A stretch of 64,000 nt of DNA from Penicillus capitatus (lineage: Eukaryota; Plantae; Chlorophyta). This document shows positions 1-64,000 of this stretch, piece by piece. Made by a program: the position numbers and the translations under genes. The notes under the pieces were generated by a model that worked only from the letters and a program-made list of their open reading frames with translations, had not been told where the DNA came from and did not search any database. Position 1 is the first letter of the stretch; the number at the start of each line of letters is the position of its first letter. The stretch spans positions 310,001-374,000 of the forward strand of contig OZ287695.1 of the NCBI GenBank assembly GCA_965649825.1. Reading direction: 5' to 3'.

Positions 1-589
1 GCGACAAGTGCTAAGTGACAGAAATGTCACCATTACAGAGACGTCCCATCACCGTTCCCTCAGAATTGCGCCATTCTTTCACAGTTGGGATTCTCTTAAC
101 CTTATGTCTAAAGGTTGAAAACTTCAGCCGACGCTCGGCAACCATCGTCCGACCGTTATTGGCGAGGCAGGTCGGAGGCGAACACCCGTCGCGACCGATA
201 GTCAGCGCGCCAGGTGGTTACGCGTCGCTCTAACCGTTCGAGATGGCTGCGTCGAGCGACACGACGTCTGCATCTCTGACAAAATGTCAGAAATGTCAGA
301 GGATGGCTTCAAGTATTACAGAGCGATGGTATCTACAGGTTCACATTCGCGTATCTGTATGCATGCTGTGACTTGACATGTTAGTCATCTGCCTTTCAAA
401 GCTATAGAAAAGGAACCCTGAGGTGACGTAAACCTCACATAACTGCCCCTTCGGAGACAGAACCGTTGAAAATCTAGGCAGTCACGATTTGACAACCAGA
501 TCCTTCCGACAAGGAGATTTGTCTGATCTTATTTTTTTAAGATCTCGTTTTCTCTGTAAAACTTTCAGCGCGAAAACGAGAACGCGATG

Positions 590-1689
590 GAAACCTTGCC
601 GGTTGTATGGCACGGTCCGCACCTGGTCTTTTCCATCCCCTTCTCGTAGCTCCACCCCGTCGGACGGAACCCGACGACGTGCGAGTAGCGACTCCCGTAC
701 TTCAAAATCAGCTGCGCCGACTCCGCCGTCACCTTCCACAGGGCAATTTGCGAGCCAGCACCGTCTCGAGGCGGCCTACCCCCGCCGACTCACCGCATGG
801 AGGTTCGTCGCTTCGTGGTCTGCCGTGAGCAAGGCCCTGTCATCCGCGCCCAGATCCAAGCAGTTCATCGACGCCATCTTGTCGCGGCTGACGTAGACAG
901 GTTTCTTGGCTCTCCTCGCAACCTGCGGCGGAGATCCACTTTGGATTCGAGACAGAAGGAGCACGTGCCTCCAGAAATGTCGGTCTGGTCGTGTGGTACC
1001 ACTAGATGGTCCGCCGTCTGATTGTCGAGAAAGCGGTCGATCCTCCGATTCCGGTCGGTGTGATGGGCCGGCCTCGTTCGAGATATTACCCCGTTCTTCT
1101 TGTACGGAGCTTCGCCTGGACTCGTAGAGTCCGGCGTTGTGCACCACCTGTTCAGCACCCCGTTGAAACAGGTCGGAGGCGTCCACACTCCGGCGCTCTC
1201 CCTCTCGCCAAAACCTGAGTGCCGAGACGTAGGGCGAATCCCGGTACAACGGTGGGTATGGGACAGCTGCGTGCGAAACTGAGCGTTGCGCGTCGTCGTC
1301 AGCCAGGCTGAAAGTTGCACGAAATCCTTACAAAGCTAAACGAGTTCAGAGCGTCTCCCTTTATCCTCCCCGAACGATGTGACCCTCACAACTGGTGAGT
1401 CACCCACCGCCCCGAACCAGAGAATCATGGCCCCCCAACGCCTGAAACCCTCTTTGACAAGACTTGAAGCGCCCCTTGACGACGTGCACCCCTCGCCAGC
1501 CAGACAGTCCCCTCCCTCGTTTCCCCTCCCTATTCGGGCCAACATGATCCCATTATGGTGCCGTCTCTTCATCTTGCCGACAAGAAACAGGCGCTCCTTG
1601 CCGATGCCATAGGTTCCGAAGAGGAAGAGCGTCTCGGGATGGAAGATCTCGGCCAGAATGGCATCGCAGACGTACTGGACGACGTCATT
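590..1689 (-). pseudogene. SNM1: 5'-truncated SNM1/PSO2 (DCLRE1A-like) beta-CASP nuclease fragment, about 3 exons
   Basis: Exon 1689-1582 NDVVQYVCDAILAEIFHPETLFLFGTYGIGKERLFL; exon 922-794 VARRAKKPVYVSRDKMASMNCLDL...TNLHA; exon near 710-590 KYGSRYSHVVGFRPTGW. These follow, in order, the beta-CASP motifs of plant SNM1-type proteins. No HxHxDH MBL domain seen upstream and no YSEH motif seen downstream. Confidence 0.6.
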
Positions 1690-2442
1690 CTGTAAAAAAG
1701 AAGGCAAAACAGAGTTGTTTTTTTCTTCCTTTTAACGCCTGTTGAATTATTCACGACTCAACGAATCGGTTTGCGCGACGACAACTTCGTGCCGTTTAAG
1801 ATGACGTTAGGCTGTTTCTCTACGAGTAAGATGAAGATGACGAGGATCCCAAGACGCGCCGAGTATGACGATGATGACTTGAGTGCATGACTCGAACAAA
1901 TGTGCATGTTCAACGCACAAAAAGAAATATTAGAAAGGACATGGAGATAGCAACAGAACGGTGTCTATGCATGCACACAGAAGTGCAAACAATAACGTTA
2001 TCCGTTGACTGTAGGAACAAAGCAGAATTTCGCACGAGGCTAGCGAATGACGAAAACAAAGCTAATACGATAGTGAAATAGATTCTTACTTGGTTCTCGC
2101 TTTCTTGTAATCGCGGATTATCGAATGTTCCTGAGGAAATGACTGCTGAGATTTGCAGAACCAGAGACAAGAGCTCACATTCGCCGTTGATTGCAAATAT
2201 TCGAAGTTGAAGTGTTCTGCAAGATTGACGCACATCCATCACGCAGGCAATTAGTGGTTCATCAAATGTATCAGACGATTAACTTCATCAAGCCCATGAT
2301 ACGACACGCCAAAAATCCGTCCACTCTAGCTTGGAATCAGAGAAAGAGACAGTAGAATGGAGGTTTTATTGTTTATCATATCCATGGAACGGAGAGAACA
2401 TGCGGCTGATGCCTTCGTAATAAAAGATTCTGACAAAGGAAC

Positions 2443-5400
2443 TCATAAGCGACGTGTAGAAGCGTGCGTGCTTTCATTTGAGACCCGGTGACGAAAAAAG
2501 AAACGTGTGCTTTTTCTAACCTGTTCACTGGAACCACTGTTCTTTAGCAGTCGGGGAAACTCCGTATCAAACTCTTGTCGCAAATACCCAATAAACAAAT
2601 TGATTGCTTCCTTTTTCCATTTTCCAATCTCTTGCGAAAAAGTTGTATGCAACACAAAAGGGACTGTTTTGAATTTCGTAAGGGGATCTAGTGTGAATGC
2701 GTTTTGCATGAAGAAGAATAAAAATCCGCCCTTGTTAGTAGATGGAAACGAAATTGCCGAAGAAATAGCCTCTCTAAGTTTTACGCTTTCCAGTGCCTTT
2801 CTTGCTGCATTGCGAACGTCTTCATTTACGTCAGCGCACCCTCTCGCCAGCGTCGACAGATGCTCGCCGGCATGCTGCGGCGCAGCCACGCCAACGTCGC
2901 CGATGGCCTCCATCGCTGCCTGACGCACACGCCAGTGTTCGTCATCGCGCACCTTCGCTAGCGTCGACAGATTCTCGCCGGCGTGCTGCGGCACCGCCAC
3001 GACGACGCGGCCTATGGTCTCCATAGCCGCTTGACGCACACGCCAGTGTTCGTCATCGCACCCTCTCGCCAGCGTCAACAGATTCTCGACCGCGTGCTGC
3101 GGCGCAGCTACGCTAACGTCGCCAATGGCCTCCATTGCCGCTTGACGCACACGCCAGTCTTTGTCGCAGTACCCTCTCGTTAGCGTCGACAGATGCTCGC
3201 CGGCGTGCTGTGGCACCGCCACGACGACGCGGCTAATGGAGACCATAGCTGCCCGACGGACGTCTTTGCTTACATCAGTGCACCCTCTCGCCAGCGTCGA
3301 CAGATTCTCGACGGCGTGCTGCGGCGCAACTACGCTAACGTTGCCAATGGCCTCCATCGCTGCCTGACGCACACGCCAGTGTTCGTCGACGCACCCCCTT
3401 GTCAGCGCCGAAAGATCTATGTTGCCGTGCTGCGGTGCCGTAGCGACAACACGGCCAATGGCTTCCATAGCCGCCCGACGCACATCTTCGTCCTCGTCGG
3501 CGCATCCCTTTGTTAGCGCTAGCAGGTGCTTGCCGCCGTGCTGCGGTTCCGTTGCGACGACGCGACCGATAGCCTCCATCGCTGCCTGGCGCACGTGCCA
3601 GTCTTCGTCGACGCAACATTTCGCTAGCGTCAACAGATGCTCGCCGCCGTACTGCGACGCCGCGAAGCTGACGCGGCCGACAGTCTCCAAAGCTGCCTGA
3701 CGTACGCGCCAGTGTCCGTCGGCACACACTGTCGTCAGCCTCGGCAGATGCTTGCCGGCGTTCTGCGGGGCCGCCAAGACGACGTGACCTATGGCCTCCA
3801 GCGCCGCCCGACGCATGTCTTTGTCTTCGTCGTCGCACCTTTTCGCCATTGTCGATAGATGTTCGCCAGCGTACTGCGGCGCAGCCGCGGCCACACGGCC
3901 AATGGCTTCCATTGCTGCCTGACGCACGCTCCAGTCTTCGTCGCAGTACCCCTTCGCCAAAGTTGACAGATGCTCGCCGAAGTGCTGCGGCACCGCCACG
4001 ACGACGCGGCCAATAGCGTTCATAGCTGCCCGCCGTACGTCTTTGCTCGCGTCGACAGACCCCCTCGCCAGCGTCGATAGCAGCTCGTCGGCGTTTTGCA
4101 GCGCCGTAGCATCGACTCGGCCGATCGCTTCCATCGCTGCCCGACGCACGTATTTGCTTACGTCGGCGCACCTCATCGTCAGCGTCGACAAATGCTTGCT
4201 AGCGTTCTGTGGCGCCGCCACGACAACGCGGCTAATGGCTTCCGTTGCTGCCTGACGCACGCGCCAGTGTCCGTCCGAGCACCCCCTTGCTAGCGTCGAC
4301 AGATACTTGCCGGCGTGCGTCGGCGCGACCGCGACGACGCGGCCAATGGCCTCTATCGCTACCCGACGCACATGCCAGTCTTTGTTGTCGCACCCTTTTG
4401 CTAGCGTCGACAGATGATCTCCGACTTGCCGGGGCATTTGGTGTGCGATAAAACACAACCTTCTCGTGCACTCCCTTTTATCGCACCAACTATCGGGTGC
4501 TTTTGCTTTCTGAGAGAGGAATTGCCCTATTTCCTTGCTGTGCTTTGAAGAGTGTCTTGCGAGCTTTAGGACTTCTGCAATCTTAGTCGTCTCCATCCGT
4601 GTTAATTCCTGCGAATGTGCGAGCAGTTTCTTCACTTCATCGATCGTGTCATCGAGAACTAGAGGAAATCCTTCCAATACGCTGGGTAATTGTTGGAACT
4701 CCTTTACTACGATTTCACGGATAAGAATATCGTCGACGGTGCGCTCGAGCAGTTGGCGAGCGCTCTCGACGAGTTTCACTGCGTGCTCGTCGTTTAGAAC
4801 GTCTTCCATGTCGTTTTCATCTGTCTTCTCCAGGATTACCTCGAGAACTCGCATTCTCAAGAAAAGGTGTTGTATCCCGAGAACCTCGACGGGTTCTTCG
4901 TCGATTATCCAAAGCAACTCTACCAACGCTTGTTTGCTTCGACCATCCGCGAATGCATGCATTGCGAAGGTTAGCGTGAGTTTATGCTTCTCGTCATACT
5001 TCCCCCCGCGAATGAAATCGAGCACTCTCGTCTTCTCGTCCGATTCTTTTTGCTTCAACATTCTCGCGATGTATCTTCCAGCAAAGTACTCCTGGCAGGT
5101 CAAGTGAAGGAATTGATACTCCTTTCCCTCCAACACGAGCAGGAGGAGTCCACTCTCTTTGAAAGTCCGAGCCGCATTCTTCGACGTTGCGTGTTGCATG
5201 ACAAATCTCTCGTGGATGAGAATTCGACCCTTCCGAAGCGATTCAAAGGCTATCTTTTCTAAATCCTTGAAAAGTTCCGCTTTCTGTACGTTTCTCGCTG
5301 CTGGCTTCTTTTCGAATCTTTTCCAGACGTAGTTTGTCATGTCATTGTATATCTGAAACATGCTTGCTCTCTTCTTTTCTTCTTCGATCGCTGTACCGTG

Positions 5401-7821
5401 TTCTTTTGACAACGAACATAGAATGTGTGCAGTCACCGGAATGTGTGCCATCTCCCACATGGCGGTAGTGTTTTTGAGAGAACGGATGAGTCTCGGTGCT
5501 TCGTCCTCTGACAGTTTGCTCTTTATGTAATCTTGTAACTGTTGATCATCAAAGCCAAGACACTCCACTTGAATATCGGCACGCATCTCAATGTTTCTCA
5601 AGTTATATGGGCGAGAAAGCAACAGAATCTTGCATGTGCATCCCCAGATTTTAGATATAATCTCTTTCGAGTGGTCGTTTGCTTCGTCCAGTCCATCAAG
5701 CATGAGCAGCGTCGAAGGACAGTCGAGTTCGTCTTGTATCTGAGCGATGAGGTCTTTGCAGTCGAATTCATTATCTCTCTCAGAGTAGCATATCTGCGAA
5801 ATGACCGCTTCGAGACTTGTCCATTGTCGGCCCTTGTGGTCGGTACCGTTCAGGACTCGCACCGGGACGACGTAAACGGTCTCGAATTCTTGAGCCATTT
5901 CTCCCAAGGCCCATTTGTGCGCGACGACTTTGGTGATACACGTCTTACCGGATCCTGGGTTTCCATAGAGCAGCACCCTTCGAACTTCGCTTTCCCGATC
6001 TCCGGGTTTGAGAGATCGTCGCTTGAACAGATCGTCCAGAGCAATGGGTTTCGTGATCCTTGTCTTTTCGTAGTGTTCTTTCACTTGGTCTTCTCCACTT
6101 TCCGAGGACTTTCCCTCTCTTTCGTCCACTCGCCGAGTAACTTCTTCCGCTCCCTCTGTTGATTTGAACCCTGGCTCTTCGATAATATCCTCGGAGATGA
6201 CGACGTGGTGCTTCATGTCCTTGACATGCTTGGGGGATTCTTCTTCAAACAAGGACGTCACCTACGAAACAGAGCGCTCTTATCGTCTCGGATGCGTCTT
6301 TCGTGGCAGTACCGTTACGAAATTGTCTCGTAAGTATTTGCGTCTTAGAACTTCTCTTCTCGAATCCAAGATGCTCAGAGGAATGTATCCCACATCTCTG
6401 CCGACGTTGACGCACAAATCCTTCCGTTCCACTTCCGGCTTTTGCGGGGATCGAGCTGCGAGCTTGTCTTCTATGCTACTTCCACCCAACCATTCCGCTA
6501 AGGCTCTTTGGGCAGGACTCTTGTTAGATTGTTGTAGGTTTAACAATGCGTTCTTGATGTCTTCGTTGCATCGACCGATTCCGTGCAACTCATGCATGAT
6601 ATCAAGGAGTGCGATTAGGATATCGCTATCGTCAACCCACCCTTCGTTGGCAGCCTGCTGCGTTGCTAGATCAACCAGCTTCGCCGTGGCTGCGTCTCGG
6701 GCTTTTTCCGACGGACCTCCAAGTGCGAGTGTGCCCAGCTCACGCATAATGCCGTATCTCAAGGCCTTTGAGTCTTCTTTGTCATTCATGTTCTTTTGGT
6801 GCTCCATTGCCGCACTTTCGTGGGCTTCAAAAATCCCAAGCTTCGTTTCATCCTTTAATGCTTCTTGTCTTGCTATCATCAGATTCTTGAACGTGTCAAA
6901 CCACGGCTTTTTTGAAACTCCCGCGTCAGCAAAGGCAGCTCGAGCTTCTGTATATACATTCTGCAAAGTCGCAGGATCGATGTCACCTCTTGCCAGATTT
7001 CTGAGACAGTGAAAAACATACAGGAATACGCAAAACCCGCAGCCAATATTTTGCACTGCACGTTCAAGATACGAAGAAGAATCTTCCGTTCCGAGGCGTT
7101 CCACTGCTTGTCGAAGAGTCTTGAAATGGAAGCTGACCGGGTAGTACTTGCATGAGAGCTCCATCGCTCTTTCTTTTTCTGCAATGACACGACGAAGTTC
7201 AAGCTTCTCTTTTATGCAGACGCTATTGTGACTGATTTCTGAAAGTACCAAGAGAGTCTGACGAAGAGCGAAGAATGTGGCTTCGTGCTCTGCGAAGTTC
7301 TCTCTTGTAAGTCTTGGTTCTGGAGAAAGGCTGCTCAAGAGCTCCTTTGCTACCACGACCAGCTCTGCAACCCCACCGTATGTCGAAGGATCGACGTGCA
7401 GAAGCGCTAAGTACAGGGCAGCGGCCGCATTCTCTTGGAGAGATTCGCCCGGACGAATACACGAACGGAGCGAACAAACCATGTTCTTCAGGATGCTCTT
7501 GTCTTGCATGGAGCGGGACGTAATTCTGGCCAATTCTGCGTACTCCAGAACAGATTCGTGGTTAAGACATCCCTTGCTTTGTCTGACATAGTTGAGCAAC
7601 CAACCATGGAGGACTGCACGCTCGTCATCCGTCGCCGCGTTGTAGGCCAAGACAAGCGACTTGGTACTATCGATTCTGTACTTCTTCGCGACGCCGCGCA
7701 GAGCTTTCGGATTGTGTTGTTTAGCAGCTGCATTCAGTGTAATGGATTGACTACCTTCGCCAACAGTCGATGCCGGAGACCCTCCATTACTGGGTCCTTC
7801 GTCTGGAGCTTGAGCTTGCAT
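2443..7821 (-). CDS. NLR-like STAND protein 1: unknown N-terminal helical domain + NACHT NTPase + ~15 HEAT repeats (~1775 aa, 2 exons: 7821-6313, 6261-2443)
   Basis: Walker A GNPGSGKT (~5941-5964), Walker B LLMLDGLDE, FLHLTCQEYFAG winged-helix motif, 37-aa repeats. A phase-0 GT-AG intron at 6312-6262 (51 bp) joins the two long ORFs; the paralog has an intron at the same position. Confidence 0.88.
2800..4445 (-). repeat. 111-bp (37-aa) HEAT repeat array, 14 full + 1 partial unit
   Basis: Consensus LSTLARGCxDEDWRVRQAAMEAIGRVVxAAPQHAGEH, counted in ORF 2443..6261. Confidence 0.9.
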
Positions 7822-10800
7822 ATTCGGATGCAGCGCGCCCGACAAGGTCTTCGCTTGTAAGTTTTAACGGAACAGGTAGAGTTTCTTATCACGCACAAAG
7901 TTCGCAGAAAAGTTCGCAGTCGAGAAGATGATTCGAATTTTCTGGTCGGCGTAAATCGATTGTGATGGCGATTGATTTGATAGAACGACCCTAACTGAGA
8001 TCGACTCCATTCCTGGTTACAGCTTTCTGGCTGACGAACAGAACTTGCTGTCGCCTCACATTGCAAAGATTCTGACTAGAAAGATGACAAGCACGGTCCT
8101 TCTATCATATCAGAGGTACGGACGAAACCAAGGAGTTGTTGTTCAGGGAACCTTCAAGTCGTTCATCATCTCCCAATCGACCTCGTATAATCAGAGATTG
8201 ACTCTTTACCAGTCCCATCACGATCTGACGAGGTGTTGAGGTAATCTTGTAAACATTGACTGTCGACGAAGACTTGGAAAAGACCATCATCTCTTTGGCG
8301 TTTCGTCAGAGATATTGCACCACTACGTGGCATGACAGCGAAGGATAACACTATCCACTTCATCCTTCAACTGATGTAGCAAACAGAAGAAAAGAAGAGA
8401 TAGATATACACGCCCCGCCGACAACGATGTTTCCGATAGCGTACAGAGATGTAGAGAGTGTTATGTCTAGTATCTCTCAATGGAATTCATTCTTTAATCG
8501 ACGGGATTTCTGCTCATAGACCACCTATTGACACAGTAACCACCGAAAAGATGCCAAAAAATTCCTGTAAACGCTAAAAGCATCTAAAACCAGCCACACG
8601 TCCTGTCAAGGGGCTTCGACTTCCCTTTCACTAATCGAATGCCCAAAGAGGTCCATTTAAAGACAGCCAACATTCCGAGACACTTGTGAGCCGACAACAA
8701 ACAGAACAGACCCTTACTCTACACAGATTTCAAAAAAAAAACTTGAAAATGCGAATCAATCGCGACACAGACAGAGAATTCGAAATGGTTAGAGTAAAAA
8801 ACTCAAGAATGTACTGTAGAGCTTCATCGAATTCTTCTCTGCAAGAAAGAAGTGTTGTCCCAAACATTGGCCGTTACTGTAGGGCGTCATCGGAATCTGA
8901 TCGTATCAGTACTCCTGACTTGTGGTGGTCTTGTAACCGCAGAGCTAGAAGCTGGATAGTCCCAGCATCCGTATTGCTTCAGATGCACGATGAAACTTCA
9001 GTTCATTCGATTCCCGTCGTTTGCAGAGTCCACTTCTCTCTGAGTTTTGTTCTGAAATCATAGCGCTCTCTTGACAGTAATCGAAAATAGCCCGATGTAG
9101 ATTCCAACTCTAAGTGGCTTCATGCCGTGAATGTCCAGCAAGATGATGAACCACCTGTCACAGGATTGCGATATGTTTGTCATACACACTGTAGGCAGAT
9201 TGTTGAGACAGAGTGACATGTTGGAATGGATAATGACGACGTCATTTGGTGTTGGCATTGACGTCTTGAAGACTGCTTGACGCTTTCATCCAGACACATT
9301 GGAATTTTGACTATGGAGAGATGTCGATAGGGAACGATACTGGAGCGGCAGAATTATTAATTTGCGTAGGAACCTTTGATTTTCTGTCCGTCTCTAACAT
9401 TCTCGGTGCCAGATATCCATCATATCCATCACCCGCGGCATGGACCCACTATCCTCCACGCCTTCCCTCCACCATATCGACTGCTCGCATGCTTCAACTG
9501 GACATGTATTTTCTTTGTCTATGTACACAATTGAACCATATTTTGCTGTCAAGCTTCTCGCATCTAGAGGAACTATTACCTCGGAATAAAGGAGGGACGT
9601 CGTCACTTTAAACACGTACGACGCTTTGATGGCTGCGAGCATGGACGAACTCGCTTCACAACCAGATGCCTTCAACGAAGGAGCAAAAGGTTCTCCACCC
9701 CGAGTCCCCGCCCACCCTCCACACCTCGATATCGGACGGATGAAACCTTCAGCGCGTCTTGTGTGAGTAGTAAAAGGCGGAGGATGGAATGAAGAACGCG
9801 TCTGTCAAAGGGAAAGGCAATCCTCTCAATGTTTACGAAGAAGTCCGTGCAACTCAGCTTGATGGCTTCTTCTAAGATCACAAGCATAGGCTGCATTTTC
9901 ACTTTGAGATGCCTGTGTTCTCGTAGACAGAGTCGATGGGTGATTGGATGCGTTTCATCGTTCATCAAGATTGCAAACAATTATGGCAGCTGTCTCTTTA
10001 CTTTCCGCTAGCAGAGAAGCATTCGACTTTGCCCTCATACACGTCAGTCACATCTAATGCATTTGTTCTAAATGAGCACAGATACGCTCGCTACTCGTCC
10101 GTTATGGCTACAACTGGACTCAGAGAGGAGACTATATAGATCGGTAGCGTTCTTGCACACAGAGAATAAGAGTTGAAGTTTAAAACTTGCACAGGGTGAA
10201 GTGGAATGCATAGAGAAACACACGACTGACAGTGTGTTTAGATTGGCAGCAATGCTTGCTGGTCTGATGTGAATTTTGCAAAAACTCTAGGATATATGGC
10301 CCGGGTATGCGAAGGCGGAAAATTGTCGCTTTTGCAGGTTTGCACCTCTCTTCAAAAGGGTCATATCGCATCATGTGCCAGAGAGAGCATGGGAAAGTTG
10401 AAGGCGCAGGACCAGGCGTCGCATTAGAAATCGCCCACAGAATGCATAGGTGTGAACACACATAGGTAACCCCACCACACCGTACCAATGTTCAAATACT
10501 CAACTCTTGTACAGTTAAACTCTTATGCATGCAAACTTCTCACGAAAGTCACAAGATCCTTTCTCCGATGGAAACTGTCGGACGAACAGAAAAAGTTGAG
10601 AGTGGCGCATACACGCAAAATTTGATTTCGGATTGGGTCAGAGACAGAAAGACGTGTCCGAGCCACAGAGTGATAACACGTTACGTTTGCACGAATGAAT
10701 GTCTCTCTTCGAGAAAAGACTTCACCAGTAGTCGTGGCAACGCATCCCGTCCACTTTTGCACGTATCGACTCAAATGTTATGTATATGCAGAACTACATG

Positions 10801-11149
10801 TGTACTGTGATTTGCCTACATTCGACAGATTAAGCAAAACAGCAGGCCCATTGTTTAAGAGTGACAAAAAATCCATCCCACGGTTCTTGAATGAAGGTGC
10901 GTCTGACCTCGAAAGCCCGAAGACGAGTCGACGACCCGTGTTGTATCAGACGCATCCCGCTACATCGAGCGTACGTGTCCGTGACCCTCATGGAGTTTCC
11001 GAAAGTTAAACATCGCGTTGTGATCTAGGCGACGCGACTCGGCGCACTCCGCGCTAAAGCCCAACCATTGCACAACAAATACTGGAGTACCACCAAACGG
11101 TCGTCGTTCCTTAGGTTGACTAGTAATACGAATGCGTGAGAAAGAGGAG

Positions 11150-13420
11150 TTATCCTTCGGGAGACAGCAACTTTTCGAGAGCTGCCTTCGTTGCTTCGTC
11201 GCAGCTCGCCTGTTCACTTTGGCAACAGATTTCTGCAGGCGACTTCCCGTCTGTGTTCTTCGCCGTTTTGTCAACTCCGATTTCGACGAAAACCTGAAAA
11301 TCCGTCGACTCTCGCGTCTGATTCTTTGAGCGATGCTTTTTACTTCGGCCGAAGAAAGGTCTCCGCGATAGGCAGCCCAGTGCAACGGTGTGTTCCCTTC
11401 ACTGTCGGCCGTATTCGGATCTGCCGCGTTCTCGACAAGGACCTGAACACAGATCACGTTCCTATCTGTCTCGAGAAGCTGCAGCGAAGTTGACCTTGAC
11501 GGCATCGACGTTCCCTGTTGCGGAAGCCAGGTTTAGTGCCGTCCTGCCATCGTCGCTCAACAGATTGACGTCAGCACCGTAGTCCAGCAAAGCCTACGCA
11601 GCGACAGCGAAGTATTGAAGGACGGCGAAAGAGAGTCGAAGACAGTATTCAATTCGCATCAACTGCTTCCCACCTTCAAACACTTGAGCGCGTTCAGTGC
11701 CACTGCCCAGTGAAGCAGCGATGAGTGTTTGGACAGAAGAATGTCCGAGTCTTCATCCACCTGATCGACAATGGTGTTTACGGAAAAGCCATCTTCCAGA
11801 AGACGTCTGGCCTTCTCATCATCGTCTTCTTCGATGGCTTCGATCATTTCCTGTTTGTACAGAATCGAGACAATTTAGCTGTTGACTGCTTGATCTCACC
11901 TCACGTGTTCCTTCGAGTATGACAGCCTAAAGACACGAGAGAAGCGTCACAATACGAACAGCAATGGAGAGACTCGGCGTCCGTGGCAGACTTGAGAAAA
12001 GACAGCGTGAATCGATAAAACGAGTCCGATTCGGATGAAGGCGACGTCGAAAACGAGAAGATCAGATCCAATGAGAGACGTAGCCCAATGGAATGTGGAA
12101 TGTATAACTCACATGCGGTGTCTTCTTCGGCTCTGGTTTAGGTATCTTTATCTCTATTTTTCCTTGAATTCTGTCTATTACCCAGCTCCAGAAGAATGTT
12201 ATGTTTATATACACTGCCGGCAGTTCGGCGTTGCAGTTCTCCGGCCCGAAGGACGTGATACCAACCAGACTGTCCAGCTCGGGATCTCCGTCGGCAACAG
12301 AACCCAGAGGCGTGTCTGCCAATAGCAGCGGTCCTCCTGAGTCACCTGAAGAAACACACTTCTGATGGATGAAGATCCAGAAACGCATATCGCGGCGGTC
12401 GTGGTCTGCATCTTACCCTGACAGGTATCCATTTCGTAGAGACCTGCACAGATCATGTGATCTTTGATCGTAATGTCTTTGTCCCCGTCTGGTGACTCCC
12501 TCAACACCCGCTGGCAGTCATTCCTTGGGAGGTAGATCAGTTTATCTGCATAACGTAGAACGGAAGAAGGCTTTCCCTCTTCCGTGATTCCCCATCCTGC
12601 CGCTGTGAGATAGATCCCACGTGAAACACCGATGCTCTTCTCAGCGACCAAAGGACGTTTGAACTTGGCCTTCTTATTGAGCTTTATCAAACCGACGTCA
12701 AACCCATCCATTGTGTTTCCTGTCCAATAGTGATGTTTGATCACCTTCTTCGCTATAAACAGCTAACGACACAGAAGCAATTCTGTCAATGTCACCCAAT
12801 TCGGTCTTCGTCTGTACTTACGTTATCGCCATCACAAGCAGTACGCTTGTGAATCCCACAGCAGACAGCGTTGCCGCCGTCTGTTTTGATATCTTTATCC
12901 AAACAGTGAGCTGCCGTCAAAACCCATTTCGATCGAATGAGTGTCCCGCCGCACATGTGCTTTCTGTCTCCACGAGTGCGTATGCTACACATGTAAGGGA
13001 ACCTTTTCGTAGGAGCCTTGTGTCCTCCCTATCACCACATATTTCTGAAAAGCTTCGTTTTGGAACGCAATTGCAGACCACAATGTACGCTGTCATCTTA
13101 TTGTCAGCAGACTCCACTCGGTCAAGCTCGAGTCTGTCGAGCACGTCAGGAAGGAGGGAATTCAGAAAGCGTGTTTCGGGCTCCTGTGCAACAGGCCGAG
13201 CATGAAGGATCGGCATTTCAGACTCGGCGGCGGCGGAATATACCCGAACGTCTTGGTGCGGACGACCGTCCGAAGTATTGCGCCAGACCGCATCTAGGAT
13301 ACACAGCGCATCCGCCGTCTTCGAAAAGTTCACCGATGTAATGGCCTTACTCCAACTGCCGGTGCACGTGCGCGCTGTCAGGAAAAGCGTAAGCAGCGCG
13401 GTAAACCATGCGCATCTCAT
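11150..13420 (-). CDS. Trypsin-ankyrin fusion protein C (signal peptide, long pro-region, S1 protease, ~4 ANK units)
   Basis: MRCAWFTALLTLFLTA signal-like start; IV|GG split by an intron; TAAHC, GFDVGLIKL, DTCQ|GDSGGP. A 27-bp phase-0 linker exon (AVILEGTRE) leads into EMIEAIEE...; 99-bp ANK exons at 11593-11495 and 11442-11344; TAA at 11152-11150. Confidence 0.75.
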
Positions 13421-14074
13421 CTTATCGCTGCTGGAAATCGAACGGCAAAAACTCGAATGGATAACGCGTTGCCGCCGTAAGATTTTATCGACGTGGTACG
13501 ACGCGTTCGAACGGACTTACGCGGATGAAATGCAAACAATGCCGCGAAACAACATCCAATTCACAGTCGAACATTTGAAAGAGTGATGTAAGAGGAGAAC
13601 AACTCCTTGGCCAATGCCACGCACAAAGGGGGAGCCGTTTTCTGCGCGTCGTCGTTTCACTGGCAGCATCCCGATACGCCGCCATGATATCTGTCGATAT
13701 CTGGACGCCATGTAAATGCGTCCAGTAATGCATCGGCATCCAAACGCATGATTCGCACTGGGTTGTCGCTGGAAGTATTGAAGCCGTCGAGTCTTCTCTG
13801 TCGCAGGCGATTGTCGTGTATCTAGGCGTTCAAGTTCACGATATGCGCAACACTCCCGATCTCTGCTTTGGTCATGGTCGCATCGCCTGAAGCCCTGGAC
13901 TGGATCGTCAAGTGCGTAAACCATCGCAGTTGAATCCTCTTGTGTTGACCTCTAGATCGCAGAGGTCCTACGTCACGTATCGCTCGGTAGCGAAGCAGGT
14001 CTCGGGGAAGAAATTCCGCGAATACAAAGAAATCGCGCGGCGTCAGAGAGCACAGAAGCAGGCAGAGGCTCAGA

Positions 14075-14935
14075 ATGGCGGCCAAAACCAAGTGTCTTGT
14101 TACAGGTCACTCTCTATCACTCATCGACATTGCCACCTGCCGACGGTCGACAGGTGGATGTGGCTTCGTGGGGAGACGTTTGGTGAAAGAGATGGTCGAT
14201 AGTGGACGCTATGATGTGACTGTCTTCGATCTCAATCCTCCACAACAGAGTGATCCATTACCAGATGATGTGACGTTTGTGCGGGGCGATCTGACACGGC
14301 CAGAGCAAGCAGCCAATGGCATCAAAGGTGCTGGATGCCTCGACTCTGCCGCTCCTTATCACGAATGCGCCCTGTCAGGCGTCAAGATCGTGTTTCACGT
14401 GGCCACGGCGGCACCGACGTCTGAGAATGCATTGAGTGAGGATCTGATGCGACGTGTGAACATTGATGGGACGCAGTACGTCATCGATGCCTGCGTGCAG
14501 CAGCAGATGGAGAAACTGATCTACACTTCCACCGTATCGGTCGCCTTCGACGGAACAGATGTCCTCGACAAGAGCGAGGAAGAGTTGGGCTATGCCTCTC
14601 CCCCCATCGATCACGACACGTCCACCAAAGTACCACCGCCACTCATCTGCAGATCAAATAGATCAATTGAGGATGGAGTGTGAGATGCAGGCAATTGGAG
14701 AGCAGATGGTGTTGGCTGCCAATGGTCGTGGAGGTCATCTAGCCACCTGCGCTCTGAGACCGAGCGCGATCTTCGGCGAGGGAGGTGCTTTGCTGCTACC
14801 AACGTTGGTCAAACGTGCCAAGCAGGGGAAAATGAAAGGGAGGGCTTGGACCACGTCGATGATGGTCTCACAGTGGACAGCTGTCATGCTGTACATGATT
14901 GGAAGCGGCGAGAACATCCAATGCAGCTCAGGCAC
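14075..14935 (+). pseudogene. 3-beta-HSD / sterol-4-alpha-carboxylate 3-dehydrogenase (NSDHL/ERG26-like), apparently degenerate and truncated
   Basis: CLVT|GGCGFVG NAD motif, VFHVA, LIYTS, CALRPSAIFG. The YxxxK motif reads DTSTK, and recognisable homology stops shortly after YMIGSGEN. Confidence 0.6.
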
Positions 14936-15552
14936 ATTGAACAACGATCTCTCAAGCTTAGACAGTCCTGCAGTATTGCAAGCCTCGTTATGGACATCCA
15001 AAGCCATATGATGATATAGCCCTGTAATGCCCTTTGCTTCCAAAGCATCTAAACCGCGGCAGAGTCGCGCATTCATACCGCGTGCGTTTAAGACAGTCAA
15101 CTTAACAAGGAATAATTCGCTAGTTGTCGACGCGTGTAGGCCCGACCACATTCGATTGTTGTAAATGTTAGTAACGAATTCCTGAACTTAGACATCTTGT
15201 CAAACTGTCATGCACATGTGAAAGATCGGCAGTCCATACGGTTTAGACCATCAGACCCCAGAATATATCCCGTCCAGAAATGAAGAATATACGCGGAGAT
15301 CAAACTTTAACACTAGGATTGATTCAGAAAAAGATTCTCTCTTGTCTTCCGCAACACGTTAGTGTTACGAACGACGGCTCTCTCAGACACTCAGACAAAA
15401 ATGAAATCGACGAGGGTCGATCCATATCAATAGACGTGTGTTGAGGGACACATACACGCCTCAACGGCGCAGCATCCCTCGAAAATAGATCCGGACATTG
15501 GATAAGCAGGGAAAGCGTTATGGATGAATCTCTTGAGGTACGGGAGGTGGGG

Positions 15553-18083
15553 TCAGGTGGTCACAGGATGGGAGGGAAGATCTTCGGTTGGGTAGTTGTC
15601 GAGCTCGGAAGGCGAATGGAAGTCTACCACGGAAGATCCAACGCTCTCCCGGTCCTCCTCCCACGGAACCAATTCTTGACTTAACGGTACACCTTCTTCA
15701 TCTTCGTCCTCGTCTTCTTCTTCTTCCGATTCGATGTTCTGGAGCGGGACGCTCTTCAACTCTTGCTTCGTTTCTTCGTTTTCGTTTTTCTCTTCTGTAA
15801 AGCGGGCAAGCGTTTTGACGGCGCTGTTCCATCCGTTCATCATAAACATGTACACGCCAAACATAACGGGCGTGATAAAGAGTAGATGTCCGCCTGACAA
15901 GACCAGCAACACCTACGGTTCCATCACAGAGGGTCATGATTGGGTGTCCTTTGCTGAGGTAAGGTACCTGTTGAAGAACACTGCCTCCCGATTTTCCAAG
16001 ATGTGCACCGACGACGTCGACCGCCGCTTTTCCTTTGGTGCGCTGCGATTCGTCCATCTTAATATAGACGATTTCTTCAGAAGGTTTGAAGAGCGAGAAT
16101 TTTGTTCCCCTGGAGAGAACAAAGAGAAAAGCGCCGCCCATAACGGTAATGGGCAAGAGTTGTTGAGCGAGATGGGTCATCCCAAGCCTGCCAAAAATGT
16201 GGAAGGCCGAGCACATGGCAAAGAATGCACACCCACCGATGGTCATCAGAGTGGGTGTTAAACTGGCGACGCCTTTCCATCCGATTTTGTTGAAAAGAAT
16301 GGGTGAGAGGAACATCATAGCTCCTGTCAACAGGCCCACTGCCGTGGCAACATCTCCCATGAAGGCGGAGAAAGCAGCCGGTGTCGGACATGCGAGTTTC
16401 AGGTGGCTCTTCCATACAAACTCCATCAACGTCACAGACAACGCCTGTGCGATGGTCATGATGCCGAGACTCTTCACGATGGGACTCTTGCGGAGGGTAT
16501 TGAGAGAATCGGCAAACGTGAGCTTCTTTTTCTCCGCCTTCTTTGCAGCTTTCTCCGGCAGTTTAGGCGTGCTTGATGTGACGCGCCTGCTCTTTACTGG
16601 CGCTGTCGCTTTTACAGTAATCAAAGGCAGATTTCCCAGATTCGGTGCCTTGACGTTTCTGAACTCGGCTCGAAGGATTTTGCCCTTTCCTGTAAAGGGA
16701 TCGTGGGAGGACACGGGTTTGTTATGAATCGGTCTGGGCATTCGAAGGCCTCTGCATACACCAATGACCTTTGATTGACGATGAAACGCTCGAATCTCGT
16801 GTGATCTCAATTCTTTCCGCCGACGTTTTCCTCCAGCTCTCTTAATACGTGGTGTCTGCACAGTGTGTTCGTTCGTGTGTTTCTGCTTCGGTGTTGTCTT
16901 CGATGATGTTGACTCTGTTTTCTTTTTCATTCGTTCCGCACGGTTTGCGATAAAATGGTGGATTCCCATAGCCACCAACATACACCCGACCATCTGGAAA
17001 AGCAGCAACTGAAAACGCATGCCGAAGCCTGCTGCATTTCCGACGGAGTAGAGCTTCAAGACAACGCCGCCCAGTGTTTGGGCAATGTTGGCGCCGATGC
17101 CCATGAGAGGGTAGAGAATTGGAGCCTGCTTGGAAGACGTGATGTCATTGGCGAAGCCCCAAAACAACAGACTGAGACCCATATCTCCCCACATCTCAGC
17201 CAGGCAATAGAAAAAAGAGAACGTCCAATTGCGCACCATACCGACGGCACCGTTCAATCCACTCGGTAAAAACTGAACACCAGTACACGCGTCAGTCCAT
17301 TGCCGATAGCATGCGTGCGGTGCGTACCTTGGCCAATTTCTCGGCAACGCCAGGCAAATGGAGTGCTTCGTGATTGGGAAAGAGGCAGAGAGCAAAGACT
17401 AAATTCAATGCGGCAAATATGCCGACGGTTATGGTGAAGAGCTTTTTGTGTGAGATAAAGTGCGAAGCATACGCATATAAAAACGTAGCTCCGATTGTGA
17501 GAGGAAAGGCGGCGTAGACCGTAAGAAACGGCATCACTCCGGCTCCTCCTCCCGGTGCCGTAATCACCAGAGACATCGACAGATTGCTGACGATGGTATT
17601 CACAAATGCCATTACGAAGAAGAGGGACCCCATTGGCAAGAATGTCTTCCATTCTCCGGACTGAACTCCCAGCTTTTCAGCGAGCTGCATCAAGAAGTTC
17701 TTAGGCTTAGGGAGTGCCGATGTCAGGTTCTCTAATTTTTTCGTCATGCCTCCGGCTGGACTTGGTTGCGCAATGCAAGACGTGGGTGATGTGTGACGTT
17801 TGCGTCCCGGGAGACGCCCCGACCCCAATCCTGTTGACAGCCGCCGTCGACAAGAGCGCCGACTTACATGACCTAGTGGCGTACCTATTGGGTGAGCAGC
17901 CCCGTTGTGGAGAGAGCGGGACGGCCCAGGGACATGTCGTCTAAGAGGAATTCTTTGAGGGTGCACTGGGCGACGATGCCTAAACAAGTCAAACGTTTTC
18001 AGCAGAAACAAACGAGAGGGCGCGTCCAGTCGTTAACGCATACACGATGCGATCCGACAACGCGATGGCGGCGGGAGATGCAT
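15553..18083 (-). CDS. NTT: Plastid-type ATP/ADP translocase (TLC/NTT family)
   Basis: Motifs LFWGFANDIT, LYPLMGIGANIA, KFSLFKPSEEIVYI, KGKAAVDVVGAHLGKSGGS; low-complexity, transit-peptide-like N-terminus; several short introns. The start at 18083 is inferred from a phase-2 splice. Confidence 0.88.
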
Positions 18084-18925
18084 GAGGAATGTGCCGCACA
18101 GAATGGCGAGGCAGGGATCGTCACATGGTGGATGTTTCTTACCTGTATGTCTTGAGACGTAATTGCGAGCTTCCTAGGCCGCGTATGTTGTGCAGGCTGG
18201 TTGGCATAGCCATTGGAATGCGTGAAAGACGGGAACGTTGGTGGAAGTCGACAGTTTTGTTAAACGGAGAGGAGCGCCGCAGAAACGCAAAACAGAATAG
18301 CGTTGGCGCAGTTTGCTGAAGGAAAACGCACAAGGGAATTGTTCACAGAATATACCGAAACAGTTGGTCTTCGCGAACCCGAATCGCCAAGACCACGAAA
18401 CGTAGATGCGCAGAACCGTCGTTCTGGCAAATGGAATATCCGCTGCATTATCTGCCATGCCTCCAACACGTCGTTAAGGCACCGTCGACACATGACTGCT
18501 ATCACCTAACGAACTCCCGCAGCAGAGAGCCACGAAAGAGCGACGACCACCACGACCGACGCCATCTCCTCCTTCAGCAGCGGGCGGTCCCATCGGAAAT
18601 GAAAAAATCTATTCATGGAATGCCGATCGGTTTGGGGACTGTCCCACAGGGATGGGCCGGTGGTTCAGTTAGGGCTTTTCGTTTGGGAAGGGGTAGAGAA
18701 ATGGTAGGCGCTCTTTGAGAAGATGTTCGTTCGTTCAGGTATTGGTGGAAGGGAACGGACCGTTGAGAGATGTTGGCGAGCACCTTCGGTTCCAATTCCG
18801 CCGTCCTATTAGAGTATTTAGTCCGTTGGATTTCTATTCGTTATCTGCTTTCGTTGTCGTCCTTGTCGTGTTTCATACCTTTCCTTCATTCACGCCTAAC
18901 GAGCTGCGAACTATATTTGGATGAT

Positions 18926-20218
18926 ATGCTGCTTCGATTACTAAGCGCACGAACACATCCTGACAGCACAAATCGCAGGGGCTTGTTTGTGCTATTCAAA
19001 CGCGTTTGCGAGAATTTGGGAGACTTGTCGACAAAAATGGAAAAGAAATGCAAATCGCCGCCTTCGTGGGCGCACCGTTCGTCGCCTGCGGATTTTTTTA
19101 CCGAGAAAACCGCGGATATTTTTGCAGACTGCCCTCCAGAAGAAGATGCCGCCACAGCCGCCACACGTGTCGTCACGCGCCGCACTCAATCGAAGTCGAC
19201 ACGACTGTTGAAGAGAATGAAGAGTGCTGGGTCAGTGAAGCGATCAGGACGCCTCGATAGCTCTAGAAACTCGAGCCACAGTCCAATGCAGGGTGTTGGA
19301 CGCGAAGGTCCTTCGGAGCTCGAAGAGACGTCCTTCGTTGCGGCCAGAAGCGAATCGGTGCTGTCCACAGCGCCGGTTCTGTGCCCACCCGTCCCGGCCG
19401 AATGGGAAATGTCACATCACAGGAAATACGCACAGAAGAGCGATGACTTCTCGGAGAGCTCATTTGCCCCAACAAATTCCTACGCTGACAACAGCGGCCA
19501 AGAAATCACGTCCCCTGATGAACTCGACAGTACAAATGATGATGATTTGAACAAGATGCACCACAAGACTGTGCACCCTCGCTTATCAGCAGCAGCATCC
19601 GCTCGTGAACCGGATGGTCCTTCTGATACAAGCTTCGCAGCCCGTACCGATGCTCATGCAGGTTATTTTTATGAGTTATGCAAACTGCCGTCTCTAGAGA
19701 AGCTGTTTGATTATTCCACGGCCTCGCAGACATCGTTCACCGAAGATGCGATCTTCACAACGCAGCAGTCCTTCGGTGATCCGTCCGTAGACCAGCAGAC
19801 GTCCAATCAATATCAGATAGGCATCGCTCCACGGGGGAGCTCAACAACAAAGGATGGCCGCCGCAAGCGGTCGATCCTGATCAGTGGGGAGATTCACTTC
19901 TGCCCAGAGGAAGGCATTCTGACCAGAGAGCCAAACTGCAGCGTTCAAGCTCCTGCAAGAGATTCCCAAGACTACAAGAGCACACGACTGGAATTCAAAA
20001 ACGCGTCGAACGAGAAAACGACGCTCACGCAGCGGATGCTTCTCTGGGGAGAACGTGTCTTGCGCAAGAGGCCATCGAGAAAAACATTTCCGCGGAGGCA
20101 GCAGGCCACGGAGCCTAAGAGGCTTGTACAGTGGAAGTCGTTGGGCGGTTGCCTCAGGCGACCACACATCTCCAATGCCTCCACTCAGGCATCTCCGGCA
20201 TCTGTCCTGGCGACATGA
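18926..20218 (+). CDS. Hypothetical Ser/Thr-rich, probably disordered protein
   Basis: Uninterrupted ORF of >430 codons with no recognisable domain; start uncertain. Confidence 0.5.
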   Translation: MLLRLLSARTHPDSTNRRGLFVLFKRVCENLGDLSTKMEKKCKSPPSWAHRSSPADFFTEKTADIFADCPPEEDAATAATRVVTRRTQSKSTRLLKRMKSAGSVKRSGRLDSSRNSSHSPMQGVGREGPSELEETSFVAARSESVLSTAPVLCPPVPAEWEMSHHRKYAQKSDDFSESSFAPTNSYADNSGQEITSPDELDSTNDDDLNKMHHKTVHPRLSAAASAREPDGPSDTSFAARTDAHAGYFYELCKLPSLEKLFDYSTASQTSFTEDAIFTTQQSFGDPSVDQQTSNQYQIGIAPRGSSTTKDGRRKRSILISGEIHFCPEEGILTREPNCSVQAPARDSQDYKSTRLEFKNASNEKTTLTQRMLLWGERVLRKRPSRKTFPRRQQATEPKRLVQWKSLGGCLRRPHISNASTQASPASVLAT

Positions 20219-21132
20219 AGTCGCATCGATGAGCGACGCCGATGTTCGATTGCTTTTGAAAATGAATTACTGTCTTTTTCTATTGATCGATCGGTCCAAG
20301 TGCTTTCACTCCGCTGCATTTCCTGTCCTTTCACCTAGGCTCAAGTGCAGGCACTCCGTCAGCCATCAGTATGTTTGTTATATGGAATTCATTTCTATAC
20401 AGACGATTGTTTCCATTGCGGGCCTCTATGTCGCTATTAGAAGCATCCCTTAGCTCACAACACACAAACAGGGTAGTGTTTTGTTTTGACTGGACTTAGA
20501 TCTTTGCCAGATGAACAAGATCGATTCTCGGTACGAGATGACGGGTAGTAACCGTTTTTAGTTCATGAAATGCAAGACATGGTATATGCTTTTTGAGCTC
20601 CGTACTCTGCCGGAGATCAGCGGCGGTCGAGTCGGAAGCACGGCACTGTTGTCGATGATAACACCCACGATTGTTTCACTGTATTCTGAGTAGCGCTGGA
20701 GCAGGAAGTTATGTGCATTGGTTTCAACTCGACAGATGCGGCAGAGAGGGCCTCTATCTAGACGGCACGATTCGCCATGACGATGATGATCATTTTCGAA
20801 CATCGACGTGCGTTCGTTCGCTCTATGGGGAACGGGTGACCAAAGGTGAATCGTAGCTCTCTTTTTCTGAGAGATCGGGCAAAACTAGCTGTCGGCTATT
20901 GGTTTTTTCACTCCATTTGTTGATATCTCAAATGTTTTGCGACACCTCCTTACTTGCTAAACCTGTTCTTGTTCGTTTATGCAGTTGACAAGTCAATCTG
21001 TTCACTTATTTCCAGCTTCCTGGTTAAATCTTGGCGGCGCGTTGCATGCTGGCATGAACAACTGTCACATCAAGGCAGCCCAGCCGCCAGCGTACGGACA
21101 TACATGTGTATAACTTGATCGTTGACCTATCA

Positions 21133-22033
21133 ATGGTGAACCTTGCGATCATGTTGTCCTCGTCGACCTTTTCGAAAACATCCTTTCTCCTCGCGCCTCG
21201 CTGCCAACCGCAACGCTCTCTTCTGACAACATCGCATCCACAACTGCGTCTCCGTGACGTCACGCATTCGCGTTGGAATCATTCGCGACGTGTGGGTCCT
21301 TCGATGAGTGCCACGCCGCCAACGGACACAGCGATGACGCCGGCGAAAAACGACACGGGCAAGGCATCACGCGTCGTCGTTGTGGCTGTCGATGAAACGG
21401 AAGTAACGCACTCTATGTCGTCCTCCTTCCCACCACTGACCGTCTTCTGATTCAGGACTCTGTCAAGGCCCTCAAGTGGACACTAGACCAATTCTATCGG
21501 ACAGGTGGCGCTGGTGACCGATGACGCGTGACTAGAGTGAGATGTCGGTGCTGCAGGGGACGCTGTGCATCTGCTGCATGTGATTCCGTACGTACATCAG
21601 CAAGTCTTGACGTCGACGGTATACTACACGCCGCCGGTTTTGGATCCGGAAGTGACGGAGCAGTTGGTGAGGATGTGACATCTCACTCTTCTCAACGCAG
21701 TGTCTCACTCTTTAGTACCTCAATGCCGAAGAAGTGGTAAACGAAAAGTTCATACCCGTGATGAAAGAGTACGGTGTCGAGTACCAAGTAGATATGGTCA
21801 AGGAGAAAGGATCCGAGACCATCGGTGAGGCCACACTGCTCATCGTATATGGGTAGAAAGAGTGAGATGTGTGACCAGGCGATGCGGTGTGCCATTTTGC
21901 GGCGGATCTGAACGCGTGTGCCGTGGTCGTGGCCTCGCACAAGAAGCATTGGCTTCAGGCGTGGCTCATGGGATCCAGCAGTCAAGAAATTGCCGGCAAA
22001 GCGCCGATTCCCGTTATCGTCTACCATGGATGA
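21133..22033 (+). CDS. Universal stress protein (USP-A-like) with a transit-peptide-like N-terminus
   Basis: VVVVAVDETE|DSVKALKWTLDQ, GDAVHLLHV, AVVVASH...LMGSSSQEIAGKAPIPVIVYHG*; several short introns. Confidence 0.8.
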
Positions 22034-22179
22034 TCGAAAGGAGGATACACGTGGCGGCGCGTTTTATTGAGACGGACGATTGGACATCCACTCTCTCAAT
22101 TTTTGCATGAGCTGACTCAACATGCTGCATTCAGCATTTCTAAACTGATCCAACGAACGAATAAACATTATGCCGATCT

Positions 22180-22967
22180 TTAATGAGGAGAAGACAAGCA
22201 GATGGCTCTTTCATTCTCAAAAGTGTGCTGTCCCACGGAACGACGCAAGATGAGGCAGGAGATCTCTTCTGAGCGGAAATCGGCATCGAAGGCGTCCCAT
22301 TCCAGACGCGAAACGACGAAGTGGTGTTGGCAGCGATGGAGAAAGGCATCTTCGGCATGGGCATTGCGTCCGTGGCAGACCAAAGCAATGCCGTCGTCAT
22401 TCATGAACGCATCGAGGCTGGAGACGAGTGATGTGACGTTTGCGTTGTCGTACATGACGTCGCAGGCGACGACGAGATCGAACGGCGGCGCTGCGTTGGC
22501 GGTATTGCCCCACACGTGAGCAGCGACGCAGATTTCGACGGCGCCTGCGTTTGCCTGACAGTTACGTTGGAGCAGGGGTAGATTCTCCGGCAGATCTGTC
22601 GCCATCACACAGAGGGGACGTTGATGTGACAGCACGGCGGCAACGAGTCCACATCCCGCGCTCAGATCCAGACAACGGCAGCCGTCGATCCACCTCTCCC
22701 CATGTCGCTCCAAAAACTTACTCATCACAATTGAGCTGCCAGCAAACGTCACATCACGCAGGGTCTGTACGAGCAAGGACGGGAGAACCTGTCCCAGACA
22801 GTCGAGGCGAATCCCGTTGCGTGGAAGCGTTGCTGTTGCAGCACGATGGGACGTCCGTTGTCGAGCGTGTACGTGTAGGGCGCATCGAATTTTTCTCGAT
22901 CGCTTCGATACTCGCGTTTCCATTTCAGCGCCTGGAGAAAGGCCATTTCGTGCGTAATGAGTGCCAT
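22180..22967 (-). CDS. METTL21-like (family 16) protein lysine methyltransferase
   Basis: GFASTVWD|SSIVMSKF, CLDLSAGCGL, ATDLPENLPLL, HVWG, FDLVVACDVMY. Confidence 0.8.
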
Positions 22968-23352
22968 CGAGATTCCCGTCCGCGCGACGGTGGAGGTCGG
23001 CGACGGGGGTCTGGAGAAAACGGATCTCTTCGTTCCGCGTCATCTGCCGTTCAAGCGCCGCCACCCTTTCCGCGACGGCCGGCGTTACTGGAAGCGACTG
23101 AAACAGATTTCGACGAACGAAACCGACAGCGCCACAAAGGACGTGCCAAAGTACGCCACCATCGAAGCTGGGCCCTCCCTCTATCCCGCCAAAAAATACT
23201 GTGACCTCACTGGACTGCCCGCCAATTACGTCGACCCCAAGACCAAGCTCAGATACGCCAACGAAGAGCTCTTTGGCGTCGTGCGTTCTCTCCCCAACGA
23301 TGTCGTCCAGTCATGTCTCGCCATACGCAATGCCCACGTCGTCTTGCGCTGA
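22957..23352 (+). CDS. IES6: INO80 subunit Ies6 / INO80C (YL1 C-terminal domain)
   Basis: YATIEAGPSLYPAKKYCDLTGLPANYVDPKTKLRY is the characteristic YL1_C motif. Confidence 0.88.
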   Translation: MSAIEIPVRATVEVGDGGLEKTDLFVPRHLPFKRRHPFRDGRRYWKRLKQISTNETDSATKDVPKYATIEAGPSLYPAKKYCDLTGLPANYVDPKTKLRYANEELFGVVRSLPNDVVQSCLAIRNAHVVLR

Positions 23353-23425
23353 ACGGTCTGTTGTAACGATGGACGGACGACGGACGGCGTGACGATCCGT
23401 CGTGGAATCGTTCTTGGAATCGTCG

Positions 23426-26064
23426 ATGGGTTTAGTCTTCCGCTCGCCGCGCGTCGAGTCCGCAATCATGCCGCTGTCGCCAGCATCGAGCCGACAGTTC
23501 GTGGAACATGCGTTGCATGAGCGATTCCGCGAAACGTGCGATGGCGATCGAACGCTGTCCTATGCGCAGTTCGTCGATATCGCCGGCTGTCGTAGCGATC
23601 TTTTCGCGCGGCGGCTTTTCGAGGCGATCGATACCGATAAGAGCGGCGATATCAGTTTCGACGAACTCCTCGAGGCCGTTTACATTCTCCAGTCGCGTGA
23701 TACCGATCAACGCAAGCGTTTTATCTTTGATCTTTTTGATCTCGACGGCAATGGCGTCATCACGGAAAAGGAGCTTCGCGTCATTCTGGGTGCCAGTTTG
23801 GAAGAGGGCGATATGAACACGTCTAAAGAAGAACGCGACGGTCTGGTCTCCTCCCTCGTGCATTTCTTCGACATCGGTGCCGAGGACGCCCTCCACTACG
23901 AAGAATTCAGCCGGACACTGGATCTCTACCCCGACATGCTCGAAGGCTTCTCCCTCGAAGGCATCGCCATCTGTCGGTCAAAAGGCGAAGCGCCACGAAA
24001 GAGGACTCGGCGTCATAAACTCACCCTCTGGTTGCAGAACCATCCCCAATGGATCATCACCTACACACTGCTCACCCTCACGCTACTGGGATGCTTCTAC
24101 TGGCGATTTCAGCGCTATATGTGGACATGCGACGACGAGGACGGTGGATACGTGCTACGGACGGGGAGAGACGCTGAGGATGATCATCTGCGGTGCATGG
24201 ATGCACGAAAGCGCCGGCTTATGGGGTGGTCCTTGCCCATTGCCAAAGGGGCGGGGCAGGCGATGAAAGCGACCTTTACGCTGATTCTCCTGCCCGTCTC
24301 GCGTAATCTCATGACGACGCTGCGATCGACCGTCCTAAAGTACTTCTTCGATTTCGACGCCAATATCGATTTTCATAAAGTACTGGGGACGGTTGGATTT
24401 GCATTGGCGTGGACACACACCCTCTGCCACATTTGCGATCTCAAGCGATGGTCCGATCCAGATCGAAGGCATCTCTATTTCGACGCCTTTCCGCATCACG
24501 ACGCGCAGCCATCGATCGCCGATCTCCTCCGGGCGCAAGTCACGATCACGGGGATGATGTTGATCACGATCTACACCGTCGCGGCGATGTACGCACTGGA
24601 CTACCCGAGGAAGTTCGCCATCTTCCATCCCAAACGTCACGTCCATCCCTCCGGCGCGCTCGACGGACTGTGTCTCTCCATCGGCCGCTGCCTCAACGAC
24701 TTCAATCATTTTTGGTACACCCATCAGCTCTTTGCCCTTTTCTATATCTGCCTCGTCCTCCATCCCAAACCCGCCGTCCCCAACGAACGCGACGAATGGG
24801 CTGTCAGCGATGCGTGGGTCTGGGTCTTTATCCCTGCCTTGATCTATCTGCTGGAACGTCTGGCGCGCTTTGTCATGTCGGAAGCCCACGACACCAGCGT
24901 CCTCTCGGCTGACATCCACGCGGGCAACGTCGTCGAGCTCAAGATCATGAAGCCCAGAGGACTTGTCTATATCGCCGGACAATACGTCTTCCTCAACTGC
25001 CCACAACTCTCCAGGCATCGCCCCTCTCGCCAGATGGACCCTCTATTTGTCGTTCAGGTTCGAGTGGCATCCCTTCACCCTTACCTCCTCACCGGGCGAC
25101 TCCTATCTCAGTGTCCACATCCGCGCCGCCGGCGATTGGACACAGGAGTTGTATGACGCCGCCAAGAGGCATTGGAAATTGAGTGAGAGTGGCGAGGTGC
25201 CTTTGGAAAAGAGTAACAGCGCCTTTACGCGGCGGCGCACGACGTCTGTGATGATCACCTCCGTCAGCGGCCTCAATACCGAAGTCGTCACCGGGAGCTT
25301 CCCTTTCGATATCAAAATCGACGGACCCTTCGGCGCACCGACGCAAAACTATAAAGACTACAAAGTAGCGCCGCCGTTTTCTTGCGCCGCCACGATGCGA
25401 CGTTGCGTAGATCATCGTCTTGATCGGCGCCGGCATCGGCGTGACGCCCTTCGCTTCGGTACTGACCGATCTGCTAGATATCATGCAGCACCACAAGTGC
25501 CCAAAGTGCGGCGCCGTCAATTTGCCCAAGTCTTTCCGCGTTCAGAAGGTCTACTTCTACTGGACGGTGCGCTCCCGCAAAGAAGCGGCCTGGTTTAAGC
25601 ACGTCTTGGAGGCGATCAGTCTACAAGACGACAACGACTACATCGATATCAACATCCACATCACGAGCTTCCGACAGTACCGCCGCCGCCGCCATGTCGC
25701 GTCTGGCGTGAGGGGTCGAAGTGTAGGGCGAATGATCTGCGTGTCATGTTGCTCAGACTGGCACAGCAGCACGGAAAGGAGCACGGTTTCGATCCGTTGG
25801 CTGGCTTTCGCACGCGAGCCGTGACGAATTTTGGCCGGCCGAATTGGCAGGACGTCTTTCAGAAGATCAAAACGGCGCACCGCGATCAGACCCACCACTG
25901 CGGCGTCTTCTACTGTGGACCCAACAGCCTTGCAGCGGTAGCCTTGCCGCACTCGGCACCGATCCCTTGACGGACGCTCGTCGGTGCAGGTGTTAAGGGA
26001 AGAGACGCGGAAGCACAGTTCGAAAGAGATGGTCTTTGAGCTCAATACCGAGTCCTTTGGCTAA
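23426..26064 (+). CDS. RBOH: Ca2+-regulated NADPH oxidase (NOX5/RBOH type): EF-hands, ferric reductase TM, FAD- and NADPH-binding domains
   Basis: EF-hands [12 protein letters not shown] and [12 protein letters not shown]; FHK...HTLCH and FWYTHQLF heme histidines; [30 protein letters not shown]. Includes a 43-bp GC-AG intron at 25015-25057. Confidence 0.92.
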
Positions 26065-29031
26065 TCGCCCTCTTTTGGTTTTGATACATGACATAGTATC
26101 TCATTGGCCCAGTCGTGGAGCCCCGTCTGTAATCTCGCCGCTTTCTTGAGCGTACCGTTCGCCAATGATGTCGCCAAACACGCGCGGAGTGACGCGGAGG
26201 GCTCGACGGAGCGATAGGCGGAGGGATCGCCGTACCAGAGATGTCGAGGAGGAATACCGTGTAATAGGGCGTTTGCTTCGAGAAGGGTCCACGCCGCGAT
26301 CTTGAGCGCCGCCGGTACAGCGTCGAGGAAGACGAGAGCAACGACGCGTCCGAGAGCGACCTCACCCGATGCCATGAAGGCGTCCAGGAGGTGCTCGACG
26401 AATGCTGCGGTCCATTGGGCAAAGGCATCGCGATGGCGTCCTTGGTCGATGTACTTTTCGACGAGGACGGCGAAACACCGCTGGACGAAATGATGTGACC
26501 CGTCGGCGGCGTCCTCTTCCAGAAAGACGCGTTGAATCAATAGCTGGAGCTTCTCTCCAGGGGACAACGAAGAGAGCAGCGCGTTCGATAGGTGATGGGT
26601 TTCGAGGTAGACCACAAGGGCCAACTGACTCTTCAAGAGAACGCGCGCAGCGTCGGTGAGCGATGTCTGTGCGGCGTCGGAAGTTTTCCAGCGACGCAGT
26701 AGAAAATCGGGTGGCGGCGGGAAATGCGACCCGACGGCGGCGTTGACGCCGACGGGACGGATGGAGAAAGGCGAAGGGTCGAGAGGAACGTCGAGGTGGC
26801 CGCACCAGGTCGTCACGAATCCGTCCAGCAAAACGCGCCGCCATTCGTGTAGCTCTTCTGACAGACCCTCTTCGTCGCCTTCCTCCTTCGACGTCTTTTC
26901 TGCCAATGTGCGCATCACGCTTGCGTGAAGGGTGTCTACGTTAAGGACGGAGCTTAGACAGATCATGGCTTGGTCTTCGCTTCCGAGCGGCATCCACGTG
27001 ACACTGCGCCATGCCAGATTCAACTGCTCGTGTAGAGGCAGGGCGTTTGGCTGCGTCTGGCAGACGACGTGGAGAAACGCGGCGACGCATTGGGCAAATG
27101 GACGCAATGCCTGTACCTTGGCAATCTCCTCCAGTTCCACGATGCGGCAGGGATGGACCAGCGCCGCCATCGCCTGGGGAAGGCGCGTCGACAACGCTTC
27201 CACGAGCATTGTCGAGTGCGCCTTCAATCTGGCATCCTTCGCCGTCGCCCGCGCCAATCTACGCAAAAAATCTCGATCTCGCTCACCATTGAGGGAACGC
27301 GACTTGAGCACGCTCGTGATGAACATGGCACCCGTAGGTGATGGCAGGCGACTGTTGGTGGCATCAAAGAGGGTGCACTTCTCGAGGACGTCGCGTTTGG
27401 AGACGACTAGTTCCAGTAGGCGTCTTTCGAGCACTCCATCCGTCGGTCTCTGCTCAGCAACCGTCGCATCTCGTTGCTCGTCTGCGAAGAACATGAACGC
27501 CGCCGCGCAGCATGCCTCGTCTCCCGTCGAAAAATCCTCAAGCAGAAAAGATAGCCATTCAGCCGCAGCTTTGCGCAAAGATGCGCTGCAGGAAGGGGAA
27601 AGGCGACGAACGGAAGTCGCGTTGGCTTGGGCGACGTCTTCCGTCGCCGTCAGGCACCAGAACACCTCCGTTGCCGCCGCCGCCACCTCATGGCGTCGAG
27701 TCGGCGTCGACAAGAGTGGGAAGTAGATCGAAAACAGATCTTCCATCGAAAGAAAGACCTCGCCTCGATACCAAGCGACGCGCCAGAGACGAAAGAACCA
27801 TGACAAGAGCACCAGTTCTTCCGACACGGCATCCGCTGTGACAGGATGCTCCATCCAACGCTGGACATCGCACAGTGCCATCTCCAGCCATCCTGCGCAC
27901 CGAGTGTCGTCTGGCCAGACGTCTGTAAGGCGAGGACGTACCGTGCGATTTCAGGAGAGGGAGAGCGGTCGGGAGGACGGCGCTCCATGTGCAGAGGCAC
28001 TGTAGAAAGGGAAGACGCGTTTTGAAGTCCGGCTGCTCGGCGATGGCGGTTCGGAGACGGATAAGGAGGAGAATGTCGTGGGAGAGGCGCTCGGCGAGTT
28101 CGGCACCACGTAGACAGAGAGACGTCACCAACTGCAGCACCGTCGGAAGCGTCGCCGGGCGTATGACGGAACGGACATCCTCGACGCATCCGCTCTCAAG
28201 CTCGCGTCCGAGAACTCTTCTGAACGAGGGTGGTTCGCCGGAGAGCGCAGCATGCCACGGATACGAAGGCTGCAGCCGTTCGAGCGGCGGAGGGACGCTC
28301 GTACAGAACGGTAGCCATTGGTCGGCAACATCGGAGCGATTTTGATCAGCAGGATGCTTTCCACGACATATCTCAGCCAAAATCTCCAGCGCCGCCAGCG
28401 ACACGGCCGGCGGCGTTCCGACCAATGCCCCTCGCAACAGCGCCACCGCATTCAACTCCAGCAACACAAACGCCCGGACGTCGTTCCACGTGAGGCTCGT
28501 GATGTCCGACGGGATGCTGTCCGGCAACCGAAGAGGTGTCGATGCACCGAGACGGCAATGATGATCGATCTGCCGCAGCAACCGCAAACCCGCCATACGC
28601 TGTCCTTGAACGACACTCTGCGTCAGAGCCGCCATCTCGGGTAACGTATAGACGCCACACGACGCGGCATGTCCTTCGTCTTCTCGAAGAGCATCTCGAT
28701 TCAGGGCGCGTTCGATATCGCTCGGGTGCTTTTGCAGCTCCTCTTCTGTGAGCCATCCCACAACGACGCCCTCCAGATTCCAGCGAAGACGCGATACAGG
28801 CGAGGCGTACGATGCGCTGCGTCCTGATGCGCGTTGCTTCTGTCGGGCGCGATCTGTGAGAAATGTAACGGTCTCTGGCTTCAGCTTCGCCCTAACTTCC
28901 GCTTGCGCTTCCAGAATCTACCACTCCGGAACACATCGACGCCTGTTGAGTTAGGCGGCGCCGACCTCATCTCGCGTCATGCGTCGCAGCACGCGCTCTC
29001 CGAACGACGTCCCCTCTGCCATCTCTCCCAT
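26061..29031 (-). CDS. RPAP1: RNA polymerase II-associated protein 1 (RPAP1 / MINIYO-like)
   Basis: N motif ERVLRRMTRDE...ILEAQAEVRAKLKPETVTFL; C motif YTLPEMAALTQSVVQGQRMAGLRLL; long helical C-terminal ORFs. The 5' end is uncertain. Confidence 0.7.
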
Positions 29032-29740
29032 TGTCTCACTCTTTCTCGACCTGCCCTTTGGCTTCTATCTCACACAAAGACCATCCCTACCATCCACATC
29101 TGTCACATCATCCAACTGCCGTACCGTCCACTCCGTTCGATGCCGAGCCTCGGGAAAACCGGAAGCCTGTCTTGAAAACGTCACAGCCGTCGTCTGACTC
29201 GGTCTCTCCATCACCTCGCCGACCAAACCTCCCTCCACTCCGTTGCCGCCTTCACCCGCACTCTCCACTCTAACCTCCCCTCCGATGGCGTACCTTCCGT
29301 CGCTCTCTGTCGTCCTCTCACCCGTATCGCCTTTGCCGCCGGACGCACGCCACGCTAGACACACCCCTTCGCTCTCCTGCGACTCTTCTCGATCTTACTG
29401 GCGGTCTCTCTTCTTCCTCCATCTCGATCTCTTCGCGTAGGTAATGCGTCATGACGAGACAGCACAGACAGCACTAAAGTGAAAGGACAGGATAGAGGTT
29501 ACGTATTGTTCTTGCTTTGTTCTCGACCGGTTGGTTGACGTTGAACGCAAATCGTCACGTTCTTTGATTTTGGCGTCGTTTTCGCCGTCGGTTGTGGCGT
29601 TACTGATTTCATTACCTTCGAAGTTAAATATCTGTCGTTGACCAACCGTTGACGCAGACGCTGACTTTCTGAAACGCGCCCTCCGTTTTGCGTCGCTTCG
29701 TGCCGTTGTCCACTCTCGAAACGTACCGTCGCCAAGAAAC

Positions 29741-31114
29741 ATGGGCAAACTACAAGGTCCCCCTGCCAAAGCTATCGTTGCTGGACGGCGTCCCTACTGG
29801 ACGGCCGAAGAAGACGCACAACTCGTTCGCCTCGTCAAGAAATATGGCACCAAAAATTGGGGCATCATTGCCAAGGAACTGCACAGTCCTATTCCACGCA
29901 AAGGCAAAAGCTGCCGGTCCGTAAACACGCAACGTCACATCTCTCTGTGCATCCGGTCATACCGACATCGATGATAGGTCACGATGGATGCATCAACTCA
30001 ACCCCTGCATCAAACACGAGCCCTTCTCTGTCGAAGAGGAACGCATCTTGATTGCAAAGCAACGGGAGTTTGGCAACAAGTGGTCCAAAATCGCGGCGTT
30101 TTTGCCAGGGAGAACGGACAATGCGATCAAGAACCATTGGCATGGACATGTGAAGAGACGCCTCTCTGCGCGGAGCTTCTCTTCGGACGAAGAAGACAGT
30201 CTGATGGAAATGAAAAACGAAGAGCCGTGGAACGCGATGGTCGAACTCTTTCCTGTGCCGCTGCTCAGGAGTCGACTCGGCAGCTCCGCTGCATCGCGCA
30301 CGGCACAACGAGATATGGAATGTGCAAGGATATTGCTAGAACTCTCCCGAACGAACATACCACCATCATCATCATGTACAGCCGCCACCCTGTCGCTTCG
30401 CCTAACGCATGTCGGTTGGCAGATGTGGGATTAAGGAATGAGGCAGACGTGTTTGTCAAGAAGGAGCTGCTGTCGGAAGAGGAGGGATCGGAGAGTTCAA
30501 AAGAGCCCAACAATGGCTACGCTTCCATGGCGGCGGCATCGCTGTCTGTTGCTGGAATGGAGGCGGGTTTGAGAGATGAAGAAAACAACCGTCCCATCAT
30601 GACATCATCGTCTGAACCGATGCGCGTAGATGCGCAGAAGATTCTGAGCGAGACGCTGGAATCGGCCGGACTGGCACACTACACCGTTTTGCCCCTCTGT
30701 CCTATCAAAGAGGAGGACATCAACAGCGAACAGCATGTCGTGATCGTCCTGCCGTCAAACGAAGATGTCCCCCTCCACGATCGCTGCTCAGAAGGGGCCT
30801 CTCTCTGTATGTTGCCTGAGGAACGGCTCAGCGGCATTCGGGATCTTCCACAGACCACCACGACATCCTGTACCTTTCTCGAGACCAAACATCGTCCATC
30901 GATGCCATCTGCGTACACCCTCGCCTCCTGCCATCCATCCGAGGCCACCCGCGAGCGAATGGTGGTGAATGAAAATATGTCGACTGCCCTGTTTCCAACC
31001 GTCTCCAGACGAGAAGGGACGATGCCCGTGCGGCGGTTGTTTGACATCTCTCCCGCATTCGATGCATCTTCCTCATCGCAGTATCATCGTCATCGTCCTC
31101 ATCATATGCATTAG
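29741..31114 (+). CDS. R2R3-MYB transcription factor
   Basis: WTAEEDAQL...NWGIIA...GKSCR|SRWMHQL...FSVEEERIL...GNKWSKIAAFLPGRTDNAIKNHW; two short introns join it to the C-terminal ORF ending at 31114. Confidence 0.88.
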
Positions 31115-31164
31115 TCGCCGTCATCATCGTCATCCCTCTCCCTCACATCGTCATCTCGTCCCCC

Positions 31165-31188
31165 ATCGATCGATCGATCGATCGATCG
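31165..31188. repeat. (ATCG)6 microsatellite
   Basis: Read directly from the sequence. Confidence 0.9.
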
Positions 31189-31634
31189 TCACTCTCGTGT
31201 CGTACGGAATCGAGATCGCGCGATGGGGGCGTGGTGTGTGTCGAGGCTGAGAAGGAGGCTAAGGAAGGAATTATTAGTACGTACTACTATGATCAATCTA
31301 TGGGTGGATGCGAAGGGGCCGAGTATGAATTATTTGAAGCATTAGTGAAGATGGAGGCCTTGGCCTTCACTCGTAGCGTTAAACTATCACAACAACTGTT
31401 TGATTTTCTCATGTTCTTTTTCATTTTGTATGGTATGGAATAATAGGATGCTAGGGTCGGACTGCTCTGTATCCCTTTTCTGATTTTCCTACATACTGAA
31501 TATAGAATTGTGCATCAGATGTGGCAAGTCATGCTTGACCATCACCTACTGCTTTGCTCACCTTCGCTGCCAAGTTAGCGACTCGACACACGTTGTAAAA
31601 CGCGTTCTCACCCACCATCGATTGAAGGGTCGTT

Positions 31635-34600
31635 GTGGATGACGGTTCGTGCATCTCTGTTATCGAGGCTCTATCTGCATTCATTGGTCTCTCATTTTGT
31701 GCGCTGGCTCCCTGGGATAAGTGTCTTTGTCGCATGAGCGTCTCCACGCCGAGAATGTCTGGAAACCGTAAAGAGCGCAAGGCGCACAAATCGCGTATCT
31801 GGAAATTTCCGGCAGGGCTTTCCGTCAAGAAGCCGCTCGAAGGCGCTACGGACGACGAGGAGTTGGCGCGGTCCTTTCCCAAAACGACCGCTGCCGATTT
31901 CCTCTACAACGACTCGGAAGACGACGCAAACAGCTCGGCAACCGTTGAGAAGTCGGGAAAGTCTTTCCCTGGGTCGCACCTATCGCCAAGTCAAAGAGGC
32001 AATTCGTTTTCGGCAGCGAGGCGAAAACATGCGCAGTTTGCTAACGACGGATATCCGCCTTCGGGGTATCTGTGGATTTGGATGGGGGTGCTGCGCCGAT
32101 GGCATCGAAATCACTTCCTCCTTGAGACGCCGGGTGTCTTGACGCACTCAAGGCGACGTGGCTCGCAAATGCGCGGCGCATTCTGTCTACGAGACGCCCG
32201 TGTCGTTTCGAGTCAGGGCCACTCAAGGCAGTTTTGTATCATTAGTCCCGCGGGCGTCGCTTACCTCAGGGCAATGACCAAGGACCAACGTGGACTGTGG
32301 ATAAACAGCATACGAACATCTATCGAAAAATACACGCAGTGCGTGGAACAGGCCGAGAGCATTCGGGCATCTGTGGGGACCACCTTCATGGCGGTCGAGC
32401 CCGAAGAAGCTCGGCTCGAAAACGAGGAGAGAGAGCGCGTCCATGAACGCATGAGTGAGCTGCTGCCGCATCAGGCTGTGCTGAAATGGCAGATGAATCA
32501 ACTGACACGGAAGATGGATGTCGTGGGTGGCGGCGGCGGCTGCGAGGCATCGTCTGATGGGAATTACTGCTCGATGGGACGACGTGCGTCGACGGAGAAC
32601 CGAGCGATGCGGAGATTGTCTACGCAGACAAGGGGTGGTTGTGGTCTGGAAGCACTCGATGAGAAACGGATGGTCCGTCATGCGAGTCTCACCAGTGAGC
32701 TGTCCCTGCCGTCGGTAAAATCGAATCTTCATGAACGACTGCCCCGTCGCGTGGTGGCCGTACAGAGCAGCGTATCGGCGGACGATTCGGCGGTCAGTAC
32801 CAAGTCATCGGTGCACGTGAAAGAAATGCGGGACCGAGCGGCGGCGCGTAAATGCCAGACGCCTCGGCCTGAAGGAGCGGTGCGCAGACGGATGACCAGG
32901 AGATCGCCGCGCAGACGGGCATCTCCTCGAGAAGTGGATGAAAATGGAAAGCGAGAATGTGTGACGCCACGTCTGTCGATCGACGCGACCATCGCGCCGC
33001 CATCGCCGCCACGTAGTCGAGATCTGGCATCTCTGAACGAGTCCGGCATGTGGAAGAGTTACCAGAACTTTATCGAAGCCGTTCAGCGCATCGTTCAGAA
33101 AGAGGTGCGATCGACGATGGAGCTCGAGATCGAGAACGCGGCGCTCAGACAGTTGCTGGAGATGCGACGAAGCGAGACGCCCGTCGCGCATCATCATTCG
33201 CTGCATGCGACGTCTGGATCGACATCGCGTTCCTATTCGACTGCCGAGTCCGAATTCGACGCGGCATTGCTGGAGCATTCGGAAGACGAGACGCTGGAAA
33301 AGAAGGAGATTCGCCCGCGGGGCGGCCCGCCGCCGCCGCCGCCAGAAGATACCAACAGTCATAACAACCGCGAGCTCATCGACGCTCTCGAAGTCGTGCG
33401 TCGTGCCGAGTACGTGACACGCAACAGCTCAAACAGCGAAGGACTGGTCGTCAGTCTACAGAGCGTCATCCCGCCGAAAGATTCAGAAGACGATTTCGAT
33501 GAAGAGTCATCGAATCTGGATCACGAAGTCTATCCCCCTTCGCTCTACTCATCGGCGGAGTTCTTCGTGAAGGAAGGGAATGATATGTATGCACTGGAGC
33601 CGCGAAATCGGCTACCAGCACCGCGTCCAATACAACGCGGATTTAGTTTATGGAGCATTCTTAAGAACGCCATCGGACGAGATCTCTCACGCATCACGAT
33701 GCCAGCCACCATCAATGAACCTCTCTCAGCCCTCCAACGCTTCGCCGAAGAATTTGAACACGCATCGTTCTTGACATCAGCCGCGCTCAGCAGTGATCCA
33801 CATGAGAGGCTGCTCTATGTGACCGCGTTTGCATTGTCGAGTTATCACGGGGCGCTGTTACGGGATAGCAAGCCGTTTAACCCCCTGCTGGGCGAGACCT
33901 TTGAGTGGTCCAACAATCAGTTGCGTTTCTTGGGTGAACAAGTGAGTCACCATCCTCCCGTTTCGTGCTTTCATGTCCAAGGATTCGATACGGAGGAGCA
34001 CGAAAAACAGCTCTACCACGTGCAGGGCGAATTGGAACTCAAGAGCAAGTTTTGGGGAACGACGCTGAATGTTTTCCCTGCCGGACGGATCGAACTGTTT
34101 CTGGAAACGACGCAAGAGCGTTACGTCTGGAACAAAGCCAGCATCTCAATTCATAACCTCGTTCTGGGACAGCTATGGTTAGATTTCCACGGAGAGATCC
34201 AGATAAAGAACGTCACGACGGGGGACACGGCGAAGATTCGATTGACCAAGGCTCGGGGGTTTGGTATGGATCGGGGCAATCTCGAGGGCAAAGTCTTCAA
34301 TGCGCAGAAAGAGGAAGTGTACGTTGTCGATGGCAACTTTACCAAATCGATCTACGCACGGCCGTCGGCACAGAGCCATCGCTACGAGATCTTTCGCGCC
34401 GCCGAGCCGCCGCCAGACGCCGGCGAGCAATACAATATGACGCCCTTTGCTGTGGCTCTGAATGACCTTCGCGGTGCGGAACCGGGAGAACTGCCGCGGA
34501 CAGATTCGCGATTTCGCACCGATATCCGTGCCCTAGAGGTGGGGGAGTTCAGCCGGGCAACGAGTGAGAAACTGAGACTCGAGGAGAAACAGCGGCAGAC

Positions 34601-34784
34601 GCGCAAAGTGCGCAAGGAGAACGGACAGAAGTACATTCCGATGTGGTTCAATCTGCGACGGCCGGACATCAAAGACCTCTCAAGGATCATGGATCACGAT
34701 CAGACATCTGTATGGAAATTTCGCGACGAGTACTGGAAAAGAAAAGAGAAGCGCAATTGGGGAGGCTGCCCAGATATTTACTAA
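31635..34784 (+). CDS. Oxysterol-binding protein-related protein (PH + OSBP domain)
   Basis: PH domain SGYLWIW...WHRNHF...GLWINSI; OSBP motifs DLSRITMPATINEPLSALQR, KPFNPLLGETFE, EQVSHHPP, DSRFRTD; single 1049-aa ORF, exact start uncertain. Confidence 0.93.
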   Translation: MDDGSCISVIEALSAFIGLSFCALAPWDKCLCRMSVSTPRMSGNRKERKAHKSRIWKFPAGLSVKKPLEGATDDEELARSFPKTTAADFLYNDSEDDANSSATVEKSGKSFPGSHLSPSQRGNSFSAARRKHAQFANDGYPPSGYLWIWMGVLRRWHRNHFLLETPGVLTHSRRRGSQMRGAFCLRDARVVSSQGHSRQFCIISPAGVAYLRAMTKDQRGLWINSIRTSIEKYTQCVEQAESIRASVGTTFMAVEPEEARLENEERERVHERMSELLPHQAVLKWQMNQLTRKMDVVGGGGGCEASSDGNYCSMGRRASTENRAMRRLSTQTRGGCGLEALDEKRMVRHASLTSELSLPSVKSNLHERLPRRVVAVQSSVSADDSAVSTKSSVHVKEMRDRAAARKCQTPRPEGAVRRRMTRRSPRRRASPREVDENGKRECVTPRLSIDATIAPPSPPRSRDLASLNESGMWKSYQNFIEAVQRIVQKEVRSTMELEIENAALRQLLEMRRSETPVAHHHSLHATSGSTSRSYSTAESEFDAALLEHSEDETLEKKEIRPRGGPPPPPPEDTNSHNNRELIDALEVVRRAEYVTRNSSNSEGLVVSLQSVIPPKDSEDDFDEESSNLDHEVYPPSLYSSAEFFVKEGNDMYALEPRNRLPAPRPIQRGFSLWSILKNAIGRDLSRITMPATINEPLSALQRFAEEFEHASFLTSAALSSDPHERLLYVTAFALSSYHGALLRDSKPFNPLLGETFEWSNNQLRFLGEQVSHHPPVSCFHVQGFDTEEHEKQLYHVQGELELKSKFWGTTLNVFPAGRIELFLETTQERYVWNKASISIHNLVLGQLWLDFHGEIQIKNVTTGDTAKIRLTKARGFGMDRGNLEGKVFNAQKEEVYVVDGNFTKSIYARPSAQSHRYEIFRAAEPPPDAGEQYNMTPFAVALNDLRGAEPGELPRTDSRFRTDIRALEVGEFSRATSEKLRLEEKQRQTRKVRKENGQKYIPMWFNLRRPDIKDLSRIMDHDQTSVWKFRDEYWKRKEKRNWGGCPDIY

Positions 34785-35042
34785 CAAAACGAGCGAGAGG
34801 TCGTGATCAATAATAATATGCAAGGGATAGTTTGTCTCGTTGGTGCGTTTGTGTCAAAGCTTTTGCCTGTGGGTGAACAAGGGGCATGTAACTCTGTGTT
34901 GTCTCTCTCTACCTCTTCTCAGTCGCTGATTTGTTAACTGACTCTATCTTAAAGCATTTTTTGCAAATTCTCAAATGCCAGTTTATGACGTCTACGAACC
35001 GTCGGACGTCGTCGCATCCGACGGTTTGCACGTACGGCTGCG

Positions 35043-35670
35043 CTAGCCGAAGAGTCGCCAGTCTTTGACGACCGTGGATTGGATGATGGAGGCAAAGAGC
35101 GGAGAGATGTCTTCCGCATCGCCTGTCGATGGACGGTTCATACTCAGCAGCAACTCCGAGCGCACGCTGAACAGACGCACGATACCGAGGTGCACCTATG
35201 GCGGCGGCAACAGAAAGCGGCACGGGAGCGGACGGGTTCTACCTGGACCGTCTGCACGGGATCGCTGCCTTTGACAATGTCCTGTTCGCCAACGACGACT
35301 GTCGCATAGCTCTCTGCCACGTTTGTGGTCAAGGCGAGAGCTCCACGCTCCATAGGCGTCACGCTTCTGTAGGGGATACGGTCGCTTGGATGCTTCGAGG
35401 GAAGGGGTAGGGGTACAGGATACGGTGCCGTTGGGCGCTGTTCTCTTCGACGAGATCGCGCCAGAAGTGCGTTGCGATGGCGTCGTTGGAGATGTCGCTC
35501 TGGAGTTCGACGATTTCGAAAATGAAGGACAGCTCGTCGCCGTCGCCGTCCGACGTGAAGACCTCCTGATGATCGGGGACCTGACGAAACGCCGAAACGT
35601 CGAGAAAGCCACGAGGGAGAGAGATTTCGATAGCACCACCGAACAGACGGCGCGTTTCCATTTCGAACAT
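35043..35670 (-). CDS. MOG1: Ran guanine nucleotide release factor Mog1
   Basis: RRLFGGAIEISLP...DVSAFRQVPDHQEVF...FEIVE...; C-terminus ELLLSMN...KDWRLFG*; short introns. Confidence 0.85.
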
Positions 35671-35891
35671 TCTCACAAGTCGTCGCCCATCACCTATGAC
35701 GACCACACAAACAAACCACACCCTTACAGCGCACGGCACGAACTAAGCACAGAATCCACATCGCGCTCAGGGGTTTATGACAGGCTGCATTTACAGATGC
35801 CGTAGGCAACAGATTCATACAAAGTACTGTGCGCGCTTCCGTTGAGGTCGCTGTTCGCGAGTACCGAGTGGTTGATCGGCAGGAAACGAAG

Positions 35892-37564
35892 TCACAGGCT
35901 CATGAATTCGGCGACGTCGGCGATTTCGCGTTTGCGTGCTTGTTCGTGCGTCCATCTCTGTTCCAAGATCTTCTCGTCCGTCATCAGTCGGCTGTGCTGG
36001 ATCTTCTGGCCGCAGTGCAGACACGTCTTGCCGAAAGGCGGCTCGCTGACGTAAGCCTCGACGCATCTGAAGTGATACATGTGGCCACAGTACAACCGCA
36101 ACACCAACATACTCTTCGGTATTTTCTCCACCCGTGCAGGATCACCTGCAAACGACAGCGACGCTCAACGGGGCGGCGGTCGTCGGATGCCCTACTCGGT
36201 AGCAGCAGTTTATTGCAGATAAGGCATTTTCCGGATGCCAGTGGAGCGAGGCATTGCTCGTAGAGGTAGGCCACGATCGGGAAGAGACTTGGCCGAGAGA
36301 CAAACGTCGCTTCAAGCTCGCGACGCTTTTCCGATGCCTTGTGTCGTGACGCCTCGGCGTCGGAGGCCAAAGTGTCGACCTTTCGTCGTGTCGCGAGGGA
36401 CTGCATCTGCGAAAGGGCTTCGGATTTGGACTGAACTCCACTGCCGGCGCCCTCTCGTGCAACGGCCCTTCCTGCATCTTCCACCACCGTGGGCAGCTCA
36501 GCGAGCCTTCGGGCACGGTCGGCTGCCGACGTCAGGAACAGCGTCTGCAACTCGCGCGGCAAATTGCTCTCGTGCTTCCGAATCTCCGCCGCCTTTGTTG
36601 GATACTTTGGCGGAATCGTCAGATCGATGTTGAGAAAATAACGCCCAGAGGTGAGCGCCACCGACACGGCTCCCGTCTTCTCCTTCGCGCATTTGACCTC
36701 GCAGCTGTCCTTGTCTTCGAAGTACGTCCTCAACTGCACGAGATAGAGCGAAGTTGTCGCGAAGGTGGGCGCGCCGTCACTTGTTTGAGATCGGTATACG
36801 CAGGGGCGAGTCGGTTGCGGCAGAGTATGGATCGTAGACGATCGACGACTGCCAGCACTTGTTGCCGACCGAGGCATTTCGCCGCTTCCTGTTCTGCCGT
36901 TCTCTTCAGCTTCTCAACGAGTTCGGGATCGAGATGCGGACTGCTGGCATCCACAAAGAGCGCCTCCTGATGTGACAGACCATCCCATGACCACCACCCG
37001 CCCATCCGTCCACACAAAAAACACACACCTGTGGGTAGCTGCCCGGAAACTGCAGTTTCAGTAGAAGGGAGACATGCGACGACGCTTCCACCAATACCTA
37101 CACGTCGCGATCACGCCCTACCGACGCAGTGGACCGACCTCAGCGAGGATCACACCTGAACGAAATCCAACACACAAGCACGCAGTTCCCGATCACACAC
37201 GTTCTGTAAGGGAGATATGAGATGTTGTCTCCTACGGCGGCGAACAGGCGACGCACCCGTTCAATGTCTTGAAGCTCGGCTTCGATGAAGACCTCTCGAG
37301 ATGTCTTTTCGGACGACAGGCGGGTCTTGTCGGTATCGGCCCTCCGGGTCTCTTCCTGTTCCTGAGTTGGCGGTCGATGCGTGCAGGAGAGGGGAAGGTG
37401 GTCGTCGGGTCGACCTTCTTTATGAGGGCGGCATGGGTGAGGGCTCGCAACTCTGTCGCCTCTTTGGCAGCTTCGTACCTATCCTTAGCCAATTTCTTCC
37501 TCGCTTCGCGCGTCGCTAAGCCATTGTAATCGTTATGTGCGATATCGGATTCGATAGACTCCAT
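35892..37564 (-). CDS. RWD/UBC-like domain(s) + C-terminal RING-H2 protein
   Basis: LQFPGSYPQ and LTIPPKYP (YPxxxP-like RWD motifs); CLIC ... CGHMYHFRC ... CLHC (C3H2C3). It is uncertain whether 37232-37564 is the first exon. Confidence 0.55.
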
Positions 37565-37889
37565 CTGGAGGACGCTCGACTATTGTTCCAGTGCAGTGAC
37601 GAATGTGTTTGGCCTGGATGTACCAATACGCTCATTCACGCAAATGCGATATCATGAATACAGTCAAGAGCGATTGATGTGGATATCGACTCGAAGCTGA
37701 AGCTGTTGCGATGGCGCCCGTCACATCACGGCTCGTAATAGGGACACCATACCAGACCATACGGAAAAAACTCTTCTTGGAAGACGTCTCCGAAAGACGC
37801 CTAGAATGGGATGGGACAGTCCATAGACGAATGACTGCATATCTGTTTGGGTGGAGAAGGTAGAGACTCCCACGAAGGGATGCATGTCG

Positions 37890-39030
37890 TTATCGCCTTG
37901 ATTTGCATTCAGACTCTGGAAATGCTATCGTCTCTTTACCTTTAGGCAGAATCGAATCGTTGGATATCTTCATCGCATTGTTCAACAGCATCAGATGAAG
38001 TGACGTCTGTCCGTTGTTAACGGGAATATTCGGATCAGCGGTTGAAGAGAGCCTGCAGTCGTACAAGACGTTGTGATCGGATTTCTGAAGATTTCGAATC
38101 ACTGTCAGCGATGTGACGTGACGTTATTCGCTGCTGACATGTAAACAGAAGTCCGTCCTTCAGCGTCGACACGATTCGCATCGGCGCCTTTGTTTACAGC
38201 AACTTGGAAAGAGAATCGATATCAAGATCAAGAACCGGAATGCGAATGCGCAGCGCCGCGGCGCAAACACAATACCCCTATGCTGATATCGCCTCACGGA
38301 CGCTGGCCCAAAACACCAGCGATGTTTCGTCAGCAAGGCCACCCGTCGTCAACTCAGCTTTGCTGAGAAGAGAATCGGCGCCCAGACCGTTTCGAAGAAC
38401 CTCGTCAACTGTACCAGGTTTGTCACCTTTGATAGCCGCTATGATTGCCTAATGTCAAATGACATATTTGTAGGATTAAGAGAGTGGTACTGGCTCACGA
38501 TGCAGCCTGCAGTTGAAGTCAGAAGAGCAAAAGAAGAAACTACTGGGATCTGGGAATCGACAGGCGGTGGAGACTCGGTGGCAGAAGACTCTGGAGTCTG
38601 GGACTAGACTGACGATGACGTCACTGGCGCTTCCTCCTCTTTAGGACACCTCTACAGAAAAGAGTGAGTGACACATGTAAGGATTCAGTATTCGAAACAG
38701 AATCCTGGCAGTCTGATGAGTTATAATCCAGGATGGAAATGTGTGATAACATACAGCAGAGGATTTACCTCGTATTCTTCGAAGAGATATGGATCTGAAC
38801 GGAGGGGTGGGCGCGCCTTCACCTTGCACGCGTTTGGCCGAGTGTTACTAACCATCTTCTCCAGAATTCAGTCCTGCAGTGCCAGACGCTGGTATGAACA
38901 CTACACTCTCTGTAATGAGGACGACAGGGATCGTAAAATGTGACGCTGAGCGTTAGATCTTCGCTGGGATATCCTCTGCCAGCGTCACATGTCCCATCTG
39001 CCACAACAAGCGGTCCTTCATCCAGACCTC
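37890..39030 (-). pseudogene. Relic of a trypsin-ankyrin fusion gene (5' truncated)
   Basis: Exon from ~39027 GLDEGPLVVAD...DLTLSVTFY aligns to GDSGGPLILAD...DMIVGITSY. Exon from 38448 AIIAAIKGD...LRNGLGAD aligns to the ANK N-cap exon and has an in-frame TAG at 38280-38278. It is followed by NKGADANRVDAEGRTSVY and ADPNIPVNNGQTSLHL. Confidence 0.6.
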
Positions 39031-39723
39031 GAAGCACAGAAGAAGAGGTCTGGCTAAGGTGTTCTGATCTCTTAACTGCCTTCTGCTCAGACTCGAAGAC
39101 GGCGGCGTTAGGCAGAGCCCTGGTGTTCCTATCACTTTTCGCTTTCATCTCTATGTCAGTGAAAAGATGAAGTGGACGGGGTTTGCCTGAGCTTGCATGC
39201 TACCTGCTGGTGCAATATCTTTATCAAACATCGGAGAGATGACGGTGTTTTCCATGTCTCCATCGACAGTCCACATACATCTACGAGATTGCCTCAGAGA
39301 CTCGACAGGAGGTCGTTGAAGGTCTGGCTGGTATCATGTCAGTCACTGCTTACCTGAAGTTGCGTGCAGGATGATGAACGACTTGAATGGGTATCTGAAC
39401 AACAACTGCGTTTCTGTCCGGCTCTCCGTTACAGAGAATGAGGAACTGAGCAAGTCATCTTCGTGGTCAGAATGATTGCACTGTGATGCAGCAGCAAGTT
39501 CTCTCTTCTGGCAATCTGAGAGCTGTAACCAGGAATGGAGTTGATCTCAGACAGGGTCATTCTGTCAAATCAATCACCGTCAATTGTATTTGACGTCAAT
39601 CAGAACATCCGAACCATCTTCTCGACTGCGAACTTTTCTGCGAACTTTGTGAAGCGGCAAGCAGTTCTGCCAGTTCCGTCGAACCAGAAACGAAGACGTT
39701 CGTTGTGCGCGCTATTTCCCAAC

Positions 39724-42700
39724 ATGCAAACACGAGCCCCAGACGAAGGACCCAGTAGTGGAGGACATTCTGCATCGGCAGTTAACGAAGGCGGTCAGTC
39801 CGCTGCGCCGAATGCGGCTGTCGAAGAACGCCTCGACCCAAAGGCCCTGCGTGCTATCGCGAAGAAGTACGCCATCGACAGCACGAAATCGCTCGTCGCG
39901 GCCTACAACGCGGCGACGGGCGACGAGCGTGCCGTCCTCCTCGGATGGATAAACAAATACGACGAACGAAGCGACGAGTGCCTCAAGCCGAAGACTGTCC
40001 TCGAATACGCAGAGTTGGCCAACGTTGCATCCCACTCCGCGAATGACGACGACATTCTGAAAAGCATGATGCATGCCCTCTGTTCCCGTATCTGCCAAGG
40101 GAACTTCCACAAACCGAACTTCGCCGTTGCCCTCTGCAGAGCACTCAAACTGGCGAATCCTTCGGCGTGGGGCGGAGTTGGGCAGCTAGTATTCGTGGCA
40201 ACGAAGCTCTTGAGCAGCCTCTCTCCACAGCCGAAAATTACAAGAAAGAACTTCGCTGCGTGTGAGGCGACGTTCCTTGCGCTTCAGCAAGCTTTTTTCC
40301 TGCTTCACGAAATCAATCATAAAGACATTGTCGAAAAGGAGAAAAACGAACTTCGACGTTCGATTGAAGAGAAAGAGAGAGCGATGGAGCTCTCTTGCAG
40401 TTACTACCCGGTCAGCTTCCACTTCAAGACCCTTCGGCAGGCAGTGGAACGCCTCGAAACCAAAGATGCTCCTTCGGATCTTGAACGCGCAGCGCAACAA
40501 ATCGGCTGCGGATTGTGCGGATTTCTGTATGTTTTTCACTGCGTCAGAAACCTGGCGAGATGTGACATCAATCCCGCGGCTATTCAGGATGCGTACGCAA
40601 AGATTCAAACTGCCATCGCGAACATGGGAGTGTCAAAGAGACCGTGGTTCGACACGTTCAAGAATCTGATGACAGCAAGACAAGAAGCATCGGAAGACGA
40701 AACGAAGCTTGGACTTTTTGAAACCAACCTCAGTGCCGCAATGGAGCACCAAGAAAAAACGAAAGATAAAGAAGACCTGAAGGCTTTGAGATACGGCATT
40801 GTGCGTGAGCTGGGCACACTCGCACTTGAAGGTCTGTCGGAAAAGGCCCGAGACGCAGCCACGGCGAAGCTGGTTGATCTAGTAAGCCAGCAGGCTGTCA
40901 ACGAAGGGTGGGTTGACGATAGCGATATCCTAATCGCACTCCTTGATGTCATGCATGAGCTGCATGGAGCCGGTCGATGCAACGAAGACATCAAGAACGC
41001 GTTGCTAGACATACAACGATCTTACAAAGGTCCTGCCCAAAGAGCCTTAGCGGAATGGTTGGGTGGAAGTAGCATAGAAGTCAAGCTCGCAGCTCGATCC
41101 CCGCAAAAGCCGATAGTGGAACACAAGGATTTGTGCATCGACGTCGGCAGAGACGTGGGATACATTCCTCTTGCTATCATGAACTCGAAGGGAGAAGAGT
41201 TAAAGAAAAGATACCTGCACGACGATTTCGCAACGGTACTACCACAAAAAACACATTTAAGTCATAGTAGTGCCGTGTTATGTAGGTGAGTTCTTTGTTT
41301 GGCGAAAAAAGATCTTCAAAACATGTCAAGGATATGAAGCATCACGTAGTCATATCTGAAGAAATCACTGAAGAAAGAAAAAACAAATCAAACGAAGGAA
41401 CAAAAGAAGTCATCCAAGGAGAGGAAGACACGTACAGAAAGTCCTCAAATCATAGAACGGATCAAGCGAAAGAACACTACGAGAAGAAGAGAAGAGTCGC
41501 GAAACCCATTGGTCTGGACGATCTGTTCAAGCGACGATCTCTCAAACCCGGAGATCCGGAAAGCGAAGTTCGAAGAGTGCTTCTCTACGGAAATCCCGGC
41601 TCCGGTAAGACGTGCATCACCAAAGTCTTCGCGCACAAATGGGCTCTGGGAGAAATGGCTCAAGAGTTCGAGACCGTTTACGTTGTCCCGGTTCGAGTCT
41701 TGAACGGTACCGATTCCAAGCGGCATCAGTGGACAAGTCTTGAAGAAGCGATATCGCGAATATGCTTTTCCAAGAGAAAACGCGCTCTCAAGTACGAAGA
41801 CCTGGTCCTTCAGATAGAGGATGCACTCGATGATCATTCTACGTTGCTCGTGGTCGATGGATTGGACGAAGCGAATGACAACGCCAGGGAGCTCGTATCC
41901 ACCACGTGGGAGCGTTCGTGCAAAATACTGTTTCTCTCTCGTCCGTACAATATGAGAAACGTGGAAACGCGTGTCGACATTCAAGTCGAGTGCCTCGGAT
42001 TCGACGACGAGCAACTGCGAGACTACATAAGGAGCGAACTGTCCAAGGACGAGGCGTCGAGACTTATACGCTCTCTCGAGAAAACCACCGCCATGTGGGA
42101 GATGGCACACATTCCGGCGACGGCACACATTATCTGTTGCCTGTCAAAGGAACACGGTACCTCGGTCGAGGAAGAGAAGAAGAGAGCGAGCACGTTTCAA
42201 ATATACAACGACATGGCGAACTACGTCTGGAAAAGGTTCGAGGAGAAGCAAGCGGCAAGGAACGTACAGAAAGTGGAAATCTTCAAGGATCTGGAAAAGA
42301 TAGCCTTTGAATCGCTTCGGAATGGTCAAATTCTCATCCAGGAGAGATTTGTCATGCAAAACGCAACGTCGAAGAAAGCGGCTCGGACATTCAAGGAGAG
42401 TGGACTCCTCCTGCTCGTGTTGGAGGGCCAAGAATATCAGTTTCCTCATTTGACCTTCCAAGAGTATTTCGCCGGAAGATACATCGCGAGAATCTTGAAG
42501 CAAAGTAGATCGGATGAGAAGACGAGGGTTCTTGATCTTATTCGCAAGGGGAAGTATGATGAGAAGCATAAACTCACGCTGACCTTCGCAATGCATGCAT
42601 TCGCAGAAAGGCGAAGCAAGCAAGCGTTGGAAGAGATGCTTTCGATAATGGATGAACAACCAGTCGAGGTTCTCGGGATACAACACCTTATTCTGAAAAT

Positions 42701-45700
42701 GCGAGTTCTCGAGGCAATCCTCGAAGAGACGGACGAAGAAGACTTGGAAGATGTTCTGGACGACGAACGCGCAATTAAACTCGTCGAGAGTGCTCGCCAT
42801 CTGCTCGAGTGCACAGTGGACGATATTTTAATCCGTGAAATACTAGTGAAGGAGTTTCGACAATTGTCTCGCGTGTTAGAGAAATTTCCTCAAATTCTTG
42901 ATGATACAGTCAATAAAGTAAAGAAGCTGCTCGCATACTCGAAGAAATTGACATGGATGGAAATGACAAAAACTACGGAAGCCTTGATGTTTGCAAGACA
43001 CTCTTCAAAGCACAGCAGTGAAATACAAAAGTTCCTCGTTCAAAAAATAAGAGAGCCAGAGGGTTGGTGCAGTATGAGGGAGTGCATAAGAAGATTAAGT
43101 TTTATCGCAGAACAAATGCCTCAACTAGTGGTCGACCATCTTACGACGCTGGCGAGGGCGTACGCCGACGGCGACGAAGACGTGCGTCAGGCGGCGATAG
43201 AGGCCATCGACCGCGTCGTCGCGGCAACGCCGCAGCACGCTGGGAAGCATTTTTTGATGCTGTCGAGAATGTGTGTCTACAATGACTGGCGCGTGCGTCG
43301 GGCGGCGTTCAAGGCCATCGATCGCGCCGTCGCGGCGGCGACAAGTCCCGCCGTCCAGTATCTGTCAACGCTGGCAAGGGGGTGCGCCGACGAAGACGAA
43401 GACGTGCGAAGTGTGGCTATGAAAGCCATTAGCCGTGTCGTCGCGGCAGCGCCGCAGAACGCCGGCCAGCATCTCTCGTCGCTGGCGATGGGAGGCTCCG
43501 ATAAGGACTGGCGAGTGCGTCGGGCGGCTTTGGAAGTCATCGGCCGCGTGATTGTGGAGGAGCCGCTGCACGCGGGCAAGCATCTGGTGACGCTGGTAAG
43601 TGCGTGCGCCGACGGCGACTGGCAAGTGCGTCGTGCGTCTTTGGATGTCATCGGCCGCGTCGTCACGGTAACGCCGCTTCACGTTGTCGAGCATCTGGCG
43701 ACGTTGGAGAGAGCGTGCGCCGACGGCGACGTAAATGTGCGTCAGGCGGCTTTGGAGGCCATCCGCCGCGTTGTTGCGGCGGCGCCGCAGCACGCTGGCA
43801 AGCATCTTTCGTCGCTAGCGAGGGGAGGCGCCGACGAAGACTGGCGCGTCCGTCAGTTGGCGATGGAGGCCATAGGAGGCGTCGTCGCGGCGGAGCCCAA
43901 GTACGCTGCCGAGCATCTCTCGACGCTGACGAGGGGAAGCGTCGACGAAGTCTGGCCCGTCCGGTTGGCGGCGTTGGAAGCCATCGGCCGCGTGGTTGTG
44001 GAGGAGCCGCTGCACGTGTGCGAACATCTGGCGACGCTGGCGAGGGGGTGCACGGACGAAGACTGGCACGTGCGACAGGCAGCGTTGGAGGCCATCGGCC
44101 GCGTGGTTACGAAGGAGCCGCTGCACGCGGGCGAACATCTGGCGACGCTGGCGAGTGGGTGCGCAGAGGAAGACTGGCGCGTTCGTCGTGCGTCGTTGGA
44201 GGTCATCGGCCGAGTCATTGCGGCTGCGCCACAGCACGCCGGCGAACATCTGTCGACGCTGGCGAGGGGGTGTGCCGACGAAGATAGGCGCGTGTGTCGT
44301 GTATCGTTAGAAGCTATTGACGGCGTCGTTGCGAAGGAGCCGCGGTACGCGGGCAAGCACCTTTCGACGCTGGCGCGTGGGTGCGACGACGAGGACTGGC
44401 GCGTGCGTCGTGTATCAGTGGAAATCATCGGCCGCGTTGTTGCAGCGATGCCGGAGCACGTGTGCGAACATCTGGCGACGCTGGCGAGGGGGTGCACGGA
44501 CGAAGACTGGCACGTGCGACAGGCAGCGTTGGAGGCCATCGACTGCGTGGTTACGAAGGAGCCGCGACACGGCGGCGAGCATCTTTTGATGCTGTCGAGA
44601 GCGTGTGTCGACAAAGACTGCCGCGTGCGTCGGGCGGCTTTGGAAGTTATCGGCCACATCGTCACAGCGGCGCCTCAGAATGCCGGCGAGCATCTGGCGA
44701 CGCTGGCGAGAGCGTGTGTCGACGAAAACAGGCGCGTCCGTCGGGCGGCGTTCGATACCATTGACCTCGCCGTCGCGGCGGCGACAAGTCCCGCCGTCCA
44801 GTATCTGTCAACGCTGGCAAGGGGGTGCGCCGACGAAGACGAAGACGTGCGAAGTGTGGCTATGAAAGCCATTGGCCGTGTCGTTGCGGCAGCGCCGCAG
44901 AACGCCGGCCAGCATCTCTCGTCGCTGGCGAAGGGAGGTGCCGACAAAAACTGGCGCGTGCGTCGTGCGTCGTTGGCGGTCATCGGCCGCGTCGTTGCGG
45001 CGACGCCGCAGCACGCTGGCAAGCATCTTTCGTCGCTGGCGAGGGGAGGCGCCGACGAAGACTGGCGCGTGCGTCGGGCGGCTTTGGATGCCATCGGCCG
45101 CGTTGTTGTGGCAGCGCCACAAAACGCCGGCGAGTATCTGTTGGCGCTGGTAAGGGGGTGCACCGACGACGAGGTAGACGTGCGTCAGGCGGCTCTGGAG
45201 GCCATCGGCTGCGTCATCGCGGCGGCGCCCGAGCACGCTGGCAAGCATTTTTCGTCGCTGGCGAGGGGAGGCGCCGACGAAGACTGGCGCGTGCGTCGGG
45301 CGGCTTTGGAGGCCATCGGCCGTGTCGTTATGGCGGCGCCTCAGCACGCCGGCAAGCTTCTGTTGACGCTGGCGAGGGGGTGTGCCGACGAAGACTGGCG
45401 CGTGCGTCGTGCGGCTATAAAGGCTACCAGCCGCATCGTTACGGCGGCGCCTCAGCACGCCGGCAAGCATCTGTTGACGCTGGCGAGGGGGTGTGCCGAC
45501 GAAGACTGGCGCGTGCGTCGTGCGGCTATAAAGGCTACCAGCCGCATCGTTACGGCGGCGCCTCAGCACGCCGGCAAGCATCTTTCGTCGCTGACGAGGG
45601 GGTGTGCCGACGAAAACGAAGTCGTGCGTCAGGTGGCAATGAAGGCTTTCGCCCGCGTTGTTGCTGTGGCGCCGCAGTACGTCCGCATGATTATGTCGCC

Positions 45701-46247
45701 GTTGACAAAGGGGTGTGTCGACGAAAACGAAGTCGTGCGTCGGGAGGCGATGAAGGCTATCGACCGCGTCGTAGCGGATACGCCGCAGCTCGCCGGCGAG
45801 CTGCTACCGTCCCTGGCGACGGGGTGCGGCTACGAAGACGTGCGTCGGGAGGCGATAGAGGTTATCGACCGCGTTGTCGCGGCGGCACATTGGCACGCTT
45901 GCGAGTTTCTGTCGACGCTAGCGAAAGGGTGCGCCGACGAAGATGAAGACGTTCGTGACGCTGCAAGAACTTCATTAAAAAACGTAAAACTAAAAGAAAC
46001 TATCTCTTCAGCAATATCGTTTCCGTCCGCTAATAAGGGAGGGTTATTATTATTCTTCGTGCAAAACGCATTCACATTAGGTCCTCTTACGAAATTTAAA
46101 CCAGTCCCTCTTTTGTTGCATACATCCTTTTCACAAGAGATTGGAAAATGGAAGAAGGAAGCGATTGATGTGTTCGTTGGGTATTTGAGACAAGAATGCG
46201 ATGAGGAGTTTCCCGGACTTCTAGAGAACATTTGCATCGGAGAATAG
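39724..46247 (+). CDS. NLR-like STAND protein 2: unknown N-terminal domain + NACHT + ~26 HEAT repeats (~2157 aa, exons 39724-41235, 41286-46247)
   Basis: GNPGSGKT (41589-41612), LLVVDGLDE, FPHLTFQEYFAG; phase-0 intron 41236-41285 at the same position as in paralog 1. An in-frame upstream ATG at 39535 is also possible. Confidence 0.9.
43140..45985 (+). repeat. 111-bp (37-aa) HEAT repeat array, 25 full + 1 partial unit
   Basis: Counted in ORF 41286..46247; units at 45360-45470 and 45471-45581 are nucleotide-identical. Confidence 0.92.
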
Positions 46248-48569
46248 GTTAAAAAAGCATGCTTTTTATTCGGTAATTTGTGTCTACTGGAGAACACTAT
46301 TCTACGTCGCTTTTGAATCACTCTGATAAAGTCTTCTGTTACGGAAGCATTATTCTCTTTGTTATCCGTGCAAAGGTTCTAAAAAAGATAACGCATCTAT
46401 TCTACGCGTCTGTTTTTCTATATTGTCAAGCTGAAGTGGACGGTTTGTTTGGCGTGTCGTGTCAAGGGCTCGATCAACTTAATCGGCTTATGCATTTGAG
46501 GAACTATTAATTGCCTGTGTGAGGATGGTGTGTCAAACTTGCAAGAAAGTTTGACTTTGACTATCTGCCATCAAGGGCGAATGTAAATTCGTCGCTGGCT
46601 CTGCGAACCTCGGGCGTCATTTGCTCGTGATAAACGATAATCGACGATTAGAAAAAAAGCAAGCACCAAGTGAAGATCTATTGTTCGTACTATTCTTTCG
46701 TATTCGTTTTCGTCATTTGTCAGCTTAGCACCAACCTTTGATTCTAGGTCTCTGAAGTCCACAGCTGTTGGTATCGTTTGCACCATTGGTACACGCGTTT
46801 ATACCATTCTGCTACAGCGTAACATGACGTGTCTAGTATTCCCGGTTCTCTAGATTGAATTTGCGCGCCATTGTTCGAGTCATGCTTCTCATATTCTGCA
46901 CGATCTAGGGTCCTCGCCGTCTTCGTTCGACACATTGAGAAGTATACTGACGTCATCATGCCTCTCACGATGTCGTCATAGCAGAGGACAACGATTCGTT
47001 GGGGCGCGTATGATTCAGCAGGCGCTGCAAGACAGGAAAGATGACTCAATTTGCGATGCTGTTCGCAGAAGGTAATGTGAACATAAAGCTACCGAGATGT
47101 CTTGGTCTAGATGATTCTAGAGGCAACAGTCGTGTTGTTCAGTTTCGACCAAGTCCGACGGTGAGGTTCTATCATCAAATTCTCAGTTATTAGAATTACC
47201 GTTATGGAGGACACGCTTTTTTGAAACATCACCACATCGGCGATTGTTAGAGTTGTTTCCGTGAACATTGTCAAGAAAGGTTCCATCCACGTTGGGCAGA
47301 TCAGATTTGGAGAACCGCTGAAACATTGAAGCGTCAGATTGGTAAACGGATGGTTGCGTTTTTTTGAATTTCTTTCTGAAGCCTTTTTCGTCTGTCTGCT
47401 TTACGTCGATCTTGACAGATGCAACCGATCCGACTATCACTTGTGTTTCCGAAAACGCGTATTCCAAAGTTGAAAGTGACATGTCCGGCCACAAAAACAC
47501 TTGCCCGTGTCCCAGTCCAAGCGTCGGCGACCAACGCGGACGAATAATTTAATCACGTTCGCAGAACGCTCGCTGCCCTGTTTCATCGACATCATGTACC
47601 GCAAAGATCATTCGCTGTGTTTCCGCAGAAGGGCGTTGACGGCGAACAAGGTAACGAGGAAACAGATGATGCTTACACGACGAAAACTGAGACATTATTC
47701 CACATCTATCCACCTCTCGGCACTGTCAATTCACAGCGCAAAGGTCGTTGGACGATGAACAGCTTGGATCTCATACGGCTCAATCGTTTCGTCCAACTAC
47801 GAGGAGTATCATTGAAGTGGGAGTTTTCCATGGGGTTTCTACAACAGTATATTTCATGGTTTACACTTACGAGGGATATGTAGGTTGAGCATTGCTGTGC
47901 AGCGCATTGATACAACGAGAAAAACTCCGGTAAAAAGTTTGATGCAGCGGAAAACCGAATCGTTTACAATAATCGAATGTTTCAATAGAACCCTCTTTTT
48001 ATATGTCTCCGAGCATGACGTAATGCCTTTCGCTATGATTGCGTCGTGCGGCACGTCACGCTGGCTGCTTGATGTGACTACTCCTTCTTGTCCCTCACCA
48101 TCCCCGTCACAGTATTTGTTTTTTTTTTGCCGAATGCGTGCCGCCCTTTGAGGGCTGCTGCGTCATCTCGTGCAGAGTTCTTACGATTTTAATTTCCAGA
48201 TTCGATCCATCACTCGGTACACCTGTCGACATTCGGATGGCATCGTGCATCGGACTTGGCATCCGATCGTACATCCCATCGTTGTATTTCAATAACGTGC
48301 GTTCACATACTCGCATGGCGAATCAAAGCAAACAGCTTTGTTTTTAGTAAAAAGGCGGCGTCTAAAGTCTTACGACCACGTTGAACATCGCGCTAATTTC
48401 GTCAGGACACTCAATGATCGTAAGTCCACTTCCTCGCCTCTCCAAAAGGGAATGAGTTTTCTGATGTTGCGGAGGCGAAATTGGAAAAGGGAGGGTCTTC
48501 GTTGTCGATGAAAGTGGGGAAATTCGAGTTGTTGAACAGCTTGGATTCGTGGCTATACGATCGTTTTGA

Positions 48570-51076
48570 TCATGAGCGCCAGGAATCCTGAGGAAAAGAG
48601 GTTTCTTGCGAGGCCTTCTCTGCAGTCGTTGATGCGGACAATGTCATGGCGGCAAGAAAGCAATCTAGAAAACGCGTTTTCTTCGGCGGCTTACACCGGT
48701 GTGCATAAAGAAGAGAGATACGATATCTCGCAATCCGTCTCGCGCAACTGCTGTCCGCAAGGCATCGAAGTAGGTCTTCGATTGTAAAAGGTCGTGTGAA
48801 CGTAGCGAGAGTCTGAATGTAACTTTCGACACAAACAACGTCAGTGTGAGGCCCTTTGGCATCGGCGGTCAATTCTGCCGGATCAAGCACCTCCGGCGAC
48901 ACGCACCAAATGCACTACTCTTTGAGAGAGAGGCTTCGCAAGAGAGACGATTTGCCAAACAGAGAGATTTCTTTCTTATTTTCACGATCTTCTGCTTCGC
49001 GGATAGACGGCCGTCTTTGTCTTCTACGCCCAGCACAAACATTATATCCGTCAGACTTCTGACATGGCGTTGTCACGGCCCTGTCGCTCCAACGCGCGAA
49101 AAACGCGCAGAAAACAAGTTAACGACGAAGGCTTATCGTTTACAAAAATTGTCTGTATCGGTATTGTTCGGAATTTATACCATTCCGTAGACAGCTGCGC
49201 GCAGGTGGGCAGCTGTCCATGACAGCGTTGATACGTCAGCTGTCGTCTTGATGTGCATGCTCCAAAGACACGCAAAACAACTCTGCCTTCAAAGTTCGCA
49301 TATCCGGGCAGCTCACAGTTCCTTCACGTCTCGGCCAAACGCGCCGCTCCCTGACTGGGATCCTCGATATGCTTCCCCGGCGTTGCGGCGTCCTGTCTAG
49401 AGCCGCTTCGTTCGAGTCCCTGCGCCTCCAGCGGACTGTCGTCTGTGGCGGGACCGCCTGGGTGCTGCACGCGGCGTTCCTGGCAATTGGACGCTGTCCG
49501 CGTTCGAGGCCACGGCGAACAGTTTCCTCGAGTAAACCTCGCCTCCTCGAGCGTCAGAGGCTCTTCGCCGACCTTGGGGGCGATGTCTTGTCCGCGAGAA
49601 CGCGTTAGCCGTCGGAAGTGGAACTCGTTGAACGCATCGCAGTCCGTCCTCGAGAACGATCTCCCTCGGTTCTGACAACGCATAGCTTTTTTGCCAGAGC
49701 GTGAGGGATCGAGGGGAGACCTGATCGAAGTAGGAAGTTTGCTGCGTCTCCACCTCCTCCTCGCCGGCGCGGCCTTCTGACGCGCACTCGTTGTCGTCGT
49801 CCTCGCTCCCTCTCTCCTCCTCGTGGTGAATCCTCAGGACCTGCGCGAGAACGTCGCCCTTCGGCTTGGCATTTCGCTCTTGCCTGGCTGGTCGGCCGGT
49901 ACGACAGCTCCTTCAGAGACGCCAGGAAACACGCGTAGCACATGAATCTGCCGCCCCTGTCTGCTCGAGCGAGGCCGTCTGGAGACTTCGGCAGAAGAGT
50001 CCGAACCCGACGTGTGCGTCTGGACGAGGTCAAGGAGCGACAGAGCGTCCGTCTGCCGCAGCAGCTTCCGGCACTCTGTCTGGAGCCACGCTTGCATGTC
50101 TTCCTTCGGCACAAGTCCCTCGCCCGTCCTAGACAGCGAGAGTGTCAGTCCGACCCTGGAACGGGAAGGCGGCGACATGTCGGCGCTCTTGCACAGTCTC
50201 CACATGGCGTCCAGTTCGTTGCAGAGAAGTAGAGCACCAGTTGCACTTGCGACGGCATCTTCCGGACACGCTCCGTCGTCGTTCTCGGCGCCATCCCTAC
50301 TGCATCCATCGTCCAATTGATGCGCAGTCGGAGTCCGCGCCTCTGCTGCTCTTCGGGCCGTGTGTCCATCAGCGGTCTGGGGGATGGCGGTGTCGTCTTC
50401 GACGTTCGGGTCCGGACGTCTTCCCTCTGCGTTCGCAGAGGAGGCGCCGGACTCGCGACGGCAGCCTGGTCGAGTCGCTGGCACGGAGGTCTTCTCGCAG
50501 AGTCGCATCGAATCCGAACTCGATCCTTCCGGCCTATTTCTCTTCAGGACGCCGACTTCGGGAAAGGCGACCTGAGGAAGGCGAATACACAGCAGCTTTC
50601 TACTGCAGAAGTGCAAACGTGGACTCGTTTCGCCTGTTCTGAGCAGTGCCCGCACGCTTTGGCGAAGGAGCGGATCTAGAGAAAGGCGCATCGTAAATCT
50701 TATAGTGCCAAACAAATCAGAGTCCTTCAAACGAATCCAGTGTCCGTTCTCGTCGAGCTTGTCGATATGGCGGAGTTGACGAATGTTCATAGCGACTTGT
50801 TGTAACACTAACGAGACGGTTCCCGTCGGCTGCGCTCCAAGCCTGACCGGGCGCGTCGTTTTGGTCGGACGCGTCATCTGGTCATTCTGTTGGAGCCACC
50901 CGCTTGTCCAGTGCGAAGTGCATGAGTGCGACACTGAGGCCGTGGGTATCGCGCTGTTGTTCCGTGTGGCTCGGCCTTCGGATAACGGCGATGAGATCCT
51001 TCTTGCTCATGTTGTCGATGTTTGTTTCCGCGAGGAATTTCCGGATGGATGCGAGTTCTGGCGTCTTCTTCTCCAT
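48570..51076 (-). CDS. Multi-exon hypothetical protein
   Basis: Chain of same-strand ORFs (50882-51076, 49834-50934, ~49320-49750, 48570-48902) with protein-like composition; no family recognised and exon structure unresolved. Confidence 0.4.
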
Positions 51077-51426
51077 TCAACAGCTAACATGCATCTCTGT
51101 TCATGCACTCGGCGTAACGACGGCAGTACATTGATCGACACTGAGAGGTGCCTGCGCAAGAAACTGCTCGACTGGCGGACGACGTCGAGTGTCACCGAGA
51201 AAACAACCCGACACGTGAAGCTTCAACAGACAGAGAGTCACCCGGAATGCAGACGTATGTAAGGCTCGAGGATGCAGCCGAACTTAAGGTATGTACGTAC
51301 GTGATGGTGCCCTTTGTGGTTCATTGTTCTGCATCGCACGTGAAGCTTCATTTTTCGGCAAACGCAATGTTCACGCAGCGTTGTGCAGAAAAGCGACGCC
51401 GACGCCCGGACAGAAAGGCAACGGCA

Positions 51427-54150
51427 ATGGTGCACCTGGCATTACACTTGTGGCTGCTCCTCCTGTCGGGGCCAATTCACGGCAGCCAAGAAATGGGTAA
51501 GCATTGTTCGCATTCGGCGTTTATGTTGCGCGTTTCTAGGACAAGGATGGGAGGAGGCGTCCAACGCCGTCGTCTACGAAAAAATAGTGGTGCGTTCCAC
51601 GACACGGAAGAACCTCGACCGCCATTGTCTGAGACACGTGTTCACAGGGAGGCGTAAAGGCAAAGCGCGGAAGATTTCCATACATGTGCAGCTTGCGTCG
51701 ACGTGGCAGCCATTCGCACGCATGCGGGGCGACGCTGTTCCAGGCGCAATGGATTTTGACGGCGGCTCACTGCGTGGACCCTGACAAAGACAAGACCCTT
51801 GGTCTGTTTCCCGTCGTCTACTGCGGAATCTACGACCTGAAAGAAAAAGTGGATGAGGACAAGGTGAAGATTCGATACTTTTCTGCAGAAGGGTCACACA
51901 AACGCTGTGTGCTAAGTAGGTGTTTGATGTCATTGACGCCCACCTGCATGACGATTGGACTGGTGATGTTATCAACGGATCTGACATTGCCGTGCTGAAG
52001 CTCGACAGAGAGGCCAATCTTTCACTGCCGCGTTTGGCTTCGAGCGACGTTCCTTTGAAAGCCGGAGATCTGTTGGCTGCGACGGGATGGGGACAGGCAG
52101 AATCTGCACATCATTCACACGTTCTGCGCTTGGCCGACAGAATTGCCGTTGTCGGGCAGAAATACTGCGACGTGCAACCTCAGGGGGCCGACAAGGACAG
52201 CTGGATATGCGCCGGAGCGCTAGGACAGGACACATGTCGAGGTCAGTGTCCGGGCATTGGACGTTATCGATCCGAGAATGATTACGTCTGTGCGTTTGGC
52301 CGGTAGGTGATTCGGGCGGTCCTCTGATCTTGGCAGATGCTCCAGATGGCCACATCACTGACGGGAAAGCACAAAGAGACATGATCGTCGGCATCACGTC
52401 TTACGGCTACGCAGAAGACGAGTCTCAACTGTGTTCCGGCTTCGAGCCTGCCGTTTACACACGCGTCCACCATTTTTTGGATTGGATAGAAGACATCATC
52501 CAGAGCGATCGCACGAAAAAGGTGTGATCTGGAGCAAACATATCCACTGACTGCCGTATATGGAATACATGTAGCGTCGAAGTCGCAAGAAAAGTGGCAC
52601 GAAGAGTTTGGACAAAAAACGCATGCAGTATGCGAGGCTGTCTCACTCAGAGATGCTCGCCGTAAGCTCTCATTAGTCTATGAGAATCGAGTACATTCCG
52701 TCGTCGTAGGAGATGGTCATTGCTATTCGAGGGGACAGCGCTCTCGATGCAGAAGCACTTCTTTTGGCCGGTCTGTATGTTGACACGACCTATGGACATG
52801 ACATCAGCACGCCGGGATATAAAGTAGCAGAGGGATCGACGCCCCTGCACTTGGCAGCCGCATTCGACGCTTCGAAATGCGCAAAGGTGCGACGACGAAT
52901 CCGCGCATCAGAAGGAGATTGCCCAGAACGCCTTTTTTGCATCTTATGCATCCAAATGTCTCTCTGTGTCTTCAGGTATTGCTAAAGTACAAAGCAGACA
53001 CCGATGTCGAGAACGCCGAAGGAGAGACGCCGCTTCACAAGGCATCCTACCACGGACACACTGACATCGTAAAGGTGCGCCGCCATTGCGAATTTTATGT
53101 CGCGGAAGAGAGATATCGAAGGTTCTCATCGCAGCTGGAGCTGACGTCAGTGCCTACAACAAAGTCGGCAGGTCTGCTCTCTACATGGCATCGTACCAAG
53201 GACATCTCGAAGTTGTTAAAGTGGGTCGATAGAAAGGAAAATCTGCTCTTCTTGAAGAGATACTTAAGGTGTTGATAAAAGCCGGCGCTACTGTGGATGC
53301 AACGACACCTTCCGGTTGGACTCCCTTGCATACAGCATCAAAGAACGATCACACCGATGTCGTTAAGGTCGGTGGTCCTTATGGCGAATGCCCGACCTCT
53401 CCGACAAAAGACTGAAGGTGCTGATTGAAGCCGGCGCCGATGTGGACGCTAAGACGAATACCGGCTGGACAATTCTTTATGTGGCATCTCGTCTTGGACA
53501 TTCAGAAGTTGTCAAAGTAGGGCCTTACAGTAGAGAAAGTACTTCGCCTGCCTGAATACCGTCGATCGCAGCTGTTGATTAAAGCCGACGCTACTGTTGA
53601 TGCAGCGACGCATTCCGGTTGGACTCCTCTGCATACTGCATCCAAGAACGACCACACCGATGTCGTGAAGGTCAGTCCATATGGCGAATGCTCGGCCTCT
53701 CCGACGAAGGACACTGAAGGTGCTGATTGAAGCCGACGCCGATGTGGACGCTAAGACGAATACCGGCTGGACGGCGCTTTATGTGGCATCTCGTTATGGA
53801 CACTCGGAAGTGGTCAAAGTAGGATTGTACAGTGAAAGTACTTCGCCTGCCTGAATACCGTCGATCGCAGCTGTTGGTTGAAGCCGGCGCCACTGTGGAC
53901 GCAACGACGCATTCCGGTTGGACTCCCTTGCATACTGCATCCAAGAACGGCCATCTGAACGTTGCTAAAGTAAGTCAGAACGCCTCTCTGCCGAAAAGAC
54001 GACGCTTTCCAGGTCCTCGTTGGTGCTGGAGCGTCGAAGTTAAGCTTGACTACAGATGGAAAAACTCCTCTCGAATGCGTTTGTACCGACGCGAACGCTC
54101 AGTGTTCTGAAAAGACTCGGACGGATCTCATTAAGCTGCTGACGCCATGA
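51427..54150 (+). CDS. Trypsin-ankyrin fusion protein A (signal peptide, S1 protease, linker, N-cap + 7 single-exon ANK repeats + C-cap)
   Basis: MVHLALHLWLLLLS; EKIV|GG; TAAHC, SDIAVLKL, DTCR|GDSGGP. Phase-0 introns 52522-52574 and 52662-52709 flank an 87-bp linker exon. 99-bp ANK exons start at 52976, 53122, 53269, 53418, 53572, 53720 and 53871; TGA at 54148-54150. Confidence 0.82.
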
Positions 54151-54370
54151 AGAAGATGCCTGTCAGCAGCGTCCTTTTTTCCTGTCCGCTGTCAACCACA
54201 TCACACAGTGTGATGTGACGTTGACAGCAACATAAAACCCTGTTATAAACAACTATGGACAAGGAGTTTGCGGAAGTACGCCTAAGCACGTTTCTAGAAT
54301 GCTTTGTTGGCGGTCTGCCTTAGTCAACTACGTTGTAACTGACGTTATTCGCTGACAGATTAAGATCGTA

Positions 54371-54722
54371 GACAGCATACGACTGTCCCATCGTAGCAAC
54401 GACAGCATACGACTGTCCCATCGTAGCAACGACAGCATACGACTGTCCCATCGTAGCAACGACAGCATACGACTGTCCCATCGTAGCAACGACAGCATAC
54501 GACTGTCCCATCGTAGCAACGACAGCATACGACTGTCCCATCGTAGCAACGACAGCATACGACTGTCCCATCGTAGCAACGACAGCATACGACTGTCCCA
54601 TCGTAGCAACGACAGCATACGACTGTCCCATCGTAGCAACGACAGCATACGACTGTCCCATCGTAGCAACGACAGCATACGACTGTCCCATCGTAGCAAC
54701 GACAGCATACGACTGTCCCATC
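54371..54722. repeat. Perfect 30-bp minisatellite (GACAGCATACGACTGTCCCATCGTAGCAAC), 11 full + 1 partial copy
   Basis: Read directly; no spacers between units. Confidence 0.95.
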
Positions 54723-54946
54723 TTAACGAGAGAGAACTCAGGGCTTTCAAAGGATCTGTAAAGACGGCTCGGTACAGAACCTAATCGCATTCGGGCGTGC
54801 TTCTCTGGTAGCGAGATGAACGGCGAGACGCAGTCGAAAGGGTGATTCCGTTTAACGTCGGAATGATCGCAATCGATCCGGTACAACAGATGACTCGGGA
54901 CTGGTTGACTGTTTTTCGCATCTGAACGCCATTCTCGTTGGAGAAG

Positions 54947-57848
54947 ATGTTCACGCTTCGTCGGTCTTCCGCGCCAACACTCCGCTCGAAAAAATGGCTC
55001 TTTGCGCTGACGAATTTGACGCTGCACTCGTTGTTGCTGACGTCGTGGACAGCATCCGCCAGTCAAGGTGAAAAACGGAAACGCCCGCATTCGTACGACG
55101 TTCTCTTCTGCAAAGGTTTGGACGCCACGGACTTGAGCTCTGAGTCGAACACAGAAATCGTACCTAAAATAGTAGTAAGCGGCACGAAGCCTCTGTCGCG
55201 GAATGCCAAGTCAATGCTTGGCAGAAAGGGGAAACCGCACCGCCTGAAAGATTTCCATATACGTGCAGCTTAAGGGAACGTGGCAGCCGCAGACACATGT
55301 GCGGCGCGACGCTCTTTAGACGCGACTGGGTCATGACGGCGGCTCACTGCGTGGACCCTAACGACCACGAAACCATTGGCCTGTCGCCCATCGTCTACTG
55401 CGGAATACACGACCGCAGGAAGGCGGAAGACGACCAGGTAGGTAGCTTCGAATTCCTCTCGGATAGAGCAAAGCGCGCTGTGTCGGCGCAGGTCTTTGAT
55501 GCAATCGCAGGATACGTTCACCCCAAATGGACAGGCAGCGTCGCACATGGACATGACGTCGCCGTATTGAAGCTTGACGGAGACGCCAACCTGACACTGC
55601 CTCGTTTGGGTTCGGGACATATTTTCTTGAACAAAGGAGACTATCTTGCTGCCACGGGATGGGGACTGAACGAAGACGGCCGTCCAGCAAATAAGCTGCA
55701 AGTGGCGACGCATCTCGCCGTAGTCGGGCAAGATAAATGCAAGGAAATTCCCCAAGGCGTCGACTCCAACAGTTGGATCTGCGCTGGAGGACTGCAGGAG
55801 GACACCTGCAGAGGTCATCTGGGCTGTCATCTGCTGTACCTTCTGATGACGAGCAGCATCTGCGTTGTTTGGCAGGTGACTCTGGCGGTCCACTGATGCT
55901 GATGGACTCTCCTGATGGAAAAATGGAAGATGGAAAGCCACATCTGGACATGATCGTCGGCATCACGTCATTCGGCTATAGAGTAGACGGCGCTGACGAG
56001 TGTTCTGGAGACGAGCCTGCCATCTACACGAGGGTCGACTATTTCCTCGATTGGATTGAACGGACCGTCAACTGTCATCAAAATGTGAGATCCGAAAGTC
56101 ACTCTTGGTCTTTAGCACATGTACGCAGCGTTCGAGATGCGTTGCGACGCACCAGGTTATGCTAAACGAGAGGCGAAAACACTATGCATTGTTCTCGGAA
56201 TCGGCCATGATCGAGGTAAACTGCATGGAAGTCGGACAGTGGACAGTTCTTCGTGCAGGCGATGCTCGATGCCATGCGAAAGGATAACTCCCTTGACGCT
56301 GAGGCTCTTATGTTGGCCGGTCTCCATGTCAACGCCACCTACGGACAGGAAGATATAGAGTCACTTCCGAAGTCGGATCGCTCGACTCTGCTGCACGCAG
56401 CTGCCGCGCTCAACGCCGAGCAGTGTGCTCAGGTAGAGCCAGACTCCTCTGTAGAGTCACATACGCAGAATGACGGACCTCAACTCCTCACATTCCTTGT
56501 GATTGACTGTACTCTGTAGGTGTTAATGAACTATGGCGCAGGAATTAACACAGCGAGTGCCAACGGCAACACACCTCTGCACGAAGCTGCGACCTTCAAC
56601 AGTGCTCGCGTCGCAGAAGTCGGCGATGCCTCTTCTGAATTCCTAGTAACTGGCTGCATTCTGTAGGTGTTGATGATGTATGATGCGGGAATTGACGTAA
56701 CGAGTGCTAATGGCCATACACCTCTGCACGAAGCTGCGATCTCCAATAGTGCTCGAGTCGCGAAAGTTGGCGATGCTTTTCGCATGTCTCCTATTGCCGG
56801 TCGTGCAAGCAGATTCTCCTCGATCGTGGGGCAGATCCCGACACCCCTGACAACGACAACTGGACACCGCTTCACCAGGCAACATACAAGAATCACGTCA
56901 ACATTGTAAAGGTAAATCCGACGCTTTTGTCGCGTCTCGTGCTGAAGAGGTTCTGAAAGTATCTCGTCGACTATGACGCGGACCTCGACAGTTTCAGGAA
57001 TGACGACGGCCTTGCTCCGCTTCACAATGCAGTTGCAAATGGATTCATACAGATTACGAAGGTCTGTGAGCCTCGTCTTCGCTCGGTTATGTGTTCAAAA
57101 TCCATTGGTCCAAGATTCTCGTCAAAGGAGGGGCGGATGTTGATGCTTTCAACAACCATGGCTGGACAGCACTGCACGTAGCAGCCGAAAAAGAATACAC
57201 GGAGATTGTAAAGGTCAGAATTCCGCCTTTGATCCGATCTCTTTTAAAGACGATGGAAGGCAGACTCTAGTTGACGCTGGGGCAGACGTCGAGGTTTTTA
57301 ACCAACGCAGTTGGACACCACTACACGCAGCTACAAACCATGACTGTGTACAGTCTGCGAAGGTCAGAATCACGCCTTTGTTTTTAGAGCATTCAAAAAA
57401 CGAGATACAGATCCTTGTTGAAGCTGGCGCAAACATCAACACTGTCGGTGAGGGTGGTTGGACTCCATTGCTCTTATCTGTCATTCATGACCGCATAGAG
57501 ATGCAAAAAGTAAGCTACGCTTGTATCGGGTTGCCGTGTCGATAGAGACGTTTGAAGATTCTCCTCGACCACGGTGCAGATACTGAAGCAATGCTTTCAG
57601 ACAACTTTTGGACTCCACTTCACATGGCAGCTCATTATGGCAAATTGCAAAGTGCTAAGGTAAGCCACCGATTGCGTTAACTGCCTCATACCTATAGGAA
57701 GTATGGGCAGATGCTCGTAGAAGCTGGAGCAAACAAAAATATCGCAGCCAAGGATAACAGAATTCCATTCAATCATTACTGTGAACACAGTAAAGCAAAG
57801 TGCTCGGATAAAACTAAAGCAGCTTTCGCTCAACTCTTGCGTGTTTGA
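54947..57848 (+). CDS. Trypsin-ankyrin fusion protein B (S1 protease, linker, N-cap + 8 single-exon ANK repeats + C-cap)
   Basis: Hydrophobic N-terminal stretch; PKIV|KG; TAAHC, HDVAVLKL, DTCR|GDSGGP. The 87-bp phase-0 linker exon is at 56129-56215; 99/102-bp ANK exons start at 56520, 56667, 56813 and onward; TGA at 57846-57848. Confidence 0.8.
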
Positions 57849-59839
57849 ATCCTTACATCTCTTTGGTCTTTCTGCAGCAACGAATTCTGACGTTATGTGT
57901 TGTTCTTGTGCTGACTAAGACTCGCTGCAACGTAATTGCTAGGTCTGATCGTCGCCGCCATTACATTTACCGCGAATTCAAACAGCCATTTAATCGCGAA
58001 GGAACAACGCTGCCATTCTGAAAGTGTCGGTTTCGTAAGCAACGCGCAGTTCCGTAAGGGCGATGCCGAATAAGAAAGGCGCTTGCGTTCCTGGCTGGAG
58101 CTTTTGCATCGAACGCGGTTGTCGAATCGGTTATTTACACCGTCGTCAATTGCGAGCGAAATAATAGCGTCAAAAGAACACGGACGGTTCTTATGACCAA
58201 CGCTATCTTCGTCACCGAGCGATACTCAATCTAACGGGACAGTACTGGAAAGAGTTGGATGGACAGATCCAGCGACAATGAATCTGAACGCCGAAAGGAG
58301 GTCTTCTATCAGATCTTCGACCAGCTCTTGAAGAAGTCGAGGATTCCGTTCTCGACATCGTATCTGAAAACAACATTCTGAGACGACGAAAGACAAATGC
58401 GTTGTTTTCTGTGACTATGAAGATCTCTGGAATCCAGGACGACGCTCCGCAGGTGATTGATGGGCAAGTTGTAAACGGATCTGTTCGCGCGTGAGCTTGA
58501 ACGTCCTCGCCTGCTCCTACGTGTCAACCCGAATACCAAAAACGCTTCAGGTCAGTCAGTGAATGCGTGTCTCTACGACCACGACCCGTTTCATTGGCAG
58601 AGCGACAAAGCGAAAGAGGTAGTCAGAGACAGACAGCGGCACCTTTTCGCGTTTCGGCGAAATGAGAGAAATGCCTGACTGTGTTCATCTTCGAAGTGTT
58701 CGGTTTGATCATTCACAAATGATCGGTAAGTTGAACGTAGCCAAGGCGAGTGCGGACAGACCAGTTTTGCATCCATAAAAAGAATGCTGCTGGGCGATAG
58801 GTTCGTCCTCCTGTAGTCAGCGATCGTCGTTTATTCGACCATTGTTGTCCAAGTGGACGAATGTGACAGAGCGTTCAGCTGCACGTACTATCCGTGTGCT
58901 GCCCGTACAACTTGGAGGAATGATTCTATTCGTGTGTGGCTTGCTGCAGTTTGGGACAAGGCGATATCCTCTTTCGAGAACTGCCCCATCGGAAAACGGA
59001 TCGTCCATTCCGATCATTAAAGAGTGATGGGATCTTCTGCGTTAGTCCCTTGCTCCAGATGCCGTTGCTGGCCACAGTGTTTGGAGAGATGAGTGCAAAG
59101 ATCATCTGACTTCTGGATCGCTGATAACCAACACATAGTCGCACTCTCGCAAACGTGAAGCGCATGAGCAGAGATGCAACATTCAGAATGCACAGTTGCC
59201 GTGTTTTGATTGCTCATAGTGGATGGATGGATTTACCTGTCTTTGCCAAATCGCCGTCGCCGTTATTGAGAAGCTGTTCTGTCCAGCGTCTTTGCTGTGA
59301 CCCTTAACGACGACCATCAGAGTTCTCGCTCGATGCCACCCACGATCCGTAGTTGTTCATGCATCACTATGAGATGAACGAACCATATCTGTTGTAAAAG
59401 CAGAATCCGTTTCTTATTCAATGCCAACAGCTGTTCAGTCCCGAGAGACATGCTTGCGTTAGAGCACAGGGCTCAAGAACACACACTGTTCTTCGTGGCA
59501 CTTAGACAACCGCTTGACAGTCGCTCTGACCGCGCCGAGAAGATGCATCAAATCAAACACGATCATGTGAGCTAGATGTTGATAAGACAGACCGTACAAC
59601 GCATCGTGTCGCATCTGCTGAAGTTTTCTGCGTACTTTGTTCCTCGAAGGCAAGTCGATTTGAACGTTTCGCGAGAGGGTGACTTCATGCTGTGCGTGCA
59701 GGTCATATATCGATATGCAAGCTGAAGGTCCGGATGGAGGACTCAGTGAAGTCGAAATGCTCGCCTAGGGAATAGGAAGCCGACCTATTATCGGGCAGTC
59801 GAACGTCGGACAACGTTATGACCCGAGACGTAGCAGGTC

Positions 59840-62000
59840 GACAGACAGAGTCGAATGGACCGTGCTCCTCGGATGGTTACGCAAGCATGGCAGACAGAGC
59901 GAAATGTCGTAGACTCGAGTCCCCTCTCAAGTACTCGGAAATGACGAAGATCACGTTGCACTCCAAGCACGGTGACGAAGTTTTGGGGATTTATTCCAAG
60001 GCCTTTGCTCATGCCTTTGCCAAGGAAGGTTTTTCTAAACGAACGTGGCGATTGCCCTCTGCAGAACGCTTATGCATGTCAAACCCTCTTCGTATAGCGG
60101 CACTGCGAAGCTAGTAATGCTGACGAAGAAGCTTCTTGGCAACCTCTTGTCACAACCCAAGCTGACGAGGAACAACTTCGCGCAGTACGAAACGACCTTT
60201 CTGGCATTAAATCTATCCTTATTTCTGCTTCACATGTCTAGTCATAAAGACATTGATGAAAAAGAAAAACAAGATCTCCCTCTGTCTATCCATCCCGGTG
60301 AGGGAGTACGACTTAGCGCTGTCGTGCAAGATCTGATTGCTCTTGCGTCCATTGCAATGAAACAGGGGTTATGAAAGAATCTTATGATGGTATTCAAAGT
60401 TTGCAAGGATTAACATATGATATTGTAAAATGAAGCTCAGTTAAATGGTCTGGTTCACATGTACATCGTTACGAACTTCATTTATATGTTCGTAGGCGTT
60501 TCCGGTTACAGTGTGAGAACTTCATGCGCATCTTCACGTAAGTTCATTTCAGGTTCGACATGATTGCACAACGCCGTACGACACGAGAAGGATAGCAGTG
60601 CGCGTTGATATTCAAGTGCAATGTCTTGGATTCAACGACCAGCAGTTAGTAGATTATATATAAAGCGAACTAACCGAAGACGAATCTCCGAGACTCGTTG
60701 AATCCCTCAAAAACTCTCCCGCCATGTGGGAGATGGCCCACATTCCTGTGACGGCCCACGTCCTGTGTTCCTTGTCAAAGGACCACGGTACCGCAGCTGA
60801 AGGACAAGGGAAGAGAGCGAGCATCTTCCAAATATACAACGACATGGCAAACTACGTCTGGGCGCGATTCAAAAAGAAGCCTAAGGCGAGGAACATAAAA
60901 AGATGCGATTTTTTGGTGATTTGGAAAAAAAAATTGCCTTCGAAACTCTTCGGAGTGGTCTCATTCTTATCCCTTTAAGACTCGTTACTTAGTATGCGAC
61001 CTCTACAGACGCAGCAAGAACTTTTAGAGAAAGTGGACTCCTCTTGCTCGTGTTGGAAGGTCAAGAGTACCAATTCCCCCATCTGACATTTAAAGAGTAT
61101 TTCGCCGGCAGACACATTGCCAAGAAGTCGGGAAGAAAAAAGATCGGATGACGAAACTAAAGCGCCGGCTTTCATTCGCGAAGGAAAACAGAAGGAGAAG
61201 CATTTTCTAACAGCATCCTTTGCAATGCACGCATTCGCGGAAAGCCGTAGAAACTTCGCCTTAGACAAGATGCTTTCGATTGTGCAACGACGAACCCGTC
61301 GATGTTTTAGAAGTACAACGCTTTTTAAGAGTAGAAGTTCTTGAGGCAACTCCAGAAGAGGTAGATAAATCATGTCTCGAGATATTTATCGAAGATGAAA
61401 AGACCAGCGAAATTACCAATAGCACGCGAACTCCCAATAAGCACAATGGACGATATCCTGATTCGTCAAATAGTTGTTAGGAGATTTGGGCAATGCACTT
61501 GTGTGTTGCAAGAATTTCCTAGCGTATTTAATGATACCAATGATGAAACAAAACAAGCATTAGCAAATTCACGAATCTTGACATGGAAGGTACTGGATAG
61601 AATTGAGAATGCGCCAAAACTCGCAAAGCATTCTCTGGAACACATAAATGAGACAATCCAAATGCTCCTACAGCTAGTGAACAAAGTCAAAGATTGGTGC
61701 AACACGGAGGAGTGAATAAGAAGGTTTGGATGTGTGGCAAGTAAAGTGTCGAGTTCCTGGCGACCTTCTGCCTTCGCCGACAAGAGACTTCGACAACGAA
61801 GACACGTTAGGGCGTCAGAATGCGCTGGAAGGCATCCGACAGGTAATAGTGACAGTGCCGCAGCTGGCAGGTGACCTTCCGTCGATGCTAGTGAGAGACA
61901 GTGGCGACGGATATCCGTTGCTACGTGGCACAGCGATAGATCGTTTGCATGGTTCCTTCCTCGACTTAACGTCCACGCGTTGCGACGGTTCCGTTCAAAG
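59840..62000 (+). pseudogene. Degenerate third NLR-like NACHT-HEAT gene
   Basis: Colinear fragments: PLKYSEMTK...PKLTRNNFAQYETTFLAL (N domain), MWEMAHIPVTAHVLCSLSK, ESGLLLLVLEGQEYQFPHLTF, DDILIRQIV, and 1-2 decayed HEAT units. Stops and frameshifts present; the Walker A/B region is absent. Confidence 0.82.
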
Positions 62001-62767
62001 GCGACAGATATCGACGTCATCGCGTTTGTGCGTGCGATATGATATCAGCTAGAACAGAAGTGCTATCGCACCATCTCCAGTCACATCACTGCCACAACTG
62101 AGATATTACGTTTGAAACCTCGTCTTCGAAGGACGTCTTTAAACGGCGCTCAGGATACGATGCGACTGCCAGCTGTGGTTCGTTGCGTGTTTCCTCGCCG
62201 TCGAGAAGAAGAGAAAAAAAAGTCTCCAGGCGCGGCCCCATTCCCTGTCACGGTCGGCATCTAGTGTCAGTCTAGTAAGGTCTCTTCGCCTTCATGTAAT
62301 CTGTGTTCGATAGGTTTGTCTGAAGAGACATTGGCAGAGAAGTAGTATCGGGCTGATGTGACATCTGTTTCTCAATATACACAGCGGATGCTTGTCGAGA
62401 GGCGTCGCAGCGACATCGCGTATCGTCGGAAGCATCGAGATCGAGTCCCACCAAAAAGATTTAAAACTTCAATCTTTCCCACATAAAAACCGAAGAACCA
62501 TCAAAGGTCATACGGTGTGTGTTAAGGATGTTGTCCATCAATCAGATCTTGTGTTTAGCAAAGCAACAACGACAGACACGCAACTCTAGTGACTGCTGCG
62601 CGATCAACAAGAAAAAAGAACGATCTAAACCGATGACCTTCCGGGCTGAGACGCTTTTCGTGGTTCGAAAAGCACAAAAAAAAACTGTTAACCCATTCCG
62701 TCGGCTTCTGAACAAAAAGGAGCTGTCGAGACAGAATCTTTACGCTTTCTCAGAATCGGGAAGCGTT

Positions 62768-64000
62768 TCATGGCTTCAGCAGATCCTGGAGTTCTGTTTT
62801 AGTTTGTTCCGTACACACATCGACGTGTGTACAGATAACGTCGTACGGTTTCTTGCCGTCGTCATTTTCGATTGTCTTGAGTTTCGTTCCCATCGAAGTA
62901 TACACTAACGCCTACCGACACAGTTGTTATCGATCACGCCACCGAGTCAAGAACGCGGCTCACCTCGACCGACTCAATTTTTCCAAAGGATGCACCATAG
63001 TGCATCGCTGTGCTTCCCCCATTGTCCTTGGCGTCAACGATTGCACCGCTGTCCAGGAGAGTCTAAGGAAAACATCAATGCGGACTCTCCGAGTGCACGT
63101 CTTACTTCAATGATGTCTTCATTTCCTCGGGTTGTGGCATACATGAGAGGCGTCGTATCGTGTGGCGCCAGCCTATACTCAACATTGGCTCCACGTTTTA
63201 GCAGGAACTACAAAGTTCCACTGGATTAGAGAACGCAGAGGCTGTCACTGACAGACTTTGAGTGCTTTTCTGGAAATCTGATCTATTGCCTCGTAGAGAG
63301 CAGTTTCCCCAGCTCCATCCGGTTGGTCGATTTGCGCTCCGTTATCGAGAAGAAGCTTCGAACAGAGACAGATGGTCAGGGGAGGAGGACTGGCAGCAAC
63401 ACTGGCCTACTTCGACGATGTCCACATTATTGTTTCGTGTTGCTATGTGAAGGGCTGTATCTCCCGTCTGGGTTGGTTTCGTCGGATCGGCGCCGTTTTG
63501 CAGGAGAAACTGCACGTCACGTCTTCAATGACAACGAGTTGGCTCAGCTGTTTGGACTTACCTTCACAATGGCAGAGCTGTCGTCTTTGACGGCAACGTG
63601 AAGCACGTTCATTCCTCTGCGGTTCAAAGCAGATGTGTCCGCTCCTTTGTTGACGAGAACCTTCAAAGCACCCATTCATCAGAAGCATCGAAACAGATAC
63701 CGCCCTGACTTTGACAATCTCTGTGTATTCGTATTTGACTGCTGCATGAAGAGCAGTGTCAGCTGTTCTGTCGGCGATGTTGACATCTGCTCCGGCATCG
63801 ATGAATGCCTGCGGGCGAACAGCCTTCCGATAGGAAACTCAAGATAACAGTACAGGTATTACCTTTACAATCTCCAGATTGTTGTTCTCGACGGCAACGT
63901 GGATTGCTGACTTGTGATCGGCGTCAAAAGTGTCAACGTTGGCGTGGGCTGCAATGAGAATCTTCGAAGAGCAAGTGCATTAGAGCGAATGGCAGCTGAA
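62768..64000 (-). CDS. 3' part of an ankyrin-repeat gene with one repeat per exon (same family C-cap); 5' end outside the window
   Basis: Phase-0 exons of 99-102 bp, e.g. 63062-62964 TLLDSGAIVDAKDNGGSTAMHYGASFGKIESVE; last exon ...KKPYDVICTHVDVCTEQTKTELQDLLKP*. Confidence 0.8.

What the first reader, a model, noticed from the sequence alone, without database searches (positions are those of the whole stretch)
51427..57848. Trypsin-like protease and ankyrin array are one spliced gene, hidden from the ORF track
Seen: the protease ORFs end in a stop only if unspliced. A GT donor just before the stop (52522; 56085) leads through phase-0 introns to an open 87-bp exon of identical length in A (52575-52661) and B (56129-56215), then to the ANK N-cap exon (EMVIAIR / AMLDAMR). 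Copy C has the same layout with a 27-bp linker exon (EMIEAIE). All three retain His/Asp/Ser triad motifs, a DTC Asp in the S1 pocket (trypsin-like specificity) and a hydrophobic N-terminus. Established: ankyrin repeats are mostly intracellular binding modules, while S1 proteases with signal peptide and IVGG are secreted zymogens. Inference: a secreted protease with a variable ANK substrate-targeting arm. I do not recognise this architecture in algae.
Basis: partly seen in the sequence, partly recalled or inferred. Interest (0 to 1): 0.8.

Follow-up and report, generated by a model that had tools for sequence, protein, structure and literature searches.

The report
Green-algal trypsin protease fused to ankyrin repeats
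The trypsin-like protease and the ankyrin-repeat array are almost certainly one spliced gene, and the window holds three full copies and one partial copy of a little-studied protease family that is already listed, unnamed, in the gene catalogues of siphonous green algae (Bryopsis, Caulerpa, Ostreobium).

Summary
In copies A (51427-54150, +), B (54947-57848, +) and C (13420-11150, -), the last protease exon ends on a canonical GT donor. Phase-0 introns then lead, through a short linker exon (87, 87 and 27 nt), into an ankyrin (ANK) N-cap exon and an array with one repeat per exon.

The one-gene reading is well supported.
- Proteins with the same order (signal peptide, S1A trypsin domain, linker, ANK, C-terminal cap with two invariant cysteines) are predicted in Bryopsis, Caulerpa and Ostreobium.
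- Four ~2-2.7 kb contigs from sequencing-run or JGI assemblies encode them; the three inspected carry one unbroken reading frame.
- One of these contigs aligns to the Bryopsis genomic gene as nine blocks, as a spliced mRNA would.
- Four intron positions and phases are shared between Bryopsis and the window genes.
- The closest relative (a metagenome contig) has the same exon plan and a conserved linker exon.
- The predicted N-cap helix spans the last linker junction, so the Met in "EMVIAIR" is not a start codon.

Secretion and a substrate-targeting role for ANK are inferences only. The architecture is not new to databases, but I found no description of it in the open literature. I rate it a new member of a catalogued but unstudied family, of moderate interest.

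The parts
51427..54150 (+). Copy A, whole gene: 15 exons, 655 aa. Order: signal peptide, propeptide, S1A protease, basic linker, ANK N-cap, 7 internal repeats, C-cap.
   Evidence: Hand-built model, all introns GT-AG, no internal stop. Pfam Trypsin plus Ank.
51427..52521 (+). Copy A protease part: exons 51427-51496, 51540-51589, 51648-51863, 51920-52241 and 52307-52521. Introns fall after the signal peptide (phase 1), at IV|GG (phase 0), at DEDK|VFD (phase 0) and at DTCR-G|DSGGP (phase 1).
   Evidence: The same four intron positions and phases occur in Bryopsis BSKO_04377 and in L003.
52575..52661 (+). Copy A linker exon, 87 nt, phase 0, RRSRKKSGTKSLDKKRMQYARLSHSEMLA. Its 3' part encodes the start of the ANK N-cap helix.
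   Evidence: It is 65% identical to the 81-nt linker exon of L003, against 52-53% for the flanking introns and 51+-3% for shuffles. In the P0001 model the equivalent stretch is a helix.
52710..54150 (+). Copy A ANK array: the N-cap exon 52710-52886, seven 99-nt single-repeat exons, and the C-cap exon 54013-54150 carrying C..C and LL.
53270..53953 (+). Tandem duplication inside A's ANK array: a 299-bp unit (two ANK exons with their introns), 2.3 copies, 87% matches.
54947..57848 (+). Copy B, whole gene: 16 exons, 706 aa. The protease part is 54947-56084, the linker exon 56129-56215 (87 nt), the N-cap exon 56259-56432, followed by eight repeat exons and the C-cap exon 57711-57848. The activation motif is IVKG.
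   Evidence: A 147-bp tandem duplication (1.9 copies) lies at 56492-56776.
11150..13420 (-). Copy C, whole gene: 9 exons, 557 aa. It has a long (about 90 aa) pro-region. The protease part is 13420-12113, the candidate 27-nt linker exon 11926-11900, the N-cap exon 11850-11674, followed by two repeat exons and the C-cap exon 11293-11150.
   Evidence: Alternative linkers are listed.
62768..64000 (-). Copy D, partial: eight 99-102-nt ANK exons plus the family-type C-cap exon 62911-62768 (DDGKKPYDVICTHVDVCTEQTKTELQDLLKP*). The gene runs off the window end, so its 5' part was not seen.

Best explanation
Each of A, B and C is a single intron-rich nuclear gene of a green alga. By family membership the alga is probably a siphonous bryopsidalean or a close relative. 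Each gene encodes one polypeptide with these parts, in order:
- an N-terminal signal peptide;
- a short propeptide;
- an S1A chymotrypsin-fold protease;
- a flexible linker;
- an ankyrin-repeat domain that ends in a family-specific C-cap with two invariant cysteines.

Shown by sequence:
- the His/Asp/Ser triad and Gly193/Asp194;
- Asp189 in the S1 pocket, with Gly216 and Ala226;
- the three classical disulfide pairs;
- an activation-type N-terminus (K|IVGG in A, K|IVKG in B, Y|IVGG in C);
- a linker without any hydrophobic segment, so both domains lie on the same side of the membrane.

Inferred mechanism:
- The protein enters the secretory pathway as a zymogen.
- It is activated by cleavage before Ile16. 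In A and B this cleavage follows Lys, which matches the enzyme's own predicted Lys/Arg preference, so paralogues could activate themselves or each other.
- It cleaves after basic residues.
- The tethered ANK module binds a protein partner, which could be a substrate, an anchor or a regulator.
- The number of ANK repeats (2 to 8 or more internal repeats) changes through tandem duplication of single-repeat exons. This diversifies the binding arm among clustered paralogues.
For: Gene structure:
- In-frame GT-AG models were built for A, B and C.
- Pfam finds Trypsin plus Ank in each.

Same architecture in relatives:
- Caulerpa lentillifera: P0003, P0006, P0007, P0246.
- Bryopsis sp. KO-2023: P0004 and six more.
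- Ostreobium quekettii: P0010, P0011, P0121.

Transcript-level support in relatives:
- P0001, P0002 and P0008 are unbroken ORFs on contigs of 1952, 2044 and 2582 nt. The 2044-nt contig ends in sequencing adaptor.
- L005 aligns to the Bryopsis genomic gene in nine collinear blocks separated by gaps in the genome only.
- In Bryopsis the protease C-terminus and most of the linker lie in one exon, so no splice is needed at that junction.

Shared gene plan:
- Four intron positions and phases are shared between Bryopsis and the window genes.
- L003, the closest relative found (49% identity to copy A over the full length), has the same exon plan, 70/50/213/325/209/81/177/99 nt, and a conserved 'Y..LSH.EMLA' at the end of its linker exon. 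That exon is conserved above the intron background.

Protein-level features:
- The family alignment shows the invariant triad, six disulfide cysteines (four invariant, two in at least 90% of sequences) and two invariant C-cap cysteines.
- The AlphaFold2 model of P0001 has a confident protease domain, a disordered linker, and a helix at 334-353 (SDFMEKINHQLLREMVAALE) that starts 13 residues before the 'EM'. The Met is therefore internal to the N-cap.
- N-termini are hydrophobic in A, C, L003 and the relatives.
- The closest solved structures are secreted S1A enzymes: Der p 3, complement factor D and crayfish trypsin.
- Exon duplications lie inside the ANK arrays.
Against: - No RNA from the window organism was available, so the junctions in A, B and C are predicted, not observed.
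- For C, the 27-nt exon is one of several in-frame options.
- B's signal peptide is weak.
- ANK domains are rare in the secretory pathway.
- No localisation, activity or binding data exist.
- The AlphaFold2 model gives no confident contact between the domains (pTM 0.49), so it says nothing about how ANK and the protease cooperate.
- Some Ostreobium models have the trypsin domain only (P0272, P0274, P0278). These may be partial models, or they may be real protease-only members.
Confidence: 0.8

Rival explanations
1. There are two adjacent but separate genes per copy. A protease gene ends at the stop just inside the 'intron'. An ANK gene starts at the Met in the second codon of the N-cap exon (MVIAIR, MLDAMR, MIEAIE).
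For: A Met sits at position 2 of the N-cap exon in A, B, C and L003. An in-frame stop follows the protease exon if it is not spliced.
Against: - The gap would be only about 190 bp in A and B and about 260 bp in C, and it contains an open, conserved exon.
- Residues upstream of the Met (LSHSEMLA, LSHDEMLA, INHQLLRE) are conserved across the family, and the equivalent stretch of relative P0001 forms part of the predicted N-cap helix.
- Relatives carry the fusion in unbroken ORFs on transcript-like contigs, and in Bryopsis within a single exon.
- The top 120 hits of each of the two searches were not checked for a stand-alone ANK protein with this N-cap and Cys C-cap, and none was noticed.
Confidence: 0.05
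2. The gene is one gene, but it makes both isoforms. Retention of the intron after the protease exon would give a protease-only product, and splicing would give protease-ANK. The short distance from donor to stop (1 to 26 codons) makes retention a simple switch.
For: A stop codon lies 1, 26 and 16 codons into the retained intron in A, B and C. Trypsin-only family members are annotated in Ostreobium.
Against: A stop soon after a donor is expected by chance in any intron. There are no expression data. The trypsin-only models are flagged partial or may be mis-predicted.
Confidence: 0.15
3. The ANK domain is not a substrate-targeting arm. It could instead be an intramolecular regulator or inhibitor, or an anchoring or sorting module that holds the zymogen at a membrane, wall or vesicle partner. 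It might be released by self-cleavage in the Lys/Arg-rich linker of A and L003.
For: The linker of A (KKRRSRKKSGTKSLDKKR) and of L003 is full of trypsin-type cleavage sites. The linker is disordered in the model. In many proteins ANK serves as a scaffold rather than a substrate selector (general knowledge).
Against: The basic linker is not conserved. It is acidic and Pro-rich in P0001 and P0002 and in the Ostreobium members. No predicted contact between the domains was found.
Confidence: 0.3
4. The copies are decaying or silent duplicates (pseudogenes) in a repeat-rich gene cluster.
For: The region carries tandem paralogues, a minisatellite and a degenerate NLR-like copy.
Against: All 40 exons of A, B and C are open, with canonical splice sites. 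The catalytic, disulfide and cap residues are intact. The paralogues are only 38-45% identical yet keep every functional motif, which indicates purifying selection.
Confidence: 0.05

Closest known systems
Uncharacterised Trypsin-ANK proteins of Bryopsidales, for example Bryopsis sp. KO-2023 BSKO_04377, BSKO_04688 and BSKO_04805, Caulerpa lentillifera g5190, g5115 and g8885, and Ostreobium quekettii CAD7694929
   Same: - Same domain order.
- Same C-terminal cap with two invariant Cys and LL.
- Same N-cap helix.
- Four shared intron positions and phases in the protease part.
- Introns at ANK repeat boundaries.
- Several copies per genome.
   Different: - Only 29-39% identical to the window copies.
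- Linkers differ in length and charge.
- Position 226 is Gly in these proteins and Ala in the window copies.
- Bryopsis has no intron at the protease/linker boundary.
- None has a studied function.
Secreted S1A zymogens of animals (trypsin, the mite allergen Der p 3, complement factor D, plasma kallikrein, coagulation factor XI)
   Same: - Best matches among solved structures.
- Triad, oxyanion hole, Asp189 and Asp194.
- An N-terminus of the Ile16 type.
- Three conserved disulfides.
- A signal peptide followed by a propeptide.
   Different: - The animal mosaic proteases carry their binding modules (CUB, EGF, kringle, apple, CLIP, LDLa) N-terminal to the catalytic domain. Here the module is C-terminal and is an ANK array.
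- The window family has an extra 220-loop insertion and a probable extra Cys pair (PYMC/VYCG).
HtrA/DegP proteases (S1C protease with C-terminal PDZ domains)
   Same: The design logic is similar: a chymotrypsin-fold protease followed by a C-terminal protein-binding module that recruits substrates or regulates activity. This comparison is from general knowledge and is an analogy only.
   Different: - A different subfamily.
- No zymogen-type N-terminus.
- PDZ rather than ANK.
- Oligomeric cages.
- No PDZ match in the window proteins.
Animal gene models that combine ANK and trypsin (the fly model P0052, Aphelenchoides P0243, Tigriopus californicus TCAL_01394 P0292)
   Same: Both Pfam families occur in one predicted protein. 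P0052 also starts with a signal-peptide-like sequence.
   Different: - In P0052, ANK is N-terminal to the protease.
- P0052 lacks the algal C-cap; the sequences of P0243 and P0292 were not inspected.
- These are unverified predictions and are probably independent fusions.

Membership tests
S1A chymotrypsin/trypsin peptidases (Pfam PF00089) | A full-length match to the Trypsin profile above the curated cut-off. | tested here: met
   140.4, 131.7 and 144.6 bits against a cut-off of 20.6, covering profile positions 1-220.
S1A chymotrypsin/trypsin peptidases (Pfam PF00089) | The catalytic triad His57/Asp102/Ser195, with the Gly193 oxyanion hole and Asp194. | tested here: met
   TAAHC, D(I/V)(A/G)(V/L) and GDSGGP are present in A, B and C. 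H81, D134 and S222 (A numbering) are invariant across 12 family members.
S1A chymotrypsin/trypsin peptidases (Pfam PF00089) | The conserved disulfides 42-58, 168-182 and 191-220. | tested here: met
   C66, C82, C195 and C209 are invariant. C218 and C262 are present in at least 90% of sequences.
S1A chymotrypsin/trypsin peptidases (Pfam PF00089) | A zymogen activation site that exposes an Ile16-Val-Gly-Gly N-terminus. | tested here: met
   A has EK|IVGG, C has AY|IVGG, B has PK|IVKG and L003 has QK|IVEG. The spacing to PYxCSL is 8 residues, as in trypsin. The cleavage itself could not be tested.
S1A chymotrypsin/trypsin peptidases (Pfam PF00089) | Trypsin-like (Lys/Arg) specificity: Asp189, Gly216 and Gly226. 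| tested here: inconclusive
   Asp189 (DTC) and Gly216 are present. Position 226 is Ala in A, B, C and L003. From memory, the G226A change in trypsin shifts preference towards Lys and lowers activity. An enzyme assay is needed.
Ankyrin-repeat domain (PF00023/PF12796) | Tandem 33-residue repeats that match the Ank profiles, with capping repeats. | tested here: met
   Ank_2 scores are 271, 200 and 124 bits. The exons are 99 nt, one per repeat. The ANK part of relative P0001 folds with pLDDT above 90.
Bryopsidalean Trypsin-ANK family (uncharacterised) | The order signal peptide, Trypsin, linker, ANK, ending in a C-cap with two invariant Cys and LL. | tested here: met
   The alignment of A, B, C, L003 and eight database members has C634 and C641 invariant. 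Copy D carries the same cap.
Bryopsidalean Trypsin-ANK family (uncharacterised) | Shared intron positions and phases. | tested here: met
   The shared introns fall after the signal peptide (phase 1), at (I/V)(V/A)|GG (phase 0), before V(F/L) (phase 0) and at DTCx-G|DSGGP (phase 1). They occur in the window genes, in L003 and in BSKO_04377.
Bryopsidalean Trypsin-ANK family (uncharacterised) | Both domains on one mRNA. | tested here: inconclusive
   This holds for relatives: there are unbroken ORFs on L001, L002 and L005, and L005 aligns to the Bryopsis gene as spliced blocks. No transcript data exist for the window organism.
Classical secreted protein | A cleavable N-terminal signal peptide and no other membrane segment. 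| tested here: inconclusive
   The hydrophobic core scores 2.0-3.4 (Kyte-Doolittle, 10 residues) in A, C, L003 and the relatives, and only 1.4 in B. By inspection of the sequences, small residues occupy -1 and -3 and the linker has no hydrophobic stretch. No SignalP-type predictor and no experiment were available.
HtrA/DegP (S1C plus PDZ) | PDZ domain(s) C-terminal to a Trypsin_2-type protease. | tested here: not met
   There is no PDZ match, and the best protease profile is PF00089 rather than PF13365. The resemblance is functional only.

The most novel reading that the evidence does not exclude
The clustered, fast-diversifying signal-peptide, trypsin-zymogen, ANK paralogues could form a self- and cross-activating proteolytic cascade in giant single-celled (coenocytic) green algae. 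It would be a clotting-like or immune-like system that fires when compartments are breached by wounding or attack. Each ANK arm would direct a protease to a different target. In this genome the system might work alongside the neighbouring NACHT-HEAT (NLR-like) genes.
Probability: 0.1. Interest if true: 0.8.

Novelty: new member of a known kind. Interest (0 to 1): 0.45.

Why it matters
As far as I recall, animal-type S1A zymogen proteases are scarce in the green lineage. Here they form a multi-copy family restricted, among named genomes, to siphonous green algae, and each member is fused to a protein-binding ANK array that appears to travel through the secretory pathway.

Siphonous green algae are giant single cells that survive wounding by rapid plug formation and protoplast regeneration. 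A family of tethered, activatable proteases is therefore an obvious but untested candidate for wound or defence proteolysis.

There is also a practical point. ORF-style gene calling splits these genes: P0005 in the metagenome relative is a protease-only call that reads through introns. Annotation of such genomes needs splice-aware models.

Tried and rejected
I modelled the transcript-supported relative P0001 instead.
- Literature searches found nothing relevant. I combined trypsin, serine protease or peptidase S1 with ankyrin and with Bryopsis, Caulerpa, Ostreobium, Bryopsidales, wound plug or algae. Two preprints were checked by text search. They mention only rhomboid proteases or generic peptidase duplications.
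- Searching the sample accessions (SRR6256312, SRR28002515, 3300008031, ERZ25074695) in papers found nothing, so the source organisms of those contigs remain unnamed.
- The attempt to name the window organism through its oxysterol-binding protein gave only 'green alga'. The best named hits were Apatococcus at 48% and Chlamydomonas at 44%, and unnamed environmental hits reached 72-76%.
- A general link between NACHT genes and Trypsin-ANK genes is not supported. The window and L003 show them as neighbours, but three Bryopsis loci do not.
- The linker exon is no better conserved than the introns between A and B (0.55 against 0.55 and 0.60). The conservation signal comes from the A-L003 pair and from the protein-level motif.
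- A separate ANK gene starting at the N-cap Met was considered and rejected, as set out under the rival explanations.

Full report
**What is in the sequence**

The window is eukaryotic, with short GT-AG introns. The bacterial-style ORF list therefore breaks the genes into pieces. I read the three regions and assembled exon chains by hand and by script.

- Copy A (51427-54150, +) has 15 exons and gives 655 aa.
- Copy B (54947-57848, +) has 16 exons and gives 706 aa.
- Copy C (13420-11150, -) has 9 exons and gives 557 aa.

All 37 introns are GT-AG. Thirty-six are 43-89 nt long and one, in C, is 186 nt. The local consensus is AAG|GTNAG...YAG|GT.

- In A the last protease exon ends at 52521, followed by GTGTGA, so an unspliced reading stops at once. 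The next exon is 52575-52661 (87 nt), then 52710-52886 (EMVIAIR...).
- In B the protease ends at 56084. The next exon is 56129-56215 (87 nt), then 56259-56432 (AMLDAMR...). Unspliced, the frame runs 26 codons further to a TAA.
- In C the protease ends at 12113. A 27-nt exon (11926-11900) with good splice sites precedes the N-cap exon 11850-11674 (EMIEAIE...). Direct joining and a few other paths are also in frame, so C's linker is not settled.

Pfam finds a full-length Trypsin domain and strong Ank matches in each spliced product.

**Is it one gene?**

The main rival is a protease gene followed by an ANK gene that starts at the Met in the second codon of the N-cap exon. Several independent results argue against it.

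1. A homology search with the fused A protein returned proteins with the same two domains in the same order. They come from Bryopsis sp. KO-2023, Ostreobium quekettii and (EukProt) Caulerpa lentillifera, plus unnamed contigs. A profile search added six more Bryopsis members, another Caulerpa member and more contigs.

2. Four of the unnamed proteins sit on contigs of 1952, 2044, 2582 and 2705 nt, and the three I inspected (L001, L002, L005) carry one unbroken ORF. L002 ends in Illumina adaptor. Genomic members of this family are intron-rich, so these contigs behave as transcripts.

3. L005 aligns to the Bryopsis genomic gene BSKO_04377 (L004) in nine collinear blocks at 71-95% identity. The blocks are separated by gaps in the genome only. 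That is the signature of a spliced mRNA from a related Bryopsis, and it covers both domains.

4. Threading P0004 onto L004 gave the Bryopsis exon map.
   - Its introns fall after the signal peptide (phase 1), at YVA|GG (phase 0), before VLTTVG (phase 0) and at DTCN-G|DSGGP (phase 1).
   - These match the window genes in position and phase.
   - In Bryopsis the protease C-terminus and most of the linker lie in one exon, so there the fusion does not depend on any splice prediction.

5. The closest relative I could find is a 462-kb ENA metagenome contig (L003). A prokaryote-style call (P0005) there had read through introns.
   - My model of that gene has the same exon plan: 70/50/213/325/209/81/177/99... 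nt, with one GC-AG intron.
   - Its 81-nt linker exon ends ...KRRKEYGYLSHDEMLA, against ...KKRMQYARLSHSEMLA in A.
   - Nucleotide identity between A and L003 is 0.65 in the linker exon. It is 0.52 and 0.53 in the flanking introns, and 0.51+-0.03 for shuffles.
   - The A-B comparison shows no such contrast.

6. The residues just upstream of the Met are conserved across the family. In an AlphaFold2 model of the transcript-supported relative P0001, one helix (334-353, SDFMEKINHQLLREMVAALE) starts 13 residues before the 'EM'. In the window genes, intron 6 therefore splits the N-cap helix, and the Met is an internal residue.

I conclude that the one-gene reading is very likely right for A and B, and right in outline for C. 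It remains a prediction for this organism, because no RNA data from it were available.

**What the protein looks like**

The protease is a standard S1A enzyme.
- It has the triad motifs, Gly193 and Asp194.
- It has the three classical disulfide pairs.
- It has an activation-type N-terminus with trypsin-like spacing to the PYxCSL strand.
- The best solved matches are secreted S1A enzymes: Der p 3, complement factor D and crayfish trypsin.

The S1 pocket has Asp189 and Gly216. Position 226 is Ala in A, B, C and L003, but Gly in the database relatives. From memory of the classical trypsin mutants, this should favour Lys over Arg and lower activity. It needs an assay.

Two further cysteines (PYMC and VYCG) are present or absent together across the family. 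This suggests a fourth disulfide.

The N-termini of A, C, L003 and most relatives look like signal peptides. B's N-terminus is weak.

The linker is basic in A, B and L003, and acidic or Pro-rich in other members. It is disordered in the model (pLDDT below 50) and has no hydrophobic stretch. Both domains must therefore be on the same side of the membrane.

The ANK domain has an N-cap, 2 (C), 7 (A) or 8 (B) internal repeats, and a C-cap with two invariant cysteines followed by a ...LL tail.

Repeat number changes by tandem duplication of single-repeat exons. A has a 299-bp two-exon unit in 2.3 copies at 87% matches. B has a 147-bp unit in 1.9 copies.

**How it probably works**

The following steps are inferred, not shown.
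- The protein enters the secretory pathway.
- It is stored or exported as a zymogen.
- It is activated by cleavage before Ile16. In A and B this follows Lys, which matches the enzyme's own predicted specificity, so self- or cross-activation among paralogues is possible.
- It cleaves after basic residues.
- The tethered ANK module binds a partner.

Whether that partner is a substrate, an anchor or a regulator cannot be decided here. The model gives no confident inter-domain geometry (pTM 0.49).

The Lys/Arg-rich linker of A and L003 could be a self-cleavage site that releases ANK, but this feature is not conserved.

**Context**

The window organism is a green alga. Its oxysterol-binding protein matches Apatococcus and Chlamydomonas best among named taxa, and unnamed environmental sequences at 72-76%. 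Among named genomes the family occurs only in Bryopsidales, so a bryopsidalean or related ulvophyte is likely but not proven.

The window carries a fourth, partial copy (D, minus strand, 62768 to the window end) with the same C-cap. It also carries two large NACHT-HEAT (NLR-like) genes and a degenerate third. L003 also has a NACHT ORF nearby. Three Bryopsis loci do not, so I treat the neighbourhood as an observation, not as part of the mechanism.

**Novelty**

The architecture is already present in public protein sets, labelled 'hypothetical protein' or 'Peptidase S1 domain-containing protein'. A few animal gene models also combine ANK and trypsin; in the one inspected (P0052) ANK comes first.

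I found no paper that describes or discusses the algal family. The search covers open-access text only.

The window genes are therefore new members of a catalogued but unstudied family. The family itself is an unusual variant of the mosaic serine proteases, because its binding module is C-terminal, is an ANK array, and appears to be in the secretory pathway.

**Verdict**

- The gene-structure interpretation is supported.
- The functional interpretation is plausible but untested.
- Interest is moderate (0.45).

Noticed in passing
window 62768-64000 (-): There is a fourth, partial family member (copy D). It has eight single-repeat ANK exons and a last exon, 62911-62768, ending DDGKKPYDVICTHVDVCTEQTKTELQDLLKP*, which is the family C-cap. 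Its 5' part, presumably the protease, lies beyond the window end.
   Followed up: partly
window 2443-8010 (-) and 39535-46247 (+): There are two large, nearly intron-free NLR-like genes. Each has an unknown N-terminal domain of about 520-580 aa, then NACHT, then a long HEAT-repeat array. The two are 64-67% identical to each other. The N-terminal ORF and the NACHT ORF abut or overlap by a few bases.
   Followed up: partly
window 59697-61796 (+): Fragments 29-45% identical to the NLR-like genes are spread over different frames. This is either a degenerate or pseudogenised third copy, or a copy interrupted by introns.
   Followed up: partly
window 54371-54722: A perfect 30-bp minisatellite (11.7 copies, 100% matches) lies in the roughly 800-bp spacer between copies A and B. 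On the minus strand it reads through as an artefactual ORF (MGQSYAVVAT repeats).
   Followed up: no
L003 10379 (donor of intron 3): The closest relative's gene uses one GC-AG intron (GACAAG|GCGAGT) where the window copies have GT.
   Followed up: no
L003 1593-3062 (-): A NACHT-domain ORF lies about 7 kb from the Trypsin-ANK gene of the metagenome relative, echoing the window. Three Bryopsis loci (L004, L006, L007) have no NACHT neighbour.
   Followed up: partly
family alignment A1 (A residues C54 and C99): The cysteines in PYMCSL and VVYCG are present together (A, B, C, L003, P0001, P0002, P0007) or absent together (P0004, P0008-P0011). This suggests an extra, family-specific disulfide.
   Followed up: no
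L002 1-190: The gene call for P0002 starts too late. An upstream in-frame ATG gives MTNKLLPALFLILLLGPS..., a signal-peptide-like start. The contig ends in Illumina adaptor sequence.
   Followed up: partly
proteins P0052, P0243, P0292/P0333: Animal gene models also combine ANK repeats and a trypsin domain: a fly, the nematode Aphelenchoides bicaudatus and the copepod Tigriopus californicus. In P0052 the ANK repeats come first and the protein starts with a signal-peptide-like sequence. They may be independent fusions or merged gene models.
   Followed up: no
window 14075-18011, 23402-25824, 31635-34784: Other genes in the window are a 3-beta-HSD/epimerase-like gene (+), a TLC-type ATP/ADP transporter (-), an EF-hand ferric-reductase/NADPH-oxidase-like gene (+), and an oxysterol-binding protein encoded as a single 1049-aa ORF (+). 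Intron-poor and intron-rich genes sit side by side.
   Followed up: partly
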